Below, one piece after another: positions 1 to 53,371 of a stretch of 53,371 nucleotides of DNA; the stretch's first letter is position 1, and the number at the start of each line of letters is the position of its first letter. Source of the stretch: a virus. Taxonomy: Duplodnaviria > Caudoviricetes. The stretch spans positions 1 to 53,371 of the IMG/VR virus record IMGVR_UViG_3300048554_000080. One strand, given 5' to 3'. The notes under the pieces were generated by a model. It had not been told where the DNA came from and searched no databases. It saw only the letters and a list, made by a program, of their open reading frames with translations. The translations under genes were made by a program, and so were the position numbers.

Positions 1-149
1 TGCCGAATACTTGAACATTGTTGTTGTTAACACTGCGGTCGTGTTCGGCTAGGATTGCGGATGTAGCATCATCAAATTCAGTTGCTTGTCCTGTACCACC
101 ACCTACTACCAACCAGATATTTGTAGTGGTCGCAGTCGCTACAAAAGTT
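1..149. repeat. Terminal direct repeat, copy 1 (circular-assembly overlap)
   Basis: 1-149 matches 53223-53371 except G23 vs A53245; it falls inside the tail-fibre ORF, which stays in frame across the junction. Confidence 0.95.
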
Positions 150-3100
150 ATACTATGTGTACCCGTCCCCATATTCATTTTTGCGGCGAGGTTAGTAGAC
201 GTTATAGCGTTAATATCAGTACTATTAGCCGCGATTAACCTAGAATATGAACCAGCATCCGCCAAAACTTTAACTTGAGCGACATACGACTTACCCACCA
301 CCGTAGTTATGGATTGATAAATACCACCATTGACACCACTATTCGGTGTTAGTGTTAACTTATTAGATCCACCTGATACGGTAGACTGAGAAGCCACCCA
401 GCTAGAGGTTCCGTTTGTGAAGCCCCCATTAGTAATCAACTCAGACCCAGTAACATTTGTATCATCAGTATCCGAAAGGGTAGCTAACTTGATGTCGCCG
501 TTCATCCAACCTGTGTTGAAAGAGTCTGTTATATGGCAAGCTGACTCACCTACATCCGATAAGCCGGTTAATAAAGATATACCTTTCTCACCTGTATTAG
601 ATCCAAAGGCGGGGTATCCTTGCGCCATACTATGCGCTCTTGTAGGGAGAGGAGGGCGAGTGTTGGGCATTGAACCACCGTAATACCAAGCGTTATTGTT
701 CCATAAACCATTCAAATGACTGCCACTACTTCCCGCAGGTAAATCTTCTCCTATTTTTAGTTGTGTTGTGAGAACGCCTTGGCAAAAAGCCATCCAATAA
801 CCATTCATAACTGTAATTTTGTTTACCGCAGTACTAATTGTAGAATCAACAGTCCCATCATCCTTAATAACACTCACTCCACCATCAGTAGCAACCGCTA
901 TGGTTGACACAGGTAGTCCAGTGTCAGCATCTATAGGTGCATTGGGGAGGACTGTTATTGCTAGGTCGTTGATAACTCCATTAACAATTTTTTTGGTGGT
1001 AGATACAGTTGTAAGATCAGACGCCGTGTTTCGATTAACAATTTGTGTGTGGGAAGTTACTGTACTTCCAACACCAACTCCGGTTCCTAGCTCGGTTATA
1101 AAATTGATTGTAGTAGCCCAGTTTCCTACCAAGCCACCTGTATGTATAGAGCCGTTTAGTGCCAATACCGAGGATAGGCTTCTACCCCCGCCGATACCAT
1201 AACCTAAGTAACCTCCTGCGCTTTGCCCATTAAACACCATCCACATAGGGAGATCAGGATCGTCTCCGTCATAGATAATCATCTTATATGGTTCGGCAAC
1301 AATCACAGCAACGCTTGGGAACTTCTTAGTTGCTCCACGAGTGCTAGTGTTTAACGACTCGTTGTACCAGCTAGTGTGCTGTGTGCGATGTCTCCATGCA
1401 CCACCGTCAGAGTCTTTACTAGTGTCATAGACGAATATGTCTACGGCAGTGTTAGACTTCGACTCAGCGATAGCTTTAAGGTCTATTTCATTTACCGACA
1501 GAGTGCTTGCCATATCGACAGCACCATCGATATCTACAGCATCAAGATTAGTTGTGCCATCAATATCAACATCACCTGATATATCGAGACTTGAGGCTAC
1601 GACTTCTCCGGTTACTGTGACACCAGTTGCAGTAGTTTCAAATTTTAGACTTGGGGATGTGCCGTGGTATAACTCGACATTACTGTTGTCGTTAACAGCA
1701 AACAAGAAATTTCCAAACTCGTCGCCAACTTTAAAATTACCACCACCATTTACTTTTAATTCAATACTAGACGTTGTGGATTTAATGACGTTTGTTGCGC
1801 CATTGTAAAAAATTTCTAAATCTGTATTCGCCCCAAATACTAATTTATCATTGTCACCAAGGTTGATATTACCAGTTGTAGTTAGCCCGGTGACTGTAGG
1901 ACTAGAGGTTGGTACGAAGTTAGTACCGTTGTAGGCTAAGACATCATTCGTACTTACCCCACCCGTATTAACGTCAGTCATGTCACTGAGTGACTGATTA
2001 GACAGAACAAAGGTGCCGTAAGTTACAATCTCTAAAATATCACCTACAGCCGCGTTAGAAGCTAACTGAATGCTAGTTCCTGAAGTAGCTGTGAAGTCTG
2101 TACCATTGACGAGACGGATACCTGACAAAAATACGTCAAGGAACCCAGCGTCGTATCCGAGTGCGTTGCCGTTGTCATCGTTACCACTAAAGGTATTTTG
2201 GTTAGCTGTAGCTGTGTACTTGTAACGCTCAGATGTACCGTTGACCGCTGAACCGGCAGATTGCCACCCAGAAGACCCGTATACCTTCATGATCTGTGCA
2301 GTTGTATCAAAGTACAATGCACCGATTACGAGAGCATCACCGTCGTTGTCTACTGTAGGTGCGCTAGACTTGGCCCCTAGATAACGATCATCAAAACTAT
2401 CGTATGAAGCGGCGGCGGCATTTTGACTCGCCAAGGCCGCATTCTGGCTTGCTAAAGCGGCTGTCGCGCTGTTAGCGGCGGCGGTCTTTGAATTAGAAGC
2501 ATTAGTAGCTGATGTCGCGGCCGCTACTGCGGAACCGTGGATAGCGTCTACATAGCCTTTTCTAGCGAGATCATCTGCATTAGTAGGATCCGCCGTTGTC
2601 GTGATTTTGTTTGTGCCTAGTGTGATGTTGCCGGTCATAGTACCGCCAGCTAAAGCTAGGCGGGTATCACGTTGAGTATCCGTGTAGGCTTTGGTAGAAG
2701 CATCTTGAGTATCCGTAGGATCAGTAACACCAGTTACTTTATTGTCTCCCATAGCAATAGCCCCGGTCATAGTGCCACCGGCTAATGGAAGTTTTTCTGC
2801 TATGCTGTTTGTTACTGTGGTTGAGAAATCTGCATCGTCACCTAAAGCGGCGGCAAGCTCATTCAGAGTGTTTAATGTATCCGGCGAGGAATCTACTAGC
2901 GCGGATAGTTCAGTGTCTACATAGTTCTTTGTAGCCGCATCTTGTGCATTAGTAGGATCTGCTACGTCGGAAAGTACCGCTTGGGTAAAGTCAATTGTTC
3001 CGTTAACAGTAACATTTTCAAATGTTGAGGTACCGGATGACGCAGAAATATTACCTGTGACGTTTCCTGTTACAGCCCCGGTAAAAGTTGCATCTGTTCC

Positions 3101-4567
3101 GTCGCTACCATTATCAAGAATTTTTACTAACCCGTCTTCGGAGTAAATATCCCCTGTGACGTTTCCGGCGACGTTACCTGTAAGAGCGCCAGTAATTCCA
3201 CTAGATGCTGTAACTGTAGTAAAGGCACCAGTAGAAGCAGTCGTGGATCCAATTGGCGTATCATCAACACTACCGCCAGAGATAACTGCGGTTGCTAGTG
3301 TTGCCTGTCCTGAAGTTGTAACTGTTGTGAATGACCCGGCGGCGGCTGTAGTTCCACCAATAGTTGTGTTATCAATTGCACCGGCATCAATATCTACCTT
3401 AGATATGTTGACTTCGCCTGTACCGTTAGGCGTGATATCAATATCACCATTATCATTAGTACTGGTAATCGCATTGCCGTCTATCTGTATATTATCTACT
3501 TTGAGATCTGTTACGACACTGTTGGTACCAATGGTAACACCATCGATAGAACCGCCGTCGATATCTGCCGTAGTAACTGTACCTAGATCATCTGTTGTAA
3601 CTCCAGTAAACGAGGCTGTAGATGAAACAGTTAAACCTGTAAAATTAGCAGTCGAGGCGGTACCCGCCCCAATATCTACACCATCTAATGTGCCGCCATC
3701 GATGTCTGCGGTGTCCGCCACAAGACTATCAATGTTTGCAACCCCATCAATAAATAAATCTTTCCATTCGTTATCCACGGCCCCAAGGCTGTGGGTGTCA
3801 TCCGTTGAAGGTATTAAATCAGAAGATACGTCTGCCTTAAATTCAACTGTGTCGGTAGCCGCATTACCTAAGATGGTTGAGCCATGAATGGTTACATCAC
3901 CAGACATAGTGACATTGCCGGTAATTCCAGCCGTGCCGCCTACAGTAAAGTTGTTAGTTACACCTAAAGACTCTAGGGTAGTGGCCCCACCGATGGAAGC
4001 CGAAGTAGTAAATGTGACAGCACCAGATACCGTCAGGTTACCACCAACATCAACATTCCCTGTACTAGACATAGTCTCGGCGTTGATATCATCAATGTAT
4101 CCTATTCCATCGACATATAAATCTTTAAACTGAAGTGTGCCGGTGCCCAGATCCACGGTATTCGTGGCCTTGGGAGCAATAATGTTAGTATTGCTTATAG
4201 CCGCAATAGTTACCCAGTTAGCGGCGTTTGTTGTGTTGTATAAACAAAGATGAGAGTAGCCGGTTGTGGCATTGATCCAGATCGAGCCGGGGGCGTAGCC
4301 CTCAGTGTTATCATTGGTGGTTGTGGGGTCGGACGTGGCAGTCGTGTTGTTACGTCCGCCAACACCACCGTGAACCACAGGAAGATAACCAGATACGGAG
4401 GTAGTAAGCGGTATCTTGGGTGCATTCCCTGTTGAGCCATCGTGTGAGTGTCCGGTTGATGAGTTAAAAGCGGCTAGAATCTGATTAAATTCTGCATTAA
4501 GTGGTGGCGCGGTAATGTTCGCACCGTTGATAATGTCCGCTACTGACTGTCTAGTATATCCCGCCAT
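1..4567 (-). CDS. Long tail fibre, N-terminal part (continues across the junction to 52456; ~1777 aa total)
   Basis: ATG at 4567 overlaps the stop of tail tube B. Reads MAGYTRQSVADIINGANITAPPLNAEFNQILAAFNSSTGHSHDG, a podovirus fibre anchor, with DIDGG and DPTxxQDAATKxYVD repeats. Absent from the ORF track, consistent with no stop before the window edge; frame matches ORF 52456..53334. Confidence 0.85.
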   Translation of the reverse strand, partial: MAGYTRQSVADIINGANITAPPLNAEFNQILAAFNSSTGHSHDGSTGNAPKIPLTTSVSGYLPVVHGGVGGRNNTTATSDPTTTNDNTEGYAPGSIWINATTGYSHLCLYNTTNAANWVTIAAISNTNIIAPKATNTVDLGTGTLQFKDLYVDGIGYIDDINAETMSSTGNVDVGGNLTVSGAVTFTTSASIGGATTLESLGVTNNFTVGGTAGITGNVTMSGDVTIHGSTILGNAATDTVEFKADVSSDLIPSTDDTHSLGAVDNEWKDLFIDGVANIDSLVADTADIDGGTLDGVDIGAGTASTANFTGLTVSSTASFTGVTTDDLGTVTTADIDGGSIDGVTIGTNSVVTDLKVDNIQIDGNAITSTNDNGDIDITPNGTGEVNISKVDIDAGAIDNTTIGGTTAAAGSFTTVTTSGQATLATAVISGGSVDDTPIGSTTASTGAFTTVTASSGITGALTGNVAGNVTGDIYSEDGLVKILDNGSDGTDATFTGAVTGNVTGNISASSGTSTFENVTVNGTIDFTQAVLSDVADPTNAQDAATKNYVDTELSALVDSSPDTLNTLNELAAALGDDADFSTTVTNSIAEKLPLAGGTMTGAIAMGDNKVTGVTDPTDTQDASTKAYTDTQRDTRLALAGGTMTGNITLGTNKITTTADPTNADDLARKGYVDAIHGSAVAAATSATNASNSKTAAANSATAALASQNAALASQNAAAASYDSFDDRYLGAKSSAPTVDNDGDALVIGALYFDTTAQIMKVYGSSGWQSAGSAVNGTSERYKYTATANQNTFSGNDDNGNALGYDAGFLDVFLSGIRLVNGTDFTATSGTSIQLASNAAVGDILEIVTYGTFVLSNQSLSDMTDVNTGGVSTNDVLAYNGTNFVPTSSPTVTGLTTTGNINLGDNDKLVFGANTDLEIFYNGATNVIKSTTSSIELKVNGGGNFKVGDEFGNFLFAVNDNSNVELYHGTSPSLKFETTATGVTVTGEVVASSLDISGDVDIDGTTNLDAVDIDGAVDMASTLSVNEIDLKAIAESKSNTAVDIFVYDTSKDSDGGAWRHRTQHTSWYNESLNTSTRGATKKFPSVAVIVAEPYKMIIYDGDDPDLPMWMVFNGQSAGGYLGYGIGGGRSLSSVLALNGSIHTGGLVGNWATTINFITELGTGVGVGSTVTSHTQIVNRNTASDLTTVSTTKKIVNGVINDLAITVLPNAPIDADTGLPVSTIAVATDGGVSVIKDDGTVDSTISTAVNKITVMNGYWMAFCQGVLTTQLKIGEDLPAGSSGSHLNGLWNNNAWYYGGSMPNTRPPLPTRAHSMAQGYPAFGSNTGEKGISLLTGLSDVGESACHITDSFNTGWMNGDIKLATLSDTDDTNVTGSELITNGGFTNGTSSWVASQSTVSGGSNKLTLTPNSGVNGGIYQSITTVVGKSYVAQVKVLADAGSYSRLIAANSTDINAITSTNLAAKMNMGTGTHSITFVATATTTNIWLVVGGGTGQATEFDDATSAILAEHDRSVNNNNVQVFG

Positions 4568-6423
4568 TAACGTCTCCCTGCGATGCTAAATTCAAAAACA
4601 ATACCTTGTATGCTATAAGGGGCAAAATCCCCCAAAGTAACGAAGGTAAGCTGACATGCGTATCCAGAGCCTTGTAGGCTCGTTGTAACGATGGGCTTCT
4701 CGGTGCCCCCGTAGTTGGTATTTGTACTGGCATAATTAATATTTTTCCCTTTATATCGTACCGGTGCGCCCGACGATTCCTGCGAATAAGAACTAGGCTT
4801 TGCTGTGTTGGGATCTTCCCAATCGTAGGTCACAGCCATGTTCAAAGTGAGTGGGCCTTCAGCACGAATAAATGTGTTGGCTTTACGCATGGTCTTTTTG
4901 ACCTCGGTGTCGCCGTAATCAAAAAATGGGGTTGCGTATACGGCGAGAATATCTGCACCGTCGAATTGGTTGGTCTTCTCTTGCTGGTAGACTTTACCGT
5001 TGTAATCCCCGTGTATAACTAGTTCGCTGGAACCCACATAAGCGGAGTCACAACAACTCGCCCGGATGCCAACTAATTCACCAAACTCCCATCCCAATCT
5101 CTGGTCTGCGGATCTAAGACCGCCGATAATACCGAAGCTGTCTTGGGTGAATATGCTGTCATCGCCTATAAAGTATCTCAATTGAGACTTACTTCTGATG
5201 ACTACTCCGTTGAGTGTTTCTAGATCATAATCTTGTGGTAGGGCTGTCAGTAGTTGTTGTATTGGTTTAGAGATTGTTTCTAATTCAACATCACCAATTC
5301 TACTTGTACCCGCTACCGGCCGTAATCCATCAGGTGCTAGAAAGACAAGATCACCCCCTAACTCCAACACCGAATCTCTCGCAATACAACCTACGTTGGT
5401 TGTGATCTGGTCTAGAACAAACCCGGCTGTTACGTCGGGGGAAACTTTCTTGATACCATTAGTACCAAAAACAAATAAGTCATCTCGGAAAGGTTTGAAC
5501 TGTACTACGTCAAAACCGATTGCTACCTGTCCAGCGCCAGCGGCGGCAGTAAAGGTAAGAGGATCGAGGGGTGCGGAATAAGCAATTGTTGCTTGGGCTA
5601 CTCTGTCTCCGCCTAAGAACAAATGGTTCTCAAATGCGTCTACTAACTCTGGTCTTTCCAAAGCACTAGACCCGCCGGGACTTGATGCTCCACCTGAGTT
5701 AGAAGGGCTGATAGACTTCCAGTTAGTTCCGTCAAATATGACAGCGTTATTAACACCATCTACGAAACAAATCTTGTTACCATCCCCGAAGTTAAAACTT
5801 ACAAAACGTAACTTTTTAACTGATCTAACACCGTCTTTAAACTTGTGTACTATGCCTGTGTTATAAACAGCCCAAGCGGCAAAAGGTACATATCGGTAAA
5901 ACTTATATTCGTTGGTATCTACTTCGATTATGTCGCCAGCCGAAGCTCCTGAAGCCAGTGTCACACTGGTAGCATCATGGCTGTAGTCACTGCTTCCAGA
6001 AAGTGTGGTAGTTGTACTGCCACTGGTCTTTTTAACTATTGTGTTGGACGTGTTGTTGTTTGCTAGTGTTCGAGCGTTAGAATCCGCCCCACTAAAAACT
6101 GTTTGTCCTGCCGTAGCTGTGTAAGTAAACTTTTTGACTTTTCTAGATGCTATAACAATTGTTGAATCTAGGTTGTCATCTTTGTGGATAGAGACTGATA
6201 GGATCTTACCTTCAGCGTTAGTCGGATCTACTTCTTGATGATTTGCGTTTGCATTGTAAGAAGTAAAACCCTCTACCCTTCGGTATCCACCAAACAAGCT
6301 AACTTCATAGTTAACTAATCTTGTTGCGGCTCCCGGGCTGTTTTCACTTAAATCAAGATGATTTTCGTTACTGTTGAGGCCCCCACCGCATATAACTTTG
6401 TAGGACTGTACGCGATCTGCCAT
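4567..6423 (-). CDS. Tail tubular protein B / nozzle
   Basis: 618 aa; GGLN start, beta-propeller-like segments, TNVGCIARDS and FLAPDGLR motifs; lies downstream of capsid and tube A. Confidence 0.8.
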   Translation of the reverse strand: MADRVQSYKVICGGGLNSNENHLDLSENSPGAATRLVNYEVSLFGGYRRVEGFTSYNANANHQEVDPTNAEGKILSVSIHKDDNLDSTIVIASRKVKKFTYTATAGQTVFSGADSNARTLANNNTSNTIVKKTSGSTTTTLSGSSDYSHDATSVTLASGASAGDIIEVDTNEYKFYRYVPFAAWAVYNTGIVHKFKDGVRSVKKLRFVSFNFGDGNKICFVDGVNNAVIFDGTNWKSISPSNSGGASSPGGSSALERPELVDAFENHLFLGGDRVAQATIAYSAPLDPLTFTAAAGAGQVAIGFDVVQFKPFRDDLFVFGTNGIKKVSPDVTAGFVLDQITTNVGCIARDSVLELGGDLVFLAPDGLRPVAGTSRIGDVELETISKPIQQLLTALPQDYDLETLNGVVIRSKSQLRYFIGDDSIFTQDSFGIIGGLRSADQRLGWEFGELVGIRASCCDSAYVGSSELVIHGDYNGKVYQQEKTNQFDGADILAVYATPFFDYGDTEVKKTMRKANTFIRAEGPLTLNMAVTYDWEDPNTAKPSSYSQESSGAPVRYKGKNINYASTNTNYGGTEKPIVTTSLQGSGYACQLTFVTLGDFAPYSIQGIVFEFSIAGRR

Positions 6424-6424
6424 G

Positions 6425-7147
6425 TTAGAGACCTATGTATTCGGGGCTCAATTTAGAATTTTTAGAGATCCGTGTGTCGTAAACGCGCTCGTATTTGTTA
6501 ATGAAAATACCCTGCATGTTTTTAATGCCTTGTTGGAAAACCTGTATAGATACTCCAGCGGCTTCGGGGTTATCCCGGAACATGTACATGTAGTACAAAG
6601 CCCCATCGATAATCACATTGTCGTATGTGTTAGGAATTCTTGTTTGATCAGAGTGTCCGTTCAAGCCTACGTTATTCATGTAGTACTTAAACTGAATATT
6701 ATAATTCTTATCTGGTGAAGGGCTTACAATGTACCCATTACCATGTGAAGGAGCTACAAACTCCGGGCATCGTATGCCAACAGCACCCGCGTCATCATCT
6801 GCGCTTTTGTACTGCTTGTAGTAAACATCACGATCCATAAACTCTAGCATCTTGTGTTCGACGCCTAGAGATTCGTTCTTCTGAATCTGGAATGTATTCC
6901 AATCCACGACCTTGAAGAACTCAGGCCAAGAATACTCCTCCTGACCAATTGCTAAAACTTGTGTGTGTTGAGCGGCGTTAAAAGGCCACTCGTATTCTGC
7001 TTGGTTAATCTGACCAATAGCATCGGCAATAGCATCTTTAGCAAGGGTCTGAACACCTCGCGTATTTGCAAAATCAGCTTCCGCTATTTCTACTTCGTTA
7101 ATCTTACGAAGCAGTTTATTAGTGAGGCTAAGATAAGTAGATGACAT
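6425..7147 (-). CDS. Tail tubular protein A / adaptor
   Basis: 240 aa; YLSLTNKLLRKINEV...WPFN pattern typical of podovirus adaptors; position after capsid. Confidence 0.8.
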   Translation of the reverse strand: MSSTYLSLTNKLLRKINEVEIAEADFANTRGVQTLAKDAIADAIGQINQAEYEWPFNAAQHTQVLAIGQEEYSWPEFFKVVDWNTFQIQKNESLGVEHKMLEFMDRDVYYKQYKSADDDAGAVGIRCPEFVAPSHGNGYIVSPSPDKNYNIQFKYYMNNVGLNGHSDQTRIPNTYDNVIIDGALYYMYMFRDNPEAAGVSIQVFQQGIKNMQGIFINKYERVYDTRISKNSKLSPEYIGL

Positions 7148-7172
7148 TGGTTAGATTACTCTAAATTAAGAT

Positions 7173-7207
7173 AAAAAAGGGGTAACCCTCCGAAGAAGGC
7201 TACCCCT
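7173..7207 (-). terminator. Intrinsic terminator after the major capsid gene
   Basis: Minus strand AGGGGTAGCCTTC-TTCG-GAGGGTTACCCCT followed by a T-run, just past the capsid stop. Confidence 0.9.
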
Positions 7208-7214
7208 AACTCAG

Positions 7215-8291
7215 TTACGCTAAGTTGTAATGAGCAGTCATCAGACCTTCAGGACGAAGGATCTTACGACCATACAACTGCATACCACGAACGATATCAG
7301 CAAAAGAGCCAGTATCGCGGTAGCTTTCAGTCTTAGCCAACTGCTGTGCAGTAGCTACACAAGACTGGTGTCCAGCTACAACTACACCAAAGTTCTCTTC
7401 TGAACCGGCTGAAGCAGAAGTTCCTGCACCAGTTCCGAAGTATGGCAAGTTGTTAGACTTGTACACTTTAAAGCCACGGATAAGACCACTGCCTACTCGA
7501 CCATTGCGGATCTCATCGCCACCACCGAAATCGGCGTCAACGAACTTAGAGTTTTCATCCATCAATAGCTCATAGAACACTGGGTCTGCAACGAACCAAC
7601 GATCTGCTGAGTCCACGTTAGCTTCGTCCATCTTACGCGCCATTCTGTTAAGAACTGCGAGAGGGCTAGTGATTGCACCAGCACCGCCGCCAGCGGCGAG
7701 AGGGATAGAAGTTAATGCGTGAGTATCAGCATCTGCTGAACCACCAAGATCAGAACCACCGAAATCAGTGATGTCCAACTTGTTAGCAAGCAACAGTTCG
7801 TCAGCACCAGCGGCTGAGTCAGCCTTAGTACCGTTAGCGGCCGAACGTGCGATCCATGCAGTACCACCAGCGTTACGCTCAAAACCAGACAAGTAACCTA
7901 ATACTTCTTGGTCGTAAGTGTCACGCAGTTTAAATGCGGCACGGTCAGTCGCCAAGTCCATGAAATTAACATGGCTGTGTGCGGCTTCGATATCGTCGAT
8001 CTTGAACATGTAGTAGTTCGCCTGATCGATGATCAGTGAGAAATCAGCATCGCTCAGATCCTGCGCCGCAACTGCTGTGCCACGGGCATAATCAGAAACT
8101 GTGATTTCTGGTTCCTTGATTATCTTGACGCTATCGCCATAAGAAGCGATCTCACCCATATAATCAGTGTTTGTGATGTCCTCCACCACTGATGTATTCC
8201 TAAAAGCCTTTTGGACTTTTTGGGAATAAATTACAGGACTAAAGTTACCATTAGGTAGGTTGGTATAGCCCGACGCTTTTTGAAAAGCCAT
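7215..8291 (-). CDS. Major capsid protein
   Basis: 358 aa; NLPNGNFSPVIYS, ITNTDYMGEI..GDSVKII and FADIVRGMQLYGRKILRPE motifs; strong GGAG RBS and downstream terminator. Confidence 0.9.
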   Translation of the reverse strand: MAFQKASGYTNLPNGNFSPVIYSQKVQKAFRNTSVVEDITNTDYMGEIASYGDSVKIIKEPEITVSDYARGTAVAAQDLSDADFSLIIDQANYYMFKIDDIEAAHSHVNFMDLATDRAAFKLRDTYDQEVLGYLSGFERNAGGTAWIARSAANGTKADSAAGADELLLANKLDITDFGGSDLGGSADADTHALTSIPLAAGGGAGAITSPLAVLNRMARKMDEANVDSADRWFVADPVFYELLMDENSKFVDADFGGGDEIRNGRVGSGLIRGFKVYKSNNLPYFGTGAGTSASAGSEENFGVVVAGHQSCVATAQQLAKTESYRDTGSFADIVRGMQLYGRKILRPEGLMTAHYNLA

Positions 8292-8563
8292 AATGCATCT
8301 CCTATAGATGTTAAGTTAAATCAGCACTAAAATTTTGTGGATTGCTCAACTATTGTTGAACTACGCCACTAGTGCTGGAACGAAACAGAAGGGAATACTT
8401 CATTAAGGGCTAAGTTCTTTCGGGTATCTTCGAGTGAAGGGCCAAAGATACTTAGGTAACTTTAGAGTGTTCTTCTGAAATTTTAAGGGAAGGGTGAGGT
8501 AGGAAAATATGATAAAACTAAAGTTAGACTTTAGAATTACATAGATTTCGGCTCTATTTGTTA
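8292..8563 (-). promoter_or_regulatory. Long structured 5' leader of the capsid gene
   Basis: ~270 nt non-coding with nested complementary segments (CAGAAG/CUUCUG, CUAAGU/ACUUAG, UAUCUU/AAGAUA, CAGCACUA/UAGUGCUG). Confidence 0.55.
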
Positions 8564-8568
8564 AGGTT

Positions 8569-8598
8569 GTTATACCACATTAACTAAGGTCTTAGCAA
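8569..8598 (-). promoter_or_regulatory. Sigma70-like promoter for capsid
   Basis: TTGCTA-18 nt-TATAAC with TG upstream of the -10. Confidence 0.5.
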
Positions 8599-8603
8599 GT
8601 GGT

Positions 8604-9383
8604 TTAACGCGCTCCACCAGTTACATCATACTCAAACAGCCCTTTACTGATTGATTCCATGATTTTAGCTTCGTTCTTTTCGTACTCGGCTGAAGTCATG
8701 TTCTGTACCTGACTTTCGGTGAAAGTGGCTTTACCGCTTGTTGGAGCGGCTACTCCACTTCGTCCAATGGCCTGAGCGGCGGCACTGGAATTCTTGGATC
8801 TTACTCTACGGATGCCTTTATCAGACTTGTAGAGGTCAATAGCTCTAGCCGCTGATCGAGGATCGGTATTGTTTTTATAGAGAGAGTCTTGGACATTCTT
8901 TGGTTGTTCCGAGACCCAATCATGAAACTCTTTCGTTGCTCGAATCTTATCAAAGTCCGGGTGGAGCTTTTTAAGTTCTAGCATCGCTTTTTCCATCTTG
9001 ATGCCTTGTTGTTGCTTTTTGATTTCCTCAAATTCAACCTTAGCATCTGTGACAGCTTCCTGAACTCGCTTCTGAGCGATTGTATCTACAATCTTAGCAA
9101 CATCAGGGTACTTCTTTGACCACGCTTCGACTTCTTGTTCAGTCTTAGGAAACTTAATCTGAGCGCGTGTTGCGTCATTAAGTTGTGCCTTCATCTGAGC
9201 GATTTCTTGGTCACGTTGCAACATTTGTTGTTGCATGTGGCGACGAAGGTCACCGTAGCGTTTCTTGAAGGTTTCTTCATCAGCATTAGCTGGTGGTGGG
9301 GTTGCGCTTTTTTGGGGTGCCGCTTGCACCTCTTCTTCCACCTGTTCGGGTTCATCCCGATAGGCGTTTCTATACTTAGCCAT
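8604..9383 (-). CDS. Capsid scaffolding protein
   Basis: 259 aa coiled-coil; FKKRYGDLRRH, HPDF...FHDWV and EGxFEYDVTGGAR-like C-terminus; directly upstream of capsid. Confidence 0.8.
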   Translation of the reverse strand: MAKYRNAYRDEPEQVEEEVQAAPQKSATPPPANADEETFKKRYGDLRRHMQQQMLQRDQEIAQMKAQLNDATRAQIKFPKTEQEVEAWSKKYPDVAKIVDTIAQKRVQEAVTDAKVEFEEIKKQQQGIKMEKAMLELKKLHPDFDKIRATKEFHDWVSEQPKNVQDSLYKNNTDPRSAARAIDLYKSDKGIRRVRSKNSSAAAQAIGRSGVAAPTSGKATFTESQVQNMTSAEYEKNEAKIMESISKGLFEYDVTGGAR

Positions 9384-9456
9384 ACATTCTCCGTTGGGGG
9401 CCGTTAAAGTAGACTAGCCGAAGCTAGTGGTTTATGCGGGTAGCCCGGGCCGCAAA

Positions 9457-10098
9457 TTACCTTTTCATCACAGCGATTTTCACACTGGGACGATAAGTAT
9501 TTTTGCCGTCTGAAGAGTCTTCTTCCTCTTCGACTTCCATTGTTTCTTCTTCGATCTCGGACACTGCCTCTTCGATTACGTTACCTTCCTCGGTTTCGTA
9601 CTCTTCTTGACCGTCGTAATTCAGGTCAGTCATCTCACTCATCTTATCCTTGTAACTAGGCATATCTTCTTCTTCGTAAGGGCAGTCGCAGTCTTCTTCG
9701 CCACAACATTCGTAGCTATCTTCTGCGTAGTGGTATCCTAGCCCATCACAGTGTTCACAGCCTTCGCCGTCACACTCTGGACAAGGTATCATCTCTTGTT
9801 CTTCGTCTTCGATTTCTTGGATCTGTCCTTCCATGTACATAGACATGAGACCAAACTTTGCTTCATCGCGTAGGGCCATAAAAGTTTTCAGGCCGTGATA
9901 ACGTACAACATCCGCTGGAACGACGTACTCACCATCACTCAAAGCCGCTGGTATATCATCGCGGACATTCATTTCGTTTGATCCGGGGGGAATTGGGTTG
10001 CCGGAGATTTCATCGATCCCAACCATCATGCCACCGCACTCGGGGCACATAGGATCTCCGCATCCTCCTAACATCATATCTTCAGGGTAATTATGCAT
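9457..10098 (-). CDS. Conserved acidic head-associated protein with Cys-rich zinc-finger segments
   Basis: DEISGNPIPPGS...VRDDIPAALSDGEYVVPADVVRYHG core; CPECDGEGCEHCDGLG; between portal and scaffold. Confidence 0.65.
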   Translation of the reverse strand: MHNYPEDMMLGGCGDPMCPECGGMMVGIDEISGNPIPPGSNEMNVRDDIPAALSDGEYVVPADVVRYHGLKTFMALRDEAKFGLMSMYMEGQIQEIEDEEQEMIPCPECDGEGCEHCDGLGYHYAEDSYECCGEEDCDCPYEEEDMPSYKDKMSEMTDLNYDGQEEYETEEGNVIEEAVSEIEEETMEVEEEEDSSDGKNTYRPSVKIAVMKR

Positions 10099-10313
10099 TA
10101 TTTGGCTCCCTCCAGAGCTTGGTCACGCAACGTCTGGAATCTTCGCAATTCTGCAATTGCCCCTTGTACTTCCAATATCTTGTCGTGATCTTTGGTATTC
10201 TCTAAAAATGACCGCATCGTCTCAATACGATTATCAATGTATTCTTGCAGTATCACATACTTCTCTACGTCATTGACTAAAGGTAGTATTGTCTTCGCTA
10301 AAACTTTTTCCAT
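10098..10313 (-). CDS. Small conserved protein downstream of portal
   Basis: 71 aa helical, QGAIAELRRF motif; start/stop overlaps with both neighbours. Confidence 0.75.
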   Translation of the reverse strand: MEKVLAKTILPLVNDVEKYVILQEYIDNRIETMRSFLENTKDHDKILEVQGAIAELRRFQTLRDQALEGAK

Positions 10314-12430
10314 TATTGAGGCTGGCCTTCAGGTGGTGGTGGGGGTGGTGCCCCTCCGTTATCTCCTCCACCTTCTCCCGTGAATCCGGGAGCGCCGGGC
10401 TCTGGTGCATTGCCGGGAGCTATATTCCCGCCACCATTACCTGTTGGGTCTTCTGGATTAGGTGCCCCTTGTTGCTGTTGTTGTGGAGGTTGTTGTGGCA
10501 TCAACGCCGCTACAGCCGCCATCATCTCTGCCTGTATTGCCGCTTCTCGTGGATCGTTAAGAACCTTGTCCTCATCCAGATCCATACTGGCCGCAAGCTC
10601 ACGCAAGATGTAGTCATACTTAACAAATGGAGCCATGCTGGGGTTTCCTGTCATCTGCATAAACTGCAACAGACGTTGGGAACGTACCTCGTTTCGCATC
10701 AGGCTTTCTGTACCTTTGGCAACGACATCGAGATCCCCTCTAATAGATTTATCAAAATTAAATTGCATGTTGAAACTGAATAGTGATCGGCCAAGAGGAG
10801 CCAACAAATAGTCATCAACATTTCGTACAACGGCTTTAATATTCTGTGCCGCCGCGCCCATGAGCATAGACATACCGGATGCGGTTCTACCGACACCCAT
10901 CACGCCTGTACTACCGTGAGCAAAGGAAGGCATACCAGTAGCTTCATCTGCCAACTGTCGAGCCTTATCAAAAACTTGTATACACTCGCCGGTTACGTTC
11001 GGGAACTTCGTGCCAAAGATGGCTTGTCCCGGCGCACCCGCCTGACGCCTAAATACCTTACCCGGGTAAACTGACATGTCCTGTCCCGGTACTAGGTTTG
11101 TCTCATCAATCTCGATTAACAGATTAGATGATAGTGCGGCGTTATCTACAGCAAGACGCATGAAACCATTCATGATCTCCTGTGTATCTTCCATATTCTC
11201 AGCCAGACCAATACCAAAGAACGAGTATGGATTTAACTCATATGGTACTGAGTGGTATGGAATACGAGTAGGCGTGAACGGGTTAATTACTAAACGGATG
11301 ACCTGACCATTACAGACCCATGCATTGATCTGTACTTCGTCTTGGTCAACTACTTCATCTGGTAATTCCAGTTCAGCTTCTTCAGCGATGTCAGAATCTA
11401 CGACGCCCCAGTACTCAAGTACTTCGTAGCGTTCTATAGAAGATGACATATCACTGTCTTCTAATGTGTCCTCCCAGTAGTGTGGAGTATAACTCGGGCC
11501 GAAATCAATCGCCTCATCAATTGCCTCTGGTCTAAAGAAAGGACGTTTTTTTAGGGCTCTCAGTTGAGAGCGGTTGAGCCTGTGACGTTCTATGACGTAC
11601 TCGGCTTCTGCCATATTCCGGGCATCTGGGTCTGGATAGAAGTTCCAAATACTTACAGATTCCACTTTTGGAATAGTCCTGAACACGGGATCATACGTTC
11701 CTTCGTCATTCCAATTTGGGTACTCTTTCTGTAACGCAAATGGGCCTTTGAGAATGCCTGTACCAAACAGTGACATTTCAAAAGCAACGGAACGTAGATG
11801 TTTGTTTGCTTCACTTTCCTCTAGCTGGTCATGGATAGTCTTTTCCATTTTCCTAGAGGCTTCTTTTGCTGGCTCAAAAGTTAGAGCCGTTGGTGTTTTG
11901 CCCGGGCCTTCGCGTAGCTTATCTTCTACTCTACCAAGTTGATCTTGGAATGGGCCGGATCTTTTTAGTAATTCTGGTCGTGCAATAGTCGGGTTCTTTG
12001 GCCCACTACCGCCGGTTAATTCATTTAGCTTATCCTCAGTAACTTCCTTTGGATCAAAGTGCATAGGGCCACTAACACCCAGAGGCTTGTAACTAGGCTC
12101 AATGCCAATAGGAAACTTACTCCCTGCAAAAAGCACATCGACAATTTGAGCATAGGCCGCAAGAACTTTGGTCTTAGTGATCTTGATAAATGCCTGACTC
12201 TTTTCCTGTTCGGTAAACTGGACATCAGGGCCGTATAAACCACGATAATTCCTATATGAAGTAAGCCATCGTGTTTCATCGGAATGCCTCGCATCGTTTG
12301 ATCGATTATATCTGCCTTCGATCCACCCAATCAATCCGCCCAGAGACGCATTATCCTCGGGAGTACCGTCCTCTAATCCGATTGAGGTTTCCTCTAAATT
12401 TATATCTTCTGGTCGGTCTACAATTGCCAT
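10313..12430 (-). CDS. Portal protein
   Basis: 705 aa; FIKITKTKVLAAY, LFGTGILKGP, SIWNFYPDP, FFGIGLAENM and GRTASGMSML motifs; follows TerL. Confidence 0.9.
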   Translation of the reverse strand: MAIVDRPEDINLEETSIGLEDGTPEDNASLGGLIGWIEGRYNRSNDARHSDETRWLTSYRNYRGLYGPDVQFTEQEKSQAFIKITKTKVLAAYAQIVDVLFAGSKFPIGIEPSYKPLGVSGPMHFDPKEVTEDKLNELTGGSGPKNPTIARPELLKRSGPFQDQLGRVEDKLREGPGKTPTALTFEPAKEASRKMEKTIHDQLEESEANKHLRSVAFEMSLFGTGILKGPFALQKEYPNWNDEGTYDPVFRTIPKVESVSIWNFYPDPDARNMAEAEYVIERHRLNRSQLRALKKRPFFRPEAIDEAIDFGPSYTPHYWEDTLEDSDMSSSIERYEVLEYWGVVDSDIAEEAELELPDEVVDQDEVQINAWVCNGQVIRLVINPFTPTRIPYHSVPYELNPYSFFGIGLAENMEDTQEIMNGFMRLAVDNAALSSNLLIEIDETNLVPGQDMSVYPGKVFRRQAGAPGQAIFGTKFPNVTGECIQVFDKARQLADEATGMPSFAHGSTGVMGVGRTASGMSMLMGAAAQNIKAVVRNVDDYLLAPLGRSLFSFNMQFNFDKSIRGDLDVVAKGTESLMRNEVRSQRLLQFMQMTGNPSMAPFVKYDYILRELAASMDLDEDKVLNDPREAAIQAEMMAAVAALMPQQPPQQQQQGAPNPEDPTGNGGGNIAPGNAPEPGAPGFTGEGGGDNGGAPPPPPPEGQPQ

Positions 12431-12434
12431 TTAT

Positions 12435-14321
12435 TTAGTATCCAAATTTACGACTCGCGGGTCTCCAAGTCTGAGTATTTTTCTGTCCCCAATCATCAAA
12501 CGGGGATGCGGCGCGTGGCCTAGACATGACGCCGTAACGTATGGAGTCATAGGTGTGGTCACTGCGGTATCTCACGTCAATATCGTCCCCACCCTTGGGG
12601 TCGCCGGGAATGACGGGAAGATCTGCAATAATCTGGCGGCAGTTATTAAAAAATACGATGCCGGGGGTTTCTGCTTCTTCGTCATATTTGAGTAGTTCAT
12701 GAAGCCGGTTTTTACCCGCTACCCGGGCTCCTGCGCTTCTATCCGATGGACGCCATCTGCATCCCATCGAAATCATTTCTTCTGCTATGGATGGGCCAAT
12801 CTGGCCTCGATTGTGCCAGCATGAAGAGTCAAGCACACCATAACTTATTTGTTCGCCAATTTCAAGCTCCATGACCGCTTTAGCTAAGTCCTTGCCTGTG
12901 TGTTTGCTGACGTATAACTCTCTGTAAACAATCAGAGTTTCATACGCTGGGTCTATCGCAAACCAGTGTACTGCCGAGTAGGATGAGTACCCGTAGTCAC
13001 ATGACCTAAACCGTCTCCATTCTAGTGGTATCTCAAACGGATCCACGACATGGACGTTGGAACGGAACTCTCCGAACGCCGCTCCGTCGGCAATGGCCCA
13101 ATCACCTTCCAGTAATTGTCGGCGTTGCATCTCAGGGAGCGAAAGAAGGTTAGCCTCGTAGGAACCCTCTTCGTACAGATAGGGATTGTCTTTAAGAGTT
13201 GCTGGTATGAAGCGTCTATCAAAAAGAGGTTTCCCTGCTTTCTCGTGCCCTTCTGGGTATTCTAAGGTCTCGCCTGTCTCCAGATCTTTAGCATGAAACG
13301 AATGGTTCGCCGGAGAAGGATCAATAAACATTTGCTTAACCCACGAATGGCCGGGGCCACCCGGGTTCGTAGTAGCTCGCATAAAGATCGGTAAATCGGG
13401 GTCAGTGGTTCTAAGACGTGATCGCATATAATTCCACGCAAACGGCGTAGAATGTTGCGTAAGTTCGTCAAAGCCGATGTAGCTAAATGCTTGACCTTGG
13501 TAACGTAATACATCCTCTTCTCTTTCTAGGTAGGTCATCCATAGTCTTGCTCCGCTAGGGAAAACCCATTGTGATTTTTTCTCTTGCCACTTAGCGCCGG
13601 GAAATGCCGCGACGTACATCTCTTGTGACTTCCAAATTAGTTCTCGAAGTTCGTCGTTGGTTCTTCTGAGAATAAGTCCGTTGAAGTTTGGGTTGGAGAA
13701 ATATCGCATCGGGTCTGCAAGGAGTCCGATACTCTTACCTCCACCGGCCGCTCCGCCGTATAGTACTTCTCTCTCCGATGCCGCGAGAAATTCTGTTTGC
13801 GGCCCCGGGTTGGGTGCGAAGATAACTGTTTGTTCTTTTGGCCTTGCATTAAAGTCGAGTGTATCACTGAACTGTAATGTCGTTGGCTCGATTGGTGGGG
13901 GTTCTTCCGTCCCACTTATTGCATCAATCTTTTTCTTAGTAACGGTAAGACTTCGCTTAGTCGCCGCTTCTCGTTTTTTAAGATCGCGTAGTTCACGCTC
14001 TTCCTTAGTCTTCGGCGCATTTTTTCGCTTGCGGGTCGCAAGCTGTTTAATACGAGGGTTCTTATCACCCCTATGCCGTTTCCATATATTAGCTAAACCT
14101 TGGTGAGATATTTCATGTCCTGAATTCTCACTTAGCCATCTAGCGGCCTCTCTATAGGAGTTCCCATCATCTAGGAAATCCATAGCTTTTTCAATAAAGC
14201 CTATTAACTCCCAATGTGGGACTGCTACTAAAACATCATCTTCGCTTACTTTGTATCCGTAGGGTACCTTAGATGTTTTATTAGGTCGCTTCTTATCAGG
14301 CCAATTATTCGTCTTCGTCAT
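12435..14321 (-). CDS. terL: Terminase large subunit with N-terminal HTH-like extension
   Basis: Walker A YGGAAGGGKS, Walker B IGFDELT, ATTNPGG coupling motif, RNase H-like CDYG and DHTYDSIRY. Confidence 0.95.
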   Translation of the reverse strand: MTKTNNWPDKKRPNKTSKVPYGYKVSEDDVLVAVPHWELIGFIEKAMDFLDDGNSYREAARWLSENSGHEISHQGLANIWKRHRGDKNPRIKQLATRKRKNAPKTKEERELRDLKKREAATKRSLTVTKKKIDAISGTEEPPPIEPTTLQFSDTLDFNARPKEQTVIFAPNPGPQTEFLAASEREVLYGGAAGGGKSIGLLADPMRYFSNPNFNGLILRRTNDELRELIWKSQEMYVAAFPGAKWQEKKSQWVFPSGARLWMTYLEREEDVLRYQGQAFSYIGFDELTQHSTPFAWNYMRSRLRTTDPDLPIFMRATTNPGGPGHSWVKQMFIDPSPANHSFHAKDLETGETLEYPEGHEKAGKPLFDRRFIPATLKDNPYLYEEGSYEANLLSLPEMQRRQLLEGDWAIADGAAFGEFRSNVHVVDPFEIPLEWRRFRSCDYGYSSYSAVHWFAIDPAYETLIVYRELYVSKHTGKDLAKAVMELEIGEQISYGVLDSSCWHNRGQIGPSIAEEMISMGCRWRPSDRSAGARVAGKNRLHELLKYDEEAETPGIVFFNNCRQIIADLPVIPGDPKGGDDIDVRYRSDHTYDSIRYGVMSRPRAASPFDDWGQKNTQTWRPASRKFGY

Positions 14322-14697
14322 CGGTTGGGGACACCTGTTTCGGTGGTAAAATAAATACGCCCCCTTCTGGCCCTTTAATTTCTATCTGTTCTTTTTTAAC
14401 CAGCCCGGTTCTATCCAAGATCTGCGTAGCCGCCGCTACTGCATTCCTCGCCCCCATAGCACCCGGGTCATTCAATACATCAACCATGCTGTAAGTTGCC
14501 TTGGGAGCATTCATCGCCAAGACCATACTAGCACGATCTACAATCTCATCACGCAACGGGCCTACAACCTCATTGATACGAGTATTCGTCGAGTACCCAG
14601 CCATATTCATAGCCTCACGGATATTGCCTCGCGCCTCGCCACAAAGAGCCTCTAAGAAGGCCTCTTGCATGTCTGTGTACTTTTTCTCTTCACTCAT
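14305..14697 (-). CDS. terS: Terminase small subunit
   Basis: TDMQEAFLEAL...GNIREAMNMAGYS HTH, ILDRTG and C-terminal VFILPPK; upstream of TerL. Confidence 0.75.
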   Translation of the reverse strand: MSEEKKYTDMQEAFLEALCGEARGNIREAMNMAGYSTNTRINEVVGPLRDEIVDRASMVLAMNAPKATYSMVDVLNDPGAMGARNAVAAATQILDRTGLVKKEQIEIKGPEGGVFILPPKQVSPTDDEDE

Positions 14698-14996
14698 TGA
14701 TTTGTAATCTTTTTTGAAAGGAAACTTATATCCTTTTTGAAACCTTCTAACTCTCTGGCTAGACGTTCTTTATTGTCTGGAGAGTTCATGCCGACTATCA
14801 CTGCTAATTTATCTTCGGTCAGCTTTGTAGTCATGTCGTTACGATCCATTCGTAACTCTAAATCGTGGTAACTCTTCTTAACGTCGTGGAGTTCTTCTTC
14901 TAGGGTTTTTATCTGTTGACGCGCAATAGCGGCCGCTGAAACGACACTAACTAACATACCCCCTAATGTAATTAGTAGTTTTAGATCTACTTCCAT
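14694..14996 (-). CDS. Hypothetical membrane-anchored coiled-coil protein
   Basis: N-terminal hydrophobic helix followed by heptads; coupled to terS. Confidence 0.7.
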   Translation of the reverse strand: MEVDLKLLITLGGMLVSVVSAAAIARQQIKTLEEELHDVKKSYHDLELRMDRNDMTTKLTEDKLAVIVGMNSPDNKERLARELEGFKKDISFLSKKITNQ

Positions 14997-15010
14997 TCCC
15001 CCATACCCGA

Positions 15011-15379
15011 TTATTCATTATTACTTATATCCTTGGTGGCCGCGTCCCTCACAGCCTCAAGGGTTCCTAATCTTATGGTCAACTCCTGCACTTGCTCTTG
15101 TATCTGTCTAAGATCTTGTATATCTCGCTCGACGCCTTCAATAAGCATGTCCTGCCGAGCATCAGCCGGAAGGCTACCGAGGGCTCCCCTAGGCCATTTA
15201 ATTCTAAACTCGTTGTTAAGTTCTATCTCCATCTGGCTCTTATCTAGACTATGTTCTAAAGTGTTGAGCCTTTCCTGCATGGAAAAATACGCCATCGTCG
15301 CTACGGACGAGGCGATGATCATTGCTATTAAGTTACGGATAGGGATCGTAATGGCCGTTGAGTCATTAACCTCTACCAT
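15011..15379 (-). CDS. Hypothetical membrane-anchored coiled-coil protein
   Basis: ITIPIRNLIAMII TM segment; EFRIKWPRG.LGSLPADARQ motif recalled from marine phages. Confidence 0.7.
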   Translation of the reverse strand: MVEVNDSTAITIPIRNLIAMIIASSVATMAYFSMQERLNTLEHSLDKSQMEIELNNEFRIKWPRGALGSLPADARQDMLIEGVERDIQDLRQIQEQVQELTIRLGTLEAVRDAATKDISNNE

Positions 15380-15621
15380 TTCTTACAAGACCAGTATCTA
15401 GCAGTCATCTTATCTTTAGCCGTATCGCACTTGTGACGCGCACGGAAAGATTTACGACGCTTAGGGTTAGACTTCTTGATCTTCATGTTGGGATCACCAA
15501 AACGAATGATCTTTTCTTTGCCGTCCTGACAGGCCTTAACAACGAACTTCTTACTGCCGCCCGATGTTCTTTTGGGTTTATTGCAAGCCATCTTTGACTT
15601 GTCTACTCGCTTAGTAGCCAT
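15373..15621 (-). CDS. Small basic conserved phage protein
   Basis: KKFVVKA...IRFGDPNMKIKK...RRKSFRARHKC...ARYWSCKKW, recalled as widespread in marine phages. Confidence 0.8.
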   Translation of the reverse strand: MATKRVDKSKMACNKPKRTSGGSKKFVVKACQDGKEKIIRFGDPNMKIKKSNPKRRKSFRARHKCDTAKDKMTARYWSCKKW

Positions 15622-15623
15622 AA

Positions 15624-16043
15624 CTACTTCTTCTTTTTGCGAACAGACTTACCGTAAGATGCCTCAACTAACTCCCCACGCTTAGGCTTCTTTGAGCCTT
15701 TCTTTTCAGCTTCTTCTTCTTGTTTATCTTTGCGCTTATCTTCCGCCATGCCGCCAGAGCTAAACATTCTCTTACGACGAGTCTCTACATTCTTACCGGA
15801 GTTAGAAGGTCTTCCTGTCGGAGCGCCTCTCTTAGGGGCTTTGGGAGATTTCACATTACGAGATGGCTCGTTACGTTTAGCTGTCTTCTTAACAGCCTTA
15901 CCCTTATTAGCTTTGACCTTATCGTCGGTCTTGTTCACGTCGAGCTTCTGAAGACCGTCTCCAATCTTCATGAAACCACCTGTGTTCATTTTTTTAACTT
16001 TGCCACTAGATTTAACAGAGGCACCACAATTTGCGTATTTCAC
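15624..16043 (-). CDS. Lys-rich low-complexity protein
   Basis: GTG start with GGGAG RBS; K-rich with MNTGG/FSSGG motifs. Confidence 0.7.
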   Translation of the reverse strand: MKYANCGASVKSSGKVKKMNTGGFMKIGDGLQKLDVNKTDDKVKANKGKAVKKTAKRNEPSRNVKSPKAPKRGAPTGRPSNSGKNVETRRKRMFSSGGMAEDKRKDKQEEEAEKKGSKKPKRGELVEASYGKSVRKKKK

Positions 16044-16061
16044 TATACTCTCCCTAAGTAT

Positions 16062-16340
16062 TTATTCTTCCCCGAACTTCACTTTTCGCCGGTTGGCTTC
16101 ATCATCAAAATTTAATTCTTGGGTCGAAAGACTATCGTCCCGGTAATCGGTGTAGTCCTGATCATAGAATTCGCTGTAACCACGGAAGATGGTAGCTTCT
16201 TTGCGAGCTTGTTCCGGGGTGATAAGACCTTCCTCAAGAAGGTAGCGCCTGACATCTTTTAATTTTAAATGGACGCCAGTAGCCGCTTCAATTGCGGCTC
16301 TTATGTAAATTAGGTTGATTGAGTTTTTGGGGAAAGACAT
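16062..16340 (-). CDS. Conserved hypothetical protein (probable start MSFPKN at 16340)
   Basis: INLIYIRAAIEAATG...YLLEEGLIT; start site is uncertain. Confidence 0.65.
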   Translation of the reverse strand: MSFPKNSINLIYIRAAIEAATGVHLKLKDVRRYLLEEGLITPEQARKEATIFRGYSEFYDQDYTDYRDDSLSTQELNFDDEANRRKVKFGEE

Positions 16341-16428
16341 TTTTAGTCTGGTATTTGTTATAACACTACTACGATGTAATTGCAACACCTGAAATAACGT
16401 AGTTAAGGTAATTAATAGGGGCGGAGTA

Positions 16429-16457
16429 TTGACGGATTAGCAAATTCATGCTAAAAT
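16429..16457 (+). promoter_or_regulatory. Sigma70-like promoter pointing antisense to the late arm
   Basis: TTGACG-17 nt-TAAAAT with extended TG; near copy of the primase promoter at 22797. Confidence 0.55.
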
Positions 16458-16486
16458 GTTCAGGCGTTCGCCGGGCGGTCTATATA

Positions 16487-16918
16487 CTATACAGCTATAG
16501 ATTGTTGCCATGCAGAATAGGGGCATGTGTCCTTATGGAGTAGGCGGTTGAGGTAGATAGAGTTCTTTCCATCGTAGTCCTCACACTTCTCGAATGTTAC
16601 GGACATATCCTCAAGGCAGACTAACGCAAACACATCACAAGTACCCGCTTCGTATTCTCGAAACGTGGTAGTCTTACCTTTCCTTATGCTATAGAGCCGC
16701 GCACCTGTCGCGGCTTTTTTCGTTTTAACGTCTACACGAATTACGCCAGCATCTTCCGGGAGCATTACGAGCAAGTCGTATCCACTTCCGGCCGTGTGGT
16801 GTACTTCGTATCCGTAACCGGACACTATAGCGGCCACCAAATGCTCTCCGATACGGCCAACTTGGGTCGCATCCAGAGGATTCATCAAACTAGGGTCAAA
16901 TAAAGGCTTAAAACTCAT
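16487..16918 (-). CDS. PD-(D/E)XK endonuclease-like protein
   Basis: GRIGEHLV...GYDLLV...RVDVKTK...CDVFALV pattern. Confidence 0.75.
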   Translation of the reverse strand: MSFKPLFDPSLMNPLDATQVGRIGEHLVAAIVSGYGYEVHHTAGSGYDLLVMLPEDAGVIRVDVKTKKAATGARLYSIRKGKTTTFREYEAGTCDVFALVCLEDMSVTFEKCEDYDGKNSIYLNRLLHKDTCPYSAWQQSIAV

Positions 16919-17228
16919 CGAACAAATCTTCGTTTAGTAACTTGCCTTCCATTAGGCCAGCGACATCACGAAGATTGTGAGAATGGCGATCAAGTTCATG
17001 TGCAATAAGGTAAAGCTGGTTATATCCGGCCGTTCCTTGGTCTTCTCGGTAGAAATCGATCAAATTATCGATTATTTGCTCAAATTCTATCCGTATTTCG
17101 ATAGATTCATCGCTTTCATTGGGAAAGATGTAACTAACTACGAAAAACCGCCCGTCATTATCCACCTCAAGGTCATTCTCAACCAATATCGGCAATTCGA
17201 GCGTCGCAGTATCGCTAGGTAAGCTCAT
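16908..17228 (-). CDS. Hypothetical acidic protein, first gene of the late arm
   Basis: 106 aa ORF overlapping the next gene; promoter upstream. Confidence 0.65.
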   Translation of the reverse strand: MSLPSDTATLELPILVENDLEVDNDGRFFVVSYIFPNESDESIEIRIEFEQIIDNLIDFYREDQGTAGYNQLYLIAHELDRHSHNLRDVAGLMEGKLLNEDLFDEF

Positions 17229-17279
17229 AAATTAATCCATTTAAGGAAAATACTCCAACATTTGCTAAAGTCATTCCCA

Positions 17280-17308
17280 ATAGTATTAAAATTTACTAGT
17301 TAAGTCAA
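17280..17308 (-). promoter_or_regulatory. Sigma70-like promoter of the late arm
   Basis: TTGACT-17 nt-TACTAT. Confidence 0.65.
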
Positions 17309-17835
17309 CTATCTGGCGCAATAAAGTGCATTATTATTACATTAATTGGCGCATATTATTGCTTGTTGACAGAACGTGTACACAAAACCCCCAAATATCG
17401 ACACGAAAACCTACTAAGTTTACAAATTAAGTCCGTAGGGCCCCCGGTCTCGTTGACAATACCTATTTTTCCAAATTCGGTCAGGGTTGTATACGGTAAC
17501 GGGTACCCCCCCCGGTGGCAGTGGCGGCCCCGGCAAGCCCCGCCGTTGCTAGGTTTCCGGCGGATCGACCACAACCGCGATCACTCGGCCCGGGTAAAGC
17601 CCCGGCATTGCTGGCGATAACGCGCTCCGGGCTCATAACGTAAAGATATGCCCGGCGGATATCCGGCCCGGTTGCCGGTTGCGCGTGTTGACGATTTCAA
17701 AACGACCGAGGGCCGGGCGGCCGGGTGTACGCTATACGCTACACAATAACGCCTAAGCCCCGAACGGTTGCCGGGGGGTGTTACCCTATGGGCCCGGGTT
17801 AAATCCCGGCTATGGGCTCGACATTGCGCCGAGTA

Positions 17836-17896
17836 AACACCGGGCACAAAAAAGCCCGGACAATGCCGGGCTGGTTTCGGTTATTGGGCCGGGTTA
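17836..17896 (-). repeat. 61-bp cassette repeat A (stop codon plus intrinsic terminator at 17848-17872)
   Basis: Near-identical to 18207-18267; minus strand begins TAA and contains AGCCCGG-CATTGT-CCGGGCT-TTTTT. Confidence 0.9.
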
Positions 17897-18115
17897 GCTG
17901 TAACGCTCGGCCCGGATGTTAGCGCCGACGGTATCAATAAAGAGATAGCCGAGCCGGTGGCCGATTGTGTCACCATGCCGCCACCGTTTCGAGAATCTAT
18001 AACCGGTTAACACTAGGGCCGGGGTAATGATAAACCCGAGGGCCCGGCGGATTGTGTAAGAACCCGGGAACCCTTCGAGACGTTCAAGCGCGATATGAAT
18101 TTGTCGATATTTCAT
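17894..18115 (-). CDS. Early hypothetical protein (73 aa)
   Basis: Own promoter, AAAGGAAATATAATT-ATG RBS and terminator. Confidence 0.8.
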   Translation of the reverse strand: MKYRQIHIALERLEGFPGSYTIRRALGFIITPALVLTGYRFSKRWRHGDTIGHRLGYLFIDTVGANIRAERYS

Positions 18116-18170
18116 AATTATATTTCCTTTGGTAGTGGAACCGGGGCGACCACCGCCCGGGCTTGGTTCG

Positions 18171-18200
18171 ATTCTACTACATTAATACGGCCCGGGTAAA
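18171..18200 (-). promoter_or_regulatory. Early promoter P1
   Basis: TTTACC-18 nt-TAGAAT; homologous to 19620-19649. Confidence 0.65.
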
Positions 18201-18206
18201 GCCCCG

Positions 18207-18267
18207 AACACTGGGCAAAAAAAAGCCCGGACAATGCCGGGCTCGGTTCGGTTATTGGGCCGGGTTA
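18207..18267 (-). repeat. 61-bp cassette repeat B (stop codon plus intrinsic terminator at 18217-18243)
   Basis: Near-identical to 17836-17896. Confidence 0.9.
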
Positions 18268-18423
18268 ATCATCGACCAGCGGGGCCGCGTTGATTGCGTC
18301 GCACTGCGCAACAATAACCGGGTGCCATAGTTCCCGGTCTATCGGTTCGCCGGGCTCATAATTAGCTAGGGCCCATTGTTGAAATTCCCGGGTTTCGGTT
18401 GCGTTCAATTCTCGAAATATCAT
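18265..18423 (-). CDS. Small early protein (52 aa), below ORF-track cutoff
   Basis: Translated by hand: MIFRELNATETREFQQWALANYEPGEPIDRELWHPVIVAQCDAINAAPLVDD; GAGG RBS; fills the gap between the upstream gene and the terminator. Confidence 0.75.
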   Translation of the reverse strand: MIFRELNATETREFQQWALANYEPGEPIDRELWHPVIVAQCDAINAAPLVDD

Positions 18424-18424
18424 T

Positions 18425-18631
18425 TTAGCGGCCCTCGGTTAAATGTTCGGCGGCGCTGGCGCGTACCTTGGCGCAATCCGTGCCGGGCTCATAGTTCGGC
18501 CAGTGTCCGGCCTCGACCATATCGCAATAATAAACCGCCTCGCGGATCTCATCGTTAAAGTCAGCGCGGCCCACCATGCCAAGGGCGATGATAAACACCG
18601 CCCCGGCTAGGATATAGGCTAGGCGGCCCAT
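18425..18631 (-). CDS. Small membrane/exported early protein (68 aa)
   Basis: N-terminal hydrophobic helix, then YCDMV..GHWPNY...C; TAATG coupling. Confidence 0.75.
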   Translation of the reverse strand: MGRLAYILAGAVFIIALGMVGRADFNDEIREAVYYCDMVEAGHWPNYEPGTDCAKVRASAAEHLTEGR

Positions 18632-19566
18632 TACGCGGCCACCGTCAAAAATGCGTCGGACTCGATAAGCTTGGCGACTTCGCGCTCTCGGGCGTCGAGT
18701 GTTATCGCCGTGTTATCGACTTTGCCGGAATTGCGAACCCCGAACCGCTCGGAATTGTGCGAGGCGTAATTAGTCAGCGCCGAGTAAAGGGCCCAAACCG
18801 AACGGCCCCGGGCGTCGGCCTCGCGCTCGAATTGTTCCATCATTTTTTTAACTTTGCGCCCGGCCATATTGTTAGCATTTAGAACCGCCTCGGCCTCGGC
18901 TGGCGTAATTTGTTTGCTGGCCCATTGTTGCCATGTTCTAACCCGGGTTACATATTCGGCGCATTGTTCCTCGATAAACCCGGCGAATATTTCCGGGGTG
19001 AATCCCGAAGTATGGCGGGCGGCTTTGCGGGTATATTCCCCGGCCGTGCATCCATTGGTGCACCATAGATCCTGAGCACCGGCAAACAAGCGAACCGCGC
19101 CCGAACCGTTAAAACTATTAGTTAACCCGATTTTAAATAATAGCTGAGTACTCGACCCGTTTAGCTGGCGGATATCCGCGCCGAGCCCATCGAACAATAA
19201 TTCGATCCGGGTAAACTGGCCGCCATAACTGGCCGACTCTTTAAGGGTAACCCCGGCCAATGCGTGGCGGGGCAATGCCGACTCGGCCCCCTCGGTCATC
19301 ATCTCATATATGGGGCCGTTCGGGGCGATACCATACCGGGCCCCGACAACCCCGAGGGCGTCGCCATTATCCGAGCGGGTAACGGCCCGGCCAATGCTGG
19401 CGGGCAATTGGTCATATACCCCGCCCCAACTATTGGACGTTTCCCGGTTGGTATAAATCGGCTCGAGTATCGCTTCGAAATTTGTTTCGGCGGATAATTC
19501 CGGCCAGTTAAACCCGGGGCGATTGTTTGCAATGTTAAACACGTTGCTGTTGTTTTGAATGTTCAT
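18631..19566 (-). CDS. DUF932-like early protein (true start MNIQNN at 19566)
   Basis: LGVVGARY, NSFNGS, WCTNG, RHTSG and SVWALYSALTNYASH motifs; start defined by the shared RBS motif. Confidence 0.8.
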   Translation of the reverse strand: MNIQNNSNVFNIANNRPGFNWPELSAETNFEAILEPIYTNRETSNSWGGVYDQLPASIGRAVTRSDNGDALGVVGARYGIAPNGPIYEMMTEGAESALPRHALAGVTLKESASYGGQFTRIELLFDGLGADIRQLNGSSTQLLFKIGLTNSFNGSGAVRLFAGAQDLWCTNGCTAGEYTRKAARHTSGFTPEIFAGFIEEQCAEYVTRVRTWQQWASKQITPAEAEAVLNANNMAGRKVKKMMEQFEREADARGRSVWALYSALTNYASHNSERFGVRNSGKVDNTAITLDAREREVAKLIESDAFLTVAA

Positions 19567-19619
19567 AATTATATTTCCTTTGTAGTTAAACGGCCGAGAC
19601 CACCCCGGCCGATTGTTTG

Positions 19620-19649
19620 AGTATAACCGATTAATCCGCCCCGAGTAAA
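19620..19649 (-). promoter_or_regulatory. Early promoter P2
   Basis: TTTACT-18 nt-TATACT; spacer shares CGGG..ATTAAT with P1. Confidence 0.65.
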
Positions 19650-19669
19650 GGGCGTTATTAATGTAATAG

Positions 19670-19777
19670 CTAAAGCGTCCCGGCGGCCCACGAAAGCACC
19701 CACCACCAAAAGACACAAAAGCCAATGACGGTATAAAGCGGCCGGATTGATCCGAGCGGGTCTTTTTCTTTTTTCAT
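19670..19777 (-). CDS. 35-aa membrane peptide, below ORF-track cutoff
   Basis: ATGA overlap with the upstream stop; MKKEKDPLGSIRPLYTVIGFCVFWWWVLSWAAGTL. Confidence 0.55.
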   Translation of the reverse strand: MKKEKDPLGSIRPLYTVIGFCVFWWWVLSWAAGTL

Positions 19778-20556
19778 ATGGCAACCGCCAAAATGCGCTC
19801 GGCATGTTTCGCCCCGTTACCGTGAACCACCGCCGCGATATTGGCGGCCTTAGTTCCCGAGCCTTGGCAAAGTTTGCATTTTTCGCACGTTGTGCGCTGG
19901 CCGCCCTCTTTAGTCGCCGGGCATATAATCTCACCCTTTGCTACTTTATCGGCCCCGGTTATTACCCGGAACGTGCGCCGACCGGCGGCCCAATGTTTGC
20001 GAGCGTCGGCCAAACTGTCGGCGGATATCATACAAGCGGCCGCGATAACATCCCGGGCCTTTTTATTAATAAGGGCGAATTGGTGACTATACCCCGTCCA
20101 GCCCTTGGCGTTAGTTAATAGGGCCGACCATATAGCATGGGGCACCGCCGCCGGGTCACCATAGGCACCGAGGCGGATTGTTTGCCCGGCCCCATAATCG
20201 GCCAGCGCCCCGGGCTCAATTGTAGGATACCGGCCGCGTTGTAATGTTTTCCATATATTAAGCGGGGCATGGTAAAGGGTGACATAACAAGGGCGATTGT
20301 TTGCGGTGCCCTTCTCTTTATCCGGGGCCGGTTCACCCTTTAAAGGGCAAGCGCCGCATATGCCATAATCTAACCCGAGCCGATTAATTTCCAGCGGGTC
20401 ACGTTCGGGGTCATCGGCTAAAATCCAAGTTTGCAACATGCCGCCGGTTTTGGCGTTGTTACTTTTAACCGTTGCAATGCAAACAATGGGCGAACCATCG
20501 AGAACCGACGGCCCACGGTAAAGAATACCCGCGCCGGGGTGCTTTGTTTTTTTCAT
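19774..20556 (-). CDS. Cys-rich early protein, probably Fe-S or Zn binding (GP88/DUF7227-like; true start MKKTKH at 20556)
   Basis: SNNAKTG, ICGACPL...CYV, IRLGAYGDP, WTGYSHQ, CPA...TCEKCKLC...VHG; family assignment from memory. Confidence 0.7.
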   Translation of the reverse strand: MKKTKHPGAGILYRGPSVLDGSPIVCIATVKSNNAKTGGMLQTWILADDPERDPLEINRLGLDYGICGACPLKGEPAPDKEKGTANNRPCYVTLYHAPLNIWKTLQRGRYPTIEPGALADYGAGQTIRLGAYGDPAAVPHAIWSALLTNAKGWTGYSHQFALINKKARDVIAAACMISADSLADARKHWAAGRRTFRVITGADKVAKGEIICPATKEGGQRTTCEKCKLCQGSGTKAANIAAVVHGNGAKHAERILAVAI

Positions 20557-20613
20557 AATTATATTTCCTTTGTAGTGTTTAAGGGCCGCCACCACAGCGA
20601 ACCCATAACCCCG

Positions 20614-20641
20614 ATTATATACAAGCGCCACCAGTTAGCAA
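20614..20641 (-). promoter_or_regulatory. Early promoter P3
   Basis: TTGCTA-16 nt-TATAAT upstream of the 20556 start. Confidence 0.5.
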
Positions 20642-20818
20642 GTAACAAAGGGCACAGCTAAACCGGCTAAATTATTTTTTTATTTTTTTATTACACTCCT
20701 ACATGTATATATGTATGGGTATGATTAATGTGGGAATAATGGCGTAACTGTATTTTAGTCTTGACGCGCCAGTCTTTTTTTTAGTACCTCTTTAAAACCA
20801 GAGAGGAGAGGAGAGCAG

Positions 20819-21088
20819 ATGAAAAATGATAGGAAAGTATTAGATAAAAGCATACCTCCGCTAGGTTACGAAATGACAATTGAAGAAGCATGGCAGGGTA
20901 TCGCCAACTTTTACGATGCCATAGAAATAGCTGAAGCCGGGCATCGTGCCGATTTTATTCAACTAAACCATTCTAAAGTAGTCATCAAGGCAGATCGGGC
21001 GGGAGAAAATCCTGATGCGATGATAACAGTCTGCCCTGACAAGTGTCCCGAATATGGGGCACCACATTTAAAATTAGTCGAAGACTAA
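20819..21088 (+). CDS. Hypothetical protein (89 aa)
   Basis: Strong GAGGAGAGGAG RBS; TTGACG promoter-like element at 20761. Confidence 0.7.
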   Translation: MKNDRKVLDKSIPPLGYEMTIEEAWQGIANFYDAIEIAEAGHRADFIQLNHSKVVIKADRAGENPDAMITVCPDKCPEYGAPHLKLVED

Positions 21089-21106
21089 ATCTACCTTCAT
21101 CACAAT

Positions 21107-21219
21107 AAAAAAAGGCCCCGAAACGTCCAAAAAGGATATTCCGGGGCCTTTGGTGGTGCCATTTTAAGGGGGAAGTGGCACCTCGCAGTGTTAAGAGCGG
21201 GAGGAGTACTCCTAACAGT
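21107..21219 (-). ncRNA. Candidate sRNA-A with anti-SD loops (AbcR/cuckoo-like)
   Basis: Promoter TTGACC-17-TAGTCT (21252-21224); hairpin with UACUCCUCCCG loop; hairpin with UUCCCCCUUAAA loop; GC-rich terminator plus U7. Confidence 0.65.
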
Positions 21220-21267
21220 ATTAAGACTACTATAATGCCCTTAGTAGGTCAACACTTATACCCATAG

Positions 21268-21296
21268 TTGACGCGCCAGTTTTTTTTAGTTATCGT
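21268..21296 (+). promoter_or_regulatory. Integrase promoter
   Basis: TTGACG-17 nt-TATCGT; TTGACGCGCCAGT...TTTTTAGT is also present at 20761. Confidence 0.6.
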
Positions 21297-21330
21297 ATTT
21301 ACCGAACTCATAACTTTAAGGGGTATACGA

Positions 21331-22416
21331 ATGACAAAATATTTAGAAGAAAGGACAACGGCGGATGGAAAGGTGTTTTATGCCTTCAACCCATCCCGGG
21401 GAGTAAGAGACGCATTGAATCTGCGTTACCAGAAGTTCCCCAACAAGCGTGATGCTGTGAAGTATTGCCAGCAAGTGGCGCTAGAATTTAGTTTGCACCG
21501 CCGCAAGCATGAAGGCACGATCAAAGTCGATGACGATAGTGTAGAAGGCTTGATTAATTTCTATAAAACCACGCAAGAGTGGATAAAATTAGCTGATAAC
21601 AGCAAAACTTTCTACAATTTACAGCTAAGAACAGCCACAGAGATGCAATTAGACGCATCTAAACTCGCATTTGGTCAAGTAAAGGCAAAAAACATCACTG
21701 CTACACAAGCAGACAAGCTGTTTACGCTTATCCAGCGGGAATATAGCGACCATAGAGCCAGCCACGTCGTTAAAGTACTGAGGAAAGTATACAACGTAGG
21801 CTACCGACACGACAAAGTGCCCGCAAACCCGTTCAGTAATATGAAAATACCCGGCTTGGCTACTCGCAAGGTACTCTGGGAGCCCAAACAGGTGTTTAAA
21901 TTGATCGATACAGCCGACAAGATGGGGTATCCATCTATCGGTACGGTGACTTTGCTTACCTACGACCTCTGTGCAAGGCCCGGGGACATGAGACAACTAA
22001 CGTGGGCGAATTACCACGACAGTCAGTTTGCTTATGTTCAGGAAAAGACTAAAACCATAATGGGGGTAGCCGCTTCTCCTAGGCTCGTAGAGAGGTTGAA
22101 GAAGTATCATCAATACGATTCATCAGATATAGAACGTGAAGGTTGTATTGTGGTCTGTGAGACTACGGCAATGCCGTACAGCAAAGACCTACTGGTCAAA
22201 TACTTTGCCCGGATTAGGAAACAAGCGGGGCTACCCTCGCACCTACAACTACGGGATCTCCGCAGGACAGGTGCAACCGAGATGGCCGAGGCTGGTTGTA
22301 CAGAAGATGAACTGAGAGCCGTTACGGGGCACCAATCCCGTGAGATCTTGGCGACCTACGTCCGACCAACAATGAAGTTAGCAACGTCCGCAATCAACAA
22401 GAGGTTCGCATCGTGA
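21331..22416 (+). CDS. int: Tyrosine integrase (true start MTKYLE at 21331)
   Basis: CARPGD (R), QEKT (K), LRDLRRT, VTGH and TY catalytic motifs; AAGGGG RBS; attP downstream. Confidence 0.9.
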   Translation: MTKYLEERTTADGKVFYAFNPSRGVRDALNLRYQKFPNKRDAVKYCQQVALEFSLHRRKHEGTIKVDDDSVEGLINFYKTTQEWIKLADNSKTFYNLQLRTATEMQLDASKLAFGQVKAKNITATQADKLFTLIQREYSDHRASHVVKVLRKVYNVGYRHDKVPANPFSNMKIPGLATRKVLWEPKQVFKLIDTADKMGYPSIGTVTLLTYDLCARPGDMRQLTWANYHDSQFAYVQEKTKTIMGVAASPRLVERLKKYHQYDSSDIEREGCIVVCETTAMPYSKDLLVKYFARIRKQAGLPSHLQLRDLRRTGATEMAEAGCTEDELRAVTGHQSREILATYVRPTMKLATSAINKRFAS

Positions 22417-22664
22417 GGATGCAAGGGGTGCCTCATTACCCCGACCTCATAATATGTGATTTCTGCGGGAGATCTACTCGCGGAGTCATCTACCCAAACG
22501 AGCCTGATTCGGTTAAATGCACATCATGTCATATGGAATTAACTGATGTAGCAACTAGTGTAGTGGTTAACGGAGAGTGGAAAAACGACCAAAAACGATC
22601 ACTCCACTCCACTGATATAGTTACTGACGCTCTAAATCACTTAGCAAACAATGACTTAGACTAG
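22413..22664 (+). CDS. Small zinc-ribbon protein
   Basis: CDFC...CTSC; GTGA overlap with int; ends 3 nt before the attP core. Confidence 0.6.
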   Translation: MRMQGVPHYPDLIICDFCGRSTRGVIYPNEPDSVKCTSCHMELTDVATSVVVNGEWKNDQKRSLHSTDIVTDALNHLANNDLD

Positions 22665-22667
22665 ACT

Positions 22668-22708
22668 TGGTTGCGGGAGTAGGATTTGAACCTACGACCT
22701 TCAGGTTA
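22668..22708 (-). mobile_element. attP core: 3' half of tRNA-fMet(CAT)
   Basis: Minus strand TAACCTGAAGGTCGTAGGTTCAAATCCTACTCCCGCAACCA is initiator tRNA from the anticodon loop to CCA; 5' half absent; flanked by IHF-like AACAATGASTTA sites (~22648, ~22726). Confidence 0.9.
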
Positions 22709-22796
22709 GGTAGAAGTTCAATAATAACAATGAGTTAACTAGGGGTTTAATGGTTAAGCGCATAACTAATGTAATAGTTGAACTATAGTAAAACTG

Positions 22797-22825
22797 TTGA
22801 CGGATGCTAAAAACCATGTTAAAAA
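22797..22825 (+). promoter_or_regulatory. Promoter of the replication operon
   Basis: TTGACG-17 nt-TAAAAA with extended TG. Confidence 0.55.
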
Positions 22826-22879
22826 AGCGAGGCCGCTCCGGGGCCGAGCTACCCCTAATACTCGTTTTAAGGGAGACTT

Positions 22880-23695
22880 ATGTATAACCGGCAGGAACAA
22901 ATCGAGATAATAAAATCGATTAAAGTAAGCGAAGGGGAATCGAAAACAATCGACTGTCCCTTTTGTTACGGTAAAAAGAAATTCAGCATAACGAATAAAG
23001 ACGGTACCGTTCTTTGGAATTGCTACAAAGCATCATGCTCGATCAAGGGTGCGTATCGCAAAGGAATGACACTGTCCCTGATCAAGAACCGGGTTGGTGT
23101 TAAGAAAGAAACTCTCGGTGAATTTCTGGCAAGAGAGATAAACGAACGTGGACTCACACTTCGACGGATACCCGAGATCCTATCTCAACCAAAGAACCAC
23201 ACCTACGTCATGAATTATCTTGAAGAGAACGGGTGTATACCCGCCTTCGACCAAGGCTTGGTTAAAATACTGTATGCCCCGGCTGACAATCGTTGTTTGT
23301 TTATGATGAACGATGGTAAGGGTGCCGTCGGTAGAGCCCTCGGGGATAACACTCCTAAGTGGATGTCCTACGGAGATACCTCGGGTGCGTTAACTGTTGG
23401 AACCTCGGATGTGGCTGTAATTGTTGAAGATGCACCGTCTGCTTGTGCCGTTGGAGTCATTGATGGGTACGCTGGTGTCGCTATTTTAGGCACTAATTTG
23501 AGTACAAAACAGAAACAAAGTCTCAAAAACTACCGAAAGATTATTATTTGTCTTGACAATGATGCTAAAGGTAAAGCTATAAAGCTGTTAAGGCAATTGC
23601 AAGGGTTAGTAGACTGTACTGTTAAGTTCATTGCTAAAGACCTGAAGTATTGCCCAAGTGAGGAAATAACAAAGGTGTTAGAGAATGAAATGTAG
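22880..23695 (+). CDS. DNA primase (Zn finger plus TOPRIM)
   Basis: CPFC...CYKASC; IVED; AILGT; CLDNDA. Confidence 0.85.
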   Translation: MYNRQEQIEIIKSIKVSEGESKTIDCPFCYGKKKFSITNKDGTVLWNCYKASCSIKGAYRKGMTLSLIKNRVGVKKETLGEFLAREINERGLTLRRIPEILSQPKNHTYVMNYLEENGCIPAFDQGLVKILYAPADNRCLFMMNDGKGAVGRALGDNTPKWMSYGDTSGALTVGTSDVAVIVEDAPSACAVGVIDGYAGVAILGTNLSTKQKQSLKNYRKIIICLDNDAKGKAIKLLRQLQGLVDCTVKFIAKDLKYCPSEEITKVLENEM

Positions 23696-23888
23696 AGGTA
23701 TTGTTGTTATCGACTATGATTTACCCGGAGGGTATAAGCAAGCGGCTGTCGAACAAGAAGCACTCGAAAATACTATCCGTGAGTTAGTTAAGGGTAATCC
23801 GCGAGTGGTTCATTCAGAAGTCGATATTAAAGAACGTAGAGGGGATAAGACCCCAGACATTAAAAAGATGAAGTTACGATCTAGTTAA
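23685..23888 (+). CDS. Hypothetical protein (67 aa)
   Basis: Overlaps the primase stop and is followed by a terminator. Confidence 0.7.
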   Translation: MKCRGIVVIDYDLPGGYKQAAVEQEALENTIRELVKGNPRVVHSEVDIKERRGDKTPDIKKMKLRSS

Positions 23889-23910
23889 TAAATTTTATCA
23901 AACGATTTAA

Positions 23911-23941
23911 AAGGCCCTGTCGAAAGATGGGGCTTTTTTTT
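23911..23941 (+). terminator. Intrinsic terminator
   Basis: AAGGCCCTGTC-GAAA-GATGGGGCTT followed by a T-run. Confidence 0.85.
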
Positions 23942-23995
23942 GTTTTGCGTTCGTGTTACCGTGTAGCTCAACTATAACTTAACTATACGATAACT

Positions 23996-25219
23996 ATGGA
24001 CATAAGAATACTTAAATCACTATTATCATTCGACTTTTATAACGATAACAAGGCCAACTTATCCAAGAGCCTGTTCGAGGATGAGATTCAAGACGCTTAC
24101 GTCACGATCTCCCGAGCCCACGAAAAGCACCAACACGACCTTACCCCGGCTGACATCTTAGCTTTATGGAAGAACCAGAACCCGGTAGCTACCCGGGCTG
24201 ACCAAGAGGCATTCGCGGGGATCATTGACCTAATAAATACCATCGAACCACTTTCCCCGCCTGTAGTAACTGAAGTTATACAAGGGCTATGGCAACGCCA
24301 GATAGGCACCAAGATTGCCAACATGGGTATAGAGGTGGCCGACGGTAACCCAACAGGTATGGAGCGATTGCACCAGTTACTTGAGGGATCCAAAGAAGGC
24401 TTCATGCCTACAGACTTTGGTGAGAAGACAACGAAGGATATTCATGAGCTTCTAGCCGGTGTTACCGACGATAACCGCTGGGAGTTTAATATATCCACGT
24501 TATCCCGGCATGTATATGGGATAGGTGCCCGGGAGTTTGGGTGTGTGTTTGCATTACCTGAGACCGGCAAGACAGCATTCTTAGTCAGTATATGTACTGG
24601 CCCGGGCGGATTCTGCGAACAAGGCGCTAAGGTAATCTACCTCGGTAATGAGGAAGACACTGGGCGTACTATGCTCCGAGCAATACAAGCACACGCTGGT
24701 GTTACCCGGGAGCAAGTAATTGCTGACCCTATGAAAGCCCGGCGTAAGTTTAACGACATTGAAGACCTGTTCGATATGAATGAGATACAGGATTGGGACT
24801 TGGCTAAGATAGAAGCCTACGTCGAGAAAGAACAGCCTGATATACTAATTATTGATCAGGCAGATAAAGTAAACATTGGCGGTAACTTTAACGCAGGGCA
24901 TGAACGTCTGCGTGAGCTTTACCGTCGATTGCGTGAGACCGCGAAGAAATTTGACTGTGCCCTACTCGCGGTTAGCCAAGCCAGTAATGATGCCAAAGGA
25001 CGAACTCGTTTATCGGGCTTCGATATGGAAGGCAGTAAGATCGGCAAGATGGCCGAGCTAGATTTATGTATTGGTATCGGGAAGCATGAAGCCGGGGACG
25101 TTGATGACTCCGAGCCCGACACATCACGTTATCTAACCGTCAGTAAGAACAAGCTGAGTGGTTGGCATGGCACAGTAATTTGCAACATACAGCCGGAGAT
25201 CTCCCGGTATGTGGAGTAA
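23996..25219 (+). CDS. DnaB-like replicative helicase
   Basis: ALPETGKT, GNEE, IIDQAD, VSQAS, EGSKIGK.AELD and VSKNK motifs. Confidence 0.9.
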   Translation: MDIRILKSLLSFDFYNDNKANLSKSLFEDEIQDAYVTISRAHEKHQHDLTPADILALWKNQNPVATRADQEAFAGIIDLINTIEPLSPPVVTEVIQGLWQRQIGTKIANMGIEVADGNPTGMERLHQLLEGSKEGFMPTDFGEKTTKDIHELLAGVTDDNRWEFNISTLSRHVYGIGAREFGCVFALPETGKTAFLVSICTGPGGFCEQGAKVIYLGNEEDTGRTMLRAIQAHAGVTREQVIADPMKARRKFNDIEDLFDMNEIQDWDLAKIEAYVEKEQPDILIIDQADKVNIGGNFNAGHERLRELYRRLRETAKKFDCALLAVSQASNDAKGRTRLSGFDMEGSKIGKMAELDLCIGIGKHEAGDVDDSEPDTSRYLTVSKNKLSGWHGTVICNIQPEISRYVE

Positions 25220-25221
25220 AT

Positions 25222-25734
25222 ATGCTGGTGACACTATCCAAGCAGGACGCCCATAGCAGTAGGATAATGGGTGCAGATACGGTGAAGCTCTGTGAAATGC
25301 AGGGCTTTAAGCCGAGATTAGAGAACGACAATCAAAGTCGTACTGAAGCGAACATTTACGGGTTCAAGGCAGAGTTTGCTGTGGCCCGGTTATTCGATCT
25401 CGAACCCCCAACGATTAACGTGCTGTCGGACGGCGGCGTAGATCTCTGGTGTGGGGATGTATCGATTGATGTGAAGTTTACTAACACAGAGTTCGGCCCG
25501 TTGGTATTCGATCAGATACCAAAATTCAGGGCGCAGATCGCTGTGTTGGTTGGGAGAACCGATGATCCAAAGGTAATGCGGATTAACGGATGGGTAGATC
25601 GTAGGACGTTCAAGCAGGAATGTAGCCCCGCAAATTTCGGATATGGCGACAGACTTAAGATGGAACACGACCAGTTGTTCCCGATTGAAAGCCTATGGAA
25701 ACAATTAATGGAAACTAAATTTAAAGGGGAATAA
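25222..25734 (+). CDS. PD-(D/E)XK nuclease-like protein (start MLVTLS at 25222)
   Basis: GFKAEFAVA...DGGVDL...IDVK; GGAG RBS. Confidence 0.7.
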   Translation: MLVTLSKQDAHSSRIMGADTVKLCEMQGFKPRLENDNQSRTEANIYGFKAEFAVARLFDLEPPTINVLSDGGVDLWCGDVSIDVKFTNTEFGPLVFDQIPKFRAQIAVLVGRTDDPKVMRINGWVDRRTFKQECSPANFGYGDRLKMEHDQLFPIESLWKQLMETKFKGE

Positions 25735-25735
25735 T

Positions 25736-27862
25736 GTGAGTGTAACAATAGTATTGGACTTAGAGACAACGGTTCAATTTGGTGAGGACAAAAGTAAGGA
25801 CAACAGCCCGTATCATCCAAAGAATAAAATAGTCTCATCCCATTGGCGGATGATTGAAGATGGAGAGGTAGGCCCAGCACGAAGGGCGATCTTTAACCAC
25901 AACGAACAGAATGGCCTAGACGCCGATAGCAGTGCGCCCATGAAGGAAGACCTTAGTCGGGCCGGGTTAATTGTATGCCATAATGCTAAATTCGACGTGT
26001 CCTACTTATTAGAGTCAGGTTTCAGTATACCAAAAAAGGTGTACGACACGATGATAGGCGAGTACATCTTCGCACGAGGACAACGTCAAGAGCTATCTCT
26101 CAAAGCTACAGCCGAGCGCAGGGATGTAACTCGAAAGAAATCAGATTTAGTTGATGGCCTGTTTAAATCCGGGGTGGGCTTTGAAGCAATGCCTCTGGAT
26201 ACAGTAATCGAATATGCTGATGCGGACGTGCTATCTACAACTGAGATCTATCTAGCCCAGCAAAAAGATCTGCTAAAAGAGTCGAACGTCGGCTTACTCC
26301 CAACCTTCACTCTAATGAATGAGATGTTGCTCTTCTTGGTAGAACTAGAACGTAACGGTATCGCCATAAATACGGATACTCTGGCCGAAGTAAAGGAACA
26401 GTACGAGGCTGAAAAGGTACAGATAGAAAAGGATCTAGATGCTATCGTTGTCGATGTGATGGGGGATACACCTATCAACCTGAACAGTGGTGTCGATATG
26501 ACCGCCGTGGTTTATTCGCGTACAGTCAAAGATAGAAACTACCACAAGAATGCTTTTAACATTGGGGTAAACGCCCGGGGCAAACCACTGCCACCCCCAC
26601 GGATGAATGCTAGTAAATTTGCTAACACCGTCCGCAAGTCTACACGCCGGGTCATGAAGACCATAGCCAACCACTGTGACGTTTGCGAGGGCAAGGGCAA
26701 ACTACAGAAGATGAAGGTCAACGGTGAGCCCTATAAGAACCTATCTAAGTGTACGCATTGTGATGGGCGTGGGTACACATTGACAGAGACAGGCCAAGTG
26801 GCCGGGTTAAAACTTATTCCTACACAGCCTACTGACGCCAGTATAAATGGTTTTAAAACAGACAAGCTAACGATCAAGAAATTGATTGCCCAAGCGGAAG
26901 CCAAGGACAACTTAAAAGCCATAGAGTTCCTGACAAAGACATCTAGGCTGAATGCTATATCCACATACCTAGACTCGTTTATTAAGAACATCCAAGCGTC
27001 TACCCGGGCCGACGGAATACTACATGCTCAGTTTAACCAATGTATAACTCGCACAGGCAGACTTAGCAGTTCTAACCCTAACTTCCAGAACATACCCAAT
27101 GGCTCAAAGTTTCCCGTACGGAAAAGCGTACACTCAAGGTTCGAGGGTGGCACGATTATGGAAGCCGACTTCTCTGGGTTAGAATTTAGAGTAGCCGGGG
27201 AACTTTCCCAGTGCCCTACTGTCATCGGCCAGATACTAGATGGTTTTGACGTACACAAACAGACCGCCGCTATTATCAACCAGTGTCCACTAGAGGACGT
27301 TGATAAGACTATGAGGCAAGCGGCCAAAGCGTACACGTTCGCGCCGTTGTATGGTGGTATGGGTGCTAATGAGCCACCTCATATCCAAGCCTACTTTAAA
27401 GAGTACTTTAACATCTACAAAGGCCTCGCCCAGTGGCACCGTAAGCTAATGGACGGTGTACTCAAGGATGGCATTGTAAGGATACCTAGCGGCCGCGAGT
27501 TTTACTTTCCTAACGCTCGGAGGCTCGGAAACGGCAGGATAACTAATGCTACTGCTGTAGTTAATTACCCCTGCCAATCGTTTGCTACTGCCGACCTAGT
27601 GGTCATGTCATGCGTCCGGGCGCACCAGCGTTTCATAGCAGAGGGCTTCAAATCAAGACTGATCTTGACGGTTCATGATTCAATCGTTGTGGACGTACAC
27701 CCGGATGAGGATGCGCCGGTCATAGAAGCCCTGAAGTGGGCTATGGGTGGGTTAGCTGAAGAGGTCAAGGAGCGGTACGACTACGACCTAACACTTCCCC
27801 TAGACATCGAAATTACACAGGGCCCAAATTGGATGGAACAAATTGAATTGGATATTGACTAG
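25736..27862 (+). CDS. polA: Family A DNA polymerase with 3'-5' exonuclease and DnaJ zinc-finger insertion
   Basis: LDLET, HNAKFD, YADAD exo motifs; TGRLSS, ADFSGLEFR, AKAYTFAPLYG (Phe at the 762-equivalent), TVHDS; CDVCEGKG...CTHCDGRG insert. Confidence 0.95.
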   Translation: MSVTIVLDLETTVQFGEDKSKDNSPYHPKNKIVSSHWRMIEDGEVGPARRAIFNHNEQNGLDADSSAPMKEDLSRAGLIVCHNAKFDVSYLLESGFSIPKKVYDTMIGEYIFARGQRQELSLKATAERRDVTRKKSDLVDGLFKSGVGFEAMPLDTVIEYADADVLSTTEIYLAQQKDLLKESNVGLLPTFTLMNEMLLFLVELERNGIAINTDTLAEVKEQYEAEKVQIEKDLDAIVVDVMGDTPINLNSGVDMTAVVYSRTVKDRNYHKNAFNIGVNARGKPLPPPRMNASKFANTVRKSTRRVMKTIANHCDVCEGKGKLQKMKVNGEPYKNLSKCTHCDGRGYTLTETGQVAGLKLIPTQPTDASINGFKTDKLTIKKLIAQAEAKDNLKAIEFLTKTSRLNAISTYLDSFIKNIQASTRADGILHAQFNQCITRTGRLSSSNPNFQNIPNGSKFPVRKSVHSRFEGGTIMEADFSGLEFRVAGELSQCPTVIGQILDGFDVHKQTAAIINQCPLEDVDKTMRQAAKAYTFAPLYGGMGANEPPHIQAYFKEYFNIYKGLAQWHRKLMDGVLKDGIVRIPSGREFYFPNARRLGNGRITNATAVVNYPCQSFATADLVVMSCVRAHQRFIAEGFKSRLILTVHDSIVVDVHPDEDAPVIEALKWAMGGLAEEVKERYDYDLTLPLDIEITQGPNWMEQIELDID

Positions 27863-27883
27863 TTACACTAACTGAGGTACATT
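27855..27883 (+). promoter_or_regulatory. Sigma70-like promoter for the SSB operon
   Basis: TTGACT-17 nt-TACATT. Confidence 0.55.
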
Positions 27884-27931
27884 ATAATACCTTAACTAAA
27901 AACCTTATAAAGGTACTTATTGGAGACATAT

Positions 27932-28786
27932 ATGAATGAACTTACTACAATCAGCAAAAGTGAACAGTTGGAAATTGCCGCCGCTATGGGTATGGGTGGT
28001 AATGATACTCCTACTTCTGGTGACAGGCTCCCTGAACTGAAAATTAACTACCAAGAAGAGAACGACCAAGGTCAGACTCTGCCCCGTGGTCAGTTTTATG
28101 TGAAGGGTACCGAAGATGACCCTGTTTTTGCTAAGTCAGTAAACTTTCGTCCGTTATCTCAGCTATTCCAGTGGATTCAGTACGACGCCGAGGAGAACAA
28201 GGTCAAAAACAAAACCTTGATGATACCGATGCTAAGGCTCGAAGCCCGGGATGAAAAAGGCACAACACGTTGTGGTAAACCCGCAAGCAAAGTATTGCGT
28301 GAAATGTCTAAAGAGGATCAGAAGCGGTACAGCGATATCAAGTGCTTCCGCCAAGTCCGTGGACTGGTGTCCTACGAAGGCAAGAACGCGGACGGCGAGA
28401 CCGTATCAATTGAAAATCAACCCGTCATCATGATGTTGAAGGGTAGTAACTTTAATCCGTTTGAGGAAGAGTTTTTAGACAAACTACCTCGCGGCCGTAA
28501 GATGCACGAGTACACCGTCAAGATCGGCGCTACCAAAACAAAAGGTAGTGGCGGCAATATCTGGTGGGTACTTAACTTTGACCCTGATTTGACGAACACC
28601 CTAGCGATGGACGAACAGGTTTTTGAAACCGTAAAGGTTATGCATGACATGGTGAAGCGTGAAAACGACAAGATCCAAGCCTCGCATGAGAGAAGCCTGA
28701 GAGACAGTCAGCTATCGGATGATGCTATCGATGCCATTGAAGGCATATCTAGTGACTTGGAAGATGATTTAGCAGACGAAGCGTAA
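27932..28786 (+). CDS. Probable ssDNA-binding protein (start MNELTT at 27932)
   Basis: Position after PolA, acidic C-terminal tail, GGAG RBS; function inferred. Confidence 0.6.
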   Translation: MNELTTISKSEQLEIAAAMGMGGNDTPTSGDRLPELKINYQEENDQGQTLPRGQFYVKGTEDDPVFAKSVNFRPLSQLFQWIQYDAEENKVKNKTLMIPMLRLEARDEKGTTRCGKPASKVLREMSKEDQKRYSDIKCFRQVRGLVSYEGKNADGETVSIENQPVIMMLKGSNFNPFEEEFLDKLPRGRKMHEYTVKIGATKTKGSGGNIWWVLNFDPDLTNTLAMDEQVFETVKVMHDMVKRENDKIQASHERSLRDSQLSDDAIDAIEGISSDLEDDLADEA

Positions 28787-28815
28787 TCGTACCTTAACCC
28801 TAAAAGAGGTACGTT

Positions 28816-29676
28816 ATGTCTCTAAACATACTCGAACACCAACTACATATGGTACTGGACAAGCTCTCCAACGGGGAGCCTGTTGAGTATGAAGAGAGTT
28901 GGATTGAAGAAGCAGGAGAGATGTTTAAAGACACTCTTCGCAAGCAACTAGAGCCTCGGGAAGATGGGTTCCGCATCCGCATGTCGAATGTGGGACGCCC
29001 CTCTTGCCAACTACAGCACGAAAAAGCTGGCACCCCCAAATCTAAGAACCCCTACAATAACATTGTCCGATTTATGTTGGGCGATGCTACCGAAGTATTG
29101 GTTGAGTTATATCTTAAACTAGCCCGGGTAAATATTACCGGGGGTAAGGATAAGGTACAGCTAGATGTAGGTGAGACTACCATCCTTGGCGAGAATGATG
29201 TCGAGATCGATGATAAGATCTATGACACAAAGTCCTCAAGCCCGTGGGCCTATGACAACAAATGGGCGATGGGCTGGGAAGGTGTGGCTAAGGATGATGC
29301 GTTTGGCTATGTTCCCCAGTTACTAGGCTACAGTGATGCTTCCAACAAAGAACCCGGCGGATGGCTTGTAGTCAATAAGTCCACTGGCGAAATCAAGGTG
29401 GTGGACGCTGAGTTTACTGATGCAGATAAACGTGCAATCAGGAATAAGATCGCGTCTAATGTGGAATTGATCACAACAGATGCGCCTTTCGAGAAATGCT
29501 TTGAACCACAAGATGAGTATTTCCGTAAGCAACTAACCCCCAATAAAAGACTACCGATTAACTGCACCTTCTGTAACTACCTTCATGCCTGTTGGCCGGA
29601 CGCTAAGTACCGACCACAGACCGGTAGCAAGGCTCAGAGTCCCCGTCATTATTGGTACGCGGAGTACGAAGAATAG
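28816..29676 (+). CDS. PD-(D/E)XK exonuclease (Cas4/RecB-like)
   Basis: RMSNVGRPSCQL, GENDV...YDTKS, GYVPQL..Y, CTFCNY...CW. Confidence 0.85.
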   Translation: MSLNILEHQLHMVLDKLSNGEPVEYEESWIEEAGEMFKDTLRKQLEPREDGFRIRMSNVGRPSCQLQHEKAGTPKSKNPYNNIVRFMLGDATEVLVELYLKLARVNITGGKDKVQLDVGETTILGENDVEIDDKIYDTKSSSPWAYDNKWAMGWEGVAKDDAFGYVPQLLGYSDASNKEPGGWLVVNKSTGEIKVVDAEFTDADKRAIRNKIASNVELITTDAPFEKCFEPQDEYFRKQLTPNKRLPINCTFCNYLHACWPDAKYRPQTGSKAQSPRHYWYAEYEE

Positions 29677-30128
29677 TGCCATTCAGAAATATAAGAGGCC
29701 GAGCAATCGCTAACGGCTACCGTTCCGGGCTGGAAGAAGACATTGGCCTACAACTTAAAGAAGCTGGCATAAAAGCAGAGTACGAACCTTTTCGCATTCC
29801 GTACATAATGCCTATCCAGAACCGAAAATATACACCCGATTATGTATTGCCGAACGGCATCGTAATCGAAAGTAAAGGTAGGTTCACTCCTGAAGATCGA
29901 AAGAAGCACCTGTGGATCCGTGATGATTACGGAGACGCACTTGATCTACGGTTTGTGTTCAGTAACCCACGCGGAAAACTACGCAAAGGTAGCAAGACTA
30001 GCTACGCCGATTGGTGTGAGAAACATGGGTTCTTGTTTGCGTCGAAGGAAATCCCGGACGAATGGCTGAAAGAGAAGCCTAAAAAGCGTTCATTAAATTT
30101 ACTAAACAAACTTCGAGAAACAAAATGA
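29676..30128 (+). CDS. T7 endonuclease I-like Holliday junction resolvase
   Basis: YRSGLEE, YTPDYVL, IESKGRF, LRFVF, YADWCEKHGF; GTG start overlapping the upstream stop is inferred. Confidence 0.9.
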   Translation: MPFRNIRGRAIANGYRSGLEEDIGLQLKEAGIKAEYEPFRIPYIMPIQNRKYTPDYVLPNGIVIESKGRFTPEDRKKHLWIRDDYGDALDLRFVFSNPRGKLRKGSKTSYADWCEKHGFLFASKEIPDEWLKEKPKKRSLNLLNKLRETK

Positions 30129-30469
30129 CGGATAAGTTTATTGGAGCATTTATAGAACTCGTCCCGAACGAAACGAATGAAGGAATAGACTTTCGCTTTG
30201 GGTGGGAATTCCCTGACAAAATGGAACCAGAAGTACAGGAACTGTTTAAGAACCTAGTAGCTGGTATCTTTGGATTGATGAGTAGTCAGGACGAAGAGAT
30301 TATTGCTATCGGTGAGATAGTCCGTAATGTATCCGGCTTCGATGACAGCATAGTACCGGTAGCCGATAATGAAATCATATTTACGGCCGACGATGAACTA
30401 CTCGAAAAGCTAGAGTCCTCATCAAAAGTAATCGACATAACGAAATATAAACCGCAAGGCGACCAATGA
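30125..30469 (+). CDS. Hypothetical acidic protein
   Basis: 114 aa, translationally coupled. Confidence 0.7.
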   Translation: MTDKFIGAFIELVPNETNEGIDFRFGWEFPDKMEPEVQELFKNLVAGIFGLMSSQDEEIIAIGEIVRNVSGFDDSIVPVADNEIIFTADDELLEKLESSSKVIDITKYKPQGDQ

Positions 30470-31026
30470 TGAGCGATCTATTTATTGGCCTATGTGGAAA
30501 GAAAGGCTCCGGGAAGAGCTATGTAGCAAAGAACATGAGGGATACTCGTGGGGCGAAGATTATTCGCTTTGCCGATACCCTCAAAGACATGATGCGTGTG
30601 ATGGGCTTTAACGAAGGCCAAATCAACGGCGATCTTAAAGAAGTAGCCTGTGACATGCTGAATGGTAAGACCCCAAGATACGCCATGCAAACACTCGGAA
30701 CTGAGTGGGGGCGTAACTTACTGCACGAGAATATCTGGGTAGATATGCTTGTTGCCAAGGCGAACAAAGAGACCGGAATTGTGGTCGTTGACGATGTTCG
30801 TTTTCCAAATGAAATACAAGCAATCCGTGAGAATGGCGGAGTGGTAGCGTGGGTGGAACGAATTTCCGTCTACGAAGGTGAAGATGAACACGCCTCCGAA
30901 ACCTCGGTTAGTTCAGCGGACTGTGATGTCTGGATTGATAATACCCTACCTATCTCTGAAGTGATCACCAACGTGGAAGGTTGGGCCCGGTTGCAGAAAG
31001 ATATTAGGAATAAAAATGACAAATAA
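30466..31026 (+). CDS. Deoxynucleoside monophosphate kinase
   Basis: GLCGKKGSGKS, FADTLK, PRYAMQTLGTEWGR, DDVRFPNE and HASE motifs. Confidence 0.9.
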   Translation: MMSDLFIGLCGKKGSGKSYVAKNMRDTRGAKIIRFADTLKDMMRVMGFNEGQINGDLKEVACDMLNGKTPRYAMQTLGTEWGRNLLHENIWVDMLVAKANKETGIVVVDDVRFPNEIQAIRENGGVVAWVERISVYEGEDEHASETSVSSADCDVWIDNTLPISEVITNVEGWARLQKDIRNKNDK

Positions 31027-32794
31027 AGTTAATATTGACTTAGAAAGAGATGGTAAATTTGATGACCTCGGCCTCACACGACTCCGCGAAAGCTACATGC
31101 GGGAAGACGAAAGTAGCCCCCAAGAAAGGTTCGCCTACGTCTGCGAACAATTTGGATCTGACCAAGAACACTCCCAGCGCCTCTATGAATACACCAGTAA
31201 GCACTGGCTGTCGCTGTCCACGCCAATCCTCAGCTACGGCAGGAGCAAAAGGGGTATGCCCATCAGTTGCTTCTTGTCGTACCTCGACGATAGCGCCGAA
31301 GGATTAGTAGATACTCTATCCGAAGTAAACTGGCTATCGATGCTCGGGGGCGGTGTGGGTATCCATGTAGGTATCCGTGGCTCCGACGATAAATCAGTTG
31401 GGGTAATGCCTCACTTGAAAGTTTACGATGCCTCCTCCCTCGCCTACCGTCAGGGACGTACCCGGCGCGGTAGTTACGCGGCTTTCTTAGATATTAGTCA
31501 CCCAGACATTACAGCATTTGTAGAGATGCGTAAGCCTACCGGTGATCAGAACTTCCGTACTCTTAATTTACATCACGGCGTTAACATAACTAACGACTTT
31601 ATGAACCTTATTGAGCAGTCGATGCGCGATGAGGACTTCGATGACTCATGGGATTTAATCAGCCCGAATAATGGTGAAGTGGTTGAGACCGTTTCAGCTA
31701 AAGCTCTTTGGATTAAGCTATTAGAAATGCGTATCCAGACCGGGGAGCCCTACCTTGTATTTATTGACAATGCTAATGACGATTTGCCTGTCTGGTTAAA
31801 AGACCAAGGCATGAAGATTAATGGCAGTAACCTGTGTACAGAGATCTTTCTACCTACGACAATGGATCGTACTGCGGTCTGCTGTTTATCCAGCCTAAAT
31901 ATCGAATATTACGAAGAATGGAAGTCAGATCGTAAGTTTATCCCGGATGTTATGGAGATGTTGGACAATGTGCTGGATCATTTCATAGCACAGGCTCCAA
32001 AAACCGTCTCTAGGGCCATTAAATCGGCGCGTAACGAACGATCTATAGGTATTGGTACCCTTGGTCTACATGCGTACTTTCAGAAGCGTGACATGCCTCT
32101 AGAGGGCGTCATGACGAAGGTGATTAACCGTGAGATCTACAAACACATCGAGAAAGAATGTAAGCGCGGCGATAAACAGTTATTTGATAGGCGTGGGCCC
32201 TGCCCGGATGCTAAAAAAGCTGGGATAGAACGTAGATTTAGCCACTGGACTGCTATCGCCCCCAACGCCTCTAGCTCTATTATCATGGGCAACACCAGCC
32301 CGAGTATTGAACCTTACCGAGCTAACGTATTTCGCCAAGACACAATGTCCGGCGCGTATATACAAAGGAACAAGTACCTTGAAACTAAGCTCGAAGAATT
32401 CGGTCTAAACACACAGAAGACGTGGGCCAGTATCACAGCGCAGGATGGTTCAGTCCAGCACCTAGATATCCCCCAAGACGTAAAAGACGTATTTAAAACA
32501 GCCAATGAGATTGACCAGCTTTGGCTGATAGATCTTGCCTCTGACCGCCAAGAATATACGGATCAGGGACAGAGTCTAAACTTATTTTTCCGCCCGGATG
32601 TAAATGTGAAGTATCTTCACGCCACTCATTTCTTAGCATGGAAGAACGGTCTAAAAAGCCTGTACTACTGCCGTTCTGACAAGCTCCGTAAAGCTGATCG
32701 CGTCGGTATGCAGATTCAACGTAACAGAATTGAAGATGAGATTGACCTGACAGCGGTTGCTGATGGGGATGTCTGTCTCGCATGTGAGGGATGA
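31016..32794 (+). CDS. nrdA: Class I ribonucleotide reductase alpha subunit (short, no ATP cone)
   Basis: SCFL, GGGVG, SNLCTEI, AIAPNASSS, DQGQSLN, KSLYY and C-terminal CLACEG. Confidence 0.95.
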   Translation: MTNKVNIDLERDGKFDDLGLTRLRESYMREDESSPQERFAYVCEQFGSDQEHSQRLYEYTSKHWLSLSTPILSYGRSKRGMPISCFLSYLDDSAEGLVDTLSEVNWLSMLGGGVGIHVGIRGSDDKSVGVMPHLKVYDASSLAYRQGRTRRGSYAAFLDISHPDITAFVEMRKPTGDQNFRTLNLHHGVNITNDFMNLIEQSMRDEDFDDSWDLISPNNGEVVETVSAKALWIKLLEMRIQTGEPYLVFIDNANDDLPVWLKDQGMKINGSNLCTEIFLPTTMDRTAVCCLSSLNIEYYEEWKSDRKFIPDVMEMLDNVLDHFIAQAPKTVSRAIKSARNERSIGIGTLGLHAYFQKRDMPLEGVMTKVINREIYKHIEKECKRGDKQLFDRRGPCPDAKKAGIERRFSHWTAIAPNASSSIIMGNTSPSIEPYRANVFRQDTMSGAYIQRNKYLETKLEEFGLNTQKTWASITAQDGSVQHLDIPQDVKDVFKTANEIDQLWLIDLASDRQEYTDQGQSLNLFFRPDVNVKYLHATHFLAWKNGLKSLYYCRSDKLRKADRVGMQIQRNRIEDEIDLTAVADGDVCLACEG

Positions 32795-33771
32795 TTATGC
32801 CAAAAAGAAAGCCGAAGTTAACGGACACACGAGATTACTATAAGCCTTTTAACTACCCTTGGGCTTATGATGCGTTTCAGGCCAGCGAACAAATGCACTG
32901 GTTGTGGACTGAAGTACCTATGCTGGAAGACACCAAGGATTGGCGTCACCGGCTGAACGATGGAGAGAAGGACTTCCTAACGAAGATCTTCCGATTCTTT
33001 ACTCAGGGCGACATAGATGTGTCCGGCGCGTATGTGAACAACTACCTACCGCACTTCCCACAGCCTGAAGTAAGAATGATGTTATCGTCGTTTGCCGCCC
33101 GGGAAGCTATTCATGTGGCCGCATATAGCCACCTGATCGAAACCTTGGGTATGCCTGAGTCAACGTACAACGAGTTCCTTGAATACGAAGAGATGGTAGA
33201 GAAGCACGACTTCTTCCAAGAGCTACAGAAGGACGAGAACCTACCGGCTCAGATTGCCGGGTTCAGTGCATTCACCGAAGGTATGCAATTGTTTAGCTCG
33301 TTCGTCATGTTACTTAATTTTGCCCGGAATGGTAAGATGAAGGGTATGGGTCAGATCATCGCGTGGTCTATTGCAGACGAAACCCTACACACTGAAAGCA
33401 TGATCAAGCTGTTCCGAACATATGTTCAAGAGAACCGTAACCTATGGAACGATGATACCAAGAAGCTGATATACACCACCGCCGAGAAGATGGTGGAATT
33501 AGAAGATAAGTTTATCGGACTAGCGTTCGGCGTTAACCAGATGGAAGGCATCACCCCAATAGAGGTGAAACAATATATTCGATACATTTGTGACAGACGT
33601 TTAATCGCGCTGGGTATGAAAGGGATCTTCAAAGTGAAGACTAACCCACTGCCTTGGGTTGATGGGATGCTTGGCGTCACACACACGAACTTCTTTGAAA
33701 ACAAGGTTGTTGACTACGCAAAAGGGGCACTTTCCGGCGATTGGGCCGAGGTATGGGGAGCGGTATCATAG
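32791..33771 (+). CDS. nrdB: Class I ribonucleotide reductase beta subunit
   Basis: FFTQGD, EAIHVAAY, EGMQLFSSF, DETLH and NFFE motifs. Confidence 0.95.
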   Translation: MIMPKRKPKLTDTRDYYKPFNYPWAYDAFQASEQMHWLWTEVPMLEDTKDWRHRLNDGEKDFLTKIFRFFTQGDIDVSGAYVNNYLPHFPQPEVRMMLSSFAAREAIHVAAYSHLIETLGMPESTYNEFLEYEEMVEKHDFFQELQKDENLPAQIAGFSAFTEGMQLFSSFVMLLNFARNGKMKGMGQIIAWSIADETLHTESMIKLFRTYVQENRNLWNDDTKKLIYTTAEKMVELEDKFIGLAFGVNQMEGITPIEVKQYIRYICDRRLIALGMKGIFKVKTNPLPWVDGMLGVTHTNFFENKVVDYAKGALSGDWAEVWGAVS

Positions 33772-33783
33772 GAGTTTTGACCT

Positions 33784-33969
33784 ATGTCGCAACAGAAACG
33801 ACAGGCCAAAAAAAAGCCACTACAAGTGGCATTCGATATGGGCCAGAAGGCCTTCTACCGGGGTATCTTTGATAGCCCGTATAAAGAGAGTTCATTCCTA
33901 CACAAGGAGTGGAAACGCGGATTTGACACTGGGTTCTTCCAAAATCAAACTCGCTTAATGAAACAGTAG
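33784..33969 (+). CDS. Small hypothetical protein
   Basis: GQKAF...SPY...EWKRGF motif; AGGAG RBS. Confidence 0.7.
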   Translation: MSQQKRQAKKKPLQVAFDMGQKAFYRGIFDSPYKESSFLHKEWKRGFDTGFFQNQTRLMKQ

Positions 33970-33981
33970 TGCCCCTAACTG

Positions 33982-34010
33982 TTTACTTAACTACAGTATT
34001 GTAGTATGAT
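33982..34010 (+). promoter_or_regulatory. Sigma70-like promoter with internal inverted repeat
   Basis: TTTACT-17 nt-TATGAT; ACTACA-GTAT-TGTAGT palindrome overlapping the spacer. Confidence 0.55.
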
Positions 34011-34033
34011 CAACGGATAGAATTGGAGTCTGT

Positions 34034-34336
34034 ATGAGTTTAGATACTCTGAATAATCAAGTCCTCGAATGGGGATTGGAGAAAGGTATATTACCTAACC
34101 CCGAACCACTTTCTCAGGTAGAAAAAACTGAGGAAGAAGTAGCTGAGTTACGACAAGCTATTTATGAACACAACATTGACGAAGTCAAAGATGCCATCGG
34201 CGATATTTATGTGACGATCACTATGCAAGCCGAAGCATGGAACCTCACAATGGAAGAGTGTGTTAAAGCCGCATACGACGTAATTAAACTCCGCACCGGT
34301 AAAATGGTGAACGGGCAATTTGTAAAAGATAATTAG
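34034..34336 (+). CDS. MazG-like nucleotide pyrophosphohydrolase
   Basis: KTEEEVAEL...KDAIGD...AYDVIKLRTGKMVNGQFVK. Confidence 0.85.
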   Translation: MSLDTLNNQVLEWGLEKGILPNPEPLSQVEKTEEEVAELRQAIYEHNIDEVKDAIGDIYVTITMQAEAWNLTMEECVKAAYDVIKLRTGKMVNGQFVKDN

Positions 34337-34344
34337 GAGCATTT

Positions 34345-34641
34345 ATGACGAAGAAATTTGAAGAGACGCCGGAAGAATCCGCGTCAGTTAACCAAGAGGC
34401 CATGTCCACCGATGAATTATTGGATTCTCTCAAAGGGAAGTTTGATAGTTGTATCGTCACAGGTTTCAACAAGGACGGTCATCTTTTCATGTCTAGTTCC
34501 ATTAGTAATATCCCGTTCATGCACTGGACACTTAACCGTTCAATCTTTGAATTAGGATTGTTCGAGAAGCAAGCGTCACAGCCCCAAACGGAAGAAGCCC
34601 CAGCAACAACCGAAGTTGACACTGAGGCTTCTGAATCGTAA
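34345..34641 (+). CDS. Hypothetical protein (98 aa)
   Basis: AGGAG RBS; IVTGFNKDG motif. Confidence 0.7.
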   Translation: MTKKFEETPEESASVNQEAMSTDELLDSLKGKFDSCIVTGFNKDGHLFMSSSISNIPFMHWTLNRSIFELGLFEKQASQPQTEEAPATTEVDTEASES

Positions 34642-34650
34642 TACCCTCTC

Positions 34651-34720
34651 ATAGTCCTTTTGTAGTGGACTTTTGCCCTCATCTCCGTCTAACCAACGGG
34701 CCAAAGGTGGGGGCTTTTTT
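34651..34720 (+). ncRNA. Candidate sRNA-B, antisense to the early-gene RBS
   Basis: Promoter TTGACA-17-TAATAC (34616-34644); hairpin AGUCC-UUUUGUAGU-GGACU; terminator GCCCUCAUCU...AGGUGGGGGC-U6. Confidence 0.6.
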
Positions 34721-34724
34721 ATGT

Positions 34725-34801
34725 GCGCTTGTAGCTCAGTTGGATAGAGCGTCCGGCTACGAACCGGAAGGTCGGGAGTTCGAGTCTTCCCAAGTGCGCC
34801 A
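34725..34801 (+). tRNA. tRNA-Arg(ACG)
   Basis: Full cloverleaf: GCGCTTG/CAAGTGC acceptor, GCTC/GAGC D-stem, TCCGG-CTACGAA-CCGGA anticodon arm, GTTCGA T-loop, encoded CCA. Confidence 0.92.
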
Positions 34802-34802
34802 G

Positions 34803-37800
34803 CTATTTAGTAGTAGCGCCTTCAATTAGAGCTTCTTTTGTTTGTTGGACGGTATCCCTGCCCTCTCTCAACATACGTTCTGTATCTATGAGAAGTTCTA
34901 GCATTTCTGCGTCACTAGGCTCGTTGTCTTCGTTGTAGATTCCTACACGGAGAGCATACGTCTTTAATATCTCAGCCGCCGCCGTAGACACCTTACCGTC
35001 TTGTTCCGTTACTCTACGGGCTACTTCTAAGAAAGCATCCGGGTCAGCAAACATAACGTCAGTTACCCGGGCGACACCGTTTTTGTTAACCGCGTTGGTG
35101 ATCAATCCTGTACCAGCGGCCCTTACTCGTGCGCCTAGTCTGCTAAGAACACCAAGTGTTAATGTCACAGATTTATCAAGTGCCTGTTTAGCACCGGCTT
35201 GTAACATATTAGCGTAAGTATCAGATCCCGCGCCGATAGACTTAGCACCTTTAGCCCGAGTAATTATCCCGGTCTCATTAAGCAATGTCTTTAGGCCATT
35301 CATAAGTGCGGGTTTGTCACCAAATACTGCTTCGCCGTAAAGCAAAACATTATCTAGCTCATCACGAACAGCGGTATCTACCCCTGTCTTGAGCATTCTG
35401 TTTCCGCCTAACTCTTGTGTAGCGGCTAGGAATTTCTTTCTAAAGTGACGTGCGTATGCGGCTTGCATACCTTCTAGTAGTACCGGGTTACCGGACTCAC
35501 GGGCTGTCTTAATTAAATCCGCCAGTGGGCCTTCAAACTCTTCTGTACCGGGTACCTTTCGCATTGACTGAGGATCATTCAAGATCTTCTCAAATGCCTT
35601 AAACCCATTAATCTTAGCTTTACCATTAGGCTGGAAGAACGCGGCCAACTCGTCGTTGTAAATTCTTTCTTTAGCGGCAGTAGCGGCGTCTGTTGCCGAC
35701 TTGATCTGAGCTTCTAACTGTTCTTTGGTAAGGCTAGAATTTCGTAAGTTATCTAATAGATCATCAATACGTTTTGCTTGGTCAGGGAAGTTCTCTCGAA
35801 CCAAGGTTCCGTAGTTTGATAGAGACTCAATAATGTCTGCTGTATCAATATCTGGGATCTTAGTAGTGCCGCCAATACGGGTGGATAGTTTGCCCATGAT
35901 GTCGCCGATAATATAGTCGGTTACCACCCCGGCGTTACCATCCGTATCTAATAGCTTGATAATCTGTGAGCCTGACTCTCGGTTAGTATCACTCAGTGCG
36001 CTTACGACCTGTTGTCGTGCTTCTTGAGCAAACTTAGGCCCTTGTATTTCTACGCCTTCTTTAGCCATGTCTTTACTAGTTCTGCCGACAGTCTGAGCGT
36101 GGATGTTACCTACTTCCTCAAGTGCTAGTCCATCTCTCCAGTAAGGGGCATAGTTATTTGTGTAGTATTCCTTAGCGGCTACTGCGGCGTCAGCTACTTC
36201 TTCATCACCGAACTCGATAAGATCATCTACGGCCTTCGTATCGATATACGATACAAACTCTCGTAGTACTCGCCCGGCCGCGTTGTTTCCTTGTGCAAAC
36301 ATATCAGAAGCATTTTGTGCTACGGCTGGTCGGATCTCTCTGTATAGTGTCTGGAAGTCTAAGCCTTCGTTATCTATGAATCTCAACATTCTGCTACGCA
36401 TTTCGTCCGGCGTTTCTTTAACAGGGTTTCCATCAACCATCTTAGTAGTCAAAGCAACTTCGTCTAATAGACGCCCGAATATACTGTTAGGTTTTAGTTG
36501 TTCTTTAGCCGCACTAATCTGGCCGGGCTGTAGATCTACTAATACATCGATCAGTCCGTCCGGGTTAATCTCTCCACCTTTAATAGCTGTGTAGAGGCTG
36601 TTCTTTTGATCGGTCATCGTTTCATACGCACGACGTAGATTTGTCACGATACTGTCAGCGGCTTGGTTACGCCCTGCATAAATATCAAACTGTACGATAT
36701 TCTCTATCTGCTTAATCTTTTCTCCGAACGTAGGATCTTCTCGTAGTAGGGTACCGACTTGGTTATTAACCTCGTCTAGTTGTGTCTGTAGATTAGTTAC
36801 TACGCCTTCAGCATCATCAATAACCTTTTGTCCCGCACTAGCAAACCCGTCGCTAGACATATTGATGGCGTCTGTACCGCCTAATACCTCTTCAGTCTGG
36901 TTAGTGACGTTTTCTAATTCTCGGCCCGGAGTACTTACCTTTTCTATTAGTTCAGGTGAGCCACGTCCTTGTTGTACTTGTTTCTTCATCAGGCCTTGCG
37001 CTGTTGTATACAGCTTTCGCGCCGCTTCAGTATCGTCGTTTTCGAGGGCTCTCATGATTGCTGACATAGTGTCAGTGGTGTACTGGATATCTCCACCCAT
37101 CTCTTCTGGGATGTTGATAAATACTTCTTTGTTCTCTTCGACCAGCTTGAGAATGCGTTCCCTAGCTTCTTTGTCCTTAACCGGGTCGCCTGTAACTCCC
37201 GCAAATTCATCAAGAATGTCTCTTACAACCATATCCTGCGCGGTGTTAGGATTAACAGCTTTAAATATCTGCCCAAGGGTCATAGACCATGAGAATGCGG
37301 CGGCCGCTGTTATGCCTCTTACGGCACTTTCCGCTGGCCCCATTATAGCTATGGCGTCTGCTAGGATGTTAAATCGTTTGTCTAGTACTTGTTGATACTC
37401 AGGATCCTCGGGGTTTATTTCCATACCCGCCATGAAAGGCATAGCTTCTGTCCAAGCACCCCCAGTGACATCATCAATTAATGAATTATCGCCGACTGCT
37501 AATGTCTGGACATCCGAACTCATGGTACTTGCGGCACCAATTTCAAAACCGAGCATTCGGGCTAATCCACCAACATACTTAGTCTGGGCTAGTTTAGGTA
37601 GCCATGAGATAGCTTTTACGCCAAGACCACCACCGGTTAAGATACCAGCGCCTTCAGTGATAAGCGTGTCACCCAAACTATCGTCTGTGTTTATATCGGA
37701 TACGTTATCTTGGACGTATTCTACTGCGCCAATATCACGCCCACCAAAAACACCCGCTTCCGGGTTTTCAGTGTAGTATTGATCTAGTTCTGTTGGGCTC

Positions 37801-38360
37801 AAGAAGTCTAGGTCAAAGTTCCCCTCGGTATCGAATACCTGAACTGCACCTATGTTCTCTTGTACGACATCTCGTAGCTTTTCTATCCCAGCGCCGCCTA
37901 GCTCTAATACATTTTTACCCGCACGTTTTAGGCCGTACCCCACTTTGGATGTAACGGGTACACCACCATCTCCGGTGAAAAACCCTACATTAGGAGTTGG
38001 GACGATTTGGTTTTTATAAAGTAAGTTACCGGCTAAGTCATAAGACGCATCAGGGTGTTCAGCATACATTTGGTAGCGATCATTGATCTTCTTCTCAACT
38101 GAAGCTCTATCACTTAAACTAAATGCACTGCCCTCTACATCGCTGTACATACTGCTGGTAGGATCCGGCAGATCCATAGCTTGACCAAACATATCCTCAG
38201 ACACCATCTTATCGAGTATCTGGAAAGGATTATCTTCTAGAGGTAGATCAGTGTTGCTTGTTTGAACAGGCCCAGTTTCTACTGGATCACCAAAGGGGCT
38301 TAGTTCTATTTCTTCTGCTGGGTCACCAAAAGGGCTTATTTCAATTGAAGTTTGGGCCAT
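34803..38360 (-). CDS. Large internal virion (ejection) protein
   Basis: 1185 aa, helical, last gene of the late arm; N-terminal IE(I/L)SPFGDP duplication; function inferred from size and synteny. Confidence 0.65.
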   Translation of the reverse strand: MAQTSIEISPFGDPAEEIELSPFGDPVETGPVQTSNTDLPLEDNPFQILDKMVSEDMFGQAMDLPDPTSSMYSDVEGSAFSLSDRASVEKKINDRYQMYAEHPDASYDLAGNLLYKNQIVPTPNVGFFTGDGGVPVTSKVGYGLKRAGKNVLELGGAGIEKLRDVVQENIGAVQVFDTEGNFDLDFLSPTELDQYYTENPEAGVFGGRDIGAVEYVQDNVSDINTDDSLGDTLITEGAGILTGGGLGVKAISWLPKLAQTKYVGGLARMLGFEIGAASTMSSDVQTLAVGDNSLIDDVTGGAWTEAMPFMAGMEINPEDPEYQQVLDKRFNILADAIAIMGPAESAVRGITAAAAFSWSMTLGQIFKAVNPNTAQDMVVRDILDEFAGVTGDPVKDKEARERILKLVEENKEVFINIPEEMGGDIQYTTDTMSAIMRALENDDTEAARKLYTTAQGLMKKQVQQGRGSPELIEKVSTPGRELENVTNQTEEVLGGTDAINMSSDGFASAGQKVIDDAEGVVTNLQTQLDEVNNQVGTLLREDPTFGEKIKQIENIVQFDIYAGRNQAADSIVTNLRRAYETMTDQKNSLYTAIKGGEINPDGLIDVLVDLQPGQISAAKEQLKPNSIFGRLLDEVALTTKMVDGNPVKETPDEMRSRMLRFIDNEGLDFQTLYREIRPAVAQNASDMFAQGNNAAGRVLREFVSYIDTKAVDDLIEFGDEEVADAAVAAKEYYTNNYAPYWRDGLALEEVGNIHAQTVGRTSKDMAKEGVEIQGPKFAQEARQQVVSALSDTNRESGSQIIKLLDTDGNAGVVTDYIIGDIMGKLSTRIGGTTKIPDIDTADIIESLSNYGTLVRENFPDQAKRIDDLLDNLRNSSLTKEQLEAQIKSATDAATAAKERIYNDELAAFFQPNGKAKINGFKAFEKILNDPQSMRKVPGTEEFEGPLADLIKTARESGNPVLLEGMQAAYARHFRKKFLAATQELGGNRMLKTGVDTAVRDELDNVLLYGEAVFGDKPALMNGLKTLLNETGIITRAKGAKSIGAGSDTYANMLQAGAKQALDKSVTLTLGVLSRLGARVRAAGTGLITNAVNKNGVARVTDVMFADPDAFLEVARRVTEQDGKVSTAAAEILKTYALRVGIYNEDNEPSDAEMLELLIDTERMLREGRDTVQQTKEALIEGATTK

Positions 38361-38367
38361 TATTATC

Positions 38368-40803
38368 TCACGGTTTTGTAGTAAATTTTATCTGGCCATC
38401 AGCGCCAATAAATTGATATCTAGTCCCCGAAGGTAAGTTATCGTAGTCCTTTTGTGTTTTTGGGAAAGCTACTGATACTTCTGTTTTATCTTCACCAAAC
38501 GTGTAGTTACCCGCCAGTATTTCAAAGCCTCTCTGTAGACGCGGATCCATCTCCGCATTCTCTTCAGTTAGACTACTCCATTCTGTAACAGGGCTGTTGC
38601 CTGAATAAGGATCGTACCCATATCTGTTCTTGAAGTTGACGCGACCACGGTCATTTTGAAGTAGGCTTGCATCATCTTGCAGGGTATCAATACGCCCCTG
38701 TACATACTTGCCTAGCTCAGTAACAAAGGTCTGACCATCCTTAGAGGCGTTAACAACTTCTTTCAAACGATCAAAGTCTTTGTTTGACATAGCCATGCCT
38801 GTTTGACCTTCTAGGCCACCGGCGCGGAATGCCATTAAGATTAGCTTGGCGTTAAACGCCGCTTTCTTCTTCGCTAGATCTTCAACATTATCTCCTAAAG
38901 TAAGGGTATCTATGCTTGCCGCTTGCTCAAGTGATTGTCCTTGAGCCAATATTCCTTGTTGTTGAAGGCGTCTTTCGACCATTTCTGGGGTAATTTCTTC
39001 TGGCATTTCCCCATTTTGGTTGGCTTCAAACACACTTCCGATAAGGCCCAGACCATTTTTAACTTCTTTAAGGACGTTAGATGCAGTTTTTGCCGCTCCA
39101 CTTGTAGCAAATAGTACACGATCATCCTGTATGACCATGTCTGCTAGTTCACCATACAAACGCATAGCGCCGGTAGCAGTTACAAAATTAGCATCATAGG
39201 CTTTAACTCGGGTGCTAATAGCATTTATTACTTTTTCCCTAGCTTCATCTTCGTCTGCCAGCACTACCCGGAAGCCTGAACCGACACTTGATCCATACCC
39301 GTCTATGTAGGTAGTGTTACCGTCTGCGTCAAATTGTGGTGTAGCTGACGTTACAAATTCTGAAGTACCATCATCATTGATTTTCACCAACGACACCCGC
39401 TCGCCAGCATTTGCTTCGACTTGCTCTTTCAGTGCCATAGCGGAAATTGCGCCGTTTGCCGCACGAAGAGCATTGTCCTTAGCTTCTTGGCTTGCAGTAG
39501 GATCATTTTTCAGTTGGTAATAAGTATTCCACGCGGACTCAAAGTCCAGAGGCTGTTCGCTTGGGTTAACACGCTTATAGATCTCCATAAACGTAGGCAA
39601 AGTGTTGTTCTTAAAGTTTTGAAACGCCAATTTGTCATCTTCTGTAGCGTTCTCACCATTAGCGGCTAGACTCAGTCTTACATATTCAGACTGTATATAT
39701 TTCTTGTCTATTTGATCTGGGTAGGCATCATCAATTTCTTCTAGGCGTGTGAGAAGTGCATCGACTGCTTCAGTATCCCCCGCCTGTCTTGCGGCGAATA
39801 TCATAGCCCGAGTTTTTTCTGGGGACACCGCTTGTTCAAACTTCCTGTAATTAGGTACATCTTCCGGGTCTATATTCTTAGGATCTGCCATCCAGTTTTC
39901 AATAGTCGTAGCTACCTCAGTGTATCCTGAAACTTGTGCGGCGAGTAATCTCCCCGGTGCATTCTTAGATGTCAGGGTACTGTGGTCTTGGAAATCGGCA
40001 GTTTCATTTTTCATTAGCTGGCCTAAGTTTAGGATAGCTTCTGATTGAGTCTCGTCTTTATTCTTTTTAGCCTCGGCGGCCATAGCAATATAATTAGTTA
40101 CAGTTATATTGGCGAAACTTTTCCACTTAGGTTGCTTGGAAGGATCTTTATTAGCAGAGTAAACATACGATATGTCTGGTGTCTGTGACTGATACCCACT
40201 TAGTATCCTGTCGTATTCAGATTGCTCGACTTCTAGCTTACTCAGTGTTTCTGCTAATACTCTTTCTTCACGTTTTTTGTTTTGTTTGTCTTTATCAAAA
40301 GCGTCAGAAAGGAACCCGCCCATTCTTTGGAATACATTCTGAGCCGGGGTATCTACTTTGCCCGGGGTAGTATTCGTTGTCAGTGGAGGATCTTCTTGTA
40401 GAAGAGCATCCGTCTGGTTGGCTGTTGAAGAGTCTACTTGAGTTTCAGTAGTTACTACAGATGGTTGGTTATTCTTAATTGGCGTGTATATGCCGTTCGC
40501 TATTTTAGCGTCTATCTGATTAGGCGTCATACCCGCTTTAAAATCCGTGTACAGGTTTCCCCAGACATCCGGGGGTAGTCCGTTTGCCTCTGCATATTTC
40601 TTAGCTAAGTCAACAGTAGCATTATCAGCCGTAGCCGCTTTGTTGTAATCATCTTGTTTATTAACAAACCGTTGCAAATTAAATTTAACAAGATCTGCGT
40701 CTTCACGCTGTTGTTGTTGTTTGCCAGCTACAAATGTACCAGCAAAACCTTGTGCGAATCCTGCCGCAAAACTTGCTCCCGGAGAAGGGCCCCAATCACT
40801 CAT
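38368..40803 (-). CDS. Internal virion protein
   Basis: 811 aa; SFAAGFAQGFAG N-terminus, AMSNKD and C-terminal YDNLPSGTRY...DG motif. Confidence 0.65.
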   Translation of the reverse strand: MSDWGPSPGASFAAGFAQGFAGTFVAGKQQQQREDADLVKFNLQRFVNKQDDYNKAATADNATVDLAKKYAEANGLPPDVWGNLYTDFKAGMTPNQIDAKIANGIYTPIKNNQPSVVTTETQVDSSTANQTDALLQEDPPLTTNTTPGKVDTPAQNVFQRMGGFLSDAFDKDKQNKKREERVLAETLSKLEVEQSEYDRILSGYQSQTPDISYVYSANKDPSKQPKWKSFANITVTNYIAMAAEAKKNKDETQSEAILNLGQLMKNETADFQDHSTLTSKNAPGRLLAAQVSGYTEVATTIENWMADPKNIDPEDVPNYRKFEQAVSPEKTRAMIFAARQAGDTEAVDALLTRLEEIDDAYPDQIDKKYIQSEYVRLSLAANGENATEDDKLAFQNFKNNTLPTFMEIYKRVNPSEQPLDFESAWNTYYQLKNDPTASQEAKDNALRAANGAISAMALKEQVEANAGERVSLVKINDDGTSEFVTSATPQFDADGNTTYIDGYGSSVGSGFRVVLADEDEAREKVINAISTRVKAYDANFVTATGAMRLYGELADMVIQDDRVLFATSGAAKTASNVLKEVKNGLGLIGSVFEANQNGEMPEEITPEMVERRLQQQGILAQGQSLEQAASIDTLTLGDNVEDLAKKKAAFNAKLILMAFRAGGLEGQTGMAMSNKDFDRLKEVVNASKDGQTFVTELGKYVQGRIDTLQDDASLLQNDRGRVNFKNRYGYDPYSGNSPVTEWSSLTEENAEMDPRLQRGFEILAGNYTFGEDKTEVSVAFPKTQKDYDNLPSGTRYQFIGADGQIKFTTKP

Positions 40804-41338
40804 CTTCTAATTCCTCCTGTTGTTCTTCATCTTCGTACCCCAACATGGAGTTTTGTTCCTCTTCGGGTGCTATAGACATAAAACCTTCTGGTGTTTCTTC
40901 TTCTTCCACTTCTTCTTCTGTAACAGGTGTCATTTCTACGGTTGGGTCACCGCTTAATTCTCTAAGTGTTTGGGCACTCGTAACTGAAACTTCTTCATCA
41001 ATTCCAATTTCATATGACACACCGTAGGCCTTAGCCATAATCATAAGAAGACGAGCAATAGGCCCGGCTGATAGTATGCCTAAATCAGGCGACCACTTAC
41101 CGCGTCCAATGCCTTTGGTTACAATAAAATCGGTAACAAGAGTTACTGGAACTCCCGCACCGAGCATAGAAATATACCTAAACCCATCTGGGCTATCATT
41201 GAGATCTCGCATGACATACTCAAGCGCCTGATCCATTTCAGTAATATCAGGTGGTCGATGCCACGGATAATTTCGGGTGTCGCTAGTGTAGTTAGCCCCG
41301 GGTATTGCCGCTGTTGGCGTTTGAGGATTACTCTTCAT
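40796..41338 (-). CDS. Conserved virion-module protein
   Basis: AAIPGANYT...NYPWHRPP...GKWSPDL. Confidence 0.7.
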   Translation of the reverse strand: MKSNPQTPTAAIPGANYTSDTRNYPWHRPPDITEMDQALEYVMRDLNDSPDGFRYISMLGAGVPVTLVTDFIVTKGIGRGKWSPDLGILSAGPIARLLMIMAKAYGVSYEIGIDEEVSVTSAQTLRELSGDPTVEMTPVTEEEVEEEETPEGFMSIAPEEEQNSMLGYEDEEQQEELEDE

Positions 41339-41504
41339 CTAACACCTCTTCTATTTTTTCTGGGTTTTCCGTTATCTCTTTTTCTAATTCGTCGAAGTAC
41401 TCAGGGGTGTATTTCGTCTCTTTCGAGGCTTCCATAAGCTCCTTGGGCATGTCGCCTTCAAGGTAGGCTTTAACGGATTTAACTATTGCTTCCTCAAATG
41501 TCAT
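41328..41504 (-). CDS. Small acidic protein (58 aa), below ORF-track cutoff
   Basis: ATGA overlap; MTFEEAIVKSVKAYLEGDMPKELMEASKETKYTPEYFDELEKEITENPEKIEEVLDEE; fills the gap exactly. Confidence 0.7.
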   Translation of the reverse strand: MTFEEAIVKSVKAYLEGDMPKELMEASKETKYTPEYFDELEKEITENPEKIEEVLDEE

Positions 41505-43423
41505 TGCTCGATACCTCTGTAATCAACTTTCAAATACCCCTCTTTGTCTGCGTAGACGCTCTCTGGTTTAACTTGCATAACCTGTTGCGCTATGACGCCG
41601 GTTGTAGGCCCTTTGTCCCATCCCCGTGCCTTAGCCGCGTCTGCCCACTCCCAGCTATATAGTTTAACCCCGTTGGCTAACTCTGCTTTCTCGACTACGT
41701 TTTTCTTCATACGGGAGTCAGAAGTCATGATCATTGCACCGGCAATAGATCCGATTGCGCTACCCAGACCACCAAATAGGCCTGACTTCTTCTGGGCTTT
41801 AGCTTGTGCTTTAGCCGCCTCTAACTGCATCTTAGCCATTTCTATATTGGCTTCACGGTCTAAGGCGTTCTCACCTTCTCTCCATGCATAATCTAAGAGT
41901 GAATCTGTACGATCCCATAACTGGTTCATTACTTCGGAGCTAAGGTTTAAGATGTTCTTTACGTCAGTAGCGGCCGCATTAAAGGCCATTTCAGTTTCAG
42001 TAAGAGTTACAGTCTGACGCCATTGTGCGTTAGCCGCGTCTACTTGGTACTGCATATCAAGGTAGAATTGTTCTCTGCTATTTTCTAGCTGGGCGTTAAA
42101 TTGACTCATGTCGTTACGCTCACCAGCATTAAACATGCTCATCTGGTTAACTTGCCCGGTGTTGTACATGTCTATCTGTGCGCCGAGATTGTCGTAAAAC
42201 TTATCCATCTCGTTCTGTTGTTCGGAGTTAAACCGACGTGCTACGTTTGTTTGGTTCGCATCTTCTAAAATTGATTGAACCATTGACTGTGAGTTAATGA
42301 TCGCAGTCTGTTGTTCGTTAGCTAGGTTAGCCATGTCGTACTGCATAAACGTCTTAGCGTTGTTAACTGCCAAGGAGGTACGAACATCTAAGTTAGCTAG
42401 TTCCATCTTCGACAAGACATTAGCCTTGTTGATGATCATCTGTTGTTTGTTATCTAAATTCTTTACTGTCAGTGTTTGGTAGAACTGACTGTCCGCTTGA
42501 GCGATAGGCAGAGTCGCCTCAATCATAGCCTGTGCTAATGCACCGGTTGCGGCCGTACCTGTAATGCCTTTAAACGCAATAGAACGCGATACGTTACGCG
42601 CTATGCCAGCGGCCCATGTAGGTATTTTGGGCTCACCTGTTACCGGGTCTACAAACTCCCCGGTTAGAATTTCTAATTGGCCTTTTACTGTAGCCTTAGA
42701 ATCTAGGTAGTTTCCTTCTCCAAGAGACTGGGCAAGTAATTTACCCGCGACTGTACTGGTATCAATTACGTTACTGATGTTTTGGTGGGCAAATGAATTA
42801 AGTGCTAGGCCTGTCTCGTTAACAGATCCGTCTTCGTTAACTCCTGTCGCTAATCCTTGCTGGTCTAAGACGATGCCTTCTGGGTCTACGATAGCATCTT
42901 CGTTTGTTTCCATCGTAGCGGCATCAGCCAGATTGTTTGCTACCTGATCTGATGTAGTAGCCGCATCATATGTGCTTGCTGAACTTGGGGGTACTACTCG
43001 GGACGCCGTGTCTACGGCTCCTGTTGCTACAGCCTGATTAAGGCCGTCAGCATCCATGTTATAGTCACTACCATCTAGATTAGTTCCTTCTTCATTAGGG
43101 TCGATATCAGGTACTTGATCCGATAAATTAGCGCCCTGTCCATCAATAAATGCGCTTGTATCGTTAGCAATGCTAGTGGTCATATCAGTAACATTGGTGT
43201 TACCAACGTAATCTGAATTACTGGCTACAGAAGAGTTGTTAACCGCGAAGTTACCGGCCGGGGTATTTGCCTCCGTCCCGGTGTTACCATTAGTAACCGC
43301 GCCCTGACCCCCACTAGGGCCCCCGGGCATAACGGTAGTAGTATCCTGCGCTATACTCATATCTTCCGGTACAGCATTAGGATTACCAATTATCGCAGGT
43401 TTTACTTGGGTAGTTTCACTCAT
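41501..43423 (-). CDS. Internal virion/pilot-like protein with C-terminal peptidase S74 (intramolecular chaperone) domain
   Basis: Q/N-rich coiled coil, Gly-rich hydrophobic helix, then SDSRMKKNV...YSWEW...GVIAQQV...GYLKVDY. Confidence 0.75.
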   Translation of the reverse strand: MSETTQVKPAIIGNPNAVPEDMSIAQDTTTVMPGGPSGGQGAVTNGNTGTEANTPAGNFAVNNSSVASNSDYVGNTNVTDMTTSIANDTSAFIDGQGANLSDQVPDIDPNEEGTNLDGSDYNMDADGLNQAVATGAVDTASRVVPPSSASTYDAATTSDQVANNLADAATMETNEDAIVDPEGIVLDQQGLATGVNEDGSVNETGLALNSFAHQNISNVIDTSTVAGKLLAQSLGEGNYLDSKATVKGQLEILTGEFVDPVTGEPKIPTWAAGIARNVSRSIAFKGITGTAATGALAQAMIEATLPIAQADSQFYQTLTVKNLDNKQQMIINKANVLSKMELANLDVRTSLAVNNAKTFMQYDMANLANEQQTAIINSQSMVQSILEDANQTNVARRFNSEQQNEMDKFYDNLGAQIDMYNTGQVNQMSMFNAGERNDMSQFNAQLENSREQFYLDMQYQVDAANAQWRQTVTLTETEMAFNAAATDVKNILNLSSEVMNQLWDRTDSLLDYAWREGENALDREANIEMAKMQLEAAKAQAKAQKKSGLFGGLGSAIGSIAGAMIMTSDSRMKKNVVEKAELANGVKLYSWEWADAAKARGWDKGPTTGVIAQQVMQVKPESVYADKEGYLKVDYRGIEQ

Positions 43424-43688
43424 TGTTTTGTTTTCTCTTCAATTCTTCGGCTTGCTCGTCACATGCTCGAATCTTGTCTCTGAGAACGATGTAATTGGAA
43501 ATGGCCTCTGAGATAGCTTGGCTATCAGCGGGTAGATCTTCAATTTCGTCTGCTAGACGATTATTAAAAGCCTCTGAATAAGTTTTAATTGAGGGGCAGT
43601 AGACTTCTACTTCAGTTTTATAGACCGTTGTCGCGCAAGCGGTCAGTAAGGTCATCCCTAGTACGAGGCTTATTGCTTTCAATTTCAT
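43416..43688 (-). CDS. o-spanin-like lipoprotein (start MKLKAI at 43688)
   Basis: Signal peptide with LTAC lipobox and later Cys residues; overlaps the 3' end of the i-spanin candidate. Confidence 0.75.
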   Translation of the reverse strand: MKLKAISLVLGMTLLTACATTVYKTEVEVYCPSIKTYSEAFNNRLADEIEDLPADSQAISEAISNYIVLRDKIRACDEQAEELKRKQNNE

Positions 43689-43872
43689 TATTAGTTGTCT
43701 CCATCTCCTTGTAAAATTCGGCCCGGTTTTCCGCCGCTTTTGCAGAGGCTTTGACTTGCTTAACCTCTTCAACTTTAGCTCCGTCTCTACGGCCGATGAT
43801 GTAAAGGATGGGTAATAAAGCGGCCACAATACCGGCCACTATGATTTTAATTTTGCTAAAAATTCCGAACAT
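43618..43872 (-). CDS. i-spanin-like protein
   Basis: N-terminal TM plus periplasmic coiled coil; downstream of the endolysin. Confidence 0.7.
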   Translation of the reverse strand: MFGIFSKIKIIVAGIVAALLPILYIIGRRDGAKVEEVKQVKASAKAAENRAEFYKEMETTNNEIESNKPRTRDDLTDRLRDNGL

Positions 43873-44018
43873 TATTTCTTCTTCTTTTTAGAGTATCCGC
43901 CTTTGGACATTTTACCGGCCTGAAGATCTTTGTACTTCTTAGGGCTGATAGTGCTTTTGCTCTTAGAGCGACTTGTCCCTGCCTTCTTACGGGCATTAAT
44001 ATTTTTCAATAAACTCAT
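43872..44018 (-). CDS. 48-aa very basic protein, below ORF-track cutoff
   Basis: MSLLKNINARKKAGTSRSKSKSTISPKKYKDLQAGKMSKGGYSKKKKK; TAATG coupling at both ends. Confidence 0.75.
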   Translation of the reverse strand: MSLLKNINARKKAGTSRSKSKSTISPKKYKDLQAGKMSKGGYSKKKKK

Positions 44019-44749
44019 TAACGAACACCTTCTTTGTTGTCCTTCATTCTAGCGTAGGTGACTAGAGCTACACCGGCCAAGGACGCGGCCAAGAAAATGT
44101 ATTTAATCGACTCTGAGTAACCTACTAAGGGCTGTAATTGCCCCGCAATCTCAGTAGCGATACCAGCACCGCCAGCTAACCCGGCCCCTGCTAGTGTTTT
44201 AGATTTCTTCAAAGGTTTTGGTGCAGTCTGTTCAGGCTTCTGGGCCATTAGATCACCACCTTCGTCCGCAAGAGGAGTGTTCATAGAGAACAGTGCCGCC
44301 TCTGCGGTACGGCGTCTTGTGAGCCCTCTGAGTGGCTTTAAGTTACCGTCTACCCTTGCCTTATTCCAGCGCATGATTTGCTCTGGTACTTCGTCATACA
44401 GGCCTTGGTTTAGCTTCTTGAGAAGCGTGGAGTTCTGGAAGTTAGCACCACCTCCGATATTAAACACGAAGGATACTAAGGCATCGAATTGTTGCTGAGA
44501 TAGAGGAACATTCACATAACGCTTAACAATAGCGCCAGCATCATTCAGATCCTCTGTTAGCAGTTTGACGCACTCTTCTTTAGAGACACGCATACCGGAC
44601 TTAACGCCCTTGCAATGTCCATAACCGATAGTCCATCGTCCCGCCGGACAGCGATAGGCTCGTACATCACCTTCTTCGGTGACTTTATGCAAGCCTTCAA
44701 ATTTTTTAACTAGGTTGATACCGTTTTGAGATACAGTGGTTGGGGTCAT
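44018..44749 (-). CDS. Endolysin, GH24 lysozyme with hydrophobic C-terminus (start MTPTTV at 44749)
   Basis: KKFEG...AYRCPAGRWTIGYGH, FDALVSFVFNIG and GLTRRRTAEAALF motifs. Confidence 0.92.
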   Translation of the reverse strand: MTPTTVSQNGINLVKKFEGLHKVTEEGDVRAYRCPAGRWTIGYGHCKGVKSGMRVSKEECVKLLTEDLNDAGAIVKRYVNVPLSQQQFDALVSFVFNIGGGANFQNSTLLKKLNQGLYDEVPEQIMRWNKARVDGNLKPLRGLTRRRTAEAALFSMNTPLADEGGDLMAQKPEQTAPKPLKKSKTLAGAGLAGGAGIATEIAGQLQPLVGYSESIKYIFLAASLAGVALVTYARMKDNKEGVR

Positions 44750-45015
44750 CTTACAATCCAAAATAAATATGAAACACCGGCTGATGCGGCGATCCAAAAT
44801 AAACGCTCCGCAAAGCGTAATGTTTGTCCATCAGTCGATACGCGGTTAGCAATATCGACCACCTTTTCCTCCAACTCGTCCTGCTTTTCTTCGTATTTGT
44901 TCATGCGATTGAACAACGTAACCATCCTCTCTTCCATTCTAGCTAGGGCTACAACTGCATCAGATAGTTTATCTAGTTTAGCCTCAATGCGACTGAGACG
45001 CTGGTTTTCGTCCAT
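44746..45015 (-). CDS. Coiled-coil protein with C-terminal TM (holin candidate)
   Basis: RLSRIEAKLDKL...ARMEER; hydrophobic C-terminus; coupled to the endolysin. Confidence 0.6.
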   Translation of the reverse strand: MDENQRLSRIEAKLDKLSDAVVALARMEERMVTLFNRMNKYEEKQDELEEKVVDIANRVSTDGQTLRFAERLFWIAASAGVSYLFWIVR

Positions 45016-45024
45016 AGTGCCCCC

Positions 45025-48018
45025 CTAGGAATAGGTTTGGGCATAAGGCGAGGCAAAACCGCTATATACCGATGCGGGTGCCGGGGCTCCTGCTGTGGGA
45101 CTCTGACCTCCCATGTTTGCGTTAGAACCTTGACTAATTCGTCGGTCTGCTATCTGTTTCATCAGACGGTTAATGTCTAATGCCTGTTGGTCAAGAAGGG
45201 CTCCGTTCATACGGCTGTATGTACTTAGAACCAAATTGCCACTGTCATCGATAGTACGTTTGATCATATTGCCATTCGCATCGATGGCGTTCTGGATTAG
45301 TCTTCCTTCACCATCAAATGATTTACTTAGGGCTGTCATACGTCCTCGTAGGCCATCATCGAGGTCAGCTACATCTTCTTCGAGTAATGCTCGAACTTGT
45401 AACAGGCGGGTGTTGAATTCTTTCCTGCCTTCACGTTCTTGATCACTAAGCTCGTCAAATCGAGTAGCAAAGCCTTCCTCAAGGCCCGAAGCCATTCCGA
45501 GTAAGCCTTGATCAATATCACCACCAACTTGTTTGATGGAGCTATCAATCGCTTGTAGGAATTCTTCTGTAGAGTTGAAGCGTGAATCAAAGTCTGTAGT
45601 TAACAAATCAGCGTTAAACTTATTAGACTCGATCAATTGGCCTGTCGCATCATCGATAGTGCTGATAACCAGTTCGCCGTTAGCGTTAAGCTCACGGAAG
45701 ATAAAGTCACCGTTTGCATCCACTGCTGTACGGATTAGGTCTCCGTTACTATCAAATGAATCTGACAATGCTTGGAACTTCTCTTGTAGATCTGCGCCGA
45801 GCGTATCACCTTGAGTAGTCATGATGTTACGCAACCCGGCCAAGTTACCTACTAGGTTAGCTCGTAGTTCGTCAGAAGAGTTTTGAATACCGTCGAATGC
45901 GCTAGTGATTGTATCACCAAGCCCAGCTTGCATTGTGTTCAACTGTGATGAGATGTCCGCAATGTTCAAGGATGTCTGGCTTAATACTTCGCCAGAAGCA
46001 CTGATTTCAGTAGTGATCAAATTACCTTGTGAGTCTAGATCTCTCTGTATTTCAGTACCGGCTTCAGTGATCTCGCTTCGGATCAAGTTACCTTGAGCAT
46101 CGAAGGAAGATTGTAGATCTGCCATATCGCTGGTGAACTGGTCACCAAGGCCGGATCCAACTGTATCAATCTGTCCACTTACGTCGCCTAAGATAGCTAC
46201 GAGGTTAGCATTAGCATCTGCGTTTCCGCTTGCTAGGTCAGAGAACGCTGTATTTAGCTGATCACCTAGACCGAACTGCATCTCGTTAAGCTGACTAGAG
46301 ATATCTCCGATATTGAGCGTAGTCTCGTCGATAAGCTCATTCGTGGAGTCAAAGCTCTTAGTAATGAGGTTACCATTTTCATCCAAGCTACGAGTAATCG
46401 TGTTACCGTTATCGTCAATTGAATCTGCCAAGAAGTTACCTTGCTCATCAAATGCGGCACTGAGTAGATCAAAGTTATTAGTAAGCTCTGAAGTAACCCC
46501 TGTGCCGATATCGCCGATAAGGCTGTCCGTAACAGTAAATGCATCAAGGATGGACTGTCGGCTTTCCGCCGCAAGCTCTGCATCACCGAAGATGCTAGTG
46601 AACTGAGTATCCATGTTAGATTCAAACGTAGAGACGTTGTTCAATAATGAGTTTAGATCAAGCGTCTGTTGATCCATACGAACACCGTTGGCGTCAAACT
46701 GAGCAATAAATAATTCACCTTGGTCGGATAGGGCTCGGGTGATTAAACCACCTTCATTCGTAACAGTCTCAGTAATTAAATTACCTTGATCATCAAATGA
46801 ATCTACAACACTTTGGTAATTAGATTTTACTTGTTCACTCAGACTTCCGGTATCCGCCTGTAAAATATCTTGTACACTAGCGAGTGTATCCACAAAGCTC
46901 TTCTTACGGGCCGCGCCTTCGGTAGTTTGGTCAGTGAACCCAGAAGCAATATCTGTAGCTATAGACCCAAAGTTAGTATCAGCATCATCTGCCGCAGAAC
47001 CTACTGCTGTACCTACATCTTGTACGTCTGTGCCTACTCCAGATATAGAAGCGGCGATATCACCGAAGTTAGTCTCCGCCGTATCTGCCGCACTAGCTAC
47101 ATCAGAGGTTACGTCAGCAACTGCATCTCCTACGCTGGAGAATCCTTCTGAGGTTGCTGTAGCTTGGTCACCCATAACTTGGCCCATAGTCTCAAAACCG
47201 CCCACGATACTATTACCGAGGTCAGTACGAGTCTGATTGGCTAGGGTAGTGTAATCACCAAAGTCAGTTAGATAGCCATCAAAAGCCGTCTGCATTGTTC
47301 CTTGGTTTTCTTGAATTGTTGCTTGGCCCTTTGCCAAATCTTGATAGTAAGTAGCCGCGTCGCCGCCGTACTTGTCAATTAACGCTGAAATAGCCTCTTG
47401 CCCGGTTAGGACGTTGCTTGAGGTCTCGGTTAATTGATCGCCGATAGCAGTACCTACTGCATCAATATTTTCGTTGGTAGTGTCAAAACCTGTGTTTGTA
47501 GCATCCAACAAAACGGCGTCATTTGTGTTTACTGTGTCAGTGAGAGTGCTGAACCCAGTGTTAAGGTTTTCATTAGTGGTGGTGAAACCAGTAGCCATGT
47601 CATCGACAATTTCGTCACCTCGTTGGTCTACTACGTTGACTATGTAATCTTCGGCATCGGTAATGTCGTTTCCTACGTTTTCAAAGCCGGTAGCAATATT
47701 CTCATCTGTTTGGGTTAGACGAGTATCTACGCTTGTAGCTAGATCATCTTGGCCGGTAAGAACATCAGCAAACCCGGTACTCATATCGGTACCAAGCCCT
47801 GTTAGGCTAGAGTCAACATTAGCAAAGCCTGTAGCATTTGCGTCCGCCATACTCCCTAAAGTATCAACAGTAGTGTTGTACCTTTCTTCAGCGGCCGTTC
47901 CTAAGCCACTAATGTCCGAACGAATAGTTTCCTGACCAGCTTGTAGGTTATCGAATTGATCGTCCCCTAAGCCTGTTTCCGTGACATTGGTTGTTCTGCT
48001 TCCGCCGCCTCCGCACAT
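45025..48018 (-). CDS. Acidic repeat-rich virion protein (start MCGGGGS at 48018)
   Basis: GAGG RBS; MCGGGG start typical of virion proteins that follow a GNAT gene; internal repeats. Confidence 0.7.
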   Translation of the reverse strand: MCGGGGSRTTNVTETGLGDDQFDNLQAGQETIRSDISGLGTAAEERYNTTVDTLGSMADANATGFANVDSSLTGLGTDMSTGFADVLTGQDDLATSVDTRLTQTDENIATGFENVGNDITDAEDYIVNVVDQRGDEIVDDMATGFTTTNENLNTGFSTLTDTVNTNDAVLLDATNTGFDTTNENIDAVGTAIGDQLTETSSNVLTGQEAISALIDKYGGDAATYYQDLAKGQATIQENQGTMQTAFDGYLTDFGDYTTLANQTRTDLGNSIVGGFETMGQVMGDQATATSEGFSSVGDAVADVTSDVASAADTAETNFGDIAASISGVGTDVQDVGTAVGSAADDADTNFGSIATDIASGFTDQTTEGAARKKSFVDTLASVQDILQADTGSLSEQVKSNYQSVVDSFDDQGNLITETVTNEGGLITRALSDQGELFIAQFDANGVRMDQQTLDLNSLLNNVSTFESNMDTQFTSIFGDAELAAESRQSILDAFTVTDSLIGDIGTGVTSELTNNFDLLSAAFDEQGNFLADSIDDNGNTITRSLDENGNLITKSFDSTNELIDETTLNIGDISSQLNEMQFGLGDQLNTAFSDLASGNADANANLVAILGDVSGQIDTVGSGLGDQFTSDMADLQSSFDAQGNLIRSEITEAGTEIQRDLDSQGNLITTEISASGEVLSQTSLNIADISSQLNTMQAGLGDTITSAFDGIQNSSDELRANLVGNLAGLRNIMTTQGDTLGADLQEKFQALSDSFDSNGDLIRTAVDANGDFIFRELNANGELVISTIDDATGQLIESNKFNADLLTTDFDSRFNSTEEFLQAIDSSIKQVGGDIDQGLLGMASGLEEGFATRFDELSDQEREGRKEFNTRLLQVRALLEEDVADLDDGLRGRMTALSKSFDGEGRLIQNAIDANGNMIKRTIDDSGNLVLSTYSRMNGALLDQQALDINRLMKQIADRRISQGSNANMGGQSPTAGAPAPASVYSGFASPYAQTYS

Positions 48019-48019
48019 A

Positions 48020-48484
48020 TTACACCTCTCTTTTCGTAATAAAACCGACTTTCTCAAAGCCGTGTTTTTGTATTAATTTTTCGTACCCGGGCCCTGCAAT
48101 TCCGCTGGTAATCCCTATACAAATCTCGTGGGCATTCTTTTTCTCTGCCCAGTTAAAAAATTGTCTAAGCATATTTACTATAGACTTCGTTATTCCATCC
48201 CGGTGTTCTGGTTTGAACACCATCACTAGATCTTGAGCTATCAACTTATCGCTGAAAAAATACTCAGATATGTTAGCTAGAAAGAAACCAATGATTTCCT
48301 TGTCTTGCTCAACAACACGCATAAAGGTTGTTGTGTCAGGCTTACTGCCTGTAGCTACCCAGTAGTAGGATTTCTTATCTGACCAGCCACACTTTTCGTA
48401 TAGGCTGTTTTCTTGGAACCAACGGCCTAAATCATTGATCTGGGCGTAGTCCTCTAAAGTAGGGGGGCGAACGATATATTTCAT
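48020..48484 (-). CDS. GNAT-family acetyltransferase-like protein (probable start MKYIVR at 48484)
   Basis: VRPPTLED, IIGFF, VFKPEHR, NWAEKKNA and KHGFEKVG. Confidence 0.8.
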   Translation of the reverse strand: MKYIVRPPTLEDYAQINDLGRWFQENSLYEKCGWSDKKSYYWVATGSKPDTTTFMRVVEQDKEIIGFFLANISEYFFSDKLIAQDLVMVFKPEHRDGITKSIVNMLRQFFNWAEKKNAHEICIGITSGIAGPGYEKLIQKHGFEKVGFITKREV

Positions 48485-48544
48485 GAAGTAAAGGGAGGGG
48501 GTTGGCAATAAAGAGGATAAACTTAGAACCTCTTTCTATCCAGT

Positions 48545-48574
48545 ATTATACACCAGAAAGGGTGTATTATACAA
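48545..48574 (-). promoter_or_regulatory. Sigma70-like promoter for the GNAT/internal-protein operon
   Basis: TTGTAT-18 nt-TATAAT with TACACC...GGTGTA inverted repeat. Confidence 0.6.
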
Positions 48575-48585
48575 GGTAAATACAC

Positions 48586-49056
48586 TTATATCAGGTCTGC
48601 TTTTATCGCTATATACAATGCTAGAGCTAATAAACTACCTAACATGATAAATAGCGCAGTACCTAGATATATCTCCTCCCAAAGCTGATTGCGTTTATGT
48701 TTTTTTCTTTTCGCTATTAGCTCGGCCCGAACCATCTTTCTCTTAGATTCGGCTTGTAGTTGCTTCATTCGTTTAAAAAGATCAGCGTTACCGGTTAGTA
48801 CGCATATATCTTTTAGTTCCCGCTCAAAATCTGCGACTCTTTTCTCTGCGAGTGCTAACTGACTAGCGTCTGCTAGTGACAGTATTCCCCCGTTCTTCTT
48901 GTCTTGTTTAACTTGCTCAATGGCTGTGCTTGCTACACTAAGTCTATGTAGTGCTTGGCCTAGTCCTTGAGCGTTATTAGATGTTTGCTTGAGTGTGCTG
49001 ACCGCAGAATTTACTGCATTCAGTGTACCCATAATGGCACTGATTTCTGCTATCAA
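48586..49056 (-). CDS. Hypothetical helical protein with C-terminal TM
   Basis: 156 aa; TTG start. Confidence 0.65.
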   Translation of the reverse strand: MIAEISAIMGTLNAVNSAVSTLKQTSNNAQGLGQALHRLSVASTAIEQVKQDKKNGGILSLADASQLALAEKRVADFERELKDICVLTGNADLFKRMKQLQAESKRKMVRAELIAKRKKHKRNQLWEEIYLGTALFIMLGSLLALALYIAIKADLI

Positions 49057-49061
49057 AATTT

Positions 49062-49319
49062 TTACTCAGAATAAACAGGAAATCCCGCGAGGGATAGGTT
49101 GCGGTTTGCATCTAATGTTGGGGTGTAAGAATCCGTGAAGTCACGCAATTCTTGACGGTAAGTCCTCTGAGATTCTGTCATTGTTCTATCTTGTAGTGCC
49201 CAAAAATCCGTGGCTTGTAACTCAGCGTCTCTTATTTCTCTGGCCCATTCCCACAGAACCTCAACTTCGATATCGGCCCGAAATTGCTTACCTTGCATTT
49301 GTAAAATATTAGAAATCAT
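49062..49319 (-). CDS. Tail fibre assembly chaperone
   Basis: REIRDAELQATDFWALQD...YRQELRD motif. Confidence 0.8.
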   Translation of the reverse strand: MISNILQMQGKQFRADIEVEVLWEWAREIRDAELQATDFWALQDRTMTESQRTYRQELRDFTDSYTPTLDANRNLSLAGFPVYSE

Positions 49320-49328
49320 ATTAGCCTC

Positions 49329-50699
49329 CTAACTAGCTGTAACTCGGCCAGAGTAGTTGGATGAATTACTCCACATACCATTGATCGTAATTGTTATTTG
49401 GGGGTTAGTTGCATCAATAGATGCGGATCCTGTTAAGCCTATGTTACCAAGGGTTTGATAAGATAGGCTATTACCAGCGTTTAAATCAGTAGTGACAACC
49501 ATGTGAATATATTTATTCAAATAAGTGTTTACGTTTACAAAAAACATTGCGGAGTTTTTAGTGGATCCTTCTACGTCATTTTGTTTATTTGATAAATTCA
49601 TGAACTCAAACGTGTAGGTTAAAACACCATTTGTTACGTTGTATGGAATCTCTAATTGACGAACCAATTGTGCGTGACCATTACCGGTATAGTACTCGCC
49701 ATTTTGGTTTATTTTTAACAGTGGATTATCTACATTAGTTGAACCAATTATAAAATTATTGGAAGTATCATCATGACCAATAGTGTATTCGGATACCCCA
49801 TTGTTGAAGAATTTGATTTCCGTGTCACTGCCTGTAGGGGCATCTAGGCGTATTCTTGCATCTCCGGAAGTGGATTTAATGTCTAACATCTCCGCCGGGT
49901 CTATACCTATACCTACATTAGCGTAAAATCGAGTTTCCCCGGTACTTCCATCAATATACTGCCTAATACCACCGCCCGTTTTGAAATAGATTCCCCGAGA
50001 ACCATCCGTATCTAGAGTTAATTTTCCACCGTCGTTTTTCATAAAACCGATTGCAGTTGTACCAGTATCCCCACCACCAACTACAAACCCAGTGCCTCCA
50101 CTACTAAGTTGAAAGCTATCTGACCCTACCACCGAACCCGTAGATGTAATAGATAAAGCTGTAGTGTCTAAATTATTAGTTTGTGAAACCCTAAAATTAA
50201 TACCTTGTCCCACGGTGTTATGATCAATAAATGCCGAGCCCGTAGGCTTGAAACGAATATAGTTGTTGGCGTATTCTGAATTGTTAACACCAACTTTTAC
50301 CAACCCTGCTACGTCTACGTCATCAGTAAAAGTAGCGGATGTCGCAGTGATGCTACCAGTAAAAGTAGCGTTACCATTTTGGTTCATCTGGAATACTTTA
50401 TTGCCACTTAACGAAGGAAAACCATTAGAAGCAAAAGCAAAGGTTAAAGATTCAGATTGATCGTAGTCTAAGCCAATTGCCCATGTGTTTCCTGATGCGG
50501 TTCCAGTACTATTATTAGCAAATGCGATACTTGAGTCATCATTTTGGCGTTGAACAACTATTCTAGCCCCATCTACTGTAGCTAAATTAAAAGTACCCGC
50601 CGCCGGAGTCGTAGCACCAATGGTTGCACCATCGATATTACCGCCGTCAATGTCGGGGCTATTAAAATCTAAATCTGCAATGTCTCTTGCTTTACTCAT
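49329..50699 (-). CDS. Secondary tail fibre
   Basis: MSKARDIAD start, DIDGGNIDG, NVGIG repeats; followed by a chaperone. Confidence 0.75.
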   Translation of the reverse strand: MSKARDIADLDFNSPDIDGGNIDGATIGATTPAAGTFNLATVDGARIVVQRQNDDSSIAFANNSTGTASGNTWAIGLDYDQSESLTFAFASNGFPSLSGNKVFQMNQNGNATFTGSITATSATFTDDVDVAGLVKVGVNNSEYANNYIRFKPTGSAFIDHNTVGQGINFRVSQTNNLDTTALSITSTGSVVGSDSFQLSSGGTGFVVGGGDTGTTAIGFMKNDGGKLTLDTDGSRGIYFKTGGGIRQYIDGSTGETRFYANVGIGIDPAEMLDIKSTSGDARIRLDAPTGSDTEIKFFNNGVSEYTIGHDDTSNNFIIGSTNVDNPLLKINQNGEYYTGNGHAQLVRQLEIPYNVTNGVLTYTFEFMNLSNKQNDVEGSTKNSAMFFVNVNTYLNKYIHMVVTTDLNAGNSLSYQTLGNIGLTGSASIDATNPQITITINGMWSNSSNYSGRVTAS

Positions 50700-51387
50700 T
50701 ATCTACATGCTCCTTGACTGGTTCCGGCGTATTATCGATTACAGTCTGGGCTTCTGCGCGTTCTGCATCATCTGCAACGATGAGAGGATTAGGTACTGTT
50801 TCGGTAGTTGGTTCTGCCATCGGATCTTCTTCGTCATAGACGGTGATCTCGACAGTAGGATCTAAGGGCTCGATGGCTGTTTGGACGATGACTTCGTGTA
50901 GTACATCTTCCATTTCCATTGTTTCTTCGTTGAATACTTGCTCCCCGGTAGGTTGCATCTCGGTTACTTCCGGGCGTCCTACGGATAGCTGGTATTGCTC
51001 TAAACGGGCTGTAGCAGTTCTGTAATCGTCGGCCTGTGAATTAAATAACTTCTCTGCGGCGGCGTCTAAGATGTCTTGAGGTACATCGCCGATAGTAGTT
51101 CCGCCTGTAATAGTTTTTGGGAAACGCTCTTTAACGTCCGCTACATGGTCTTCCCACACACCGTCATACTGCATACCTAGCTGATCACCGGTAGAGGCAT
51201 AACCCTCTGGGCCTGTGCGTAGAGCTACATAATCTGGCTCAATAACGTCCGGGCCTTCTGGTGTGTTACCTTCGTTAATCCAATCGAGGATTGCTTGGTA
51301 ATCTCTGTTAGCTGGGTTATTTGGTACGGACATAGTGCCGTTAACGAGGTAGCTATTTTCTTGTGTTTTTACTGTTTCAATAATCAT
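50692..51387 (-). CDS. Tail-associated acidic protein / fibre assembly factor
   Basis: VPNNPANRDYQAILDWINEGNTP; YASTGDQL...VKERFPK. Confidence 0.65.
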   Translation of the reverse strand: MIIETVKTQENSYLVNGTMSVPNNPANRDYQAILDWINEGNTPEGPDVIEPDYVALRTGPEGYASTGDQLGMQYDGVWEDHVADVKERFPKTITGGTTIGDVPQDILDAAAEKLFNSQADDYRTATARLEQYQLSVGRPEVTEMQPTGEQVFNEETMEMEDVLHEVIVQTAIEPLDPTVEITVYDEEDPMAEPTTETVPNPLIVADDAERAEAQTVIDNTPEPVKEHVDNE

Positions 51388-51389
51388 GA

Positions 51390-52454
51390 TTATAGCTCCG
51401 CATTAAAAATAATCTGGCCGGATGCAACATCTATGTGACTTACATACCCTTGTGTTCCACTTATTGTATTGGTTAGCTGAGAGGTAAGAGTTGAAGTATT
51501 GTTAACACTAACGCTTGCCCCAGATGCTATCGTTGAACCGGCTGAATATGTGTTCACTGTCATTGTCGAAGTACCAGTAGGGGCAGTTCGCATAACTACA
51601 GGAAACTGAGCCTTATAATAAACAGCAGTTGTAGTGTAGTTTGTTCCAACAAAATTATGTTGATCTGTTGTCGCATTGAGGACATATGTATACCGCTGAC
51701 ACAACGCCAGTTCTTCGCCGTATGAACGATGCTCGAAAGGGGTGGCTATGTTACCCACTTCTAGTTGGACACCTGTAACAGAAATGTTTCCAGCGGGAGT
51801 AGAACCACTATTATTACTATTGCGGCTTCTAATATTTATACCCAGACAAAGATTAGAGCTATGTGGAACAACAGTAATGGTGTAGGTGTTTGAAAACTTT
51901 TTCCACTCAGTAGATAGAGTATTTTGATCACTATTATTCTCAAAATACTGTTGATTAGAAGAAGATGTAGATCCAGTTCTAAAAGCCATGAAGTGTCTTA
52001 ACTTATCTCCGGCGACAGTAGATTTTGCGTAATAGCTTATTGTGATTTGTTGGCCCTTGTAAAAAACACCCGCTTTTCCCGCCGCTGGTAGTTCTATTCC
52101 CTGAGATAAAAGAAACTCGCCCGTTGGTGTGCCAGAGCATGTCATGGAGTATGCTAAACCCGAACCTTCTGGGACATCCGTACTTCTTGAGTATGTCAAA
52201 CCACTTGAACTCGCGTAAGTAACCCATCTATCTGCGCTACCGTAATTGTTTGCACCAGTATATGAAGTTCCCCTCTGCCAAATATCAAAACCACCGTTAA
52301 TTATAAGATTCTTACGCCCAGCGCCAATCAGGTTAAACTGTTCCTGTGGTGTCTCCGCACGGAGCATTGCCTCGCCAGCTACACCCGTAGGTTTCTTGAG
52401 ATCGTTTAGTTCCTCGCGGACATTGATCTGGGGTTTTGTAATTTTTACTGTCAT
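51390..52454 (-). CDS. Tail fibre/receptor-binding protein with carbohydrate-binding-like domain
   Basis: RKNLIINGGFDIWQRG, GVQLEVG.IATPFEHRSYGEELALCQRY and FPVVMRTAPT. Confidence 0.8.
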   Translation of the reverse strand: MTVKITKPQINVREELNDLKKPTGVAGEAMLRAETPQEQFNLIGAGRKNLIINGGFDIWQRGTSYTGANNYGSADRWVTYASSSGLTYSRSTDVPEGSGLAYSMTCSGTPTGEFLLSQGIELPAAGKAGVFYKGQQITISYYAKSTVAGDKLRHFMAFRTGSTSSSNQQYFENNSDQNTLSTEWKKFSNTYTITVVPHSSNLCLGINIRSRNSNNSGSTPAGNISVTGVQLEVGNIATPFEHRSYGEELALCQRYTYVLNATTDQHNFVGTNYTTTAVYYKAQFPVVMRTAPTGTSTMTVNTYSAGSTIASGASVSVNNTSTLTSQLTNTISGTQGYVSHIDVASGQIIFNAEL

Positions 52455-52455
52455 T

Positions 52456-53371
52456 TTAGTCCTCCGCCACTAGGCCGTTACTGGCACTGATTGCCGAGCC
52501 TACAGCGTCCGTTGTATTGTCTACCCGCCTCAAGCCTTGGAATACGCTACGTCCTGCGCTTGTACCCGCGTGGAGTAGTTTAGTAGTGTCATCGTATGCG
52601 AGGGCTTCTACAGCGTCTGAGGAGCCGTATAGCGTGGCTTTAGCATTCTCACTGAAGAGGTGCTTTTCATCGTTGTAGATCTTAGCGATTTGTTCTGAGG
52701 AGGGTATGGTTGCGCTAAATCTCCATAGTGCCATAGACCCACTTGTGAGAGGTGAGGATGACCCGTCAGACCTTTTCCCTATACGAAGAACACTTGTATC
52801 CTCGTTATAAGATCTACCTGCGAGTAACGACTTTGTAGCTTTTAGCACACCGTCTTGGTATACAAATAAAATATCCCCGCTTTTTATATAATGGTACAAA
52901 TGCCAAACATCATCTGAAATGGAAAAACCATCAGTGTTTTGCCAATCTTGTGAACCAGTGTTGCCCCGTATATAAAAACGAAGATTGCCCGAAACAATTA
53001 AAGCTAGGACAGAGCCAGAGCCAAAGTTGTCATTGTTTAATTGAGATATTTCCCAGAATGATTGAGTAGAGGTGCCAGCAGTTTTTCCCCAGTGACTAAC
53101 ACACCAATTACCGGAAACATCGTCCATATAGTCTTGGTGAGGTTGTTGTAAGTAATTACTACTAGAAAACCCACTGTACCCCACAAGGTCAGCACCCGTT
53201 GCTACAGCCGTTTTAGTGATTGTGCCGAATACTTGAACATTGTTATTGTTAACACTGCGGTCGTGTTCGGCTAGGATTGCGGATGTAGCATCATCAAATT
53301 CAGTTGCTTGTCCTGTACCACCACCTACTACCAACCAGATATTTGTAGTGGTCGCAGTCGCTACAAAAGTT
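52456..53371 (-). CDS. Long tail fibre, C-terminal part with LamG/concanavalin-like domain
   Basis: In frame with 1..4567 across the overlap; WHLYHYIKSG..FVYQDG...LRIG...SEQIAKIY. Confidence 0.85.
   Translation of the reverse strand, partial: TFVATATTTNIWLVVGGGTGQATEFDDATSAILAEHDRSVNNNNVQVFGTITKTAVATGADLVGYSGFSSSNYLQQPHQDYMDDVSGNWCVSHWGKTAGTSTQSFWEISQLNNDNFGSGSVLALIVSGNLRFYIRGNTGSQDWQNTDGFSISDDVWHLYHYIKSGDILFVYQDGVLKATKSLLAGRSYNEDTSVLRIGKRSDGSSSPLTSGSMALWRFSATIPSSEQIAKIYNDEKHLFSENAKATLYGSSDAVEALAYDDTTKLLHAGTSAGRSVFQGLRRVDNTTDAVGSAISASNGLVAED
53223..53371. repeat. Terminal direct repeat, copy 2
   Basis: Matches 1-149 with one mismatch. Confidence 0.95.

Follow-up and report, generated by a model that had tools for sequence, protein, structure and literature searches.

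The c4 RNA of phages P1 and P7 and the sar RNA of P22 belong to the phage immunity and antisense RNAs, which mask a ribosome-binding site (RBS). The RNA proposed here would resemble them as a small phage RNA from a lysogeny region with exposed bases complementary to the RBS of a lytic-growth gene. However, c4 and sar derive by processing from the operon that they control, or are antisense to it, whereas the present RNA would be a separate gene located 1.6 kb from its proposed target; it also carries a generic anti-Shine-Dalgarno (anti-SD) seed and showed no sequence or structure relation to either of them in Rfam searches. A second comparison is with the cuckoo family (ar14), whose RNAs are described as having from two to four hairpins side by side, with stems that vary and CCUCCUCCC in every loop (PMC4615179; PMC10746234). 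CcsR is described from the 3' UTR of a DUF1127 gene, and CcsR1-4 are reported to alter C1 metabolism and oxidative-stress resistance (PMC8034643), while NfeR1 is described as silencing ntrB through an 8-nt anti-SD pairing at the start region (PMC10746234). We propose that the phage studied here encodes a cuckoo-like anti-SD sRNA which acts in trans to repress translation of primase, and perhaps of other genes. With transcription, ends and targets all predicted from sequence, we consider this proposal probable, though well short of certain.

The stretch of DNA that was analysed (the window) is a complete virus record of 53,371 bp. Its PolA is 60% identical to that of CRP-3, 58.5% to that of CRP-235 and 55.7% to that of CRP-212, all Roseobacter phages with Rhodobacteraceae hosts and the nearest cultured relatives of the window, and 39% identical to that of the SAR116 phage HMO-2011. 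On these PolA identities the window is assigned to the HMO-2011-type phages, and its host is probably a roseobacter. The sRNA unit is housed in a 242-bp gap between ORF 20819 (20819-21088, plus strand; 89 amino acids, without a Pfam or PHROG family) and the tyrosine integrase gene, int (21331-22416, plus strand; PF00589). Located 3' of int are primase, which is the first gene (start codon at 22880) of a primase-helicase-polymerase block, a DnaB-type helicase, PolA with a DnaJ-like insert, a Cas4-like exonuclease and endonuclease I, together with a dNMP kinase, both ribonucleotide reductase subunits and MazG. A tRNA-Arg(ACG) gene (34725-34801, plus strand) is found where the plus-strand replication block meets a minus-strand block. 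We also note a 13-mer, TTGACGCGCCAGT, that occurs twice on the plus strand (20761-20773 and 21268-21280), each time on the -35 side of a promoter-like site, one preceding ORF 20819 and the other int; two copies are no more than shuffled sequences give. In distant relatives a motif like it, TTGACGTGCCAGT or TGACGTGCGAGT, follows the stop codon of the upstream gene and precedes the terminator of that gene, a position in which it cannot be a normal promoter. The motif may be an operator or another protein-binding site.

The first-pass annotation had described a TTGACC-17-TAGTCT promoter, two hairpins and a GC-rich terminator with seven U residues on the minus strand of the gap, and all of these parts lie where it had placed them. 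The -35 hexamer TTGACC (21247-21252, minus strand) has a TTG that is invariant, and an AC that is nearly so, in the 10 members of the window clade, whose integrases are 63-100% identical. After a 17-nt spacer comes the -10 hexamer TAGTCT (21224-21229, minus strand), with T1, A2 and T6 invariant in 10/10, although relatives vary it as TAGTAT, TATTAT, TATGAT, TATAGT or TATACT. The predicted sRNA (21107-21217, minus strand) is about 111 nt long, taking a start about 7 nt past the -10 and an end at the last U of the run. It would be transcribed, from 21217 to 21107, from this sigma-70-type promoter of its own, back to back with the integrase promoter (21268-21296, plus strand), and would fold into two hairpins followed by a terminator hairpin. 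Hairpin 1 (21189-21217, minus strand) has a stem of 9-10 bp and the loop ACUCCUCCC at 21199-21207, and hairpin 2 (21155-21182, minus strand) has a 7-bp stem, GGUGCCA/UGGCACC, around a 14-nt loop, CUUCCCCCUUAAAA, at 21162-21175. The intrinsic terminator (21107-21150, minus strand) consists of an extended GC hairpin (21150-21114) with a U7 run directly behind it (21113-21107), and probably also terminates, weakly, the plus-strand transcripts of ORF 20819. A simple consensus scan, which called the integrase promoter, called neither the promoter nor the terminator of the sRNA, because the weak -10 of the window matches TATAAT at only 3/6 positions and the terminator loop is too long. The only ATG-led frame within the sRNA has 20 codons, and its ATG is lost in the relative L004; small ORFs on either strand were rejected as they are not conserved across the relatives. 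A tRNA-like reading of GGUGCCA...UGGCACC-ACCA was likewise rejected, as the relatives have ACCACU and ARAGORN finds nothing there. A promoter, a Rho-independent terminator and a conserved fold, with no conserved ORF, are the marks of an independent, intrinsically terminated sRNA gene, and we infer that such a gene is predicted here on the minus strand, divergent from int, with its transcription and ends read from these signals.

A blastn search with 20700-21400 against 50,697 phage records gave no match, and the relatives were reached through protein searches only. These yielded 69 related viral loci with an integrase, of which 61 were tabulated; three of the latter had too little upstream sequence and nine were duplicates, leaving 49 unique integrase-upstream regions. 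The unit is conserved in 46 of the 49, those of the three cultured roseophages included. In each of the 46, the strand opposite int combines a sigma-70-like promoter with a C-rich motif, which reads CCUCCC, CUCCC or UCCCC, and with a GC hairpin that leads into a U-run. A covariance model, R1, scored 127 bits at the window and 102-141 bits in 12 related loci. Most of the relatives' sRNAs are shorter, at 65-100 nt, and match neither the ar14 nor the CcsR1 model. The GC hairpin with its minus-strand T-run is present throughout, although an automatic perfect-stem finder called only part of them. In CRP-3, CRP-235 and CRP-212 the unit occupies an unannotated gap of about 250 bp, and a separate plus-strand terminator lies just ahead of it; two terminators back to back argue for a converging minus-strand transcription unit. 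The CRP-235-type sRNA has a UCAUCCAC linker. The three loci that lack the sRNA (L019, L021 and L025) have instead an AT-rich region with repeated AACGGTTA-type words upstream of int. In bacterial genome contigs, an integrase profile search gave 123 pattern hits, none of them confirmed, and found no prophage. R1, run with stricter filters over a sample of 151 genomes from the family of a Lentibacter metagenome-assembled genome (MAG), gave one weak match of 25.7 bits and no prophage-level copy. Our searches of the literature on HMO-2011-type phages, roseophages, phage anti-SD sRNAs and CcsR found no published description of the element, and the terms 'sRNA' and 'small RNA' are absent from the main texts of the roseophage description papers.

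The first-pass annotation had likened the RNA both to AbcR (ar15) and to cuckoo RNAs, and the cuckoo half of the comparison is the one that stood. In a scan of 141 nt, the ar14 model (RF02344) aligned over its full length (1-123 of 123) to 21109-21225 on the minus strand with 30.8 bits (E 1.6e-4), a score under the Rfam gathering cut-off of 58.8 bits; searches of 1.3 kb and of the whole record missed this alignment through filter losses. Rfam holds an ar15 model; the 141-nt scan gave 23 matches at E<=10, with neither ar15 nor AbcR among them, and the other Rfam scans gave neither of the two. CcsR1 (RF02791) gave 10.2 bits (E 3.8) on the window sRNA against a cut-off of 65.3 bits, and the position differs from that of CcsR1, as the neighbouring ORF 20819 has no Pfam family and the sRNA has its own promoter. 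As a host control we used a two-hairpin cuckoo RNA in the Lentibacter MAG, which scored 25.8 bits with R1. On ar14 and CcsR1 this host RNA scored 30.1 and 31.4 bits respectively, under both Rfam cut-offs, and the likeness of the phage RNA to ar14 is therefore equal to that of a genuine host member. The host RNA (L199 1507-1610, minus strand) has CUCCUCCC loops and lies directly behind a small ORF, as in the ccaF1-CcsR arrangement.

The phage RNA shares with NfeR1 and CcsR1-4 the adjacent hairpins, variable stems, C-rich anti-SD loops and Rhodobacteraceae hosts, and presumably also the occlusion of an RBS as described for these RNAs (PMC4615179; PMC10746234; PMC8034643). Three hairpins are present in both the minimum free energy (MFE) and consensus folds, within the range for cuckoo RNAs, and their stems covary. 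The family motif CCUCCUCCC, however, is not in every loop: loop 1, ACUCCUCCC, has 8/9 of its letters, loop 2 is CUUCCCCCUUAAAA and the terminator loop has no motif. As only one loop has the motif, and the sRNAs of CRP-235 and CRP-212 match neither ar14 nor CcsR1, we leave the phage RNA outside the family. It differs further in being borne by a phage beside an integrase gene, in having a sigma-70-type promoter where cuckoo RNAs arise by processing of a DUF1127 mRNA or depend on a stress promoter, and in a second loop with another C-run that matches the RBS of the phage primase. We suggest that the phage RNA works like a cuckoo RNA, and it may be derived from one. The RsaE/RoxS RNAs of Firmicutes and anti-hemB of Burkholderia also combine a hairpin, a C-rich unpaired seed and a terminator, but they belong to unrelated host groups and score below the gathering cut-offs (22.5 bits for anti-hemB on the CRP-212 sRNA), and the likeness is an analogy only. 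In L059 there is a further sub-threshold RsaE/RoxS-like match (1419-1514, minus strand; 32.9 bits, E 0.12) about 250 nt beyond its sRNA, which could be a second C-rich sRNA.

The loops of the folded RNA would display C-rich anti-SD sequences, CUCCUCCC in loop 1 and CUUCCCCCUUAAAA in loop 2, and pairing in trans with ribosome-binding sites would block the initiation of translation, as with the cuckoo/ar14 RNAs CcsR1-4 and NfeR1. The first-pass annotation had noted that loop 2 can pair over 9 nt with the RBS of integrase and with that of primase, and both matches are exact. Loop 2 mirrors the unusual SD of primase, UUUUAAGGG(G), making nine contiguous pairs with the proposed target at 22865-22873 (plus strand) before a mismatch, and nine pairs with the integrase SD region at 21315-21323 (plus strand), a weak candidate for a secondary target. 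Complements of the 9-mer number 49 genome-wide against a length-based estimate of about 43, and the count alone is therefore at chance level. When both loops were scored against 66 ORF start regions, the best duplex of loop 2 was with primase (-14.7 kcal/mol), with polA third (-13.5 kcal/mol), and that of loop 1 was with ORF 20819 (-19.9 kcal/mol). Loop 1 would be a generic anti-SD seed that could reach ORF 20819 or host mRNAs.

The comparison of relatives separates the two candidate targets of loop 2. The integrase helix of nine pairs in the window falls to 5-7 in nine relatives, where cognate and non-cognate pairs do equally well. With primase, the longest Watson-Crick helix between the sRNA and its cognate start region is 9 in the window, 12 in L004 and L005, 14 (the whole loop) in L007, 9 in L011 and L012 and 8 in L013, so that a match of 8-14 contiguous bases is found in 5/8 clade members. 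Between L007 and L004 a C to U change in the loop is matched by a G to A change in the RBS, one compensatory event. As a null we took the fraction of 33-nt windows from the same locus with a helix at least as long, which was 0.003 for the window, 0/3,851 for L004, 0/3,852 for L007, 0.014 for L011 and 0.018 for L013. In three other sRNA subtypes, other segments of the sRNA match the cognate primase start region: L016 makes 10 bp (0/3,126), L020 and L024 make 10 and 9 bp (0.006 and 0.007), and types C and D make 7-8 bp over the primase SD and start codon (0.023-0.049). The test covered 25 of the 46 unique loci, as representatives, and in 13 of the 25 the complementarity was not above chance; these are L008, L009 and L014 of the window clade and, outside it, L017 and L018, the loci of types A and B, and L057, L059 and L061. 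RNAduplex results on long segments were discarded, as they consisted of helices with large interior loops. Of the regulation of integration and replication genes that had been suggested earlier, the primase RBS thus has comparative support and the integrase does not hold up as a specific target. We infer that primase mRNA is the best-supported target in the clade of the window, although not a universal one; specificity is hard to prove because anti-SD loops pair with any strong SD. Primase itself is preceded by a promoter-like site, TTGACG-17-TAAAAA (22790-22880, plus strand), and then by a GC hairpin in the 5' UTR which, read on the minus strand (22815-22845), is followed by a U6 run and could be a second minus-strand terminator. 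A CUACCC(C) box upstream of the primase SD is conserved in all clade members.

Another possibility, to which we give a clearly lower probability, is that the sRNA is constitutive and chiefly mimics the CcsR/cuckoo RNAs of the host, retuning host mRNAs for metabolism and stress, with the matches to phage RBSs as by-products. The 8/9 motif letters in loop 1 and the full-length ar14 alignment are what such mimicry would predict, and likely hosts do have two-hairpin cuckoo RNAs with near-identical loops. It is also the CCUCCC-type motif, and not the primase-matching segment, that is common to all 46 RNAs, and the 13/25 loci without primase complementarity fit the same explanation, as does the described effect of CcsR1-4 on C1 metabolism and oxidative-stress resistance (PMC8034643). 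Against this, loop 2/primase matches of 12-14 bp with a compensatory change could hardly be by-products, and we continue to favour repression of primase by a cuckoo-like RNA.

The sRNA and integrase promoters diverge with their -35 elements about 15 bp apart, and the terminator also closes ORF 20819 in the window. Both would suit a device acting in cis, in which a bidirectional terminator and a divergent promoter insulate the integrase from read-through or tune its promoter by interference and the RNA itself has no function. About 14 sequence types can be distinguished among the relatives, however, in which the stems vary and covary (CAGGC/GCCUG, UAGGC/GCCUA, GUAGUC/GACUAC and GUAGAC/GUCUAC are examples) while the loop motif stays constant. 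The C-rich motif has an unpaired probability above 0.5 in 42/46 RNAs, with a mean of 0.91 compared with 0.41 for the remaining RNA. A mere insulator requires neither conserved loops nor an unpaired motif, and we therefore regard the cis device as improbable. The short-form stems were read directly from the sequences, as a MAFFT alignment of 20 of them misaligned the first hairpin and left the consensus fold uninformative.

The strand of the proposed sRNA was assessed from the fold. On the minus strand, 136 nt fold with -52.7 kcal/mol (z = -6.9; 0/200 shuffles were as stable), compared with z = -4.55 on the plus strand. For the window clade, RNAalifold gave 29 pairs and -31.05 kcal/mol on the minus strand but 15 pairs and -15.26 kcal/mol on the plus strand. 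Across the 10 clade members 95.9% of the 290 cells (pair positions by sequence) can pair, against 32-55% in slid controls, and seven pairs show compensatory changes, with a covariation score of 0.285 versus 0.226 in shuffles, none of 500 of which reached it. In hairpin 1 all cells pair (100/100), 25 of them as G-U pairs that the plus strand would turn into mismatches; in hairpin 2, 98.6% of cells pair, 3/7 pairs have compensatory changes and the C-run of the loop is conserved. A natural variant has no differences in 21063-21264, which is weak evidence as it compares contigs only, from two runs; the variant differs at six positions in 21009-21062 and at nine in 21283-21800.

An element functional on the plus strand, belonging to the 3' UTR or the read-through transcript of ORF 20819 and showing GGA and GGGAGG in its loops, for example as a protein-binding decoy, has some of the energies in its favour. 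Hairpin 2 of the window makes 11 pairs on the plus strand and seven on the minus, and the plus-strand MFE is slightly lower in 6/10 clade members, the window included. That lower MFE arises because hairpin 2 extends on the plus strand, and the extension is not conserved; with automatic boundaries, the minus strand is the more stable in 31/41 RNAs. The minus strand is favoured because the conserved helices hold 47 G-U cells, which would become plus-strand mismatches, against two A-C cells. The caveat of the first-pass annotation that the wobble pairs of hairpin 2 fit the plus strand slightly better is thus correct for the non-conserved extension in the window and reversed for the conserved helices. 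On the plus strand, moreover, the terminator would precede the hairpins, and in relatives the hairpin leads into a T-run on the minus strand and is preceded by an A-run on the plus strand. With a plus-strand consensus fold of only 15 pairs, we consider this reading very improbable.

The probable attP core (22668-22708, minus strand), found through a perfect T-arm motif, reproduces exactly, over 41 nt, the 3' end of alphaproteobacterial initiator tRNA-Met(CAT) and is located between ORF 22413-22664 and primase and 1.4 kb from the sRNA. At least 121 bacterial contigs contain an exact match to a 32-mer from it, and many of these contigs are from Rhodobacteraceae. The tRNA fragment is found in 25/27 related loci examined, the other two being only 2 kb long, and in 23 loci it is downstream of int on the minus strand. 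CRP-3 is described as integrating into tRNA-Met(CAT) with a core that overlaps the tRNA 3' end (PMC6918029). From the position of the tRNA fragment, the order of the module is sRNA, int, small ORF, attP and primase. A structured DNA without an RNA gene, serving as attP or as an integrase-binding region, would suit the location directly upstream of int, a frequent attP position, but the tRNA-Met copy elsewhere, at 22668-22708, its retention in relatives and the use of this tRNA by CRP-3 (PMC6918029) contradict an attP within the sRNA region, which we rejected, and the G-U pattern indicates selection at the RNA level, so we give this reading next to no credence. In L019 and L021 the tRNA fragment is upstream of int on the plus strand, and L009, L061 and L021 have a different tRNA fragment, which suggests that the integration site was switched in these three. 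In the bacterial contigs L082, L111, L078 and L086, non-tRNA sequence precedes the tRNA-fMet 3' segment, and these have the appearance of incomplete tRNA copies, left behind where elements had used this integration site.

The place of a cuckoo-like sRNA in the integrase module bears on lysogeny. Among 37 ORFs of the window that were scanned with Pfam, none matched an HTH or CI-like repressor, which is weak negative evidence; speculatively, it leaves room for an RNA-based switch. The sRNA might then be a lysogeny/replication switch, an RNA immunity factor that silences primase and so quiets the prophage or times early infection, with seed and primase RBS co-evolving by lineage and a cuckoo-type loop plugging the phage into the CcsR stress regulon of the host. 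This extension is tentative, and on balance we think it unlikely. HMO-2011-type phages have been described as a dominant group of marine viruses with a broad distribution (PMC9038755), and they infect RCA roseobacters, SAR116 and SAR11. For the temperate phages of this type no repressor protein has been recognised, and an sRNA gene conserved in the integrase module offers a testable handle on the control of lysogeny and replication in this group. The sRNA would be a phage-borne counterpart of the cuckoo/CcsR regulators of the host.

Follow-up and report, generated by a model that had tools for sequence, protein, structure and literature searches.

Antisense RNAs of phages and the present locus

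In phages P1 and P7, the c4 RNA represses translation of icd with polarity on ant. It is encoded ahead of its targets within their own operon, and its target specificity is not the same in the two phages. RNase P reportedly cuts c4 out of the operon transcript (Hartmann and colleagues, 1995). The CI RNA of the satellite phage P4, which has an N15-type relative, is itself the immunity factor of an integrase-bearing temperate phage and pairs with short sequences that are repeated in the leader of the early operon; it is processed from the leader of the operon that it controls and acts by premature transcription termination and not by a block of the Shine-Dalgarno (SD) sequence. The sar RNA of P22 and the OOP RNA of lambda are short phage antisense RNAs with a promoter and a terminator of their own. 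Both are cis-encoded opposite their target and perfectly complementary to it, and sar covers the ribosome-binding site (RBS) of ant.

Here, we analyzed a 53,371-bp, complete-looking virus record (the window, by which we mean the whole of this stretch of DNA) in which positions 34651-34720 probably encode a trans-acting antisense RNA of about 65 to 70 nt that regulates early leftward genes, as judged from the sequences of the window and its relatives. The initial annotation of this DNA had likened the element to the P1 c4 and P4 CI RNAs, a comparison that holds for the mechanism and fails for the family and for the genomic arrangement. No Rfam family matched the element; the C4 antisense RNA family of P1/P7 (RF01695) had no hit at the gathering threshold anywhere in the window, and P4 CI gave no Rfam match either. 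When 34600-34730 was searched with E values up to 10, the best matches were unrelated and far below their thresholds, and C4 was not among them.

Like c4, which is described as a trans-acting RNA that represses Ant synthesis (PMC8546580), the element would be a small phage RNA that pairs in trans with phage translation-initiation regions, the pairing being computed here. In its arrangement, the window RNA is unlike c4 as it has a proposed promoter and a terminator of its own and lies 14 kb away from its targets, on the opposite strand, and these targets belong to 2 to 4 separate transcription units. The clade-specific RNA/leader pairs described below resemble the specificity differences between P1 and P7, and read-through transcripts would carry an RNase P site from the tRNA gene that begins 4 nt downstream. 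The likeness to P4 CI lies in the 2 to 4 complementary leader sites per genome and in the presence of an integrase (21268-22416). Like sar and OOP, the element would be a short phage antisense RNA with a terminator and, as proposed, a promoter of its own; unlike them, it is encoded elsewhere, is partly complementary, and has several targets. An own promoter, a seed hairpin, a terminator with a U tail, and several SD targets also characterize the trans-encoded SD-masking sRNAs of bacteria, from which the proposed window RNA differs in being phage-encoded and in having the phage's own genes as targets. In its way of working, the element is like c4 and CI, and it stands outside both families.

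Among marine viruses, the HMO-2011-type phages are described as a dominant group with one of the widest distributions (PMC9038755). In its DNA polymerase, the window phage shares 60% identity with Roseobacter phage CRP-3 and 39% with Puniceispirillum phage HMO-2011, so the HMO-2011-type label that the window had been given is right. Our literature search returned no report of a small RNA in HMO-2011-type phages and no mention of the element itself, and the two genome papers on CRP phages do not mention sRNA, antisense, promoter, terminator, or noncoding elements in their main text. The regulation of these phages is essentially unannotated, and a conserved regulatory RNA with readable targets would be the first handle on the timing or silencing of their early genes. 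It would also extend the known phage RNA regulators beyond the enterobacterial models and supply a natural series of co-evolved RNA/target pairs. The antisense idea is directly testable, since CRP-212, CRP-3, and CRP-235 are cultured on Roseobacter RCA strains.

A proposed promoter, a hairpin, and a terminator lie at the end of the replication operon

The genes of the window form a leftward block on the minus strand (20631 to 1), a rightward block on the plus strand (20819 to 34641) that holds the integrase, primase, helicase, DNA polymerase, ribonucleotide reductase, and MazG genes as well as ORF98, and a second leftward block on the minus strand (53371 to 34803). The candidate sRNA element sits at the end of the rightward block, which is the replication operon. 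The last gene of this operon, ORF98 (34345-34641, plus strand; phrog_11040, function unknown), carries the proposed promoter in its 3' end.

The layout that the initial annotation had described, with a -35 hexamer, a 17-nt spacer, a second hexamer, a hairpin, and a terminator ending in U6, is present in full. The -35 hexamer of the proposed sRNA promoter (34616-34621, plus strand) matches the consensus at 6/6 positions and is located inside the last ORF98 codons, while the weak -10 hexamer (34639-34644, plus strand), 17 nt past the -35, matches at 3/6 positions and does not have the final T; the ORF98 stop codon makes up its first half. With a -10 match of 3/6, a -35 match of 6/6, and a 17-nt spacer, the promoter was not called by the consensus scanner in the window. 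Alphaproteobacterial -10 elements often end in C. Hairpin 1 (34653-34671, plus strand) consists of a 5-bp stem, formed by 34653-34657 with 34667-34671, and a 9-nt loop, and its 5' arm and loop are complementary to the early leaders.

The terminator (34675-34720, plus strand) comprises a hairpin at 34675-34714, with a 9-bp outer stem, an inner 4-bp stem, and a nearly invariant 7-nt loop, followed by U6. The 3' end of the element is thus a GC-rich stem and a U run on the plus strand, that is, an intrinsic (Rho-independent) terminator, and the consensus scanner missed it because the loop exceeds the scanner's 8-nt limit. Two G·U pairs in the terminator stem fit the plus strand, which bears out the strand that had been proposed. 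The RNA 34651-34720 folds at -25.2 kcal/mol (z -2.38), and 6 of 200 shuffled sequences fold as well. We rejected a minus-strand ORF (34479-34682) that runs through the hairpin: it is antisense to ORF98, its SD-to-ATG distance is 2 nt, and its inner ATG is lost in one close relative.

Parts of the phage were found in nine public RNA runs, in all of them as contigs. In the four runs mapped on 33000-36500, no RNA-run contig covered 34639-34713, with one RNA contig stopping at 34638 and a second one starting at 34714, and a run that is probably DNA spans the region; contigs cannot show the starts, ends, or levels of transcripts.

The element is conserved as one unit with covarying stems

To describe the element in relatives, we collected the loci of ORF98 homologues, 28 in viral contigs and 61 in metagenomes. 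Two of the 28 viral loci end at the ORF, 20 have a two-hairpin element past the stop codon, and six, which form the most distant clade with an ORF98 of about 35% identity, have a plain terminator only. For the metagenome loci, 50 of the 61 were read, with 11 dropped (cut at the ORF or belonging to the distant clade), and these gave 42 distinct downstream sequences. The full layout of a -35, 17 nt, a hexamer starting with TA, 5 to 9 nt, hairpin 1, and the terminator is common to 34 distinct variants.

The promoter is the part of the unit that overlaps coding sequence. Its first five -35 bases are found in 20/20 of the distinct viral-contig variants listed. Of the 42 distinct metagenome variants, 38 have this pentamer within the final 36 nt of the ORF and one has it further on; the remaining three, one of which is truncated, lack it. 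The Val-Asp codons that carry the -35 are not replaced by a synonymous codon in any listed variant. Exactly 17 nt past the -35, a hexamer starting with TA was observed in 34/34 variants, 10 of them one base off the consensus and 2 perfect, and hairpin 1 begins 5 to 9 nt past this -10 hexamer, which is where the transcript would start. In CRP-235, the same promoter, including the -35 pentamer, is located beyond the ORF98 stop codon, and protein coding therefore cannot explain its conservation there.

A further stretch in the middle of the promoter spacer also drew our attention. At 34625-34629, five bases are invariant in the 33 aligned variants, including the four-fold degenerate position of an alanine codon, and a near-identical spacer stretch is kept in CRP-235, in which the promoter is noncoding. 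These bases may be a regulator site within the sRNA promoter.

Covariation of the stems was counted in a model-based alignment of 32 sequences. In the outer terminator helix, 100% of the cells are paired and 4 of 9 pairs change on both sides; several of its pairs are U·G, which would be mismatched on the other strand, so only the plus strand fits. The inner terminator helix is paired in 96% of the cells, with both-sided change at 3 of 4 pairs, and helix 1, which is out of register in the covariance-model alignment, is 77.7% paired there with both-sided change at 3/3 pairs. Over all helices, 10 of 16 pairs change on both sides, and the observed covariation score was reached in 0 of 500 shuffles. 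Because the MAFFT and covariance-model alignments left helix 1 out of register, it was recounted by a script that is anchored on the invariant last four loop bases and chooses the best register. By this count, 4 stem pairs of hairpin 1 are kept in 33/33 variants, through about 12 different stems and against 0.35 expected under shuffles, with the choice of the best register letting 35% of the shuffled controls also reach 4 pairs. Such compensatory changes in the stems are those of a conserved secondary structure, as in a structured RNA gene.

The inner terminator hairpin (34685-34699 in the window), with its 7-nt loop nearly invariant in the phage group, was also seen in 19 viral contigs of unrelated context (e.g., L153, L157, L170, L172, L173, and L181). 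About six of these hold it as a stand-alone terminator-like hairpin before a T run, and eight others are near-identical copies that stand before an A-rich stretch. It may be a favored terminator loop or a site for a host factor.

Hairpin 1 is complementary to the SD regions of three leftward genes in the window

The initial annotation had placed three sites matching the hairpin in the SD regions of minus-strand genes, and we find each of them directly before an ATG. Site A (18125-18139, minus strand) is the SD region of a 73-aa gene (17894-18115; ATG at 18115), site B (19576-19586, minus strand) that of the 311-aa DUF932 gene (18631-19566; ATG at 19566), and site C (20566-20577, minus strand) that of a 260-aa gene (19774-20556, phrog_2554; ATG at 20556). 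The match of the 15-mer 34655-34669 to site A at 14/15 positions and the matches of sites B and C to the hairpin with a one-base bulge are as had been noted. For the 15-mer, site A is the only other site of the window within 2 mismatches, where 0.08 are expected and 2 sites were obtained in 0 of 100 shuffles. A 14/15 match is not rare in a 53-kb genome, in which about 100 such pairs are estimated genome-wide, and the weight therefore rests on the place of the match and on the relatives.

Each target site lies downstream of a promoter called by the scanner (10/12, 9/12, and 9/12 matches) and of a GC-rich hairpin. On the minus strand, promoter and 5' leader hairpin occupy 20583-20641 before site C (promoter 20641-20614, 10/12; hairpin 20583-20604), 19592-19649 before site B (hairpin 19592-19610), and 18141-18200 before site A (hairpin 18141-18160). 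The GC-rich leader hairpins share five loop bases and are kept in the relatives G001, G005, and G015; they could stabilize the 5' end or bind a protein. A second, kissing contact between the loop of the leader hairpin and the inner terminator loop was considered and rejected, as there are 4 complementary bases only.

When the duplexes with hairpin 1 were ranked among the 58 translation starts of the window, a crude set, site A (-20.5 kcal/mol) was first, site C (-15.6 kcal/mol) third, and site B (-14.5 kcal/mol) fifth. Among 21,338 windows on both strands, site A was fourth, and sites B and C were outside the top 12 genome-wide. With shuffled hairpins and the leaders of the window, 1 of 2000 reached the best energy and 0 of 2000 reached the mean. 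The initial annotation had expected the three early RBSs to rank top against shuffled controls; with ranks of 1, 3, and 5, the signal in the window is weaker than in CRP-212, described below. Random sites of the window reach -18 to -22 kcal/mol, and longer exact complements of the hairpin exist elsewhere, for example 11 nt at 38455. In the window alone, the complementarity is only moderately beyond chance. Part of the seed lies in the stem of hairpin 1 itself, which must open before pairing.

Two minor matches were noted in the course of these scans. In G005 (16179) and G015 (5115), on the plus strand, a 10-nt exact complement of the hairpin coincides with the beginning of the DnaB-like helicase gene of the rightward operon or falls shortly within it (the 23996 region of the window); the two genomes place it differently with respect to the ATG, and it is probably due to chance. 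An exact 17-mer scan of the hairpin gave 9 viral-contig matches, 4 of them in unrelated contexts, as chance predicts.

Hairpin and leaders change together among relatives

The element and the early leaders are both readable in seven genomes, which are related by descent: the window, G001, G005, G015, CRP-212, CRP-3, and CRP-235. In G002, G007-G014, G020, and G021, the element is present but the contig does not reach the early region; G014 breaks off in the intergenic region shortly before leader 1. The 55-kb genome G016 was set aside as outside the phage group, having only the DUF932 gene in common.

In 7/7 genomes, the hairpin-1 region is complementary to the SD region of 2 to 4 leftward genes. 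G001 (49 kb, 84% identical), which has the same hairpin as the window, contains two leaders whose exact complements, of 13 and 11 nt, exceed all others in the contig. In G005, where the loop, the 5' arm, and the SD are all different, leader 1 ranks first of 11,600 windows, as it does of 12,736 windows in G015, which has a third combination. The cultured phages have a design of their own. In CRP-212, a hairpin with a different conserved loop, together with the stretch that follows it, pairs with four leaders over both SD and start codon, and these leaders take ranks 1 to 4 of 21,886 windows. CRP-3 and CRP-235 share the CRP-212 design with their own sequences: three leaders of CRP-3 contain a near-continuous complement of about 22 nt, and two leaders of CRP-235 pair at -31.5 and -28.6 kcal/mol, compared with -13 to -20 kcal/mol for 10 other starts.

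Comparison of the genomes revealed that the three SD flavors are matched by three complementary 5' arms, and that a single inserted base distinguishes the loops of the window clade and G015, as it does their leaders. When six RNA types were each scored against seven leader sets, 5 of the 6 RNAs paired best with the leaders of their own clade; the exception is the G015 hairpin, for which its own leaders (-16.5) come second to those of G005 (-18.7). Covariation of the loop and the RBS motif in related genomes had been put forward as a check of the antisense idea, and both are seen to change together in three uncultured clades and in three cultured phages. The loop and the leaders, about 14 kb apart, covary between clades. 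Part of the hairpin/leader match in CRP-212 and CRP-3 needs G·U pairs, and RNA-RNA pairing is therefore favored over a shared DNA site.

In CRP-212 (L196, 1432-1470) and in the metagenome loci L129-L136, three adjoining segments allow either of two hairpins but not both at once: one shows a conserved 8-nt loop and the other the SD-pairing stretch. This arrangement could be a switch.

Proposed mode of action and other explanations

The central proposal, that of a small RNA gene antisense to the RBSs of early leftward genes, is supported by the covariation and by the conservation of the element as a unit. We propose that the host RNA polymerase would transcribe the RNA from its own promoter in the last ORF98 codons, with the transcript starting at about 34651-34653 and ending at the intrinsic terminator. 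First contact would be made between the conserved 3' part of the hairpin-1 loop and a short conserved stretch of the leader, from where pairing would extend along the loop and, as the stem opens, into the anti-Shine-Dalgarno sequence of the 5' arm. The duplex would then cover the SD, and in CRP-type relatives the start codon as well, so that ribosome binding would be blocked. With the first genes untranslated, transcription or stability of the downstream sequence may also drop.

Two parts of the original idea do not stand. The sRNA does not explain the near-identity of the translation-initiation regions, because this identity runs from the SD through the start codon, past the paired stretch, and because close relatives with the same hairpin have initiation regions that are not identical. 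Silencing of the "whole early island" is also too wide a description, as the site is found in only 2 to 4 promoter-proximal genes per genome.

The same antisense pairing might take place without a separate gene if hairpin 1 were the 3' end of the rightward operon mRNA, perhaps processed out of it. Repression of the early leaders would in that case have to await transcription of the rightward operon, a reading that is compatible with the sRNA-gene model. It would fit the location of the element between the last stop codon and the operon terminator, the weak -10 hexamer in the clade of the window, and an RNA-run contig over 34197-34638 (contigs cannot show transcripts). However, a plain 3' end has no use for a -35 pentamer that is invariant against synonymous change, for a fixed 17-nt spacing, for a near-consensus or perfect -10 in 12 of the 34 variants, for a distance of constantly 5 to 9 nt from the -10 to the base of the hairpin, or for a promoter past the stop codon as in CRP-235, and we regard this origin of the RNA as unlikely. 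It is quite improbable that the RNA pairs with the leaders without a translation block, either guiding cleavage by RNase III or RNase E or serving as a decoy that is titrated by the early mRNAs. The near-continuous CRP duplexes are about 20 bp long, a size that double-strand-specific nucleases can cut, but the SD is paired in every case, joined in the CRP type by the start codon, as a translation block predicts.

Other explanations dispense with RNA pairing altogether. If the shared motif were a double-stranded DNA operator for a phage DNA-binding protein, present at the early leaders and in one further, inverted copy past ORF98, its copies would co-change with the specificity of the protein; all copies indeed read alike on the minus strand, and the motif is just downstream of promoters everywhere. 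Against this, the copy after ORF98 is a hairpin with a covarying stem while the leader copies are not self-complementary, the leader/hairpin differences of CRP-212 and CRP-3 still pair as G·U, and the match tracks the SD and the start codon and is not set at a constant spacing from the promoter. Among the small ORFs tested, none was recognized as repressor-like, which is a weak negative. Because of the hairpin and the G·U pairs, we consider a DNA operator very unlikely. The complementarity might also be due to chance or be a by-product, with hairpin 1 and the terminator forming a compound 3' end that stabilizes the mRNA or aids maturation of the tRNA, whose gene is directly downstream; weak pairing with any SD would then be a property of every anti-SD-like pyrimidine run. 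The energies of random sites in the window (-18 to -22 kcal/mol) and the composition of the 5' arm, which is anti-SD-like, would be expected in this case. The leaders are nevertheless top-ranked in G005, G015, and CRP-212 and hold the longest exact complements in G001, the matrix of own against other leaders is largely diagonal, shuffled hairpins did as well in only 1/2000 and 0/2000 cases, and the element persists where the tRNA is absent. The ranks of the leaders and the covariation make an origin by chance very unlikely.

A possible role in lysogeny

Returning to the antisense RNA as the preferred reading, it may shut off the early genes during infection or may silence the leftward lytic genes in a lysogen. 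The second gene of the rightward operon encodes a tyrosine integrase (21268-22416, plus strand; Pfam Phage_integrase 9.9e-16; phrog_1 3.4e-33), and the window phage is probably temperate. CRP-3 is reported to be integrated into a host tRNA gene (PMC6918029). Since the window encodes an integrase and CRP-3 integrates in a tRNA gene, a role in lysogeny or immunity is possible besides early shut-off.

More tentatively, the RNA could be the immunity repressor of widespread temperate marine podoviruses that have no protein repressor, silencing their leftward lytic genes, although we consider this less likely than not. Immunity would then come from a block that stops translation of the leading genes in every leftward unit and has polar effects on those behind them. 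If this were true, the clade-specific RNA/leader pairs would be immunity specificities, phages in which both have co-changed would be heteroimmune, and the covariation would be the trace of diversifying selection to evade superinfection exclusion.

The tRNA-Arg(ACG) gene that adjoins the element (34725-34801, plus strand) was unmentioned in the initial annotation. It starts 4 nt past the U run and is a neighbor and not a required part of the element: a tRNA gene follows the element in many relatives and is absent in others, such as L026, L027, L032, and G015. The gene is complete in the window and might hold an attachment site. In the relative L010/L005, an insertion of about 300 nt lies between the tRNA-Arg gene and the end of a 1185-aa gene.

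The two ends of the window, at about 100-150 and at 53330-53371, have the same sequence context, and the matches at 129 and 53351 share their flanks. A short overlap thus seems to be present at the termini of the record, as expected of a genome that is circularly permuted or terminally redundant.
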